Source: Octopus sinensis
Lineage: Eukaryota
Reading direction: 5' to 3'
Length of the DNA stretch: 64,000 nt
NCBI RefSeq assembly: GCF_006345805.1
Contig: NC_043010.1
Span: 59,024,001 to 59,088,000 of the forward strand
The translations under genes were made by a program, and so were the position numbers. Under the pieces are notes generated by a model. The model searched no databases. It saw only the letters and a list, made by a program, of their open reading frames with translations, and was not told the origin of the DNA. Positions 1 through 64,000 of the stretch are shown piece by piece. How positions within the stretch are numbered: position 1 is the stretch's first letter; every line of letters begins with the position of its first letter.

Positions 1-2
1 GT

Positions 3-191
3 GGTGGTGGTAGTGGAGACAAACCATTCAAGTGTGATGTCTGCAGGAAATCCTTCTCCAGAAAAGCTAACCTCAACAACCATGAGCATGCCGCTGCTGT
101 TGCAGCTTCCACTGCAAATTCCAGCAGCGTGTCTGCAGTTGGGGAGAAACACTTCAGCTGTTCCTTCTGCTCCAAGACTTTTTCCCAAAAG
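3..191 (+). CDS. C2H2 zinc-finger gene A, first exon seen in window (5' end outside window)
   Basis: Frame 3 reads GGGSGDKPFKCDVCRKSFSRKANLNNHEH...GEKHFSCSFCSKTFSQK, then a GT donor at 192 (AAG|gtaaac), phase 0. Joins in frame to VFVRNHELTHTG at 2810, completing a finger. Confidence 0.85.
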
Positions 192-296
192 GTAAACTAT
201 TTGACATGACCTCTGACCCTGCTGGGTCGTTTTATTGAAAACTATTTCTTTATTGATTTTGTTGATCTTTTGTTTTGGTATAGGTGTAAACTTTGA

Positions 297-1580
297 GTGT
301 GGGTTAATGAAATATATAATGTTGCCCCAGTTGTGGGTTAATGAAATATGTAATGTTACCCCAGTTGTAGGTTAATGAAATATGTAATGTTACCCTAGTT
401 GTGGGTTAATGAAATATGTAATGTTACCCTAGTTGTAGGTTAATGAAATATGTAATGTTACCCTAGTTGTGGGTTAATGAAATATGTAATGTTACCCTAG
501 TTGTGGGTTATGAAATATGTAATGTTACCCCAGTTGTGGGTTAATGAATATATAATGTTACCCCAGTTGTGGGTTAATGAAATATGTAATGTTACCCTAG
601 TTGTGGGTTAATGAAATATGTAATGTTACCCCAGTTGTGGGTAATGAAATATGTAATGTTACCCCAGTTGTGGGTTAATGAAATATGTAATGTTACCTAG
701 TTGTGGGTTAATGAAATATGTAATGTTACCCCAGTTGTGGTTAATGAAATATGTAATGTTACCCTAGTTGTGGGTTAATGAAATATGTAATGTTACCCTA
801 GTTGTGGGTTAATGAAATATGTATGTTACCCCAGTTGTGGGTTATGAAATATGTAATGTTACCCCAGTTGTGGGTTAATGAAATATGTAATGTTACCCCA
901 GTTGTGGGTTAATGAAATATGTAATGTTACCCTAGTTGTGGGTTAATGAAATATGTAATGTTACCCTAGTTGTGGGTTAATGAAATATGTAATGTTATCC
1001 CAGTTGTGGGCAATGAAATATGTAATGTTACCCCAGTTGTGGGTTAATGAAATATGTAATGTTACCCTAGTTGTGGGTTAATGAAATATGTAATGTTACC
1101 CCAGTTGTAGGTTAATGAAATATGTAATGTTACCCTAGTTGTGGGTTAATGAAATATGTAATGTTACCCCAGTTGTGGGTTAATGAAATATGTAATGTTA
1201 CCCTAGTTGTGGGTTAATGAAATATGTAATGTTACCCCAGTTGTGGGTTAATGAAATATGTAATGTTACCCTAGTTGTGGGTTAATGAAATATGTAATGT
1301 TACCCTAGTTGTGGGTTAATGAAATATGTAATGTTACCCCAGTTGTGGGTTAATGAAATATGTAATGTTACCCCAGTTGTGGGTTAATGAAATATGTAAT
1401 GTTACCCCAGTTGTGGGTTAATGAAATATGTAATGTTACCCTAGTTGTGGGTTAATGAAATATGTAATGTTACCCCAGTTGTGGGTTAATGAAATATGTA
1501 ATGTTACCCCAGTTGTGGGTTAATGAAATATGTAATGTTACCCCAGTTGTGGGTTAATGTATTGTTAATGTTTACCCCAA
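297..1580. repeat. 34-bp minisatellite (GTTGTGGGTTAATGAAATATGTAATGTTACCC[C/T]A), about 37 copies, intronic
   Basis: Head-to-tail near-identical units with no spacers. Confidence 0.97.
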
Positions 1581-1859
1581 CTGACAGAATCTCTACAGTA
1601 TGGAACAACAATGCTTTGTGGCATTCAATTAAGGTCCTTTATGTTCTCACTTGAAATCCTGTTGAGATCAACTTTGTCTTTTGTCTTTCCAGAATTGATA
1701 CCAGTCATGTATTAGGGTCAGCATAACCAGCCATACCCCCCACCTCTTAAATTTATGGCCTTGTGTCAGACAAATCAATATTTTGTCATCACTTACGAGA
1801 ATTGCAAGTGATGAATAAAATATGCCTTGTCTCTATAATTGTTTATCTTGTTTCTCTCA

Positions 1860-2370
1860 TTAGGCTGTGGCCATACTGGGGCACAGCCTTGAAGAACTTT
1901 TAGTCAAACGAATTGATCCCAGTACTTGTTTTTTGTTTTTTCAAAACTTGGTACTTAGGGACAATGAACACACCGATGCTGGTTGTCAAGCGATCATAGA
2001 GGACAGGCACAAAGACAAACACATCTATCTCTATGTGCCAGTGGCACGTAAAAAGCACCCACTACACACTTGGTGTGGTTGGCATTAGGAAGGGCATCCA
2101 GCTGTAGAAACAATGCCAGATCTGACTGGAGCTCGGTGCAGCCACTGGCTGTCCAGACCCAGGTTGGCCCGTTCAACCCATGCCAGCATTGGAAACGGAT
2201 GTTGAATGATGATTACACACGACAGGCTTTCCTCAGTTTCCATTTACTAAATCCATTCACAAAGCTTTGGTTGGTCCAGGGCTATAGTAGAAGACACTTG
2301 CCCAAGGTGGAACTGAACCCAGGACCATGTGTTTGGGAAGCAAACTTCTTACCACACAGCCATACTTGTA
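1860..2370 (-). mobile_element. tRNA-derived SINE copy with a LINE 3'-end fragment (about 2030-2215, +) inserted
   Basis: Matches the SINE at 18289-18640 in reverse; the inner segment matches the 3' tail of the 57090-59817 LINE. Confidence 0.7.
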
Positions 2371-2809
2371 ACTATATTGATATTCTGAGTTTAAATCTCA
2401 TCAAGTTCATTTGTCTGAAGTTGATAAAATTAGGGTTGGGTTTAGGGTTGTAGATTCCCACATTGTTTAAGCCTTTATCATTTAAACCAGCCACATCCAA
2501 GGTCCAAATATTATCCCTGTTTTATGCTCCAGCTGGCCAGCTCTGGCCTCACACCTCAACCTTCCAGTGTCATTCTAAAAGTTATTTAATCTCATCATCC
2601 AAATTTCAAAGATAATGCAGGATTAATTCTATGCAATGGGAATAAATAAACATTATATTTAACTGGGTAATCTGAATGTTTAAAAGGTTAATACTAAAAT
2701 TCCGAAGCAGAATGTTGGCTAGCATCCCCCTCCCCTCCCCCAACAAACCCTCCCCCTCATAAAGACAGTAAAATGTGTCTTGTAATTTATGATTGGTTTC
2801 TTCTTGTAG

Positions 2810-3095
2810 GTGTTTGTCCGCAATCATGAACTGACCCACACTGGTGTGAGGCCTCACCAGTGCCCTGTATGTCCAAAAGCATTTGCTCAAAAGGTCCACC
2901 TGAAAGTCCACTCTCGAATTCATTCGGGAGAAAAGCCTTATCATTGCACTTACTGTTCGAAAGCGTTTTCACAGCGAGACCACCTCACCAACCACGAACG
3001 GGTCCACACGGGCGAGAGACCATTCCGATGTTCCTTCTGTTGCAAAGCCTTCTCTCAGCGATCCCACCTGCGTAATCACCTCAGGACACATACAG
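2810..3095 (+). CDS. C2H2 zinc-finger gene A, internal exon (half finger plus 3 fingers)
   Basis: Acceptor ttcttgtag|G at 2809/2810; CxxC-x12-HxxxH repeats with TGERP/SGEKP linkers; donor ACAG|gtaag at 3095 (phase 1). Confidence 0.92.
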
Positions 3096-3339
3096 GTAAG
3101 ACTGTTTACTGTAGTTAAGTAGTGGGGACACAGTGAAGCTGCTAACATAGCTGTGTAGTTACTGAGGTTTATTCTGTCACCATATGGTTATGGGTTCAAT
3201 CCTGAGGCACTGCACATTGAGGCAAGTCTCTTCTACCCATAGCCTCATATTTGGCCGATGATAACAATTGTGCAGCAACCTGGTGTGTCATCATCATCAT
3301 TGTTTAACATCCATTTTCCATACTAGCGTGGGTTGTGTG

Positions 3340-3650
3340 TCATCATCATCATCGTTTAGCGTCCGCTTTCCATGCTGGCATGGGTTGGACGGTTCAACTG
3401 GGGTCTGGGAAGCCAGAAGGCTGCATCAGGCCCAGTCTGATCTGGCAGTGTTTCTACAGCTGGATGCCCTTCCTAACGCCAATCACTCCATGAGTATAGT
3501 GGGTGCTTTTTACGTGCCACCTGCACAGGTGCCAGGCGAGGCTGGCAAACGGCCACGATCGGATGGTGCTTTTTACGTGCCACCGGCACAGAAGCCAGTC
3601 AGGTCGGGACTGGCAACGGCCACATTTGGATGGTTCTCTTATGTGCCACG
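3340..3650 (-). mobile_element. 3'-end fragment of RTE-like LINE with (GAT)n tail
   Basis: Closely similar to 57090-57435. Confidence 0.8.
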
Positions 3651-4289
3651 TTTATAAATATATACATAAATAAATAAAACGTCCCCTTTGCCATGCTTTC
3701 ATTGATGTGGATTTTCTATAGCTGGATGCCTTTCCTGTCACCAATCTTCACCTGTTTCCAAGCAAAGGAATCCCACATCTATGGTGATGCTTCTTTATAA
3801 GTATTGTGTGGTATAAAGGAATCCCCCACCACACACACACACACACAGTCTGTCTAGCAAGCCTGCTCATAAAGCTTTGGAGAGTTGACCCTTGGCTAAG
3901 CCAGGGGTCAACTCCACATCTATGATCAATATTTGATGTGGAAGTGTTAATGAGGAGACTGCCCACACAATGTGTCATGTCTTTTGCTGTGTAGTTTCAG
4001 GTCAACCTTGATGCAACAAACTTACAAAATAAGATATTCCAGCCATGACCATCCTCCTTTTTCTTTTCTTTTTTTTTTTGTAACTAAGATCACAGTTAAA
4101 CTGTCCTTCCATTTTTAAAGACAGTAGGGTGTGATTTGGTTGTTATTTCTAGCAGTTTGAGAGCCTCTTTATAAGGATCTGTATGTCCAGATTCTGTACT
4201 GGACTAATTAATGAGTATGTCAAAGTAGGTTGTTAGTTGCTCTGATTTTTACTAATATTATTACTATTGCTGCTGCTGTTGGTGATGGG

Positions 4290-4460
4290 GGTGGTTCTTT
4301 TCTTCTCTTTCTCCTCCTTTTTCTCCTCTTCTCTTTCTTCTCTTCTCTTTCTCCGCCTCCTTCTCTTTCTTCTCCTCCTCTGCCTCCTTCTCTTCTCATA
4401 CTCCTCCTCCTTCTCATCATCAGCTTTTTCCACCTTCTTCTTCTCTTCTTCTTCTTCAGA
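4290..4460. repeat. CT/CTT-rich low-complexity tract
   Basis: Polypyrimidine microsatellite mix; produces spurious ORFs. Confidence 0.85.
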
Positions 4461-4747
4461 TAGTTTCTGTTCTGGTTCTTTACAGTCTGAGTTGAAATAT
4501 CACTGAGGTCATTTTCACCTTTCACCCTTTCCAGATTTTGTTCAGGCACCTGTGGCTTTTGTGGGGTTTTCCACGAGGACCTTAAACTGCCTCCCCGATT
4601 GTTCAATTTTTATTGTTGTTACATTGTGTAAGCACGAAAACCCGTTGCATTATCCTGTTTTTGTCTTTTATGTTGTTATATGTCATTTAATGTTTTGTAT
4701 GTGAGCCCTTGTGGCTAATAAAGGCATAAATTATTATTATTATTATT

Positions 4748-5065
4748 AAGGTGGCAAGCTGGCAGAATTGTTACATTCTGAGTTCAAACTCCACTGAGGT
4801 CAACCTTGTTTTTTATCCTCTCGGGGGTTGATAAATAAGTACCAGCTCCCTCCCACCAAAATTTTAGGCCTTGTGCCTGCAGCAGAAAGGATTATTGTTA
4901 AAGTAGCAAGGATGTGGAATTGTTGTTGCTTAGCAGCATTTCGTCCATCTTTGCATTCTGAGTTCAAATTCCACAAAAGGCGGCTTTATCTTTCATCATC
5001 CTTTCGGGGTCAATAAATAAGTTACCAGTTTTGCTAATTTTTCAAGCCTTGTGTCTATAATAGAA
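4748..5065 (+). mobile_element. Degenerate tandem SINE copies (GGCGGCGAGCTGGCAGAA...GAGTTCAAATTCC family)
   Basis: B-box-like GAGTTCAAA motifs; similar to 35618-35851. Confidence 0.6.
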
Positions 5066-5125
5066 AAGATTGTTATTCATGTTGTTGTTTATGTATTTAT
5101 TGAATATTTGTTGTTTTTATTGCAG

Positions 5126-5790
5126 GAGAGCGTCCTTACAATTGCTTCTCGTGTGACAAGACATTTGCCCAAAAGGCTCATTTGACCATTCATCAACGCA
5201 CACACTCTGGAGAGAAACCTTTCAACTGTGGCGTATGTGGCAAAAGTTTCCCTCAAAGGGTCCACATGCAGAAACATGAACGCAGTCACAGCAGCGAAGA
5301 ACTGATGCGTGCCGGTGTCACACTTCACGTACCAACTGTCCGGCAGCAGCAGCAACAACCACCTCCTTTGTCCCCTTCCCCTCCTTGTTCAGGGCCAAAT
5401 TCCTCATCTCCTCTTATGACAAGCTGCAATTGCAACTGTACCTGCAACCTGCTCATGTGCACGCAATGCTCCCCAAATGCATCGCCGTCACCAATCCCCA
5501 TTGCATCTCCATGCAACATGCAAATGAATCAGAGATTGACGACAATTTCTTCCGCATCCATTGCAACAATCTGTCCCCGACAGATGTCCGGCCGGTCGGC
5601 GTGCGTCACCCCAACACCTCCGCTCTCTCAGGGCAATCTCTCTCAACAGTCAAACTATTGCACGGCTCGCAGTTACCCTGGCAACTCCACCAAGTGGAGC
5701 AACAACAACAACAATAGTAATGTCGCCATGTGTTTACCTTCCTCTTCATGTGGCAAAAACATGAAACAAAACATGCATCAAAGAAGTTGA
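5126..5790 (+). CDS. C2H2 zinc-finger gene A, last coding exon (2 fingers plus Q/P/S/C-rich tail)
   Basis: Acceptor tttttattgcag|GA restores [12 protein letters not shown] in phase 1; continues into the 5182-5790 ORF and ends at TGA. Confidence 0.88.
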
Positions 5791-8700
5791 GACTCTCCGA
5801 ATGAGCCCACCCCACCCACGCCCCTGTCCATCTCTTCCTCAGGGGAAACAGTTCAAGTCTTGTAGTTTACCTTCTGTTTATGGAGTTTGATTACTCATTC
5901 TGCATTGAATACATTAGTAACCGTTGGCCCCAGCTGCCAGTGTCACTCATCTCTCTCTCTCTCTCTCTCTCCCTCTCTGTTGTTGGGTCTTCTGTGTTGG
6001 TCATGGATCACATCTCTCTCCCTCTCTCTCTCTCCCCAACACACTCGCCTGGTCATCAGATGTCCCAAGCTATACACATTCATTATGTAAACATAAACAC
6101 ACACACACACACACACACATCAGTGCAATATAACCCAGTGTATTGGTCAAGTGTCCTCTTTCTACCCTCCATCCCCATACACCCCCTCCTATTTGGGGAA
6201 TGGGTGGTCATCATACATGGACAGAGACTTGTGGTAAGCACAGATGGGCTTGAATTCTGTGGCCTGAGGCTGTGTGGTGGCCACCACCCTTGGCTGGTGG
6301 TATGCTGCAGTAGCCAATGGGGAATGTAATGTTATGAGTGCAAACGCTCCACTTTTGACCAGGTATGGAGTTGTGTATTAAATGGTGATAGATAGTCCAG
6401 TCCTGTTACAGTAATTAGCAATTATAGTAATTAACTATTACCTTAAATGTTTCTCTGTAGCCAGATAGCTTTGTCTAAATGTTTGAATAGCATCATCTCC
6501 ACCATTGTCTTCTTAGCTTCCACACACCTCTCGATACTACTACTTCTGCGTTGATCAAGCAGGGCCAAGATCAAAGACACTCCAATCATGACTACCTTTG
6601 ATACTTTGTATACCAGTGAGTACACTGTATTTGTTAAGATGGTTGGATATATTTGAGGGACTTTAACTGTTATTTCTAGCAGATGTAGAAGCTCACATAG
6701 AGGTTCCCTTATCTACTTGATAATGGTTCTTGCATCTCGCATCAATTCTGTCCACAATCTATGAATTTCCTTTGTAAATCAGAGGCGCTGGAGTTCATGT
6801 CTCATCTCTGTCACTGTACATACGAGTGAGATTGTTACTTGGATAATACAGCAGTTTGCCCTAGGTTGACAGTTTACACCTACAGAAGGTGTCCCCTTGG
6901 GTTTACAGGAACGACTACTATCCACTCCATTGTCTCTGTTGTAGGGCTACCACCAGGATCTAGTTGTGGGTCTCCCTCTCAGCTTCAACATACTCTCTTT
7001 ACTGACAGAACACTGTCTGTACTTGACCAAGGGCAGTTACACTGACCACACTGCTTATACTCGGCCAAGGCGCTGTAACTAGCTCAGGTTACTCAGAGAT
7101 AAATTGGTACTACGTGTACTAATCACTAATTAATTACTGGTGAGTTTTCTATAAAGGACTTTCAGTTTTCAGTAATTTGAGAAGACGAAAGGGACATTAC
7201 TCGGTATACAATTATCTCCTCTTGAGTGATTTCCGAACGTTCTAATTGTATCACGACCCTCGACCTTCTACCGAAACTGATCGCTACAGCTGCTGCTGTA
7301 TGTTGCCTGAAGGGATCAGCCTACCATTAACATTGTTATTGTTTAACCACAGGTCAGCCCTGCTGGTCCAAAGACGTTTCATTGTGACCATCCTGACATT
7401 ATGCAGTCTATCCTCTTTGAAAGACAACAGGGTGGTATTTTGTTTGCTATTTTTGAAGACCAAGGGACCGTGTTCTGGCTCTGTCAATGGTAATTCCAGA
7501 TTCCTGATTTCACCGATTATATAAAGTGGTCAGTTATGAATACCTGAATTATGGGTTCACGTCACATTGACACCACTTCACTACTGGGGCTTGAATGGTA
7601 ATATTTTACTGGAGACTGGGAATGAATCGTGGATGACATCTCCCTTCTAAAACATATTAAGAAAGCATTAATTGGGAACACTGCCATGTATGTATGTGTG
7701 TGTATATGTATGATATATAGGTCAATGTTTACGACATGCTCTGATGCTTGCTCAAAGTGTTTCGCAAGGATGTGTGTGTGTGTGTAAGCATGGTATGGCC
7801 AAATGGTTGAGAAGTTTGCATCACAACCTTGATGTCTTGGGTTCAATCTTAGTGTGTGGCATCTTGGGCAAAAGTTATTTTCCGTTACCTCAACGTTGAC
7901 CGATACTGTATGAGTGAAACTGGATCAATGGAAAAAGCATCGAAGCACATCAGGTGGGGTTGTACTTTGTGATTCAAAAGACACAGCCTTGTTACAATGT
8001 CACAATGATTCTGCTCTGAGAATTCCATTAAGGAAACGGCTTTGATCTGAGGAATATTCAGCAACTTACATTTTAATCTGTTGGTCAAACAATAGAGATC
8101 CAGCAGAAAAGGTCAATATTTATGGTACTTTTTGCTATGGCCTTTCTGTATTTAGGTCCTAATAGTTTTAGGGAGTTGCTTTCTTCATTTTAAACTGACA
8201 CAAAAATTTGGACCGTCTGTTGGTTCCCACCAGAGTATTTTTCTGTATCATCACAGTGGGAAGAGACACCCAACCTGACAAAGTCTATTGTATTTTGGCC
8301 CCATCAAAGACAACATATGGAATCATTATATATTTAATTAATTAAACTAGATGATATGGACCAGTGTTTGTCTCAATGATCTAGTCGTCAGGAATGTTAG
8401 CTGTGATAAACTAGCATTCTATCCAGGAGGAGAGCCTGTGTCTGCTTCCACTTGACACTAATGAATGCAGAATAATGTAGCAACTTTCTGTGTCACTAAA
8501 ACATCCCTGTTTTTGTCATAACATTTGTTTCATTTTCAAGTTAAAGGGACATTTTTTTTGTTTGGATCAAAGTTTAGAAGATGCCTGTTCAACATGTAAC
8601 CAACAGGGTTGATTCTCTTTTAAGGAATACATTGAACTGTTTTATACCAAAACCTACAACCCTGGTCCTCTTCTGTGGAATCTAAACAAAGCCAATATCT

Positions 8701-9427
8701 TCTTTCCTTCACATTCTTCCCAACATCACTTTTTCTTGCTTTATCCAATTTCCTTCTGATGGCCCTTTCTCACCTGCATTTCCTATAGATATTCTTTGTT
8801 CCCTGATGCTCCTCCAATCATCATCAAGTGCCTTTATTCCAGCCAGCACAAAACACTGATTCCAGATTCAATTCTTCCTAAAACTAAACAATCTTTAAAA
8901 CCAACCAAAACTTTGAAAACTTGCATCAATGACAAACTTTTCTATATTTTCATAATCTGCCCCCCCCCCCTCCACCTCCTCACATCTTTTTGTTATATTT
9001 TAATTTTATTTCTAAAACTCTTCAAGACTACAAAAAGACAACTAAATATAAATTTAACAAAAACAACAATAAACAAACATTATTTCTTGAATTATTCTTT
9101 TATTTTTAACACAATTTTCTGTTGTCAAAGAAAACTTCATCAACTGATGTGAAACATGGTGGGTAATTGAGTCAGGGAGTTTTGATTAATTACGTCTCTG
9201 GCTGTATTGATGAGGGATAAATAGATCAATGATTTTAATCTAACCAGGAAGACAACTGTGGATACCAATAAAAATATCAAAACGGAAAATAGTGACAGAA
9301 TGATGAGAAAATTCCAAGAATTTGGGAGGGACTAAGATTTGTCTGGTGATAGTTCCAGGTAAGGTTTGATCTTGTCAGGCAGACAATGGAAACAGTTGTA
9401 TCTGCTGAGTGTGAAATCACAGATTAC

Positions 9428-9785
9428 TGTGGCTGTGTGGTAAGTAGCTTGCTAACCAACCACATGGTTCCGGGTTCAGTCCCACTGCGTGGCATCTTGG
9501 GCAAGTGTCTTCTACTATAGCTCCGGGCCAACCAAAACCTTGTGAGTGGATTTGGTAGATAGAAACTGTAAGAAGCCTGTCGTATATATATATGTGTTTG
9601 TCCCCCTAGCATTGCTTGACAACTGATGCTGGTGTGTTTACGTCCCCGTCACTTAGCAGTTCGGCAAAAGAGACCGATAAAATAAGTACTGGGCTTACAA
9701 AGAATAAGTCCCGGGGTCAATTTGCTCGATTAAAGGCGGTGCTGCAGCATGGCCGCAGTCAAATGACTGAAACAAGTAAAAGAGT
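9428..9785 (+). mobile_element. tRNA-derived SINE (GTGGCTGTGTGGTAAG...GGGTTCAGTCCC family)
   Basis: A/B-box-like head, central (TA)n/(TG)n and conserved 3' part, repeated at 10524, 18289 and 50765. Confidence 0.85.
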
Positions 9786-10523
9786 AATGTAAAACAATAA
9801 GAGTATATTAGTGTATGTGTACAGTAATATCCATCAGTAGATTAATTGCTGATGGAGACTCCATATTTCGTTTTGCAACCATAAAAGACTTCCAAATATA
9901 GTAAGTCTTCATCGTGGCTGATGGCAGTACCACCTGGTTGGCATGTAAAAAGCACCATTTGAGCGTGGTCAATGCCAGTGCTGCCTGACTTGTTCCGTGC
10001 TGGTGGCATGTAAAAAGTACCATTCAAGTGTGATTGTTGCCAGTGCTAGCTGACTGGCTCCCGTGCTGCTGGCACATACTCTTGGAACTACCATTTCTTG
10101 AGTTATTATGAGGCCAAAAATCTGCTCTGGATGCTGGCCACGGAGTTCACTCTTCTAAAATCAGAGATGTTGGATTAAAGTTTTAGTATATTAACCAAAG
10201 ACAGGTAATCCTTCGGTTAATGTGTGGGTAACTTACAGGGTCTTTAGCATTTTGCTAGGTGTAAAATGAGTGGGGTGGGGGTCAGTTATAACAGGTACAT
10301 CTGTAATATACAAAATTGCTTTGGACTTGTTAATGGGCCCATATCTAGGTCTGCGGTGCCCAAGTTGTAATGGATACGTATAATTCTCCCAATATCACAA
10401 TTTTGAAGATTTCCATGACTGCTTGTCTCTTCTAATACCAACCACTTTACAGAGTGTGGTGTGTGTATATATATATGTTGTGTACATACACAAATATGTG
10501 TGTGTGTGTGTATATATATATAT

Positions 10524-10890
10524 AGGCACAGGAGTGGCTGTGTGGTAAGTAGCTTGCTTACCAACCACATGGTTATGGGTTCAGTCCCACTGCGTGGTAC
10601 TTTTGGCAAGTGTCTTCTACTATAGTCTTGGGTCGACCAAAGCCTTGTGAGTGGATTTGGTAGACGGAAACTGAAAGAAGCTCGTATATACATATATGTC
10701 TGTTTGTCCCCCTAACATCGTTTGACAACCAATGCTGGCATGTTTACATCCCCATAACTTAACGGTTCAACAAAAGAAACCTATAGAATAAGTACTAGGC
10801 TTACAAAGAATAAGTCCTGGGGTCGATTTGCTCAACTAAAAGCAGAGCTCCAGCATGGCCGCAGTCAAACGACTGAAGCAAATAAAAGAA
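10524..10890 (+). mobile_element. tRNA-derived SINE, same family
   Basis: High similarity to 9428-9785. Confidence 0.85.
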
Positions 10891-11387
10891 TATATATAAT
10901 CAATTGACAGCTGTAACAAAATGGCAAAAGGGGCCAAGAATCTCCTGCATGGCATGGATGGGCGTTTGGCTATGGTTTGTGTTACCAAACTTATATGTGT
11001 GTGTAATGATTATGCTCAGGTACACCCGTACACATAACCAGTTTCTTGAACTTTATGGTCTTATGCCCTAAAGTATTATTTTGAATGACCAGGAAACAGG
11101 AATAATGCAATTGTCTTCATTAAGTTAGAGTTGTGTCTGACGTACGAAACATTGCACTCAATCCTGACTGTTTGTGCAACATCTTGAAAGCCCTTTAAAT
11201 ATGCTGAGCTGAACTAAATATGCTTCTACTATAGCCTCGGGCTTTGGTCGGCCTGAGGCTATAGTAGAAGACACTTGCCCAAGGTGCCATGCAGTGGGAC
11301 TGAACCCATAACCATATGGTTGGCAAGCAAGTTACTTACCACAGTCACTCCTGCACCTATATATATATACACGTACATATTTGTGTC

Positions 11388-11710
11388 ATGACTGACCATC
11401 GGATAGCACCTAGAAAGTTACCCTCCCAGGCACAGTCCGGGCAAGATTGTTTATGGAAGACCAGCAGTCACCCATGCATATTGGCCTCCCCTTTCCACGC
11501 CACCAGTGCTATCTAAGGGAAAGGCAAAGGGGCTGATACAGCTTGGCACCTGTGACATCGCAACACATTTCTACAGCTGAGTGAACTGGAGCAACGTGAA
11601 ATAAAGTGTCTTGCTCAAGAACACAACATGCAGCCTGGTCAGGGATTCGAACTCTCAACCTTGCGATTGTAAGCTCGACGCTCTAACCACTGAGCCATGC
11701 GCCTTCACAA
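11388..11710 (-). mobile_element. tRNA-derived SINE, third family
   Basis: Minus strand begins GGCGCATGGCTCAGTGGTTAGAGCG...GAGTTCGAATCCC (A and B boxes); related sequence at 46535-46775. Confidence 0.75.
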
Positions 11711-11889
11711 TACACATGCACAGAAACATACCAGTTATTCTGTTGCTTATATTATCAATGTTACCCAATACATTTACATCTGCCTTATCAAATGAATTAG
11801 ACATGTGCAAACACTCCCCCCCACTTGGCCTGTGTTTGCGTCAATCTTTTCGCATGATAGCAGTCCCCAACTATCATCGTACTCTTCCT

Positions 11890-13880
11890 TTCAAGTACAT
11901 GGCTTCAGAGCAACCAGAATCAATGTCAGCACAATGAAAGGTAGGACTGGTGAGATTATTGAAATGCTAGAGAGGAGGTGTGTGAATTTGTGCTGTGTGC
12001 AAGAGATTTGATGAAGGGGAACCTCAGCTGGATTCCTCATGGGTAAATAACATAGATACAAATTTTGTGGAGTAAACAGCGACAGCGTGGATGGTTTGGC
12101 AGGCAAATGGGTAAATGAAGTAACTGAGTGAGTTAGAGCCTGTGAAAAGATAGTTCAACTGTAACTAGTCTTGGATAAAAGATTGCACATATAACATGGC
12201 AGTCTTGGTTTAGGACGAATGTTACTGTAACTTAGCCCCAGCAGACATCATCTCCAGCTGGCTATATGACACGATCTACATCCTTATATTTTTGAACAAG
12301 GGAATCTAGCACCCCCACTCGATGTCTCCTGGGGCTAAATTACAGCAACATTTGTCCTAAACCAGGACTGCCATGTTATGTCGGCAAACAATCTTTACTC
12401 CAAAGTACTGTTGCTGATAATAATTTTCTAGTCTTGGCATTTTCCTCTGCCTATGCTCCACAGACTGGGCTGGCAGATGATCTGAAGGACCAGTTTTATT
12501 ACGTATTTTTACACACTACCTTGATAATGAATGTCCGTGACTTTATTATCATGGCTGGTTACTTCAATGGACATATTGGACAACACTACAATAAATCTCA
12601 TGGTGTCCATGGAAGTTATTTGGCTCTTGAGATGAAGAAAGAACACGGCTGCTGGAGTTTTGTGATGCAAATGACTTGATCTGCAACACTAAACTCAAGG
12701 AACTAAGCAACCACCTGATCTATGAATCGAGCAAGCAGGCCAGATTGGCTGTTCTCATCAGAAAATGGAATGGACAGATGCTTGTAAATGCAAAATCTTT
12801 CCTAGCAAAGAAGTCCAACATAGCTTAGTCATTTGTGACTTCCGACTAAAGGCTAGAAGGATTCAGAACAAACCAGTTTGGAAAAAGCAGATATAGAAAT
12901 GCAAATGGGAAGAAATTTTAGAGAAATTCTAATTGAAATGTCTGACAAGGAATGTGAGTTGGGAACATATGGCTTAGAGGTTAACTGGAAGTTCTTGAGG
13001 ACAAAATACTGAAGGTTACAGGCTAAATCTGTGGCTGGTGCAAAGTGCTAATTAGACCAAGGGTGATGTGGTGGTGGAACAGTGTGGTAGACAGAGTAAT
13101 GAAGGCAAAACGAAAACTGGAAAAATGGTGGCAGCAGAAAATTATATGAAGTAGCCAGAAGCTGGTCAACAAGGCTTACATAGCATCGGGAGAAGCAGGA
13201 AGATGGAAATTTGCCAACATTTTACAGTATGAGGCGTTCTGGATTGCAAGACACTATATCAGAGGGAATCCAGTTGTTGTAATAAGTGTGTGCAGATGGA
13301 TAACTGAACATTTACAGTAATGAGTCTGAAGAGAGAAAGATGGTCTTCCCAAGAAAGGGCCCAACCATTGAAGTTGAGAGCAGTGTGAGAGATAAAGTGA
13401 TTAAAGGTCTGGGGGCAGGGAAAGCCCCTGCTCCATTAGGTGTTACCCACAACATGATTAAATGTCCAGCAGAATAAGATATGGACTGGTCACCAGAGTA
13501 GTTAACCAGCATGTTATGGGAAAGTGTCACGGCCAGTGACTGGTACAGGCAGCATTCTAATCACCAGTTAGAAGGTAAAGGAGATACATTGAGGGAATTT
13601 CAGAAACCTCAGATTGCTGGACCAGGTCAGGAAAGGTACAAAGAAAGTCATCATCATCATCATTTAACATCTATCTTCCATGCTGGCATGAGTTGGACGG
13701 TTTGACAGGAGCTGGCAAGGCTGGAGGGCTGGACCAGAGGACAGATGATGTGCGTGAGGGGCAGGGGATATGGCCATAAAGGACCTGCCTGAATGTATGG
13801 ATGACAGCCTAATTAATTAATTAGGGTAGATGAGATGTAGTTTGGTTTTGTGTTAGGGAGGAGTACTATGGATGCTGCCA
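11890..13880 (+). mobile_element. Old degraded RTE-like LINE (APE endonuclease to start of RT)
   Basis: Broken frames give INVSTMKGRTGEIIEMLERRCVNLCCVQE, SAYAPQTGL, IMAGYFNGHIG and GKAPAP. The 3' part parallels the N-terminus of the 57796-59772 ORF; many stops and frameshifts. Confidence 0.85.
12191..12379. mobile_element. MITE-like element with about 59-bp terminal inverted repeats, nested in the old LINE
   Basis: 12191-12249 is the reverse complement of 12321-12379 with few mismatches. Confidence 0.75.
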
Positions 13881-14879
13881 GTTTGCTCCAGTCAAGCCTT
13901 TCCCTCCACATCTCTTCCTAACATCCATCCCTCCATCACTCTTCTAACTATGAGACTCTTCAGTTACTGTTACCATTTGAGTGTAGGGTCAGTACATATT
14001 CCCTTGTGGCAGTGGTGGTGGTGGTGAGCCTTACCATTCACTGAAACTGAGTCCATCAACCAATGCCATGTTTATCCTTGTACAATGGATCAACCAACGC
14101 ATTCCATTCCCCTCCTTCTCTCCTCCTCTTCATCTGCATCACTCATTACACACCTGCACACCTTTCACATTCAATGACCATGTGTCTCCCTACCATCCAG
14201 ACGTTACAGGACACACGGACACACACACACATGTAGATGGCAGTATTTTTACTGTTGAACCGCAGTGTAATCCGAGAGAGACACGGACCGACAGACAGAC
14301 AGACTGTTCAACCCTAGGTCAGTCGTGATGGAGTAGAACTATAATCGAATGTTCTACAGCCTTGACAAGCCAATTCTTTCATACATCATTGTCCAATGTG
14401 GTCTTCCTTTTGTCAAATGCTTGTGAGTAATTTGAGAAAGATTTCACTTCTATTACTAGCAAATTATGCAGCTGCATGGAGGTTCCCTTGCTGGTAAAAC
14501 TGGTTAACGAGGGGAAATTGCTCGTTCATAGTTGATACCTTGATGTGACCACTTGAGCTGCTAGAAATAGATGTCAAATCTACCCCAAATCAATTTCCAC
14601 TGTTTAAAAACTGAAGGATGCAGGATAGTACAGTCTAAGGTGAACTATATCTGAACAGATGGAACAGTCATGGCTGGAATAGTTTTGATTATCGGTCAAC
14701 TTGGATCAGAGCTGACCCGGGGCTAAAAAGTATCAAACAACAATCTGCTGTTGTGATGTTGATGCCTCTCCACAGATATAGACAGCCCAACCCTGTCTTA
14801 CACAATATATCTTGCAAGGGTTTTTTTAGATGCTATAGCAATGGGCAAAGCATGAAGGCCACAACATGAATTCAGTCCC

Positions 14880-15030
14880 TTACCCTCAATATCTTTCTCA
14901 CCTTTCTCACCCATTTTACATTCATAAATTCCCACAACTGACCCTTTTATTCCTCTCTTCTGTTTTCTCACCTTCTCAGACATTTCTCACTCACACTCAC
15001 TCCTTCACTCCACTTTATATTCTTCACCTT

Positions 15031-15062
<32 letters not shown>

Positions 15063-16780
15063 TCTTTCTGTTTCTCTCTTCCATCCTCCAGCTATATTCC
15101 TTCCTCCTCCTATCATATTTCTCTTACTCTTTCACTCCGATCGTGTCTTTCCTCAATATTTTTATCTCCTCTTCCTTCTACCCTAGTTGACACTCTCCTC
15201 TCCACTTTTAACTTTACACATTCTCTCTTTCTCTTTCCCTCTCTATTACTCTTTAACTGCTCTTCCTCACTTTCCTCTTACTCCAACCCCCTCTCTTACA
15301 TTTTGCTCGGTAACCCCCTCCTATATTCTCTCTTTTGATTCATTTATCCTTCTTCCTCCCTCCCCTTCTTTCTCTCCCTCTTTCGCCTTCGCCCTCTTCC
15401 TCTCTTCCTCTATCCCTTCGCTTTCTCTCTGTCTTCTCACCTATCTCACTCCCTCTATATATTCCCATTCATTCATGATATTCCTCCTCCTTCACTCTCT
15501 TTATCTGCTTTACCATCTCTCTCTCTCTCTCTCGTTTTCTGATCACCCTCCTTCTCTACACTCTATTCTATCTACAATCCTAGCTTCTATCGTCTGCTTT
15601 CTACATTCTTTATTCTCTCTCACCCTCGTCGCTCTCTCTCTCTCTTTTTCTCTCTCTCTTTCTCTCTCTTTCTCTCTAACCTTCGCCATCATCTATCCCT
15701 TTTTCCCCCCTTTCACAGCATCTCCATCGATCGTTATAGGCTTTTACCTCACGCTACTACTCTCACCAAAAACATTATGCTACCACCTTTTCCTCATTCT
15801 TTCATAACATTCCACCACTTTATACTTATCTTTCTCTCTCTCTTTCCTCCCCTTCTCATTACACATATAACATTCCATAAACTCTCACCTCTCTCTCTCT
15901 CTCTCTCCCTTCCTTTCGTTATTCCCCTCCCTCAAACTTCTTGTTCTTTTTCACTCTCTTTTTCTCACTCACACTCAATTTCCGACAACTTTTCCCTTTC
16001 TTTCTCGCACTATCCCTCTACCTACTCTCTTTTTAATCTCTTCCTTCTACTCCTTTTCCCTCCTCTGTTAGCTTTCCCTACCCCTCTCTACAATACCCTC
16101 TTCCTTTCTAACGGAGTCCCTTTCCTCCCACTTCATTTGTTCCTTCACTTTTACCATTCCTCTCTCACTCAAAGCTACTACTGTTCCACTCTTAATCTTT
16201 CTCTTCCTCCCGCTAAACCTCATTTGCCCTTACTCCCATTTCCACCACATTTCTTTCTTTCTTTCTCTTTCCTCCCACTATTTCTCTCTCTCTCTCTCCT
16301 AGCCTTTTTCCTTGACCCTTATTCTGTCTCTCTCTCTCTCACCTCCACCACCATCATCACCACTACTGCTACAGCTGACATCAACAGTCTGACGTAAGAG
16401 ACCCCGGACAGAGCTGCCTACCTCCAGCGAATCTACCCCGAATGGACCGGGTAGACCGAGGAGCCTTTATCTCAACACACCACTTTAACCCTGCCTCTGT
16501 AAGTACATCGACAGAAAAGGGAACAAAGCGACACCATTGCTTTGCTCTTTACTTTTTACACATATTTCACTCTCACTCACTCTCTCTCTCTCTCTCTCCT
16601 CCCGGAAGGAAACACTCCATCCTCTCTCTCCCTCCGTCTCTCACTCACTCACTCCCTCTCTCACTTCATCACTCTCTTTCGCCACACACATCACCACCCC
16701 CTTTCTCTCTTGCTTACTCCCTCTCTCCTATAACATACCCTCTCTCTTTCTCTCCCTCCCTCCCTCTCTTCCTCTCTGTC
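14880..16780. repeat. About 1.9-kb polypyrimidine (CT-rich) low-complexity tract
   Basis: The + strand is dominated by C/T, with many (CT)n runs. Confidence 0.9.
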
Positions 16781-18155
16781 CAGCCAAAACACAAACCAGT
16801 TGTGTACAGTAGAAACATGAACCAGTTTCATATGAAGTAGCAGCTAAACCTCCCTCAGCTCAGAGACCCTGCCGTCTTGAAAAAGAAGGACCATTAGTTA
16901 ATGTAGTGTTGGATATAGAAAAAGACGAGGTGGTCACGGCTGGAAGTCGCAGCACAGCTGGGGCTACACAACATTATCCTTGTATATTTCACATGTACAC
17001 ATCGCACGCCTTTCAGATGTCCACTGTCTCGGCCTGCTAGAAATAGCAGCCAAATCTCTGTTTTATTTTTAAAAAGGACACACGAAATACTATAGTCTAT
17101 AATACTGTCTTAAGAATAAATGATGTGGTCATGGCTGGACCTCTTTTGAACATAAATATGCTTGTTTAGGACCAGCCAAGAACTACACATTGTATACAAG
17201 GTAGGCGCATCTATGTGGTCGTCCGGCCTGCTAGAGACTGCAGCCAAATCTACTTCATATCACACGCTGTCGTTCTGGTCATGGATTGAACTGTTTAAAA
17301 AAGGTGGGACGGTCATAGCTGAAATACTTTCCCGAATATAGATCAACAGTGACATATTTACATTGGCTGTTGTTGTAACAGACCTTCCTTCCTTTTCAAG
17401 TGAAATTTGGCTGTTATTTCTAGCAGATCGACCTCGTAGCTTCTGTGTCTCTTGTTGTTCCTGTGTGAACACCCCTCCCCCCTCTCTCTCCTTTTTCTAC
17501 TTCAACACATTTCATTATTGAGGGTGGCGACTGCTAGATACACCTCCTACCACAATCTATCTCTACCTCTTCCCACCACCCACTCTACTCCCTATAGTAT
17601 TGGACTGCGACACACAGACAGACAAGGTGGTGGTCATTTGTCAATTGTCACCGTCGTCGTCGTAGTGGTTGTTGTTGTTGTTGTTGTTGAGTGATTGGTT
17701 TGTTTATTTATTTCTATCCCCATCGATGAACGTCGTTGTCTGCTCAGGGCTAATTACGGGATGAAGAGAGCGACAAGGGAGTGTTCACGACAAGCTGCAG
17801 AACAAATATAGCAGGGACTTTGGAAACTCTCCACCACACACAACGGTGGTATTTTCTGCATGAATGTAAGACATGCAATACTGGTCTTCGGCTTGTTTCG
17901 GTCATTAAAGTGCGGCCATGTTGGGGCACCGCCTGGAAGGATTTCGATCCCAGAACTTGTTGTTAGAAGTTCAGAGCCTGGTTCTTATTCTATCGGCCTC
18001 TTTTGCCAAACTGCTACGTTACCGGATGTAAACACACCAACATTGGTTGTCAAGCAGCATCGGGAGACAAACGCACATGCACACACAAACACACACACAC
18101 ACACACACATATATATACCCCATCATCATTATATATGTGTGTGTGTGTGTATATG

Positions 18156-18242
<87 letters not shown>

Positions 18243-18288
18243 TATATATATATGTATATGTATGTGTATATATGTATATATATATGTA

Positions 18289-18640
18289 AGCGCAGGAGTG
18301 GCTGTGTGGTAAGTAGCTTGCTTACCAACCACATGGTTCCGGGTTCAGTCCCATTGCGTGGCACCTCGGGCTGACCAAAACCTTGTGAGTGGATTTGGTA
18401 GGCGGAAATTGAAAGAAGCCCATCGTATATATGTATATATATATATGTGTGTTTGTCCCTCCCAACATCGCTTGACAACCGATGCTGGTGTGTTTACGTC
18501 CCCATAACTTAACAGTTCGGCAAACGAGACCAATAGAATAAGTACTAAGTTTACAGAGAATAAGTCCTGGGGCCAATTTGCTCAACTAAAGGCAGTGCTC
18601 CAGCATGGCCACAGTCAAATAACTGAAACGAGTAAAAGAG
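18289..18640 (+). mobile_element. tRNA-derived SINE
   Basis: Same family as 9428; follows a (TA)n tract. Confidence 0.85.
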
Positions 18641-19219
18641 TCTATATATATATTAGTGTTATGACTTTTTGATTTTTTTTTAGAAGTAAATTTCCTGTAT
18701 CAGTGTTTCAATTCAGTTTGAGTATATGTGTGTGTATGTAAAAGGGAGGTATGTGTGTGTGTGTGTGTGTGTGTGAGTGTGCAATGGAAATGGGATGGTG
18801 AACGTTCAACACTGAAAAGAAAAATCAAACAGCGTTTCAACTCTGAGTATATGTGTATGCATGTAGAAGGGAAGTATATGAGTGTTTGTATCTGTGATTA
18901 TTATGTCCCTTATTTGGTTAACCTCCAGTTTCTGACCCAGGCAAAAAAAAAAAAAATGAAAAAGAAATAGTGTAAAACTACATGTAGTAAATGAATATGC
19001 AAAAAAAAAATGTGCACTGGCGAATGGAGGTGGAGGGGGGAGACGACTCAGGAAAATTCACATCTGGAATGTTCTGAGTCTTCTCTCCACTTCCCCATTC
19101 GTCAGCGCAATTTTTTTTCTTCATATTCATTTACTACACGTTATTTTACACCTAGTATACTATATTTTTTTCAATTTTTGTGACGGTGGGTGGGGTTTGG
19201 ACTCTTATTTTGTACCTCA

Positions 19220-19617
19220 TCTTTATATATAAAAGTGAAGTTGTGTGTCTATCTCCTACGATTTAGATTCCTAACTACTCCCACATTTTGCGGTGCAGTG
19301 TAACCAAAACCGGGTATCTTATAGTCGTGATTCATATCGACCCCTTCTGTGTATTAGCGTGCGTCTACGATGAGTCTACGATTTAAAAAAAATTTACCAT
19401 AATTTTTTTCCCATTTTTAATGCATTTTTTTGCTATTATATAAGAGAAGTAACTCTCTAAAAATGTATTCTTAAATCTCAGAACGTAAAAAGCTGCAGTA
19501 ATCCCCCCCCCCCTTGTGGTTAGCCATATTGAGATGGCAATTATACTTTACATCTCTAAAAATGCTTATACAGTTATTTCCCTTACAAACCCGAGCAACA
19601 CCGGGCGATACTGCTAG
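19220..19617 (+). mobile_element. Non-autonomous Helitron-like element
   Basis: A|TC 5' end, subterminal hairpin CCCG-AGCAACAC-CGGG and CTAG|T 3' end; shares both termini with 59922-60316. Confidence 0.7.
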
Positions 19618-19743
19618 TTTATATATAAAATACTACAATTCACCATCATTTTTTATGGCACAGGGTCAGCTAGTTTACTTATAAAACCACTCTCTTTCTT
19701 ATTCTCTCTCTTTTTCTCTGTCCTTTTCTCCCTGTTTCCAGTC

Positions 19744-19788
<45 letters not shown>

Positions 19789-20394
19789 TCTTCTGGCTCT
19801 TCACATTCTGAGTTCAATTTTCACTGAGGTCGACTTTGTATTTCATTCTTTGAGAGTCAATAAAACAGAATACTAGTCATGTACTGAGGTCTATTTAATT
19901 GACTAACCCTGCCCCTCAAAATTCTAACCTTCTGCCAAAATCATAAATTGTTGTTGTTGTTGTTATTATTATCATATCAAGATGAACAGTGCATGACCTT
20001 GCAGGTGAGGCCCAGTTAGAATTTTCTTCAGGTTGAGTAGCCCATCCCATCCAAAAGGTCCCTGAATAAGGGTTGTTTAAGGATGTTGAACTAAACACCC
20101 ATGTTTCCAGCGGTGAATTATTCAACCCCCAAAGAATCCCTCTCAACACATGGCTATGATGCTCTCCCACTACTTCTGCTCATGATCAGAAATGCACATA
20201 TTGTCAGCCAAGGGACATGCTCAACTGGTTAAGGTCAAACAACTGACAAGCAAATCTGTGGTGTTGAGCAGAATATTTGCTGTAGTCCCATCTTTTACAC
20301 CAAGACAAAACAATGTACATGTAAATACTTCCGATCAGTTAAGATCTGAAGCCATAAGAACCTCTGCCTGGTACTGCATCAGGGCATGCAACTG

Positions 20395-20925
20395 CACTGG
20401 TATGGTCATGTGATGCATATGGACGAGGACAGCTGTGTAAAGAAGTGCTGATCTCTAACTGTGGAGGGAACCTGTGGTAGAAGTAGACCCAGGAAGACCT
20501 GGGATGAGGTGGTGATGCATGATCTTTGAACTTTGAAACTCACAGAGACAATGACTAGTGACCGAGACCTTTGGCGATGGGCTCTGCTTAAGAGGACCCA
20601 TCAAGCCTCTTTTGAGTGTTGGGCCTCACAGAGGCAATGACCAAGACCTTTGGCATTATGTTGTGCTTGGGAAGAAGACCCCTCAAGCCGAGTAAAATCA
20701 GTCATGGCAGATACTGGTGTCGCACAAATGGCACCTGTGCCAGTGGCATGTAAAAGTACCCATTATGCTCTCAGTGGTTGGCGTTAGGAAGGGCATCCAG
20801 CTGTAGAAAACCATGCCAAAACAGACTGGAGCCTGGCACAGCCTTCCAGCATGCCAGCCCAGTCAAACTGTCCAACCCATGCCAGCATGGGCAACAGACA
20901 TTAGATGATGATGATGATGATGATT
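20395..20925 (+). mobile_element. 3' end of RTE-like LINE (ORF C-terminus, UTR, (GAT)n tail)
   Basis: Encodes a degenerate VEGTCGRSRPRKTWDEVVMHDL, matching the C-terminus of the 57796-59772 ORF. Confidence 0.85.
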
Positions 20926-20984
20926 ATATTACTTCTCATGGCTCTCAGTCTTCCTTGCTCTGGTTGATTCTGTGATTTTTACTC

Positions 20985-21575
20985 ACTGTTCCCAGGGCTC
21001 CAACAATTATTGGTACCACTGCCACCTTTTTCATCGACCACAACTGCTTAACCTCCCAAGCTAACCTCTCATATCTATCGACTTTTCTTTCTTCCTTATC
21101 ACATACCTTCTTGTCAGCTGGGTATGCTATATCTATGATCCAGCATAGTTTGCTTTCTTTCTTAATTAAGACATGTCTGGCTTCCTATTCTCTATCTCAT
21201 GTTCGCACTGAATCATAAAATCCCACAGGATCTTTGCATTTCCATTTTCAACGATGCCTTCAGGTTTGTGGTCGTACCAATTTTTTGCTCTGTCAAGTCC
21301 ATACTTGTTGCAGAGTGTCCAATGGACAAGCCTGGCTATATTGTCATGGCATCTCTTATATTCTCTCTGGGCTAGTGGTGTACATTGGCTGGTAATATTA
21401 AATACGGTTTCACCATTTTATCCACAGATTCTGCACTTATCACTTTCGGATGTGTTGTCTATTCTGTATTTTATGTAGTTTGTTCTTAGTGCTTGCTCTT
21501 GGGCAGCACAGATTAGAGCCTACGTTTCCGGTTTTAAATCACTTTTAGTCTTACCCAGCCATCTTTTTTCTCTGT
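20985..21575 (-). mobile_element. R4/Dong-like (restriction-like endonuclease) non-LTR retrotransposon fragment
   Basis: Minus strand gives ALICAAQEQALRTNYIKYRID...CRICG...HDNIARLVHW...ILWDFMIQ...RKPD; abuts a (TAT)n tract. Confidence 0.7.
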
Positions 21576-21600
21576 TTTATTATTATTATTATTATTATTA

Positions 21601-21636
<36 letters not shown>

Positions 21637-21905
21637 TATTATTACTATTACTACTACTGGTCTGTTGTATCTTTTATCAGGTGTTCCACCTCCCTGTCAG
21701 AGCTGATAAAAGACCACAGCTATCCACAATCCATGCTACAGGAACATATCAACTTTTCCAGTCTTGATATTCAGATTAAACTGTTTCTATTCCATAGACA
21801 TATTCTACATTCTGCAAGGAATCTTTTGTCGGCAGAAAATCCAGGATACTTTCATTATAACCAAACTCTGTCTGTTTAATGCTGTCACTTTGAAGAACTT
21901 TAACA

Positions 21906-23438
21906 ATGGAGAAAACCTTCCGGCAAAAACTCCTTGCCAAATACAGTAATCTGAATAACAGAAATGGGAAAAAGTTCTCCTTTCTCAAGAACTTCTCCTC
22001 CAATTCTTCTGAAAGTGCTCCTAAAAAGTTCTCCTTTCTTAAGAGTCCTTCTACAAATTCTTCTGAAAATCCTACAAAAAATGCCAGAGAAAGCAAAGTA
22101 ACTTTGCAACGGGCTTTTTTTTGTGACATCTGTGACAAATCTTTCTCTCGAAGTAGTTATTACAGCTGGCATAAAATGAACCATTCTCTTGGCGAACCGG
22201 TGCCAAAAATATCACTGAGCAAAAGAAAACAAAAACTCTGTACGACCCACAAATGTGATATCTGTGAGAAAGTCTTCTCTAGGTTTGAGTATTTACGACT
22301 TCACCGACTGAGCCATGTTGAGGAGAAACCATTTTCTTGTGAGACTTGTGGACAGTCCTTCATACAAGCTAGTCTGCTAAGAAACCATGAGAAAACTCAT
22401 GCTGATGGCAAAATCTATAAATGTGAAGTTTGTGAAAAAGAATTTTCTAAGAGTTGTGATCTAAAACGCCATCTCAGTGTCCACCTGAGTGTGAAGCCAT
22501 TTAAGTGTGAGATTTGCTCTCGCAATTTCTCAAGGAACGACTATTTGAAATCTCACATGCTGAGTCACACAGGCAGCACCCCATTCAAATGTAAAACTTG
22601 TGGGAAAGGATTTGTCCGACGGTTTGCTTTAGAAAACCATGCAAGGACACACACAGGGGAAAAGCCCTACGTCTGTAGCATTTGTGGGAAAACTTTCTCT
22701 CAAAAATCAGGCTGGATGTCACACTCAAAGAACCATATTGACAAAAAGGCTTTTGTATGTCGAGTTTGTGGGAAAGGGTTCACACAGATGTACTCGTTGA
22801 AAAGGCATGAACGCACGCATGCTGACAAAAAACCTTACAGTTGTGAATATTGTCAGAAAGAGTTCTCACAGAGTGGACAGCTAAAGTCCCACCTGGCCAT
22901 TCATACAGGAATCAAACCATTCAAATGCGAAGTGTGTGGTAAAAATTTTGCCCAAAAATCCATCTTGACAAAACATGAGCGGATTCATGCTGAAATTAAA
23001 CCGTACAGTTGTGAGGTGTGTGGCAAAGGGTTCACACAGAACTTCACCTTACAGATACACCTGAGGAACCATACAGGTGAGAAACCTTTCTCCTGTACTT
23101 ATTGTGATAAAGTGTTCTCCCGTAAAGACAGTTTAAATAATCACATCAAGAACCATACAGGTGAGAAAGATTTCTGCTGCCGATATTGTGATTCTGCTTT
23201 CACAAAAAGTTCCACGTTGAAGCGACATGAGATGACCCATACCGGGGAACGACCTTATGTTTGCCAAATTTGTTCCAAGGCTTTTGCAAAGCCAAGCGAT
23301 CTCAACCGTCACATGATTACACACACTGGCGCCAAACCCTATACCTGTAATATATGCGGGAAGGCATTCTCTCGTAATGAGCACCTCAAAAAACATGAAA
23401 CTACTCACTCGCTCACTTACCAACCATGGCTACTCTAA
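21906..23438 (+). CDS. C2H2 zinc-finger protein B, 510 aa, 15 fingers, CDS in one exon
   Basis: Uninterrupted ORF with 15 CxxC-x12-HxxxH fingers and TGEKP-type linkers; upstream acceptor cttttatcag| at 21680. Confidence 0.95.
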   Translation: MEKTFRQKLLAKYSNLNNRNGKKFSFLKNFSSNSSESAPKKFSFLKSPSTNSSENPTKNARESKVTLQRAFFCDICDKSFSRSSYYSWHKMNHSLGEPVPKISLSKRKQKLCTTHKCDICEKVFSRFEYLRLHRLSHVEEKPFSCETCGQSFIQASLLRNHEKTHADGKIYKCEVCEKEFSKSCDLKRHLSVHLSVKPFKCEICSRNFSRNDYLKSHMLSHTGSTPFKCKTCGKGFVRRFALENHARTHTGEKPYVCSICGKTFSQKSGWMSHSKNHIDKKAFVCRVCGKGFTQMYSLKRHERTHADKKPYSCEYCQKEFSQSGQLKSHLAIHTGIKPFKCEVCGKNFAQKSILTKHERIHAEIKPYSCEVCGKGFTQNFTLQIHLRNHTGEKPFSCTYCDKVFSRKDSLNNHIKNHTGEKDFCCRYCDSAFTKSSTLKRHEMTHTGERPYVCQICSKAFAKPSDLNRHMITHTGAKPYTCNICGKAFSRNEHLKKHETTHSLTYQPWLL

Positions 23439-24414
23439 CTGACCTCAGTCCACCTCTTCCCAACCCAATCACTTCCACATATTTGAACGAAATTCTCACC
23501 TTTGACCTCTCTTTCAACTACAGTCTGTCAGATGACTTCAAAAACTTTCCATTTTCTTCCCTCCAACACTTGCTGACACAGGTAGTTCACACCTAGTATT
23601 TATACAGTAATAGTGGCATTTAGATCGATGTGATACTCCTCCCTGCTTTACTCTGAGTTTCAGGACAACACAGACAGGATCCAGTTGGATCTTATTTTAG
23701 TAATCCGTCCCTTCTATATAATTACAGCACCCAAACACACAAAGGGACCTGTCTTTGTTAGGGTTGACTCCCACTGGAAAAAGACACACAGGCAGACAAT
23801 GAAAGATAAACACAACCATTAAGGTAACTGAAGCTGCTAGAAATAGCAGCTGAATCTCCCCCCATAATACACCTTACAGTCTGAATATAAGATGACCAGA
23901 AGGTTTGTTTATCAACAATCTTTTGGACCAAGGCTGACCTGTAAGCTAAACAATAACAACAACAACAACAGCATGTCCTCATTAATATCTTAACGACTCT
24001 TTCATAAACACTTCTCATCCAGCTGCTGTTATGCTTTCCCCGTATTTCTTGAAAGCCATTTTCCCTATTGATTTCAACCAGACATTAAGAGTTCTTCATC
24101 TCCTCACGTAAACGACACCTGGGAGGGGTTTGAGTGAGTGCGAAATAAAGTAACAGACCAAGTGGATTCCTGTGATGATGATGATGATGATGATGATGAG
24201 GTCGAGGGTGGGCTTTGTTAACGGATATTCTAAGTCACCAGGAACATGTCAATGGTTGCTGTTAAAAGCTTTTCAAGTTGAAGGATTCAGTACCACCTGG
24301 CTATTTCACGTAAACCTGCCATCTTCTGTGGGGACTTAACATGTATAATTTTCTCATGTGTCAACTACACACACACACACACACACAGTGATATGAATGT
24401 ACAATCAGCACACA

Positions 24415-24454
24415 ATATATATATATATCTATATATATATATCTATATATATAT

Positions 24455-24486
<32 letters not shown>

Positions 24487-25162
24487 ATATAAATAAATAA
24501 ATATATTAATAATATATATATATAAATAAATATATATATATAAATAATATATATATATAAATAAATATATATATATTAATAATATATATATATAAATAAA
24601 TATATATATAATATAAATAAATATATATATAATAATATATATATATAAATAAATATATATATATATAAATAAATATATATATAATAATATATATATATAT
24701 AAATAAATATATTAATAATATATAAATAAATATATTAATAATATATATATATATATATATATAAATATATATATATATAAATAATATATTAATAATATAT
24801 ATATATATATATAAATATATATATAATATATATATATATATAAATAAATATATAAATAATATATAAATAAATAAATATATATATATATAAATAAATATAT
24901 TAATAATATATATATATAAATAAATATATATATATTAATAATATATATATATAAATAAATATATATATATAATAAATATATATATATTAATAATATATAT
25001 ATATAAATAAATATATATATATAAATAAATATATATATATGAATATATATATATATATAAATAAATATATTAATAATATATAAATAAATATATTAATAAT
25101 ATATATATACATATATATATATGAATATATATATATATAAATAAATAAATATATATATATAT

Positions 25163-25196
<34 letters not shown>

Positions 25197-25280
25197 AATA
25201 AATATATAAATAATATATAAATAAATAAATATATATATATATATAATAAATATATTAATAATATATATATATAGATATAT
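24415..25280. repeat. Long (TA)n/(TAAA)n microsatellite
   Basis: About 870 bp that is almost purely A/T. Confidence 0.95.
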
Positions 25281-25327
25281 GCATTATTTACATTTGATGG
25301 ATATTTGTCCTCATCTTGTTTGTTGTC

Positions 25328-25373
25328 AACACAACGTTTCAGCTGATATACCCTCCAGCCTTCATCAGGTGTC
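25328..25373 (-). ncRNA. Minimal type I hammerhead ribozyme motif within a Penelope-like repeat (about 25280-25520)
   Basis: Minus strand GACAC-CUGAUGA-AGGCUG(loop)CAGCU-GAAAC-GUU-GUGUU: intact core, stem I GACAC/GUGUU, stem II and palindromic minimal stem III AACGUU. Confidence 0.65.
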
Positions 25374-26169
25374 TTGGGGAAATTTCGAACCTGGGTTCTC
25401 ATTCCTCGGGAATGAGGGTATATCAGCCAAAATGTTATGTTAACAACAAACAAGATGAAGTCAAATAGCTGTCAAATGTAAACAATGTACATAAATCCTC
25501 ATCTCTTAAATACAGAACTGTATAAATATATGGGCATATCATATATTTTTTATGTGTGTGTGTATGAAAAGCATTTTCATATTGGGAAGAGTAACGGAAG
25601 AACATTATATTGTTGTGGTAAGTGAAGTTTCCGATGTTTCGGACAAGAGCAGCATCTTTCAGTGTTCAGATGATTGGAGAGCAAAAATAGAGACAGCAGA
25701 GTTTTACCTCCTCAGTAATAAAGGGGTGGCACCACCACTCAGGAGTGTGTGTGTGCATATGTTTACGTGTATGTGTGCAGATATATATATACATATACCG
25801 GAGTAAACACATAAATGTGAAACATGATGGAAAAAAGAGCACTCAAATACCAGGAGTAGAGTAATATGCTTTATTTAAAGCAGCAGAAAATTCAACAAAA
25901 CCTGTTACTCTTCCTTTCAGCTGCACTACGTCCGATGAACGGCAACGGGAAACTCAGAGTAACAGGTTTTGTTGAATTTTCTGCTGCTTTTAAATAAAGT
26001 ATATATATATATATATATATACACCCACACATACATATATATCTATATTTTACATATACATACATATATATATATAATATAAATAATATATATATATGCA
26101 TACATACATATGTATAAGTACATACATCTATACATATATATATATATTTTTATATATTTATATATATCA

Positions 26170-26216
<47 letters not shown>

Positions 26217-28039
26217 ATGTATGTATATATATATGCATATGTGGGCACAGGACATCACAAAACGTGTACAACAAAAAAGTATGAAGCACGAGTGTGTGTG
26301 TGTGTATAAATATATTATCTTTTTTTACATCTGCTTTCAAAGCTGGTATGAGTTGGATGATTGAACAGGATCCAATGAGTCAGAAGATGATGTCTTGTTC
26401 CAATCTCTTAGTTTTAAGATCGTTTCTACTGCCGAATGCCCTTCCTGACGCCAATTGCTTTGCAGTGAGGTTGTGAGGTTGCCTTGTACCTTGCAAGACT
26501 TAACGAGATGTTGAGATGTTAATGCATGACAGGAGATGTAGGGACAGTTTTGTTGTGGGAGAGATTCATGGCTACTTATGTATTTGCTATGTGTTGATGG
26601 GTTAGGCTGGAGCGGGGCCACAAAAAGGGATAAATATGGTGGCGGTGAGATGTTAGAACCTATCTTCATGGTAAGATGTCCTAGAAGGGGAATAGAAGAG
26701 CATGTGGAGATAGAAGAATCAGCATGGATGGGCAAGGTGGCACGAAGAGAGGGTGAGGGTTGAATATAAGCATGGAATGGAGGTGGTCAGATGTAGATAT
26801 GGGGTGAATGGTCAAAAGAGGTAGGGCTGGTCAGCAGATGTTATGAGTGTGGGTGCAATGATAAGAATGAGGGGTGGATGCCAGTTGGACGTAGTGCAGG
26901 CGAAAGGAAGTGGTGAGTGGCAGTACATAAATGGTGACACCAGATGGTTTGTAAGATCAGGTTCTAAAGTAATCGCTTACGTCACAATCAGATCCCTGTA
27001 TTTCTTGCTCCTGTTGCCCTGACCATTCCCTTTTACTCCTTCACTCTTTACAAGGCTATATCCCTCCACCCTTTACTGTCCATAACGTTCAACACTCACC
27101 TAAAGGTCCAGTATATAGACACATAGTCTATAGTGACCAGCTGTTGGACCTACTGCGACCAATCTTCACCCTACAAATAAATAAACTGCTTGACTCGCTT
27201 GAAATAGCAGACAATTCGCACTCTACTCTTTTCACAAACAGGAAGAACAACATGATAACAAAAACCCTACATACATTGTCGTCATAGAGATGGTATGGTC
27301 AGAGCTGGAGTGTCGATGATCATGGAAGTAAACAACAATAATTTAACTGACATACTCATGTTGTTATTGTTGTTGTTGTTGCCAGAATGAGTTTCCTTCC
27401 AACTTAAGATGTTTTCATCTGTCGTTTGTTGTCCATCTGGTGACTCAACATCAGGTCTACTAAATCTACACTGTCTGTACTGTTGATACACTACATCTAC
27501 ACTGTTTCTACACTGTAAGTGTCCCGTTTGTGAACTGTCGATTCCACTGTCTCAAAAGTGATATTCTTTCCCTTTTGTATGTGACACACACACATGAAAT
27601 GAAATGAATAAACCTGTTTAAGCAGCCAAAGTTGTTGTTGTTCTTGTGGCACCTGTCCCTTCCACAGGGTAACACACCTCAGACCAGCTGTTGGTACCTG
27701 ACACCCTCCTCTTCTTGATGTATTGGAACTCTGGGATAACAGTTGATACCCCAAGGTAATTGTACAGTATGGTAAGTATTGGAACACCCTGGAAGCTCTC
27801 TTAGAACATAATCAGGAATGGTGGTTCACAAGAATAATTGTTGGTACACTGGACATTTTTGTTTTCAGTTTTGAAAAACAAAAGAAAGAAATAAAAAAAT
27901 ATTATCAAACAAAAATCGGTCGTTAAGGATGCAGATTTAATGAATTTTATTTTTTACAATGTTTGACTTAATTTCATTTCTCACCATCATTAAATGAGGA
28001 ATGTCTGAGTATTGAGTTTAATTTTAATCAAACTCGGTG

Positions 28040-28480
28040 ACTGGCATTCGTTGCTAGTGGAGCGCTAAGAGTACCATACTAGTGAGATTGTTGCCAGAGC
28101 AACAAGCTGGCCTTCATGCAGATGGCACGTTAAGCACACCATTCAAGCGTGATCATTACCGCATCGCCTTACTAGCACTTGTGTTGGTGGCACATGAAAC
28201 ATTTGAGCAAGGTCATCGCCAGTGCCGTTGGACTGGCTCTTGTGCAGGTGGCACATAATAAGCACCATTTGGGCATGGCCGTTGCCAGTACCACTAAACT
28301 AGCCTTCGTGCCGGTGGCACATAAAAGCACCCACTACACTCTCGGAGTGGTTGGCGTTAGGAAGGGCATCCAGCTGTAGAAACTCTGCCAAATCAGAGTG
28401 GAGTCTGGTTCGCCAGACCTCAGTCAAATCGTCCAACCCATGCCAGCATGGAAAGCGGATGTTAAATGAGGATGAGGATG
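28040..28480 (+). mobile_element. RTE-like LINE 3' UTR fragment
   Basis: GTGCCGGTGGCAC-AAAAGCACC repeats and a GGAAGGGCATCCAGCTGTAGAAAC tail. Confidence 0.75.
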
Positions 28481-28559
28481 TAATCTGTTGTCAGCTGCTT
28501 CAGTTTAGTCTCATGGTTGATATCACTCTACACCAGAAGCAGTGTGACTGACTCAACAT

Positions 28560-29192
28560 CTTGCTTTCTCTCTACCAACATATCTCTTCCTCTCAGTTCA
28601 TCTTTGGGTCACGAGGAGTTTTGTTGGTCTCTCACTCAACTGTGCCCCACACATAATAATCAAGGAGGGCTGATGTGGTTGCAGAAATTGTCTGACAGCC
28701 ATGACTGGGTTCTCCTTCTTGCATGGCATGGTGCAGAGTCCTGTTGCCAGTCATAGAATCTTCAAGCAGCCATCCTCTTGGCCCAGGGTAGCTCTACCTC
28801 CTCCAGGCATTTGATGTAGGCCTCCATGTTGAGTTTGAGGCCATGTGGAAAGATGAATGGAGGCATAATGTCATCATCACTAGTGATTACTCCAAACACC
28901 ATGGCGTTGACTGAATGTTTGATTTTTAGTTCTCTCAGTACATGGCAAGTCCTCACTTTGGCACCCAAACACTCTGAAATGTTCATATTGGAGCTTCTGG
29001 CGCAAATGCCAAAGCAGTACAGCATGTAATTTTCAAATTTCTGTCAATGAATTGTGTCATGGTGCTGTTTTTCACACAGACAGTGCCCAGCTGACCCTAC
29101 TATACTGTGTAGTTGACAAAATCAAGAACAACTAATGCACATGTGCAAAATTAAAAATATAAAATGGCTACAGTTTACCCATCTCACTCTGT
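28560..29192 (-). mobile_element. Tc1/mariner-superfamily transposase relic
   Basis: KHSVNAMVFGVITSDDDIMPPFIFPHGLKLNMEAYIKCLEEV resembles the DDD/E catalytic region. Confidence 0.6.
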
Positions 29193-30018
29193 ATATTTAT
29201 ATATATATATAAATCATATATATCCTCATCCTCGTCATCTAAGGTTAATTTTTCATGCTGTCATGAGTTAGACGGTTTTACAGAAGCTACCAAGCTGGAG
29301 GGCTGCACCAGGCTTCTGTTGTCTGCTTTGGCATGGTTTCTATGACTGGATGCTTTTCCTAATGCCAACCAATTTACAAAGAGTCCTGGATGCCTTTCAC
29401 GTGGCACCAGCACAGGTACCGTTTACATGGCTGAAGTGATAAATCACAGGACTCAATATAAATGCTAAGTATTCTTTAACAAATTTTAACCAAAAGGCTC
29501 CAATTTCTCGTACTCAAAATTCGGGTTTTCTTTTGAAATACCCCCTGTCTGAATATTTTTTGAAATATGAAATGAAAGCTTGAAGAACATTAGGATAAGC
29601 ATTTTCCTTAAAACTTTCCTTTTATACTTCAAAAAAATATTCTGACAAAAGATACTTCAAAAGAATATCAGGCTTGGTTTACCAACGGATGATTGGAAAC
29701 GAGCAATTCTGACCACAAGAAATCAAAACCTTTTAATTATAATGGATTATTTTTATGTATATATCACCTGGCTCTTGGCATCTACACTATTTTATATTGT
29801 TATACACTACTCTCAATTCTTTCTAGATTTTGCCTTTCGTTTCCTCTGGACCTGAATTGTTTAACTAAATCATCTTCCCATCATCGCAAATACCTTCTGA
29901 GTGGTCTTTTCCAGTCTTTTGGATCCTGCACAGCTCCATCTGTTGACTTGCAATGGATTTGGCACAGCAGCACTTTGACTTTGTGTTGGTATTCTGCCCA
30001 ATTCTTGAATCACTTCAT

Positions 30019-30337
30019 TTCAGTTTTACTCTTGCAATGATATTCTTAGCACGAATCTTCCTATGGCCCTTTGCATTCTATCCAATCGATGTTCTTCTTT
30101 CTTCAGATTAGCCCACATCTTCAATAGTGAGGATAGAATGATGCCATCAAAGAGATTATCACAGAGGGCCTTGTCCAACTTTGCTTTTAATATGTGATAA
30201 TCTTTTTGATGGCATCATTCCACCCTCACTATTGTAGATGTGGGCTACTCTGAAGAAGAAAGAACATCGATTGGATAGAATGCCAAGGGCCATGGAAAGA
30301 TTCATGCTAAGAATATCGTTGCAAGAGTATAACTGAA
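30019..30337. repeat. Long inverted repeat (arms about 145 bp, loop about 28 bp)
   Basis: 30019-30164 is the reverse complement of 30192-30337 with scattered mismatches. Confidence 0.9.
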
Positions 30338-31236
30338 GGAGAGTGGTTGGTGTTAGGAAGGGCATCCAGCTGTAGAAACTCTGCCAGATCAGACTGGAGC
30401 CTGATGCAGCCTTCTGGCTTGCCAGACCCCAGTTGAACCGTCCAACCCATGCTAGCATGGAAAGCGGACGCTAAATGATGATGATGATAATATTATAAAT
30501 GTAATAATTTCATAGTAGGCATGTATATGCAGAAAACATGTATTGGATCTCCTATCCATAATTCCTCAGATGAAGATTCAAAAATAGCACTATGTTTCTT
30601 TGATGAAATTGCCATTTATAGTTTATAGAATTTATTAGGAGTCTGTTGAGACGGAGGGATAAAAAAGTATCATGAGAACAGCAATAAAGTATTTTGGTTT
30701 TTGAGTTCAGAAAAGCACTTGGATCTTGTGACTGTTTTTAGAATGATTCTCCTGTTGGCAAAGCAAAGCCTGCAACATTTACTTCCAGTCAGATGTGGTC
30801 AACGTTGTTCCAGCAGGGTAAAGGCAAAACAAGCGTCACCCAATTTGATATTGGGGACTTTTTATCCATCTACACCAAATGGGTTGTTAGGGTACTTAAT
30901 TTCACTAAGAAGTTTACCAATGACAGAGATATAGATGTAATAATTCATGTCAGAAAACCCAGCTTTTTAATGAAATTGCAGCCTGGATCAGACAAACAGA
31001 TCCAGAAGATCGCTTCGTTGTGACTTTGTTTCTATGTTTTTATCCTTTTTATGAAACTAGGCTGGGTCCACTACACCATAAAAGACACTTCAAATGTTTC
31101 TCAGTTTCTTCAAGTATTTCACAGCTGCTAATGATGGGGATTATCTTGCCTTTGTCTTTATATACACAAGATGTATGAAGGGTGTGGAGCCCCTAAACAG
31201 CCACAAAATTTCTTGAAATAATAGTCAAATCTCCAT

Positions 31237-32317
31237 ATGGTGAAACTCTCTGCAATGGGTGTGGGGGATGACCTTTTTAACTGGTTGAAATCCTTCATCC
31301 TCAGCCGAAAGGAGGTAGTCACAGTTCTAGGACAGCACTCTACACCATATGAGATGTCATCGGGTGTACCACAGGGATCTGTCCTTGGTCCCCTCCTGTT
31401 TGTGGCATACATTAATGACATAGATACCAATTTAAAGAATGCCACAGTATTGAAATATGCAGACGACATCAAGCTGTACCTTGAAATCAAGAGGACTGAT
31501 CCTGATGTCTACAACTCTTTCCTGCAATCAGACCTAGACACAATGCAGCAATGGATCACAGACTGGCAACAGAAACTGGCTGTGGACAAGTGTACCACCA
31601 TGCATTTTGGGAGAAAAAACCCTGCGTCCACATACTCCCTCCACAACACTGATATCAAGAAATCCTCTTGCGAGCGTGACCTAGGCATCACTGTCAGCAG
31701 TGATTTGCGTTGGACAAAGCATATCTCTAAAATTGTCAAGAAGGCCGAGGGTGTCTTGGCATCACTCAGCAAGACTTTTGTTAGCCGCTCTCCAGCCATC
31801 TATTTAAAACTGTATACAGCTATGGTACGACCACACTTGGAATTCGCATCATCAGTTTGGAATCCCTATCTTGCTCAGAACATTGACCTCCTGGAATCTG
31901 TCCAGAGACGTGCAACCAAACGCATACCCTCCATCAGACACCTACCATATTCTGAGCGCCTTGTTTCCCTGGGCATGGATTCACTGAAGCTCCGGCGTCT
32001 GGCGACGGACTTGGTAAACACCCACAAGGTTATCAACCACCTCACCAACAACAACACTGAACACCTTTTTGATCTCCATGTGTCTAACACACGTGGACAT
32101 GCCTACAAAGTCAGAAAACAACACAGCTCCCATGACTTTCGGAAACATTTTTTCACGCTCAGGGTTGCTGAAGCGTGGAATAAACTGCCTGCATCAGTTG
32201 TTGACTGCCATGACACTGCATCCTTTAAGGCCCTCATGCTTCCCGAAATCCGTCGAAACTACACCTGATTATATATACACTTTAGATGAGTTGTAGTGCA
32301 CCTGAGCACTGTACACA

Positions 32318-32375
<58 letters not shown>
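31237..32375 (+). mobile_element. 5'-truncated CR1/L2-like LINE: RT C-terminal ORF (31237-32268), short UTR, (ATT)n tail
   Basis: SGVPQGSVLGPLLF, YADD, RDLGI, VRPHLEFASSVWNP, LESVQRRATK and FFTLRVAEAWNKLP motifs; frame is open. Confidence 0.92.
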
Positions 32376-32376
<1 letters not shown>

Positions 32377-32414
32377 ATCACTTCTAACTATTTTACAAAA
32401 CAATGAAACATACT

Positions 32415-32640
32415 GCCTTAACTCAGCATGGCATGGCACAACAGCAAGGGGCCTTAACTCAGCATGGCACAGCACAATGGGAAGGGGCCTTAACTTGGCA
32501 CAGCACAACGGGAAGGACAAGCTTTAGCAAACTGCTTTAACTCAGCATGGCATGGCATGACAGAAAGGTGCCATAACTCAGTATGGCACAATAGGAAGGA
32601 GCCTTAACTTGGTACAGCATGGCATACCAGGAAGGATCAA
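32415..32640. repeat. Degenerate short tandem repeat (AACTCAGCATGGCA...GGCCTT)
   Basis: Several imperfect 30-45 bp units. Confidence 0.6.
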
Positions 32641-34198
32641 CAGGACAGCTTCTTCACCAGTGTGATCCAAGCACTGCAACTGATAGAAGTTTGTGGACAG
32701 TAAGAGGAACTGTGTTAAAAAATGAACTTCATTTAGTCACATTCCACGAGAGTGTTTTGTTCAACCTATGAACATTTCAGCTGATCATAATAATAAAAAC
32801 TATTATTACACCTGCATTTGTTTTAATATTAACATTGAAAAAATTCACATTTTTTGTTAAAAGATTTGGACCTGGGTTTGCACCCCCCCCCAGGCAAATT
32901 TTGTTGCTGGGTCACTGGGTTCAGCTATACCTGTTATTTCCCATTATGAACTCAACTGAATTCCCTTCTCCTCTCTACAAATCCATTTTCTATTGACATC
33001 CATTACTCATTCTTACCACCAACCCCTGTTGGTGTCCATCTTTCATTCCACGCCACCCCCACTCATAACCTCTGGCCCCAGACACTTCTTATCAACACTT
33101 TTTTATACTCACCACATGAAACCAAACACTGTGCCACCCCCACTAACTAATACCACTATACTTCCGCTCTTTCCCACCTAGAGAGATAGATACACAGACA
33201 GAAAGATAGACAGACAGATAGATAGATAGATTGATTGATTGATAAATAGATAGATAGATAGATAGATTGATAAATAGATAGATAGATATGTTTCTTTATT
33301 AGCCACACAGGGCTGCACACAGATGGGACAAATTACAAGGTAGAGTTTTTCTTTTTGGGGATAAAAAAGGGGAGATAGATAGATAAATAGATAAATAGAT
33401 TGATTGATAGATAAGAGGAGAGAGAAAAGACATTCATAAGCATGCATGGTATGACACCTACCTCTAATACAAACCGCCCCCCCCACACACACACACACTA
33501 TTTAATGGAAACGATGCAGTCGGACAGCTAATGTCAGGTGATTGATCTGTGTTGAAGTCATGACCAGACCCCACCAGGCGACCATATGTTTTCATCTCAA
33601 CTAAAGTTATTTCTCTCTTGTCTTTAGACTAATACCATGAAATGGTGCCATAAACACGTTCCTGGCATTTCACCACACTTAGAATAGAGATCTGTCCTAC
33701 CACTTCTCACCCCACTACACTCAACCACCCTCTTCCCTGTACATGGTCACTTGGATTGCTAAAAATAGTGACTAAAATCCCCCAAATCACACGCATACAC
33801 ACACGCAAAAGAACTTAAGCCTAATTGTGAACATAGAACAAATAAAGACAGGTTGGTCATGGCTGGAATATATTTTTTCTTATATCTTTAACTTGTTTCA
33901 GTCATTAGAGTGTGGCCATGCTGGGGCAGCACCTTGAAGAATTTCTAGTCAAATTAATCAACTCCAGAACTTATTTTTATGCTTTTAAAATTGGTACTTA
34001 TTCTATCAGTTAGTTTTGCCGAACTGCTAAGTCATGGGGGATGCAAACACACCAACACCAGTTGTCAAGTAGCATAGGGGACAAACACAGACACAAAGAT
34101 ATGTGCGCATACACACACACACACACACACATGGCAGACTTCTTTCAGTTTCCATCTACCAAATCCATTCCTGAAGCTTTGGTCAGCCCAAAGTTATA

Positions 34199-34510
34199 TT
34201 AGGTCATCAAGTATGAAATTTGTTGTGAGAAATATGGTAAACTTTGACAACTGCTCATTTTGTGCCATTATTATATTTTGGCAATCTTTATTTTTTGTTA
34301 GAAAGCTGACACATCTATTTCTTTATTCTAACTCATTTTGTGCTTTATGAAGTATTTATAAATCATCTTTTACTATTTTTGTTTAGAGATGGGTAAGTCA
34401 GAAATTCATACAGTTTTGAAATATGAGTTCTTTCTTGGGAATACATTGTATTTATAAAACATTAGCAAACTTTTTTTGCTTTTCTACAAATTTCATACTT
34501 GAAACCCTAA
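34199..34510. mobile_element. Mariner-derived MITE
   Basis: TIRs TTAGGTCATCAAGTATGAAATTTG / CAAATTTCATACTTGAAACCCTAA, flanked by TA. Confidence 0.7.
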
Positions 34511-34807
34511 TAGTACATTTGCCCAGCGTACCATGCCGTGGGATTGAAACTGGAACCATGCTTGTGCCTTTAATCATAAGTCTATTCAGTCAGGCATAAA
34601 TCTGGGACTTAAAACCAAAAACAAACCTACAGCCTTTAGTCTTCAGCCTTCAGCTCCTTTCACCTGGTACTCATAAAGCTCCCTCACACCATATATTTCT
34701 AATAAGGCCTAGAGGGGCTGACCCCTCGCACACCTCACACTTTTATAACTCAGCCCACTCTCTTGTCTCATCTCACTTATAATACAGACCTCTTCTCATT
34801 CCCCCTC

Positions 34808-34847
<40 letters not shown>

Positions 34848-35140
34848 TTTCTTCCTCTATCTCTTCCAGAGAATATGTCATGCCTGGGAAAAGCTGTCTG
34901 TTCCCTCAGCCCCGCCCCTTACATTAACTCCAGCCCCACCTCGAATCCATTTCAATGCTGTGTGTGTGTCCATGTGTGCATCAGTCTTTATGCACGTATT
35001 TCTTTATGTATGTATGTGTGAGTCAATATATTTTTAAAAATTCTTTACAGTACGTGCATTTATGAATAGCAGGGTTGATACATAGATAGAGAGATAGATA
35101 CATACATACATACATACACGCATGCACACACACACACACA

Positions 35141-35172
<32 letters not shown>

Positions 35173-35183
35173 GGTTATAAGAC

Positions 35184-35230
35184 TATATATATATAGGAAC
35201 CAACAGTTGCTGACATACAACACTTCAGTT
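35184..35230 (+). promoter_or_regulatory. Putative core promoter: TATA-like TATATATATATAGG plus Inr-like TCAGTT
   Basis: TATA run 35184-35195, TCAGTT at 35225-35230 and ATG at 35252; GC-box-like CCCCGCCCC near 34910. Confidence 0.55.
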
Positions 35231-35251
35231 AAAATTCTTCAAGAACACAAG

Positions 35252-35306
35252 ATGAAGCTTCTGCTAGTCGTTACCATTTCTCTCTTCATAGCCCTGGCTG
35301 TTGGCA
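35252..35306 (+). CDS. Secreted micro-exon peptide gene, exon 1 (signal peptide MKLLLVVTISLFIALAVG)
   Basis: ATG in aagATG context; K plus hydrophobic core plus AVG cleavage motif; perfect GTAAGT donor, phase 1. Confidence 0.85.
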
Positions 35307-35477
35307 GTAAGTATTATTAAATCTGTCTTCTAATCCTGCTGCTGCTGGTCTGCTTATCCTTTAATCTCTGCTGCTGCTGCAGCTGGACTCAGTCTCTAAT
35401 TCCGTTACTTGTGACTCAGATGTAACTTTGCTGTATCTCTATATTGTAACATTATTGCAACTCTGTGATATCGCTTT

Positions 35478-35935
35478 TCTCCTCTAGGCACAAGGCCCGA
35501 AATTTTGGGGAAGGGGGCCAGTCAATTAGATCGACCCCAGTATGCAACTGGTACTTAATTTATCGACCCTGAAAGGATGAAAGGCAAAGTCAACCTCAGC
35601 GGTATTTGAACTCAGAAGGCGGCGAGCTGGCAGAAACGTTAGCACGCCAGGCGAAATGCTTAGTGGTATTTCGTTTGCTGTTACGTTGTGAGTTCAAATT
35701 CCGCCAAGGTCGACTTTGCCTTTCATCCTTTCGGGGTCGATAAATTAAGTACCAGTTATGCACTGGGGTCAATGTAATCGACTTAATACCTATGTCTGCC
35801 CTTGTTTGTCCCCTCTGTGTTTAGCCCCTTGTGGGTAATAAAGAAATAGGTTTTGAACTCAGAACGTAAACACAGATGAAATACTGCTAAGCATTTCGCC
35901 CGGCGTGCTAACGTTTCTGCCACCTCACCGCCTTT
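35478..35935. mobile_element. SINE (+, 35618-35851) inserted in a same-family SINE (-)
   Basis: 13-bp TSD TTTGAACTCAGAA at 35605-35617 and 35852-35864. Confidence 0.85.
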
Positions 35936-36702
35936 ACTCCTATCTCTGGTGGAACTCTGTAGGAACTGTTATGGATATTTGCCATAATGCTAGACATGGA
36001 CTCAGCGAGGATTCCAAGGGGTGGAGTGACAAGCAGGTCAGTGGTGGGGATGCTTCAGAAGTAGGGGTATGGGACAAGACAGCGCCAAAGAATAAAGGCT
36101 ATTGAAGTAGTGATGAAAAGTCAGAGACAGGAGCTTGCCATAGTGGGGTGGGGGCCATGGATGGAATATGTCTGTTAGTGATTTGATGTCAATTTGTCAA
36201 GTGGCCCTCATCTGAATGTGAGTCACAATGTCTGTGTGTACATTGCAACAGAACCATCTCCCAGGTCTTTGCATACATGCATATGTGTGTGTGTATGTGT
36301 GCACATGCATGTGTGTGTGTGTGTGCATATATGTGTATGTGCATGTGTGTGTGTATAAAATGAGATGAAAAGGGAATTAACAAAGTCTTATGTGGGATTT
36401 GTCTTATAAAATATGCTAATTACTTTACTCACAGCTACACATGTATAATATTGTATATCTAAACAGCGATTCTCTCAGCAATATTTCACTGTCTACAGTA
36501 AAGTCTATGTTTTGCTAAAGAGGCCTAATACAATGGAAAGATGTCAAGGGTTGTCTCCCAATTAAGACACTACTAATGTTTCATCCAATACATTTTCCTG
36601 ATGGTATAATTATTTTTAATTAGCTGTGTAAAGTGATTACACAAAGTATGGCCTCTTAACTGTTGTCTTTTTCTATTAATCTTCTTTTCTTTCTATTTTC
36701 AG

Positions 36703-36726
36703 CTCCTAATATTGATGACATTAAAT
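36703..36726 (+). CDS. Secreted micro-exon peptide gene, exon 2 (24 nt, TPNIDDIK)
   Basis: Long pyrimidine tract plus ttttcag acceptor; GTAAGT donor; phase 1-1. Confidence 0.78.
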
Positions 36727-38329
36727 GTAAGTTATTTCCTTGACATCGTTCAATATTCATAACAATACATATTGATTTCTAGCAATAACAAGTAGGGGTG
36801 GGGCCTCTGAAAGGGGTCTCAGGGAGTAGCATGTCCTTGCCTTCCTGAGCTAGTTTGCCACCACATTTCTTAAAAATCGTGGTAGAGGCCTTTGTCTCAG
36901 GACCACTCATGTCTAGAAACTGAGGTTGGGGGTTCTTTCCGTAGAAAATCCAGCTCTAAAAAAGCCTCATGATAGCAAAGGAGAATAGGCACCAGCCAGC
37001 CCAAAGGTTGGGGTGGGTTGCACCTGCCTACCTCGGTTGCTATGGCATTGAGGTAGATCCATCCACCCCCATTAACAGGCACAAAACCTGGATTTAAAAC
37101 AATGGATGATGATGATGCTGAACACAAGATGGCAACCATGAAGAGGTGGGGGAAGTCATTTCTATTGATCTCTGGTAATATTGGTTCCAAATTTTGTTAC
37201 AAGATCAGAAGTTTTGAGGGGAGGGGATAAGTTGATGAAATACCCCCCAGGGCTTGAGAGGTGCTTCTTATTTTATCAGCCCTGAAGGGATGAAAGACAA
37301 GGTTGACATTGGCAGAGTTTGAACTCAGAATGTAACGACAGACAAAAGGCCACAAAGCATTTGGCCCTGCATGCTAAAGATTTTGCCAGCTTGCTGCCCT
37401 CGTCTTTGGTAATATTAATTTCAAATTTTGGCACAGGGCCAGCAATTGTGGGGAAAAGTGAAAATCAATTACATCAACCGCAGTGCTCACTTGGTTCTTA
37501 TTTTATCGACCCTCCCACCCAAGGATGAAAAGCAAGGTCGGAACATAAAGAAAGACAAAATGCTGCTAAATATTTTGCCTCGCATGGTAGCAATTCTCTT
37601 GGCTCACTGCCTTATGATCTCTGGTGATATTGGTTGATATTTTATTGACCTGGGGAGAATGAAAGATAAAGTTGACTTTAATGAGGATTGAACATGGAAT
37701 CTGAACGACACATAATGCTATTCATTATCCTTAGTAAAATTTTACACTTTTACGGGTTTCAGTCATTGGACAGCAGCCATGCAAGAACACCACCATCAAG
37801 CATTCTGAGGTGTCATACATCAACCTCACTATAATGTATAGGTGGCTGAGTACTACTCAGACAATTGCTGTGCCCGTAATGTAATTCTCAGTGCAGAATC
37901 ACCATTACACAGAACGTGACAAGGACGGACCTTGTTGTGTTACAGGTACAATGGTCATCAGGCACTTTTATTTTTATTAGTCTTTATTTAGTGAATGGCT
38001 AAGTTACACTCTCAGCTAAACAAATATATCTCCATCAGAACTATATTCCTTTGCTGCACCTACTTCTGTTTTCTTACATGCACTCACACACACACACACA
38101 CACACATGTAATATATATGTACACATATATATATATATATATATATATGAAACGTATGTAGTTTTTTACTTATTATATATTGATCATTCATTTTTACGCT
38201 TTTTGAGATCTGGTTTTATGTTTTATAAAAATATATATTTTTTGTTATTTATGTTTTGGTTTATGTCTATCACTGTTTGAGTTGCATAATGGTGGTTTTA
38301 CCTCTAATTCATATATATATATATATATA

Positions 38330-39225
38330 TTGGGTCATCCCATAAATAATACGTTTTTCCTTATACTTCTTTTACTTTACAAAATTAAGAGAAACAAAGT
38401 TCTTTTTTAATCTAAAATATACTCTCCTTCATTTTCTACAATGCTCTCCCATCTATCTGCTAGACTTGCAGGGCCTCTCTTCCAAAATTCACTTGTCTGT
38501 GATAAAAAATACTCCTCCAGTTCTGTTCTGACCTTGTCTACAGAATTCATTTTCTTTCTGTCCAAATGATTTTGAGGACTGTGGAATAAATGATAATCAG
38601 ATGGGGCAATATCTGGCGAATATGATGGGTGGGGGCATCGTTTCCCATTTAAACTGCTCCAGCCTTTGGACTGTCATCCTCGCTGCATGTAGCCAAGCAA
38701 TATCTTGATGTAAGGACACCTTTCATCTTGAAACCTAAGATGTTCGTTTTTCTTCTAGCACTGACTTGAATGATTGGTTGAATGACCAAGCTTCTCTGCT
38801 ATTTTCTCAACAGTTACAATGGGATTTTGTTCCACCAGGGTTTGAAGGACCTCCTCATCAAGCTCTACAGATCTGCCAGGACAAGGCTGTAGTTTTTGGC
38901 TTAGAATTTCTGGAACCACCATTGACACTGGCTAATGCTTATTGTCTGATCCCTATATACTCCATTAATATTCCTCACACTTTCCATTGCATTGTTGCCT
39001 TTATTGAACTCATAAAGCAAAATATGCCGAATATGCTCCTTTGTCACTTCCATTAAAGCTTTTGAAAAAATAACTGCACTCTTCAAAACTTGCACAAAGA
39101 ATAAGTACAAAGTAAAATTACTACCTGCTTTTATAGCAACTTGATGCAGGTAGTTTATCCAGTCCCCCTCTGGCTTTTAGTTCATTCAGTTGAAAAAAAA
39201 AAACATTATTTATGGGATAACCCAA
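38330..39225 (-). mobile_element. Internally deleted mariner element
   Basis: TIRs TTGGGTCATCCCATAAATAAT / ATTATTTATGGGATAACCCAA with TA flanks; MEVTKEHIRHILLYEF...WFQKF and HPSYSPDIAPSDYHLF motifs. Confidence 0.9.
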
Positions 39226-39314
39226 TATATATAAATATATAGACACACACACACACACACACACACATACAGAGCAATATTCCTACTGACATCAGAGTAT
39301 TTTTGTTATTTCAG

Positions 39315-39338
39315 TCGATATTGTTGGAGCTAAAACAG
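39315..39338 (+). CDS. Secreted micro-exon peptide gene, exon 3 (24 nt, FDIVGAKT)
   Basis: Branch-like tactgac, tttcag acceptor, CAG|GTGAGT donor; phase 1-1. Confidence 0.78.
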
Positions 39339-40942
39339 GTGAGTGATGGATTTCATCCATTTCCCATTGTTCTGTCAATGCGTTAATTACTTTCATCATC
39401 ATCATCATCAGCATCATTGTCATCATGTAAAAACAAGAGATCAAGAGAGTATATTGCTTATCCAAGCCAAATTCCTGCTTTTGCAACTTGTGTTACACAG
39501 CATGCATATATGTGTGCATGTATATATATATATGTGTGTATGTATATATATTTATATATGTATGTATATTTATATATAACAAGAACGTAACAGATGATAA
39601 CAAAAACATATGGACAGATGGACGATACAAAGATGGACAGTAAAACCAGGAAGAAACATTCATGGCTTTCTATTCATCAGTCAGGCTTCCAGTTATCACT
39701 ACAGTTTCAGCCTGTTACACTTGAGACTGTTCAATATTGGTAGGCCCCAAAAATCCAAGCTAAGGGCATTCAATTTTTGGAAGAAAGTGAGCAAATATGT
39801 GTGACAACACGGACAAAAAAAAAAACAAGAAAACGGAGAAAATATTACACAATTACAATTACAAACAACAAGAATAACAACAGATATCTTTCGACTAAAA
39901 GGACAAGTTAAGTTAAGTTGGCGTGTGAAGTGGAAGCCTTACTGACGCAAGCAAAAGATAAAAGATGGAATTTTAATGGGAAGTTTTAATCTAAATCCCT
40001 TTAAAACAGAGAGTCTGTAGCATAAAAGCAAGGATAGTCTCAAGGAGTTTGGTATTAAAAGAATTTAACCAAAATTGGTTCTATTCCTTAAAAAGAATCT
40101 TGGCACACTTCCAGTTCTCCTTCATTTCATCTTCACTGAGCTGTGTCTTCTCCAATTCACCATTCCTACAATGGATTCTGTTGTCTTAGAAATCATTTTT
40201 CTGGCAATGTTTGTCCATTCCACTCTGTCATGAATTTTCCTGACCCAAATCCACAACCATAACCCCATTGCCTACTGTTTTGTTTCAAGTCCTGCTCAGA
40301 GACATATGATCAAAAGAATGCCAGCCATGACCATTCCATCATTAGATCTAGAAATATCCATGGCCCTACCTATTCCAATGTCTCTCTCAATCACTAGCTG
40401 AGCTACTGTGTAGTTGCTCAAAATGCTAGAAATAGCAGCCACCTCTCCCTCAAATCACACATATCACTACCATTTTAGAAAATGAATCATCAAATGTGAT
40501 CCTGGATTCTTTGCACATAAGAAAAAGATAGGATGGTCACGTTTGGAATGCCTTTGATCATAGGTCTGCTCAAAAATGCATGACAGCTAACTGAAGCCTA
40601 TATATGGCCACTCCACCATCCAGAAATAACAGCCAAATCCCTCTAATATTACACCCTACCATTCTTTAGAGTAGGAAGGAGCCATTGGATGATGTAATAC
40701 TAGGTGAACTATGCCTGAAAAAAGACCGATGGGATGGTCACTGTGGGATTAACTTTGATCAGGACTGACCTGGGGCTAAGCTTTAATAGCAACTAACTGA
40801 ACATGAGCCATATTAACTGAGTTATTATCCTTTATCCCTGTCTGGATTGTTCTGGAACAATTAGGGGGTGGGGGGAGAATCTCCCCCCCCACCACTCATT
40901 AGTTTTCTCATTAGATTAATGAATTCATTGATTACTTTGCAG

Positions 40943-40984
40943 CTGTGTCAAGTGGAGGGTCTGCTGAGAAACGAGCATTCAATG
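40943..40984 (+). CDS. Secreted micro-exon peptide gene, exon 4 (42 nt, AVSSGGSAEKRAFN)
   Basis: tttgcag acceptor, ATG|GTAAGT donor; phase 1-1; carries the KR site. Confidence 0.78.
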
Positions 40985-40999
40985 GTAAGTAGACACTAC

Positions 41000-41026
41000 T
41001 AATACTACTACTTCTACTACTACTAT

Positions 41027-41077
<51 letters not shown>

Positions 41078-41180
41078 CACTACCACCACCACCACCACCA
41101 CCACCACCACTACTGCTGCTGCTGCGGCCACCACCACTATCACCCATACTACTACTACCGCCACCACCACCACCACCACC
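41000..41180. repeat. Compound trinucleotide repeat (CTA)n(CCA)n
   Basis: Visible directly in the sequence. Confidence 0.9.
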
Positions 41181-42149
41181 ATTTGTACCTGGCCCTTCTC
41201 AGTTGACAGCATCATATGCCTTTGAAAGGTTGACAAAGACTAAAATGCTGCTCTCATCAATTCTCCTGCAGTTGGCAGGTAGCAATCACTATGACAACTG
41301 TCTCACAACCTTCTCTAAGGCCACACTGCTTCTGAGACAAGAGTCTTAGTTCCTTGTGTACAGTATTATGGGTCAACAAATGAAGATCTTTCTAGCAGAC
41401 AACAGCAGAGATATAACCCCTCAGGGGTTGCCACAGCAATGAAAATCCTCTTTTCTTGTAAAGGTGGACGATTAGGCCATCCCTGAACTCTAGTGAGATG
41501 ACTTCCTGGTACCACACTGAGTGGAAGAGTTAGGAAATATTTAAATCAAAGACCTCCAATCAAGTATATCTCAGCTGTAAGATGTCATATCCTGGGACCT
41601 TGGCACTTGATAGGGCTCCTGTTGCCTTTCTGAACTCATCACCAGTAGAAAGGTCAGAAGATGAATTGTTGGCCCCTGGTTGCAAGAAACAAGATATTGC
41701 AGCTCCATTGACACTGGCAGGACAGTTCAGCACACAGTAGAGATACTCAATCATCTATCAACAGTGCTAATCTGTTGGTGCTTAGTGGCAGAAATGATGG
41801 GGCATATGGGATGCAGACAGTCCCCAATGATAGAAAGGTGAGATGGAGGAGACTTGATATCTGTGGACCAGAGTTTAAAGTATGAATGAAGAATGACACC
41901 TTGCCAGTCGATGAGGTGGCCATATTTTCAATGGTGACTTGATATTTTCATTATAGCAGCAACAGTAATTCTGTGGGAGTTTCCTTAAAGCTCTGTTGAG
42001 GATTGTTGAGGGCTGAGCTATTTTCTGGCTCTACTTTCAATCCTTCTAGTTTTTGGTAATGTCAATATCAAGTGTTGTAAACGTTGTTATTGTTGTTGTT
42101 GTTATTGTTGTTGTTGTTCAACTTCTGTTCAACTCTGATCAGGCAGACT

Positions 42150-42428
42150 TACAAGGGGGTACCCAAAAGTAACCAGAAATGTTCTCTGTGGCGCAAACCC
42201 ATTGTAGTTCCTTGCTCTCTGCAAGATGTAGAAAGTTGACAACTGAGGCATTAAAAGGCATCCCTTCACAAGAGTTCCAGGACTGCTTCGAACAGTGGAA
42301 AAAGCGTCTGGACCAATGCATGGCTTCAAATGGAGAATACTCTGAAGGCAATGAAAGTGTTGACATGTAAAAATATGTGAATAAAATGATATTACTAAAT
42401 TCCAGTTTCTTTTGGGTACCCCCTCGGT
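42150..42428 (+). mobile_element. Short mariner deletion derivative
   Basis: TIR core GGGGGTACCCAAAAG / CTTTTGGGTACCCCC; FQDCFEQWKKRLDQCMASNGEY matches the mariner C-terminus. Confidence 0.8.
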
Positions 42429-42617
42429 TAAGCAAAATTATCTCACTTGTTCCAGCCTGGACCATCTCACTTTGTTTTATGTGTCCTTCCTTCTATTAAA
42501 GTGTCATTTGTAGAAGATTTAGCTATCATTTCTAGCCTGTCGAGTGACTGCTGTTGTTGTTGTTGTTGTTGTCACAACTGATGTTATCCTTCTAACAATG
42601 GCCCTTATCTCTTCCAG

Positions 42618-42688
42618 GAGGTCCATCCGAGGGAGGCAGTGGTAACGATTTAAAAGCTTTGGAGATGAAAGAGATGGAACTGAATTAA
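42618..42688 (+). CDS. Secreted micro-exon peptide gene, exon 5 (GGPSEGGSGNDLKALEMKEMELN*)
   Basis: Branch-like ttctaac and ctcttccag acceptor; in frame to TAA; AATAAA at 42925 and 42947. Confidence 0.78.
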
Positions 42689-42924
42689 CTGGCACCATTA
42701 TTCTTGTTGTTCCTATCGCTATGAAGAAATGTTCAAGGAAACATGAAAATCCTGCAGACTTTCAGCCAAACATTTAAGAAACTTCCTCTAATATTCCTTC
42801 CCAGTTCTTGCAGTAATCTGGAAGATTCCAGATGTTGTCTACCTGGAAACTTTTAAACTTAATTTCCATGAAAATTCCATTTGTTGATGGCGGAACATTC
42901 TGGATGTTTCCAGTTTGATGTTGA

Positions 42925-42952
42925 AATAAAAAGAACAACCTTCATCAATAAA
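42925..42952 (+). terminator. Polyadenylation signals of the micro-exon gene
   Basis: Two AATAAA about 240-260 nt after the stop, followed by a T/GT-rich stretch. Confidence 0.6.
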
Positions 42953-45010
42953 ATCTAAATTCTAATGTCTCCATGTTTTACTCTTTATTTGTCTTATCGT
43001 ATACCATTACAGAAATACATGTGGACCATGTAGACAATATCATAACACTGCTTTAGAGATATACATGTGGACAATGTTATAACTTTGTAAAGATACATGT
43101 GGCCATGTAGCCAAAAATCTATTTTATCTTGTAACCAATAGTATACCACAGTAACAACACATGTAGCCATGTTACCATGTGGCCAACCTAAGCAAAAGAA
43201 CATGTAGGAAGGATAAGTGAGTTAGTTTGTTTATAAATGAATGGAAACTGAATGAGTAAATAAGAGTTAATAGACTTAATTTAAGAAATCAAGGGATTTC
43301 AAATATCAGCCACTTAGGTACTCTAGAACACACACACACACACATGTGCACAAACAGACTCACACACACAAACACACACATACACACACATGAACATGCA
43401 CACACACACACGCACACATACAGACACACAAACACATACAAGTGAAAATTACTGTCATAGAAGCAATGTTCAAATTGAGTCTTCCATCCAAAATATGTCT
43501 GGCTGAGAGGAAATAATTCCATGCTCAGAAACGGGTGACAAGCAGGGCATCTGGCCATAGAAAGTCTTCTTCAACAAATTCCATTAACATAATGGTACAA
43601 TGTTTGACAGTCCGATGTCAGAATGCTAATGTAGCTTAGGTTAGGAATAAATAACAGGAGTCACATGTTTACATTTTTCTAAGCCATTAATGCTTCATTT
43701 AAACAGTTGCAGGGAGAAGATTCCAGTGGGATGATGTTCTGAGGAGGAAGGAATGGACATGGTTGTTAGTGTGAGGCCAAGGTTGGACACAACATGAATG
43801 ATGATTGATGAGAAACAAGTGGGTTGGGGGTGCCTGACGGGAGGAGGTTCAAGACCAGCCATCTTCAAGACACTGAGGTCATGGTTTTAACAATATAAAA
43901 GACAGGGAGGGAGAGAGCGGAGATGGAGGCTGGAGCAGGGTTTTGACCGATTTTAAGCCCATCATTTATTTTGAGTCTTGGTGTAAAATTACATTTACAA
44001 ATGCCATTTCAATAGCCCACAAATGATGCCAGATCCTTTGTAGTTCAGCATGGTTATATATTTTATGTACTATTCTAAAACAAATTTGCACGAGCTGCAC
44101 ATGGAGAAATATCAGTGTATTCACACAAACTGCATTTTGTTTGATATGTAGAAAAGGCAGCTTTTGAGAAGTTTTGGTTGATTAGAACACCACGTCAAAA
44201 ACCAATCAACAAGATTTTATAAATTTTGATTTTTTTTATTTTCATTGTAAAAAAAAATAAATTTTTTCTTAATAATCTGAAAATGCTAATTATTCTTATG
44301 TTTGCTTTGACAAGAAAAGCTTTATCTGAACATTAAAAATAACCTTGCCTTTTTGTCATACAGAATATTCAGCTCAATTTTAAAGATTATTTCCCCAAAA
44401 TGAAAGTACATTAGAATGATTTCATCCGAATGTACTCTTACTTAGATATAAAGGTGTGAAGTCTAGACTCCAATCAGAAACAATTAATCAAAGAATTTAT
44501 AGGATAATGGTAAGTTCACTTGATAAAAGGAGGGTAAAGTCTAAAATTGATGATGATTTTATTTTAGTCCCAGGTCAGCCGTAATTGAGTGGGTTAAACG
44601 TTCATGGATGACCTCATCTTTTTCTTCTTTGTATTTCCTTATCCAATGTGTCGTTCTTTCTCAAGAGGTCAGGTGTAGTTTGACTGAAATTTGGATGCTC
44701 GTTCTAGCAGGCTGAACAACTGCTTAGAGACTCTGTTGTTGGTTTGGGTCAAAATTAAGAGCAATACGAAGGTCATTGCTAACCTGGTCCACTCTCTGTT
44801 GAAGGGCAAGAGTCTGTTAAACTTTTTACATCTTCATGGCCATTAAGCTCACAGATATTCCAAAGAACTCTCCTAAAACAAGATGTCCAGAAGCTATGAA
44901 CAACATGGCTACCTTCTTACATTCACTCTTTCTACATTGCTTTTGTTTCTAATATTTTCCATATTCTCTTCAATGTTAACTTTCATATTACATTAAAATA
45001 AGGTAACTCT

Positions 45011-45640
45011 TTATATTAACACCCGTGCGATTTTCACTAAGAAAAAAAACTCGGATTTTTTGCTTGGAATCAAGTATCCTGACCTCCTAATCCCGGAATC
45101 ATTGGAGATTTTTGTTTTTCATTGAATGAATTCTTGTGACCACCTAATATGCTACAGAACCCTTTTTGGGGTCCGAAAAACAGGGTGGGGTGAGGTGGAA
45201 GCCTCGGAAATTTCACACCCACCCCATCGATCTTTTCACCAAGGAAAATTAAATAAATAAATAAAAATCGTGCCCAAACTAATTTTTGTGTGTATGGGAG
45301 GGGGGGGGAAGATGAACGAGGATCTAAAATAAATATATCTTTGTTGTGTGAGAAAGTATATATATATTGATGATAAAGTATTGTATCTTTCAAAATCATC
45401 CTAAATTTATAGACTCTATCTTGTGTGTTTAAGAAAAAAAAAACATTTTACAGAAATAAATTTTCCAGAGTGTGAATTACATGGTTCGTTATTAAATATA
45501 TGCCCCCTTCGCCACTATTCCTTTTTCCGAACCCAAATAAGGGATTTGCAGCATATTAGGAGGTCAGGGTACTTGATTCCACGCAAAAAATCCGAGTTTT
45601 TTTTTCTTTTTTAGTGAAAATCGTGCGGATGTTAATATAA
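45011..45640. mobile_element. MITE with about 80-bp terminal inverted repeats
   Basis: 45011-45090 is the reverse complement of 45555-45640; TA-rich flanks. Confidence 0.8.
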
Positions 45641-48037
45641 ACATTTACTTAAAATAATGTTTCTTTAAAACTTTCCCTCGAAAAAAAAAATGCGATTTAA
45701 AATCGAGAAGCAAAAACGAAAAGACAACAGTTTCTGGTCAATCCCCGAATAATATCGTTCATCTATTTTATGGACTTTAAATCGGATTTCGAGCAGAGGC
45801 GAAGGGACGTAGCTAAATACCGAAAGTTCCTCTGTCACTAATTCTATCATTGTCCATTATCCTAAGTGATATGAATTTACTAAACATAACAGGAATCAAA
45901 GAGGCGAAGCTGAAATGGTTCGGGCTGAAGTCTCCAAGAATTCAAATTTCTCCACGAGTATTATGTTCTTAATATAATAACGGATACCTTTCACAACAGC
46001 TACAAATAAAAAGAGAGAAAATTATAACCCAGGGCGTAATCTTAAGACCATCAATGGCTGTCGTGTCTTGTGATCAAGATTAGAGAAATAAAAAGGAACA
46101 ATGCGAATGGAATACAATCTACAATTGACTTTCGGTGCAGAATGGTGTTAGAATAATCGTTATTTTCGAATATGAGTGGATAACAAGAACGTCACGAGAA
46201 AACGTCGGATGCCCCGTCATTTATTTTAGTTCCCTCATCGAAGGAAAAGGTTATTAGAATTTTGCGGTATTCTCAGTAATTGTTAATAATTAGTATGAAA
46301 TGAAAATGTAAAGTATATTGAATGCCAAAGATTAAAAGTTAAAAAATAATGATTAGGCACCGCGATAGTCAAACCGATATTTCTGAGTTGTATGAAAGTT
46401 CGCTATATTCCAGTGAATGAACATTAATTTTATTGCCAAAACCGAAAGTATTTAATAATCATAGAAAGAAAAAATGATAGGACGCCATGGTGTTCAACAT
46501 TGCAACTTAAAATGATTTAATGGCTTAAACGGATCAAAAGCCCTTCCCAAGCAATATAGACTCAGAAGGCCGGTTTTTCCGGATTCTGAGATGCGTATAT
46601 TCCCCATGGATAGGACGCCGGTCCGTCGCAGGATGACTCATTTTTGCCATTTGGGCAGCCTGGCACAATGTGAAATGAAGCGTTTTGCTCAAGAACACAC
46701 ACATCGCCGGTCCAGGAATCGAAACCATAATCTTACAATCACGAATGAAATACCCTAATCATTAAGCCACGCCTCTCGGCCGCGGCTAAGATGAGAAGTG
46801 ACAAAGATAAGTGACAAAGAAAAATAATTTGTCATATAATCTCAGGTTACACCGGGTCCTCGGCTGCAGGTAATACGAATCTCAACCGACACCGGTTACC
46901 GGCTTATCTATCTTGTTGTTAAGACACAAAATCCATTTGGGACCCATGTGTTTTGATCCCTGCTCTGCATTTCCACCTCTGCACAAAGCAGTGTCTGCTT
47001 CAAACTGCGGAACCAATGCATCCCATTCGGTTCCACTGTGATAATCACAAGGACGACATGATTATAAGAAAGTTCTTTCCTCTCTGAATGTGAAACACTT
47101 TGCCTCTCAAATAATTAATTGTAAGTTTTATTTAAACTTTAAAACAATGCATCTATATTCTATATAGCTGTTTATCCGTTTGCCAGCCGAAATTAAGCAA
47201 ATGATAAAAGCGTTCAAGCCATGGCCATCCCGTCTTTTATTTCTGTGATATTTTATAATTACATTATCAAATGTTCTTTTCCTTTTTTAAGACAATAATT
47301 TGAAGGAAAATTGGTTGCCTTTTATAAGGGATTTCAAAGATCCTTGATTGGATGGCGCTCTGACTGTAAAGAATTGTTTATTTTGTAATAACTATACATT
47401 GACATAATCGATCTTTTACCAACCGCAAAAAGTGTTGAATTTTGGCGGCTATAAAAATGTTCGCCTTTCATTGGTTTACTCCAAGTAAACCAATAGATGT
47501 CTATCTCACAAAAGTAAACAATAACCAAAAGGAAACCAGTCATTATACTATCAAAATAGGGGTCCGACCACTCCATTCACGCCAGTATAAACTGGTTTAC
47601 TCTTCAATAATTTGTCTCATTTTTTGAGAGTTATTTTTTATGCCTATCAATTAAATTTATTCACCTTTTTTCTTTCTAAAAAGAAGTATTTTAAGATGTT
47701 TCCTTCGTATAACTGTTGTAGTGTTTTAACGCTAGTTTGAAAAAGGTCATTGAAACCGTTCATTTAAAAAGTTCATTGAACAATATTGAACAATATTAAC
47801 AGCTTCAGCAACCTGATTTCTCTCAATCTTTCATGGAAGGTACTAACAGCAGAACCACATGGTGTAAAGTCTTTGAGTTAGATCTATCATTGCGCCTTTA
47901 GTTGTTGGTGCGTGTATATAGGATATTTTGAAGTTAGCAGATTCAGTCTAGAATCTAAGATCTCGTTTTCACTATACTAAAATAGCTAATAATGAATTAC
48001 TTTGAGAATACTTCATCACATCCTTCAGATCAAGATA

Positions 48038-48292
48038 TATTCTCTGCTGCGTAAAGAAAAATCCAATCTCCCATTTCTCATCACCAGTTATGGCTTCATT
48101 TCAGCGACCATGTCATTGGACAGAGAGAAACAAGATGTGTATAAGTTTGAGGTTTTTGTCAAAGACAATGGAAGCCCATCTCTGAATGACACAGCGAATG
48201 TTGTTGTGGAGATTCTAGATCAAAATGACAATGCTCCGTATTTTACATATCCTAGTAGTGACCCTTACACGCTAAATGTGCAGTACCATCCA
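48038..48292 (+). pseudogene. Protocadherin ectodomain fragment (second part of one EC repeat into the next)
   Basis: YSLL...LDREKQDVYKFEVFVKDNGSPSLNDTANVVVEILDQNDNAPYF: LDRE, DxGxPxL and DxNDNxPxF cadherin motifs; isolated and truncated. Confidence 0.85.
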
Positions 48293-48626
48293 GTACCCTT
48301 TTCATAAAAAAAAAAGCATAATCGTTTTGACAAATACTTGTATACAGAAATAAATGTTACGTTTGTCATGTATTTAAACCTATTTATAATAATTTCTTTT
48401 GGCCTTCCCAGACTTGCCAGACAGAACCGAAAGAACATGCATGAAATAACAGTTAAATTATATCCTTCTTCAAAAGACACCTTTCCATAAAATAACGAGT
48501 ATTTTTAATTACTTTTGATAAATGTAATTAAAAAACGTGTATTTTTATTGTTTTTTTTTCCTTCTTCTAATCGTCATTTAGGATTCAGCACATTTCACAA
48601 ATTAATCTGTGTTTAGAAAATGAAGA

Positions 48627-48780
48627 TAACTGATGTGACTAAATCAGGAAATATAACAAGTCTACTGTATATGGATTTGTTTGAGACAAAGTCACTGCAC
48701 CTGGTTATGTGACCGTGAGAAAAGAGCACCCTGTAATTATTTAACTCTGATCCTTTTGTCAGTTCTGGTGTCTTAATTCC
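48627..48780. repeat. About 155-bp local duplication, copy 1 (copy 2 at 51376-51532)
   Basis: Co-linear direct similarity seen by eye. Confidence 0.85.
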
Positions 48781-49456
48781 AGAATGTTACACCAGTTCTG
48801 AAATTTTTCAAGGAAATCATTATAGATTATAAACATTTTGTACATATTTTAGGACTGACTGATATTCATGATTATAGGAAAATGTTTCAAATTTATTTGA
48901 CAATAACAAGTATTGCAGTAACAGCTCCATATTAAAATATCTTCTCTATTCTTCATCATTACCACTGCTGGTTTAATCCTGTTCCATCAGTAAACCGGCT
49001 GCTGCTGCTGCTGCTAAACAAACTCCCTGTCCATTCTGTCTGGAACTTACAACTTTCTGAAAACTGATCCAACCATTTCATTTCCAAATTTGCATTGTCT
49101 ACTTCAGCTTGAATCGTAAACTTCTGTTTTTTTATTCCCCCTCATCACCCATTCCTATTACTTATCAATAAACTTGTCTCCATTGCTGTTAGTATCCAAT
49201 CACTGTTTTACTGCTTCTTCTGCAATGAACCTTACATCTATCCGTGCACTTCATGTAACACAAACTTCACATAATTTTGCTGTGGGTCTTTTACATACAG
49301 TAGTCTTGAACTATTATTGTTAGTGAAACATACACTGCTTTGGACCCTGGGCCTCACTGAAGAAAGACAGCCAGGAGGTGTGGTGCTTTGCTGTACTTGA
49401 GAAAACGTGCCAAGTAAAATCATTGTCAGCCATACGTAAAAGCGTCTCTTTTACAG

Positions 49457-50420
49457 GTGCCACATTAAATGCACTTGTGCCAGTGCCACATTAAATGCAC
49501 TTGTGTCGGTGCCACATTGAATGCACTTGTGTCGGTGCCACATTGAATGCACTTGTGTCGGTGCCACATTGAATGCACTTGTGTCGGTGCCACATTGAAT
49601 GCACTTGTGCCGGTGCCACATTAAATGCACTTGTACCGGTGTCACATTAAATGCACTTGTGCCGGTGCCACATTAAATGCACTTGTACCGGTGTCACATT
49701 AAATGCACTTGTGCTGGTGCCACATTAAATGCACTTGTGCCGGTGCCACATTAAATGCACTTGTACCGATGTCACATTAAATGCACTTGTGCCAGTGCCG
49801 CATTAAATGCACTTGTGCCAGTGCCACATTAAATGCACTTGTGCCGGTGCCACATTAAATGCACTTGTACCGGTGTCACATTAAATGCACTTGTGCCAGT
49901 GCCACATTAAATGCACTTGTGCCGGTGCCACATTAAATGCACTTGTACCGGTGCCACATTAAATGCACTTGTACCGGTGTCACATTAAATGCACTTGTGC
50001 TGGTGCCACATTAAATGCACTTGTGCCGGTGCCACATTAAATGCACTTGTACCGGTGTCACATTAAATGCACTTGTGCCAGTGCCGCATTAAATGCACTT
50101 GTGCCAGTGCCACATTAAATGCACTTGTACCGGTGTCACATTAAATGCACTTGTACCGGTGTCACATTAAATGCACTTGTGCTGGTGCCACATTAAATGC
50201 ACTTGTGCCAGTGCCACATTAAATGCACTTGTACCGGTGTCACATTAAATGCACTTGTGCCAGTGCCGCATTAAATGCACTTGTGCCAGTGCCACATTAA
50301 ATGCACTTGTACCGGTGTCACATTAAATGCACTTGTGCCGGTGCCACATTAAATGCACTTGTACCGGTGTCACATTAAATGCACTTGTGCCAGTGCCACA
50401 TTGAATGCACTTGTGCCTGT
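49457..50420. repeat. 26-bp minisatellite (GTGCCACATTAAATGCACTTGTGCCR), about 37 copies, inside a LINE 3' UTR remnant
   Basis: Tandem units flanked by LINE-tail sequence. Confidence 0.95.
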
Positions 50421-50764
50421 GCTGCGTAAATGCACCCATGCTGGTGGCACGTTGAAAGCACCCAGTGCAATCTGTAAAGTGGTTGGCATTAGGAAGGGCA
50501 TCCAGCTGTAGAAACCATGTCACAATATCTCCCCAGCTGGCCAGCACGGAAAACGAACGTCAGATGAGGATGATAATGAAAGGCCCAGTGGCTGGCAATA
50601 GAAATTAATATTAACACAATATGAGAGGACTCTGCTATCTGTCGTCTCCAAGGACGTGTTAGGGAGCTATTATGAAGCCACACTCCTTTATTTTGGCCTC
50701 CACTGTTTGGACATCCATTCAGCCAAAGAGTCTGGGGTTCTGCATGTTGCTTGACATATTACTC

Positions 50765-51137
50765 GTTTACTTGTTTCAGTCATTTGACTGTGGCCATGCT
50801 GGAGCACCGCCTTTAGTCAAGCAAATCGACCCCAGGACTTATTCTTTGTTAGCTAAGTACTTATTCTATCTGTCTCTTTTGCCGAACCACTAAGTTACTG
50901 GGACATTAACACACCAGCATCAGTTGTCAAGCAATGTTGGGGGGACAAACACAGACACACACATACATATATATGATGGGCTTCTTTCAGTTTCCGTCTA
51001 CCAAATCCACTCACAAAGCTTTGGTCGGCCCAAGGCTATAGTAGAAGACACTTGCCCAAGGTGCCAGGCAGTGGGACAGAACCCGGAACCATGTAGTTCG
51101 TAAGCAAGCTACTTACCACACAGCCACTCCTGCGCCT
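50765..51137 (-). mobile_element. tRNA-derived SINE, apparently full length
   Basis: Reverse complement of the 18289 family. Confidence 0.85.
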
Positions 51138-54039
51138 AATATTAGAAATATTAATCAAACTTCATTCTTCTATCTTGACAAAAAACTACTCCCATATATA
51201 AAATATAGTTTTGGATACATTATGCTGTAAATAAAGGATGGTCACACCTGTAATCATGGGAATAAGAGTTGATCTAGAACTATACAACATCACTGTTCCA
51301 GTACTTTGTGCCAAAATCTAGCAACCACATTGTTATAAGGTGCCAGAATGGAACGAAAGAATGGGTCCGTTTACATAACTGATGTGACTAAGTCAGAAAA
51401 TATAACAAGTCTACTGTATCTGGAATGGTTCAAGATAAAGTCACTCCACCTTGTTATGTGACCATGGGAAAAGAGCACTCTGTAATAGTTTATTTAACTC
51501 TGATGCCTTTGTCCGTTCTGGTGTCTTAATTCCCATTTACATAATACTGTATCAGAATGCTTATAAACTAAAATTTTCACTAATTCTCTTCTCCCTCACT
51601 CACAAATATGCCTCGTCTGAATTTAGGATTGTGATTGAGAAGACCTGGCAACTAAAGTGAGATCGTAGCCACACATGTCTGGTCCTCTTAAGAATACCCC
51701 TGATGCATTGGGTGATATGATATGCTTGAGAAGACCTGCTGAGTCGAGTGAAACCAATATTATAGCAGGGACTGGTGCCCTCTGACTGGCTCCCATGCCG
51801 GTGGCACATAAAAAACACCATCCGAACGTGTTCAATGCCAGGTCCACCTGACTGGCTCCTTTGCTGGTGGCATGTAAAAAGCATCATCTGAACATGTTTG
51901 ATGCCAGTACCCCCAGACTGGCTCCCGTGTTGGTAGCACATAAAAAGTACCAACTGATCATGACCAATGCCAGTACTCACTGACTGGTTCCTGTGCTGGT
52001 GGCGCGTAAAAAGCACCATCTGAACGTGATCGTTACCAGGCCCGCCTGACTGGCCCTTAATTTGTCAAAGTCTGACTTGGGTCAACTAATTCTGTTAGAA
52101 CTTGTTTACCCAAGTCAAGAAAAAGACACAAACTGTGAGATTTGTGTACAAACTCACTGAGACAATAATGATATTCATTTCTGGACAAAAGAAGGCTGTG
52201 TCAGAGGATTTATTTTAAAACTTTACTCAGGTACATTTATTTAGAAAAATGAAAATGATAAACTTGACAGATGTGGTGTTGTGGACTCTTCCAGCCACTA
52301 TTTTCTGTAGTTCAAATCCTCTACAGACAAAACTAGTTACCTGTAGCTGGGGAACAGTGGGCCCTTTCATCATCATCATCATCATCATGTAATGTTCGTT
52401 TTCCATGTTGGTATGGGTTGTCTGTTGTGGCATGGTTTCTATGGTTTCTATGCCCTTTGTGGAAGAGAAACTTAAAACCTACAATAATGGTCAGCAATAT
52501 ACTATACTACTTGTTTCAGCCTGTTGGTTGTTGTATCTTCATCATCATCATTTAACAGCCACCTTCTATGCTATCACAGGTCAAACAGTTTGACAGGGTC
52601 TGATGAGTCTGAAGACTGCATCAAGCTTAAGTATTTGTTTAGGTGGGGTTTTCTAGGGCTGGATGCTGTTCCTTAACACCAGCCACTTTACTGAATGTAT
52701 TCGGTGCTTTTTACATGTTTAATATATTTAATTGTATTTAATATTTTCATATATTTCTTTTCTGTAATTTCAGATACAAAATTCATTTGAGAAGAGTTTC
52801 TTCTGTGAATACAGTTTAATGAGCATAACGAGTAGGCCTGGTCAACTTGACCAACTAAAGTAATGGACTTGAAATTGTTAAAATTCATCACAGTTATCAA
52901 ATCCTGAATTAAAGCAGTATCATGTAAACCTATCACTCTCCTTTGCTGGTTTTTAACAACCCACACATTTCCCTTTCTAGTTAAGAACATTGATCCAGGC
53001 CATCACACTATTCACAAACACCATCATCATCATCATCGCCCACTTCCCTTTTTCTAAATATCCATAATTGCTTCAACAACAACAACAAAAACCCATCTGT
53101 CTCTTAACATTGATATTAGCATAGCTTTCACTCACTCGAAACAAAGTGCCCACAACCTGGAACTCTTGTTCAGATCATCAACAACACATTTTCAATCTCG
53201 TTTCCGAATGATATACCACAAAGATCCATTGCCTCATCCATTGTTTTTACCATATCCCTACCCAATGTTCTCACTCTGCATTTCCAATCTCTCTACAATA
53301 AACTATATTTTACACACATAGACCATTTGCTATTGTGTAAACACTAAAAATGAAAGTTCATCAAGGTATTCAAAGGACACCGTTTCTTTGTGCTGCAAGT
53401 TCCAAACCTCGCTGTCCCCACCCTGCAATAATGTCCAGATGCGTTTACAAGATGCCAGAAGATTGCTTCAATGCTATCATCCAAATGCTCTCTTTTCCGT
53501 TCAGTTCAGAAACATTCAAAAGACACATTCATATAAAAATATCTGCAGCATCAGTAAACACATTAGCCTCGAACAATGTGCTGGAATGTTTGCTAACAAT
53601 ACAAAGGGCAAAAGAACAACAGCTCTCTCCTCCATGGCCACCACCAGAATCTAATGGAGTGAATGCAACACTTCCCAAATTGTCACACTGCACCTCATGT
53701 TGAAAGGTGCTGTATGGTCTTCAACTTGGTGGAAGAATAGATCTGTGGACTGCATTTTGTTGTTTGACCAACTTCTTGCATGCCACACCGGTTTGCTTGA
53801 GCAGAGCTACCAAGGCCACGCAGCAATGCTATTTGGGTTAAGAATAAAGGTAAGTTTCTATTGTTTGTTTTATCTTTTTCACATTAGATAAAAACAACAA
53901 CTATTGTTGACATTTCATATGATGTACACCTCATAAGCAAATCTTTGTTTTACTTAAACAGATATAGCAAAACAAAAAAAAACAATAATAATAATTACTC
54001 ACTGTTTAAAAGTTATAATTTTGCTGTTGCTTAATATAT

Positions 54040-54400
54040 CATCATCATCATCATCATCATCGTTTAACGTCCTTTTTCCATGCTAGCATGGGTTGGACGG
54101 TTTGACCGGGGTCTGGGAAGCCAGGAGGCTGCACCAAGCTCCAGTCTGATCTGGCAGTGTTTCTACAGCTGGATGCCCTTCCTAATGCCAACCACTCCGT
54201 GAGTGTAGTGCGTGCTTTTTACGTGCCACTGGCACAGGGGCCACAGGTGGCTGGTAAACGGCCATGATCGGTTGGTGCTTTTACGTGTCACCGACACGGA
54301 CGCCAGTCAGGTGGCGCTGGCATCTGCCACGTTCGGATGGCGCTTTTTAACGTGTCACCAGCACGGGTATCTTAACTACAATTTCCATTTGATTTTCATT
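54040..54400 (-). mobile_element. RTE-like LINE 3'-end fragment with (GAT)n tail
   Basis: Similar to 57090-57440. Confidence 0.8.
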
Positions 54401-55539
54401 TTGATGTAGAATATATAGAATGTATCAGTTTTTAACTGCCTGGGGCCTGGTTCAACATTATAAACTTATTGTTTTCAAGTGATCTAATCTAAAGTTTCCG
54501 ATCAAAATTTCATAATAATTTCTGTTCCAAATACCAGTTTAATAAAGTTGTTTTACTGAATTCTTTATTATACTCAAAATTGATTGACGCAGGGGCAGTG
54601 CATTTGTTTAGGAATACAGTAACAAAAGTTTAGTAGTTGTTTTCTATTAGGAGGCTGGCTGTCAGATGGAGACAGTGTTGTGTGTAGTGTAGATGACCAC
54701 TTCTCCAGTGCTGGTGCCGCAATATAACGCACTCTGAGAAGTGGTTGATGTTAGGAATGGGATTCAGTTGTAGAAATGATGCCAAACATTGGAATGTTCA
54801 AGCAAAAAAGCCTCTTCCAAGCTCTCTTGGAGGGCAGTAACCTGAAATTGCAACTAATTAAGTCTGTAACAACCATTGCAAGCAAGGGAAGTGGGCATAA
54901 GATGATGATAACAATGATTGTTTCATTTCTGAAATATTTTGTGAAATCCAGCAGCTCCAGGAAGCAGAGGCCATTACACTAGGTGTTATGAAACACAAAG
55001 TAAGTGGTGATATTGCCATCATCATCACCATCATTTAACATACGCTTTCCATGCTGGCATGGATTGGACAGTTTGACGGAAGCTGACTTGACAGAAGACT
55101 GCACCAGGCTTCAGTGTCTGTTTTGGCTTGGTTTTTTTTAACGGTTGGATGCCCTTCCTAACACCAAACACCCTGTAGTGTGGACTAAATACTTTTTACA
55201 TGGCTCCAGCACAGGTGAGGTCAGTTTTGGCATGGTTTTTACAGCTAGATGCCTTTCCAAATGCCGACCACTTTACAGGTGTGGACTGGATGCTTTTTAC
55301 ATAGCACCTGCTAAATTAAAATGACTCACATTTTATTATTTCTTCAGATTCACATGTTTATGGAAAAGTTCTCCATTCAAGCCTTTTTTTCTCTTTGTTA
55401 TAAATCGAAATCCTAATCACCCATGTGTGTGTGTGTCTATTAAGGAAAACAAATATACACTTGGTTCATAACATTCCTCTTGTTCTTGTCTTCATGAGAG
55501 TTTGTAGTGGCCAGTGTCACACATTCTTTTCTACTCTAG

Positions 55540-55915
55540 GATAAATTTTGGGGGAGGGGGGCCAGTCAATTAGATTGACCCCAGTATGCAAATGGTTCTT
55601 AATGTATCGACCCCGAAAGGATGAAAGGCAAAGTCGACTTCGGCGGAATTTGAACTCAGAATGTAAAGACAGATGAAATACCTATTTCTTTATTACCCAC
55701 AAGGGGCTAAACATAGAGGGGGCAAACATGGACAGACATAGGTATTAAGTCGATTACATCGACCCCAGTGCGTAACTGGTACTTAATTTATCGACCCCGA
55801 AAGGATGAAAGGCAAAGTCGACCTCGGTGGAATTTGAACTCACAACGTAACGGAAGCCGAAATACCGCTAAGCATTTCGCCCGATGTGCTAACGTTTCTG
55901 CCAGCTCGCTGCCTT
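55540..55915 (-). mobile_element. Two adjacent SINE copies (GGCAGCGAGCTGGCAGAAACGTTAGC family)
   Basis: Match 35618-35851 in reverse. Confidence 0.8.
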
Positions 55916-57089
55916 ACCACTGTCACAAATTAAGAAACCCACATATTAATATAAATATCTTCATTATATTTAAAATTTATTATATCATTGATTTTATTCA
56001 ATTTTTTATGTATTAGTCCATGGTTAATATATATAAAAAAAAGAAATTGGTTTTTTTTTCATGAAATAGCCTCCCTTACCTTCTTAATCCTGTCATAGCT
56101 TTGAAACATTCATATTTTCAGAATATTATGTTTTTGACATTTCATTGTAAACTTTATTTCATGTTATTAGTGCCAGTGAGAAAACTTGGTACAATAATAC
56201 CTTGATATACAAGTTAATTTGTTCCCAGAGACCGCTCGTAAAGCAGAGCAATAATTACCCTTAGTAGCAATATTATAAATCGTCATTCGTTCCTAGAAAA
56301 ATATTTTACCCATAAAATGTATAATATTCATAAATATATAGCAATAAAACAGCAGTAGAATGTAAAGAATATTTTATGTAAAGTAAAAAGGATTTTAAGA
56401 TTCAGCACAAAGTTTTGTCAGTGAACAGGTCGCGATCTCAAAGCGACGAAAATATTTTGACAAATTTAATTTAAATGTTGCAGTGAATCTAACGGTTTTT
56501 GTGTGTTTCTTGAATGGCTTATAAACTCCTTCCACGCTGCAATTGATTTCGTTCCAGCACACGATCTCAGATCAGGTCACTTGCTATGCAAGTACATCTC
56601 CGATTTTAAGATCATTTATGATAAAAAAAATATTATTATAATTGTTTTCTGAATCACTTTCACTCGCGCATACCATCACTTGCAGACGTAATAGCTGATT
56701 CACAAGCATTCGTAGACGGAGTTGTGGATTTCCTTTTATAAAAAACAAGTCTAGAGTTGTTTGCTAAGAAGAAGAAGCTGTTCTTTGCTCTCTATAAATT
56801 TCTTGGTAACATGCAGAAGCATTTGTTATGGTAGCAGAAACTGTTGCACTTTGTTCAAAATTTGGATCTTGTGCTTGAAAAATAAAACTTGTCAACCTGG
56901 GTCTCAGTAAAGGGAGTTATTATTGTATTTTTACACCCGTTGTAATGTTGCTTTTTAAGAGTGAAGATCATTAAAACCTTCTAAAGGTTTCCTCACTCCC
57001 TTCATTGAGTTCTTGATAGTGAATATATTGATTTTCACTCCAGCAATGACTTATGGTGGGGATTTTTGAATTAAAAAAAAAAAGTATTT

Positions 57090-59817
57090 CATCATCATCA
57101 TCATCATCATCATCATTTAGCGTCCGTTTTCCATGCTAGCATGGGTTGGACGGTTCTACTGGGGTCTGTGAAGCCAGAAGGCTTCATCAGGCCCAGTCAA
57201 ATCTGGCAGTGTTTCTACGGCTGGATGCCCTTCCTAACGCCAACCACTCCGTGAGTGTAGTGGGTGCTTTTTACATGCCACCCGCACTGGTGCCAGACAG
57301 AGCTGGCAAACGGCCACGAACGGATGGTGCTTTTTATGTGCCACCGGCACGAGGGCCAGGCGAGGCTGGCAACGGACACGAAACGGGGCGGTGCTGGCAA
57401 CGGTCGCGAAGCTGAAAGTTCTCTTACATGCCACCGGCACTGGTAACACATCTGCAATTTCCATTGATCGATTTCCATTGATCGATTTCTATTCTGATCC
57501 TGACTTGCATCAATGGGTCTTCACAAGCAGAGTTTCGACACTGGTAACACATCTGCAATTTCCATTGATCGATTTCCATTGATTGATTTCGATTCTGATC
57601 CTCACTTGCCTCAATGGGTCTTCACAAGCAGAGTTTCGGCACTGGTAGCACATCCGCAATTTCCATTGATCGATTTCGATTCTGATCCTCACTTGCCTCA
57701 ACACGTCTTCACAAGTAGAGTTTTGTGTCCCAAGAAGGGAAGGTATGCATACGTAGGCTGGCTCCATCCCATGTAGAAGGCCACGGGTTGTGGACTCACT
57801 TGTCCTGCCGGGTCTTCTCGCGCACAGCACACTTCCAGAGGTCTCGGTCTCTAGTCATTTCCTCAGTGAGACCTAAAGTTCGAAGGTCGTGCTTCACCAC
57901 CTCGTCCCAGGTTTTCCTGGGTCTGCCTCTTCCACAGGTTCCCTCAACCGCTAGGGTGTGGCACTTTTTCACACAACTATCTTCATCCATTCTCGCCACA
58001 TGACCATACCAGTGCAAACGTCTCTCTTGCACACCACAACTGATGCTTCTTAGGTCCAGCTTTTCTCTCAAGGTACTTACACTCTGCCGAGTGTGAGTAC
58101 CGGCATTACACATCCATCGGAGCATACTGGCTTCATTTCTAGCGAGCTTACGCATATCCTCAGCAGTCACGGCCCATGTTTCACTGCCATGTAGCATGGC
58201 TGTTCGTACACACGCATCATACAGTCTGCCTTTCACTCTGTGCGAGAGGCCTTTTGTCACCAGCAGAGGTAAGAGCTCTCTGAACTTTGCCCAAGCTATT
58301 CTTACTCTAGCAGTTACACTTTCAGCACACCCGCCCCTGCTGCTGACTTGGTCACCTAGGTAACGGAAACTATCAACTATTTCTAGTTTTTCTCCCTGGA
58401 AAGTGACGGAAGTTGGTCTCAGAGCATTTTCAGTGTTTATTGTTCCTGAGCATCTGCCACATACAAAAACCATCTTCCTAGTTAGCCTTCCTTTGACATT
58501 GCTGCATCTCTTATGTGTCCATAGCTTACACTTGGTGCATCTTATAGAGTTTCTACCTACACCTTTTCTACAGATCGAGCAGGGCCATCTACCTGAAGGT
58601 GTTTGTGATTTGTCTACCTTCCTACTGATTACGACTTTGGTTTTAGCTAGATTGACTCTGAGGCCCTTCGATTCTAATCCTTGTTTCCACACCTGAAACT
58701 TCTCCTCCAGTTCTGATAGCGACTCAGCAATTAGAGCAAGGTCATCAGCATAGAGGAGCTCCCAAGGGCATCCTGTCTTGAATTCCTCCGTTATTGCCTG
58801 GAGGACTAAGATAAATAGGAGGGGGCTGAGTACTGAGCCTTGGTGGACCCCTACCTCTACCCGGAATTCTTCACTGTACTCATTTCCAACCCTCACCCTA
58901 CTAGCGGCGTCCCTATACATGGCCCGCACAGCTCTCACTAACCATTCATCTATCCCTAGTTTTCTCATTGCCCACCAGATAAGGGATCGGGGGACCCTGT
59001 CGAAGGCTTTCTCCATGTCAACAAAAGCCAGGTACAGGGGCTTATCTTTGGCTAGGTATTTCTCCTGCAGCTGCCTTACCAGGAATATAGCATCAGTAGT
59101 ACTTTTCCCTGGCACAAACCCAAACTGCATCTCATCTAAACTAACTCTCTCTCTAATTAGTTGGGCTATGACCCTCTCCGTAACCTTCATCACCTGGTCC
59201 AACAGCTTGATACCTCTGTAGTTATTTGTATCTAGGGCATCACCTTTACCTTTGTAGCAGTTGACTATTATACTGCTACACCAGTCATTGGGTATGACCC
59301 CTTTGTGTATCACCTGATTAACTATATGGGTGACTAGGCTATAGCCGACACTACCAGACATTTTGAGCATCTCTGCAGTGATTCCTGATGGGCCTGGGGC
59401 TTTCCCTGTCTTCATGCTTCTAATTGCCTTAGCTACCACAGAACTATCAACTCGGATAGCTGGTCCCTCTGTTGGGTCAACATTCGGCAGACTCTCTTTA
59501 TCCCATTCATTTTCTTCATTCAGCAACCTTTCATAGTGGCATCTCCAAACCTCTCTCTTTGCATCCTCATTTAGCGCAAGTGAACCATCTTCCATGCGAA
59601 CACACTTCTCTCCTACCACATCACGATTCTCTCTCACACACTGTCTTGCAACACGAAACACCTCCAGTCTTTGGTCCTCACGGCGCAGAACATTGGCAAA
59701 TTTTTTCTTATCTGCTTCCCCTCTGGCTAAATAAACCTGTCTCCTAGCTTCTCTTTTGGCAGTCTGATACAATTCCCTGCTACCCCCATTTTTCCAGACC
59801 TTCCAAGCCTGTCTCTT
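57090..59817 (-). mobile_element. Young 5'-truncated RTE-like LINE; ORF 57796-59772 encodes RT plus PHD-type finger; tandemly repeated 3' UTR and (GAT)n tail
   Basis: 658 open codons with KAPGPSG, NYRGIKLL, QFGF, FVDMEKAFD, GVHQGSVLSP, YADD, FRYLG and GRGRPRKTW motifs. Confidence 0.95.
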
Positions 59818-59921
59818 ATTATTTAAGGGTTTGTAGTTGTGATGATTGTCACTGTGGTGAATATCTGATCTTACGTAGTTATAATATTATGTAATATCTG
59901 ATTTTACAGATATAATAATTA

Positions 59922-60316
59922 CTAGCAGTATCGACCGGCGTTGCTAGGGTTTGTTTCAACCCTTTAGAATTGGAATTTTTGAAAAGTAAAAATGTTGCTT
60001 TATGTAGCTTGTTATTCTCTTTAAGTGAACATTTTCTGGTTGAAATACACCGGAAAATGTTGACACAGCGGTTAAAAAATCGTAAAAAATAGGGATTTTC
60101 ATAGAAAAAAAAAAGCCCCTTTTTGATGTAAATAATTTTTGGTGTTAACATGGTCCGATTTGAATTTTTTTCTTCTACGGAAGGAAGAGCAACCCTTCTT
60201 CTATCATACTCTCAATTTTGGCCAACTTGCGCCTCAGGGTCTCGGAGGAGATAGTGTTAGTTGAAGGCTACCAAACCTGTCATATACAGACAACTTCAGC
60301 TTTATATATAGAGAGA
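59922..60316 (-). mobile_element. Non-autonomous Helitron-like element
   Basis: A|TC...CTAG|T on the minus strand; termini shared with 19220-19617. Confidence 0.7.
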
Positions 60317-60378
60317 TAAGTGTATAAAATAAACAAACTAACATTTGTTTTCTTATAAGCGCCGAAAAGTGTAAGATG

Positions 60379-60687
60379 ATAATTTATTTTCGAACGCAGA
60401 AACGCCATTAGGACAGCAGAAAAATTTGTTAAATTGCCCTTACAGAGTGGGAAAATGTGTCAATAAACATCCATGTAACTCAAACCCACATCTCTTGAAG
60501 ACTCCGGCCAAGTGCTTTACCATTGGCAAGCAATTTAGTTTAATGGTAAAACACTTGGTTGAGGTCTTCAAGAGATGTGGGTTCGAGTCCCATGGCTGTT
60601 TGTTAACAAATTTTCCCACTTTATAAGGGTAATTTAACCAATGTTTCTGTTCTTATAACACTGTCTCTGCATTCGAAAATAAATTAT
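60379..60687. repeat. Fold-back element with tRNA-like inner arms
   Basis: 60379-60524 is complementary to 60542-60687; the right arm has AGTTTAATGGTAAAAC and GGTTCGAGTCCC. Confidence 0.8.
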
Positions 60688-62049
60688 TTTATTTGTATCC
60701 TATAATTGAAGGACTATGAATTTTCAAAATACGGATGTTTATTAAATTAAAATTTAATTACATAACACAGGAATGGTATATTAACTATCAAAATAATAAT
60801 GATGTTCGAATATTAATTAATTACAGTTGTAACGTTTTCTGGTAAAAATCTATTCTTGAAGAATCCGCGAAAGGCAACCAAGGGACATAACTCTATTAAA
60901 CCTGGAGTTACGTCCCTTAGCAAAGTGTGGGTCCAAGCTTAAACGCCTGTCTAGGATTTGGAGCGATTTTTGTCGACCAACTCCTTTCCCAAAATTTCAG
61001 GCTTTCTACCTTTCATGAAAAGCAATTATTACTATGTGTAACATTGTTGGATACACATATACAAATCCATATAAATGTGTGTGTATTTCGTTTTTGGATT
61101 TGGTTTGCAAGATTCTTTATGTGAGTTCGTGTGTTGAAGCATCTTTTGTTGTGTCTGGGAGAGTCATTCTCTTTTTGTGCCTTATAATATAACACAATCA
61201 CCGATAAAATTTCCACTTTTTTCTTATTTTTATTTTCCAACAATGTTCGTTGCGTCTTGCAACCTTTTCAATAGTTTTGTGTGTGTATATTTTCTGTTTA
61301 CACTTTATTTGTATACACAGTGTGTGTGTATATAAACGAGCAAAACGCCCCCCCGCCGTCCAATGGACGGTGCTGAGTTGTGAAACATTTAAACATAATT
61401 TTCTCAATACAACTTGTCTGACCGTCCCATAAGCCTCCCTTTTGAGAAACACTGATTTAACCTAAATTTGAGACACCAGGAAAAGAAGAAAAAAAGATAG
61501 ACTTTTTCTCTGTTCCAAAGAAAAACGATTTTATTCACACAAATATGCAACCGAAGAGTTTAAAGTACCAGTAATGATAAGGCTGTTGACTGGGAGAACA
61601 CAGACATGGTTTAAACAGTAAGCTTGGTAGGAAAGAAACGTGCCTTTAAGCAGTAGAAAAACAACAAAAAATGGAAGGTGCAGTTATGTACAGGTTGACA
61701 GGACAAAAACGATGCATGCAAATGGGTTAGCGGGATGTAAATCTAGATGGAAAAGCATGACGAATTTATGAGAACGTACCTGGGACAATAATAAGTTTAT
61801 CCAATAAAACATGTAGGAAATCAATTTGGGGCGATTTTTTTAATGAAAACCAACAACTTAGGGAACTAAGTAACTAATTTTATTATTTCAAGCCAATCGG
61901 CTTCTTTTGCGCAAACTGCACATGCATTTTTCTTGTGTACGCGTAGTATTGATCGCAACAGCTGATGTACTTGCATGTACAAACGCACTGCTGTTCAATG
62001 TTCTGTGAACGCCATGAAGACTGTAAGACATGATGTAGACAGCTGCAAT

Positions 62050-62595
62050 GAAGACTGCATAGCCGTGATCGGTGAGAAGGTGGTGGTCTTTCGGTGTGTC
62101 TCCGCTGACAGTGCCGTCCCACATCATTGAACAGAGCCTTAGGCTCTGTGAAGCTGTTGGAGATTGTGGTCAAATCCTGGCTTGAGAGAGTTGTTGTTGG
62201 AAGGCCATATGTATGCCAGCAGGAGTCAGAAGTGTGTGGTGAAGAATTTCTATAACTTCACCAGCACCAGTTTCAAGCCTCCTAATCTCCCATCCCTGAT
62301 TGTAATCCCGTGGATATTTTTATGTGTAGGGCATGGTTAAGAAACAGATCAGCTCGGCTTACAAAACCAAAGCCATGCTAGTGGCCAAGATCTTTCTAGG
62401 GATGCAATGAAGAAAGCATGTGCCAGGTTCTGGAACAATGTTGAAGCCAAGATGGAAGCTGAGAGGCTTCTTTGAGTAAACTGTAATCTCCCAGACATAA
62501 TTTAGGTAATTTTTAAAAATTTACTTTTATTTTTGAATGGTTATTGTGTTCTCTTTTCCTTTTATGCAAACTATCAAATTTTGCTTGAACATTCA
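62050..62595 (+). mobile_element. Degraded Tc1/mariner-type transposon
   Basis: Degenerate PPNxPDCNP motif and similarity to the 28560-29192 relic. Confidence 0.45.
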
Positions 62596-62644
62596 GTATA
62601 AATGCTGCATGTAATTGTCTCTAGGTAGACTTCTCCATTTTCAG

Positions 62645-63018
62645 ACAGTCACTTTGTTAAAAGCCTCTCTATCCAAGTGACTGACATCAACGATGTACAA
62701 CCACAGTTTACCAAAGATACATTCCAATTCCTCACCTATGAAAACAAAGATAAAGACTTCCCTATTGGGTTTGTCAATGCCACTGACCCTGATAACACAG
62801 CTGCTGCCACAAAGAATACAGCCTACCAAGGTAGAGCAGAGATGAAACAATTGTTGTACCAGACTAACACTTCTGTTGCTATGTCGAGGAATGCAGAAGA
62901 GATGGTGAAGCGGAATATCTATTTTGAGAGATCCAAGAGTGAATGTTATGCAGAAGGTCAGCTACAGAACAAATATGAATCTTCAGTTCAGTCGAGAACT
63001 TTACCAAAACCTACCCCA
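62645..63018 (+). pseudogene. Internally deleted protocadherin exon: EC boundary fused to cytoplasmic-type sequence
   Basis: SIQVTDINDVQPQFTKDTFQFLTYEN...GFVNATDPD is followed directly by a hydrophilic tail with no TM segment; possible acceptor tttcag at 62644; donor CCA|GTAAGT at 63018. Confidence 0.75.
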
Positions 63019-63189
63019 GTAAGTGGAAACATTACATTTTCTCTCTGTAAAAGTGAACAATGAAATCTCTTTGAATATGTTTTAACTTCAATAATACATT
63101 CCAATATTAAATTGTTCTCTTTCCATGTTGATTGTAACTTCCATTGTTTGGTGTCTTCTCACATTTCTTTATCGTTTGTTTGTCAACAG

Positions 63190-63343
63190 AAATACTGTCA
63201 ACCTGTTGTGGTGACATCAAGTGATGATGCTGTGGAAGATAATGCTACTATGGTTTGTAACTATACATCAGATACAATGTCATCCAAGAGAAGTGGTAGA
63301 CAAGGAGACTTGAAACATTACGAAGAAATACCAGGAATATCAG
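63190..63343 (+). pseudogene. Protocadherin cytoplasmic-type exon (KYCQPVVV...HYEEIPGIS)
   Basis: caacag acceptor in phase 0 with the previous exon; open frame; CAG|gtacat donor. Confidence 0.65.
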
Positions 63344-63516
63344 GTACATTAGTTATATTTTATCTTGAAATCATCTGAAATTTGTTAGTAACTCTGTTAA
63401 CAGATTTATAATTGTTTCTAAGAATAAATTAATTCATTTAAATACCAGATTCCTAGAATATTTATTAGAATTTCAGAGTATTAGAATTTATCTACATTAT
63501 CATTACATGCCTATAT

Positions 63517-63577
<61 letters not shown>

Positions 63578-64000
63578 ATCAGGGGCATCTCTGGCAGTCA
63601 GGCTGTTTGGGCTTAGCCTAAGTATAAATTTAGTAAAGTGAGCCTGTATTTTCAAGCTGATTTAATTTCTGCCGACACTGACTCCTTTGATTGAGCCTGG
63701 TCACAGTTCATTTATTTTCGGTCAGCCTCTGGTGGTCGTCTAGAGGTGCCCTGTATCAAAAAATATCATTCACAGCAGACGTTCTCTCGACATCATTCAC
63801 ATGTGCCTGACTCAGGCTCAGAAGTTACAGCCCGAGTTGTTATATATAATCGTAAAAATTAAAAGTAATTCAAATTCAATGTTTTCTTGAAACATTAAAT
63901 TTCTATAGAGATTAGGATTTAAATTCCATTTCTGTTCTACAATGTTCTTAAAAGAATGAAAAGTTATCTGGCAACCTGGGCTAAAACGAGCCTGGTAGGT

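Follow-up and report, generated by a model that had tools for sequence, protein, structure and literature searches.

A Five-exon Octopus Gene for a 71-Residue Protein with a Predicted Signal Peptide and a Candidate Lys-Arg Cleavage Site

The 64,000-nucleotide stretch of Octopus sinensis DNA analyzed here (the window) carries a genuine, intact Octopus gene of five short exons, whose spliced open reading frame of 216 nt encodes 71 residues followed by TAA (Table 1). An Octopus vulgaris protein (CAI9733520.1; UniRef100_A0AA36FCW8), also of 71 residues, shares 70 of 71 residues with the spliced model, all four junctions included, and the Octopus bimaculoides orthologue A0A0L8GYS9, again of 71 residues, is identical at 62 of 71. 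Start, stop, frame, length, and junction residues are in register across the three sequences. We tentatively read the product, at a probability of roughly 40%, as a gland-type secreted precursor that would be cut at a Lys-Arg (KR) site, with the N-terminal peptide as its working part.

Table 1. Features of the micro-exon gene (positions within the window).
Feature	Position	Strand	Description
Exon 1	35252..35306	+	55 nt; ATG, predicted signal peptide, phase-1 donor
Exon 2	36703..36726	+	24 nt; symmetric phase 1-1; residues 19-26
Exon 3	39315..39338	+	24 nt; symmetric; residues 27-34
Exon 4	40943..40984	+	42 nt; symmetric; residues 35-48; Ser/Gly linker and KR site
Exon 5 coding part	42618..42688	+	71 nt; residues 49-71 and TAA
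Predicted 3' UTR	42689..42975	+	AATAAA at 42925 and 42947, then T-rich stretch
Possible core promoter (weak)	35184..35230	+	(TA)6 run and Inr-like TCAGTT

A first-pass annotation had proposed this five-exon model, and its coordinates, GT-AG sites, phase-1 introns, 216-nt reading frame, and 71-residue product are all reproduced. The introns measure 1396, 2588, 1604, and 1633 nt, and all four are GT-AG and phase 1. AG or GT is present at every exon edge as claimed, but the description of all the splice sites as strong is slightly overstated by their ranks under a scoring matrix of approximate, rounded frequencies. On the plus strand of the window, the donors rank 97, 49, 1, and 14 among 3700 GT dinucleotides, the exon 3 donor being the best on that strand, and the acceptors rank 15, 129, 213, and 2 among 3383 AG dinucleotides. 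Scored with the same matrix, the internal exons come 5th, 3rd, and 38th of 929 candidates, and exons 2 and 3 outscore the best of 846 minus-strand exon candidates. Within the gene itself, the three internal exons take ranks 1, 2, and 4 among seven open phase-1 candidates. Exon 5 has a weak donor of its own at 42641, directly behind its first 24 nt. The ATG of exon 1 is the only one between 35171 and 35260. Both AATAAA signals expected downstream were found. The upstream TATA/Inr fares less well: a (TA)6 run (35184-35195) and an Inr-like TCAGTT (35225-35230) are present, but the promoter call is weak because TA runs abound in the genome and the spacing between the two elements is ∼6 nt above the usual.

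The gene had been thought hidden, yet it is already in NCBI and UniProt for two Octopus species, O. vulgaris and O. bimaculoides, as hypothetical or uncharacterized proteins without name or function. A 30-residue query in the frame of exon 5 has one match among 1,835,955,588 proteins at E ≤ 0.001, the 71-residue O. vulgaris “hypothetical protein.” The annotation of O. vulgaris drew on the proteome of O. bimaculoides (PMC10700109), which makes these database entries partly dependent on each other. The exact window variant is absent from the protein collection, and the cluster of the O. vulgaris protein has a single member; residue 16 is Ala in the window gene and Val in both other species. No isoform is recorded for the database orthologues. 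No mention of the accessions or of three sequence motifs was found in the literature, and other literature searches gave nothing recognizably on the gene.

Residues 1-18 have a hydropathy of 2.4-2.8, with Lys2, a hydrophobic core, Gly at -1, and Ala or Val at -3, and AF2 places a helix at 3-17. Small residues at -1 and -3 are the rule for signal-peptide cleavage, and they are present in all three sequences, which supports the proposal of an N-terminal signal peptide, predicted to be 18 residues long and cut after Gly18. The broader claim of a lineage-specific secreted peptide stands insofar as this N terminus is signal-peptide-like and matches have come so far only from Octopus; secretion itself is a prediction.

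The KR site (codons at 40969-40974) is kept in all three sequences, few species though these are, and the preceding residue is Glu in the window gene (Glu43, codon at 40966-40968 in exon 4) and in O. vulgaris but Gly in O. bimaculoides. Gly-Lys-Arg, present in this one sequence of three, is a signal for amidation plus cleavage. It lends the proposed KR cleavage modest support but may have arisen by chance, because Gly fills 9 of the 27 residues around KR, giving a prior of about one-third for Gly at this place. The earlier statement that the precursor has no amidation Gly thus holds for the window gene and not for O. bimaculoides. Finding one KR within 53 residues is nothing unusual. A Glu43-to-Gly change by A-to-I editing was considered and rejected as unsupported: no intronic partner beats shuffled sequence (22 of 40 shuffles are equally good), and the 5' neighbor is G, which is disfavored for A-to-I editing.

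Residues 1-35 are identical in O. vulgaris and O. bimaculoides, and all eight changes between them fall within 36-71 (scan-corrected p = 0.026). Exons 2 and 3 are invariant, and exon 5 carries six of the eight changes. Compared with each other, exons 2 and 3 agree at 12 of 17 nt (p = 0.022 before correction for the six pairs compared), a hint at exon duplication and no more. For the mature region alone, the contrast between these two species is non-significant (2 of 25 versus 6 of 26 residues changed, Fisher p = 0.25; longest run, p = 0.30). The N-terminal conservation, the Gly-Lys-Arg of O. bimaculoides, and the open exon-skipping combinations described below are new observations of this analysis.

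In the proposed scheme, the precursor is predicted to pass through the secretory pathway of what would be a specialized gland cell, where signal peptidase would take off residues 1-18, a prohormone convertase would cut after Lys44-Arg45, and a carboxypeptidase would trim the KR. The products would be two acidic peptides, one of 25 residues (about 2491 Da, pI 4.5) and one of 26 (about 2694 Da, pI 4.3); the first peptide of O. bimaculoides would instead have 24 residues and a C-terminal amide. The invariant residues 19-35 (exons 2-3) may bind a target, with the Ser/Gly-rich remainder serving as a tolerant tail. The least certain step is the source, which may be exocrine (a salivary/venom, skin, or reproductive gland) and not neuronal. 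The two predicted products and the 17-residue invariant stretch make a concrete, synthesizable candidate for an undescribed octopus signaling or gland peptide.

Several lines of evidence favor a gland product: orthologues of the same length, the signal-like N terminus, KR in all three sequences with Gly before it in O. bimaculoides, the invariant residues 1-35, Octopus-only matches, and the absence of a match to any of four motifs in a mollusc-wide proneuropeptide catalogue (PMC6425005; six files, one in part). A signal exon followed by short exons of one phase is the layout of the gland-secreted schistosome micro-exon gene (MEG) products (PMC4350168). The salivary glands of octopuses reportedly express numerous short secreted proteins that have no homologue beyond cephalopods, and 27 gland superfamilies of short, secreted, cephalopod-restricted proteins with no assigned function are on record (bioRxiv 10.64898/2026.02.02.703354). 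These superfamilies, and the octopus venom family SF1 (octopus tachykinins and octotensins), resemble the gene in their short precursors, signal peptides, dibasic sites, and octopod restriction. SF1 genes, however, mostly have two coding exons and are arrayed in tandem with FABP and NR-GRF on either side, whereas this gene has five exons, no paralogue found in 264 kb, and C2H2 and protocadherin neighbors, and none of the SF1 motifs (tachykinin, neurotensin RRPYIL, and myosuppressin) occurs in the 71-residue sequence. Vertebrate SCPP genes (caseins, statherin, and histatin) also pair short same-phase exons with disordered gland-secreted products; their exons are phase 0 rather than phase 1, and the likeness is one of analogy, not homology.

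Other observations count against a gland source. The conservation contrast comes from two species and loses significance within the mature region, and no paralogue was found in 264 kb or in the source genome, whereas venom families often form arrays. Searches for the accession and for tryptic motifs gave no match in O. vulgaris salivary gland, skin mucus, and ink proteome supplements (the salivary and ink files in part), a weak negative; the salivary tables identify their entries chiefly by protein id, which makes misses in a text search weak.

The gene is single-copy in the source genome: exon 2 has one match with up to three mismatches allowed, exons 3 and 4 have one match each, and exon 5 and the 3' UTR likewise have no second copy. 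No paralogue or retrocopy was found there among the candidates examined by DNA, protein, or pattern search, nor any among the blastn and tblastn matches listed for 264 kb. The claim that the protein belongs to no known family agrees with Pfam (0 matches at E ≤ 10). No relative outside Octopus emerged from a search that returned two candidates of 39-125 residues, and none of 551 longer candidates is a fused form at E ≤ 10, the search covering proteins of 39 residues and above. Three weak PDB matches to the Gly/Ser linkers of scFv constructs (E 0.84-4.5) were dismissed. In the ESM Atlas, the best feature score (0.76) belongs to bacterial hypothetical proteins, and the mature region has no match.

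The main rival, itself somewhat unlikely, is an octopod neuropeptide or hormone precursor made in neurons or an endocrine gland and acting on a receptor, with the GnRH/AKH layout of signal, active peptide, (G)KR, and variable associated peptide. GnRH/AKH/corazonin-type precursors do share this order, and the Gly-Lys-Arg of O. bimaculoides, the invariant N-terminal part, and the single copy fit it as well. The octopus gene nevertheless has no sequence similarity to them, no N-terminal Gln, no conserved amide, and no relative found beyond Octopus in protein searches. The amide of a neuropeptide is usually essential and conserved, but here Glu replaces Gly in the window gene and O. vulgaris. Furthermore, the putative active peptide is spread over three exons, and its conserved end is the N terminus rather than the amidated end. 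Four motifs have no exact text match in the supplements of PMC6425005 (six files, one in part, including O. bimaculoides precursors) or of PMC10501145 (five files). Among the marker genes of octopus neurons are unidentified ones that encode signal peptides, and by description none of three matches this gene (bioRxiv 10.1101/2022.06.11.495763).

Rather unlikely is an uncut, disordered, acidic secreted protein of 53 residues, perhaps O-glycosylated and destined for mucus, cuticle, or egg or sperm coats, in which KR would be incidental. The mature sequence is rich in Ser, Thr, and Gly, and structure predictions are of low confidence (AF2 mean pLDDT 60.6, pTM 0.25, middle below 50; Atlas model pLDDT 0.45). 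Ser56-Gly57 and Asp59 are kept in both species, and glycosaminoglycans attach at Ser-Gly near acidic residues, the strict motif being E/D-G/A-S-G (PMC8418075). The sequence departs from that motif by its Gly at -2, and O. bimaculoides has Val in place of Glu53. The protein also lacks repeats of the structural-protein kind, and one species has Gly-Lys-Arg.

It is doubtful that the gene is an octopus counterpart of the MEGs, the founding member of an undescribed family in which 8-codon phase-1 modules and exon skipping would yield a set of secreted peptides, the first of them amidated in one species and not in its relatives. Schistosome MEGs combine a signal-peptide exon with very small symmetric exons and encode gland-secreted products (PMC4350168). 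The octopus gene is alike in its signal exon, very small symmetric exons, predicted secretion, and frame-keeping skips: in silico, seven of eight exon-skipping combinations keep the frame open, and skipping exon 4 would delete the cleavage site. In schistosomes, however, most of the coding sequence lies in micro-exons, whereas the three internal exons here hold 90 of 216 nt (42%). MEGs are described as flatworm-restricted, the octopus gene is single-copy, and homology is not expected. If exon skipping does occur, the MEG strategy would reach beyond flatworms.

Venom precursors usually have an invariant signal and pro region and a variable C terminus. A toxin-like prepropeptide on this plan, in which residues 19-43 would be a conserved propeptide and the active venom peptide would be the C-terminal 26-mer, which changes faster, would suit the six of eight changes in exon 5 and the weak helix predicted at 58-70. 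It is quite improbable, given the lack of Cys and of an amide, the net negative charge, the low hydrophobic moment (0.12-0.17), the absence of paralogues from the searches, and an exon number, arrangement, and flanks unlike those of SF1. Finally, splice sites might have lined up by chance, or annotation pipelines might have translated a non-coding RNA. Such a reading could draw on the partial dependence of the database records (PMC10700109) and the missing window variant, but is very improbable against a frame, length, start, stop, and junctions kept in three sequences, 35 invariant residues, and the high ranks of the internal exons within the gene.

The product, predicted to be secreted, would be one of many orphan secreted proteins of cephalopods. 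With a longest coding piece of 23 codons, the gene is of a type overlooked by scans based on open reading frames and homology. The locus is flanked by C2H2 zinc-finger genes and a protocadherin array, neighbors that say little on expression. A sequencing-run search with exon 5 and the 3' UTR listed 24 rows, 20 of them with at least half of the words and none recorded as RNA, and was weighed neither way. A scan for signal-exon genes gave 56 candidates, 12 with an upstream TATA-like match; 11 of these were rejected by eye as microsatellite readings, and the remaining one is the micro-exon gene.

The micro-exon gene was assessed with a 30-residue query in the frame of its last exon, scored against 1,835,955,588 representative proteins. 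The single match (E 1.3e-5) is a 71-aa Octopus vulgaris protein, CAI9733520.1, annotated 'hypothetical predicted protein', and its sole difference from the spliced model is Val for Ala at residue 16. Because a query from one exon retrieved the remaining four in the same order and register, the match is an independent test of the spliced model. Used as a query in turn, CAI9733520.1 finds one more protein (from 2 candidates), O. bimaculoides A0A0L8GYS9, with 63/71 residues identical. According to PMC10700109, the O. vulgaris annotation drew on transcripts, on ab initio gene models and on proteins of O. bimaculoides aligned to the genome, so the two orthologue records are not wholly independent; the O. 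vulgaris gene model probably traces back to transcripts. The gene is real and was correctly read from raw sequence, and an artefact is very improbable. It is a lineage-restricted, predicted secreted peptide precursor, of a kind already known. The first-pass annotation called it hidden, but it is already annotated in other Octopus species, without name or function.

The five proposed exons (see table) are bounded by AG and GT, every intron is phase 1, and the joined exons give 216 nt encoding 71 residues and a stop, all as first described. The introns measure 1396, 2588, 1604 and 1633 nt. In every one of them a branch-point-like motif lies 15-47 nt 5' of the acceptor. With a splice matrix of rounded frequencies, ranked over the window, the donors rank 97, 49, 1 and 14 among 3700 and the acceptors 15, 129, 213 and 2 among 3383; sites initially called strong are at best the top of the window, but the weakest fall only within its top 6%. 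The internal exons take ranks 1, 2 and 4 among seven open symmetric phase-1 candidates within the gene, and third place goes to the 24 nt that open exon 5. This stretch (42618-42641, +) ends in a weak donor and may form a third 24-nt symmetric unit; no longer isoform is on record. Both predicted AATAAA signals lie 3' of the stop, and the supposed upstream TATA is present as a (TA)6 run, which is weak evidence for a promoter. Intron 1 also holds SINE-like copies (about 35475-35870), presumably octopus OK SINE, and a strong cryptic acceptor (35488) marks the start of one of them.

Residues 1-18 are a predicted signal peptide, with a predicted cut after Gly18 by the rule of small residues at -1 and -3. 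Between O. vulgaris and O. bimaculoides, residues 1-35 are identical and all eight changes fall within 36-71, six of them in exon 5 and two in exon 4. After correction for scanning, p is 0.026 over the full protein and 0.30 over the mature part alone, making this contrast a lead, not a result. The KR at 44-45 is kept. The residue before it is Gly in O. bimaculoides and Glu in O. vulgaris and the window gene, the codons being one base apart. Gly before KR is the classic signal for amidation plus cleavage; since Gly makes up one third of local residues, the hint from O. bimaculoides is modest. RNA editing of the Glu codon was considered and rejected, as no duplex suggesting it was found.

In keeping with the original view that no known family is involved, a Pfam search gives no family match. 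Searches for the 71-aa product yield no meaningful match in the PDB, no usable match in the Atlas and no longer relative among 551 candidates. Since these searches depend on profiles or on short words in common, they could miss distant orthologues in octopods or squid. Octopus tachykinins and octotensins (venom superfamily SF1) differ in exon count, synteny and motif, as described in 10.64898/2026.02.02.703354. The gene could belong to one of the 27 salivary superfamilies that this preprint leaves unnamed, which, if true, would bear directly on novelty. Its accessions and motifs have no match in the open-access papers searched.

The preferred reading (probability about 0.4) is a gland-cell precursor. 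The product would be secreted and cut at KR by a convertase, releasing a 25-mer and a 26-mer, and the invariant N-terminal stretch may be the working part. Glands are favored over neurons by the short same-phase exons, as in gland-secreted proteins. Vertebrate SCPP genes (caseins, statherin, histatin) offer one such analogy. Schistosome micro-exon genes (MEGs) are another, according to PMC4350168; the gene resembles them in layout but falls outside the definition stated there. Single copy number and blank searches count against a gland origin: term searches in the supplements of proteome studies on gland, mucus and ink did not find the product, although these negatives are weak (the supplements searched included those of PMC7693380, PMC10138644, PMC10142993 and PMC12607849).

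A neuropeptide or hormone precursor is the foremost rival, itself somewhat unlikely: the product has no relatives beyond Octopus and did not appear in a motif term search of the mollusc-wide neuropeptide catalogue (PMC6425005 supplements), both of which favor the gland. Its motifs did not turn up in the supplements of PMC10501145 either. A disordered secreted protein left uncut is rather unlikely; in its favor, AF2, from a two-sequence alignment, predicts helices at the signal and, weakly, at the C-terminus, with disorder between them (mean pLDDT 60.6, pTM 0.25). A MEG-like peptide set made by exon skipping is improbable; 7 of 8 internal-exon combinations remain open in silico, the sole stop arising at the exon 2-exon 5 join. 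A toxin-like precursor with a C-terminal active peptide, the half that varies between species, is quite improbable.

By DNA, protein and pattern searches the gene is single-copy in the assembly, with no paralogue within 264 kb. The source Octopus of the window is very close to O. vulgaris. C2H2 zinc-finger genes flank it on one side and, about 31 kb downstream, a protocadherin-like array with near-identical N-termini begins on the other.

Coordinates of the gene and its surroundings (G000, assembly searched; C14, its contig carrying the gene; L numbers, ORF handles)
Feature	Position (window unless stated)	Strand	Details
Micro-exon gene, five exons	35252-35306, 36703-36726, 39315-39338, 40943-40984, 42618-42688	+	71 aa
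C2H2 zinc-finger exon	5104-5790	+	228 aa, 2 PF00096 matches
C2H2 zinc-finger frame	21894-23438	+	514 aa, 13 PF00096 matches
Protocadherin-like tandem array (L013-L022)	G000:C14, window-relative about 73,900-164,000	+	8 ORFs, 548-842 aa
Further protocadherin-like ORF (L003)	window-relative -98,757 to -96,280	-	826 aa, about 130 kb upstream
Retrotransposon reverse-transcriptase frame	31225-32268	+	347 aa, PF00078, E 4e-18
Retrotransposon reverse-transcriptase frame	57796-59886	-	696 aa, PF00078, E 4e-32
Minisatellite	298-1579		34 bp x 38 copies, 95% matches
Minisatellite	49456-50422		26 bp x 37 copies, 92% matches

The array ORFs and L003 are taken to be protocadherin-like from recognition of their sequence. 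Ahead of the array, a short frame at 62629-63063 (+) resembles a piece of a cadherin repeat and has no Pfam match at E<=0.001. The top-scoring candidate internal exon of the window lies at 27668-27771 (+), spanning 104 nt, or 88 nt via a nearer donor.
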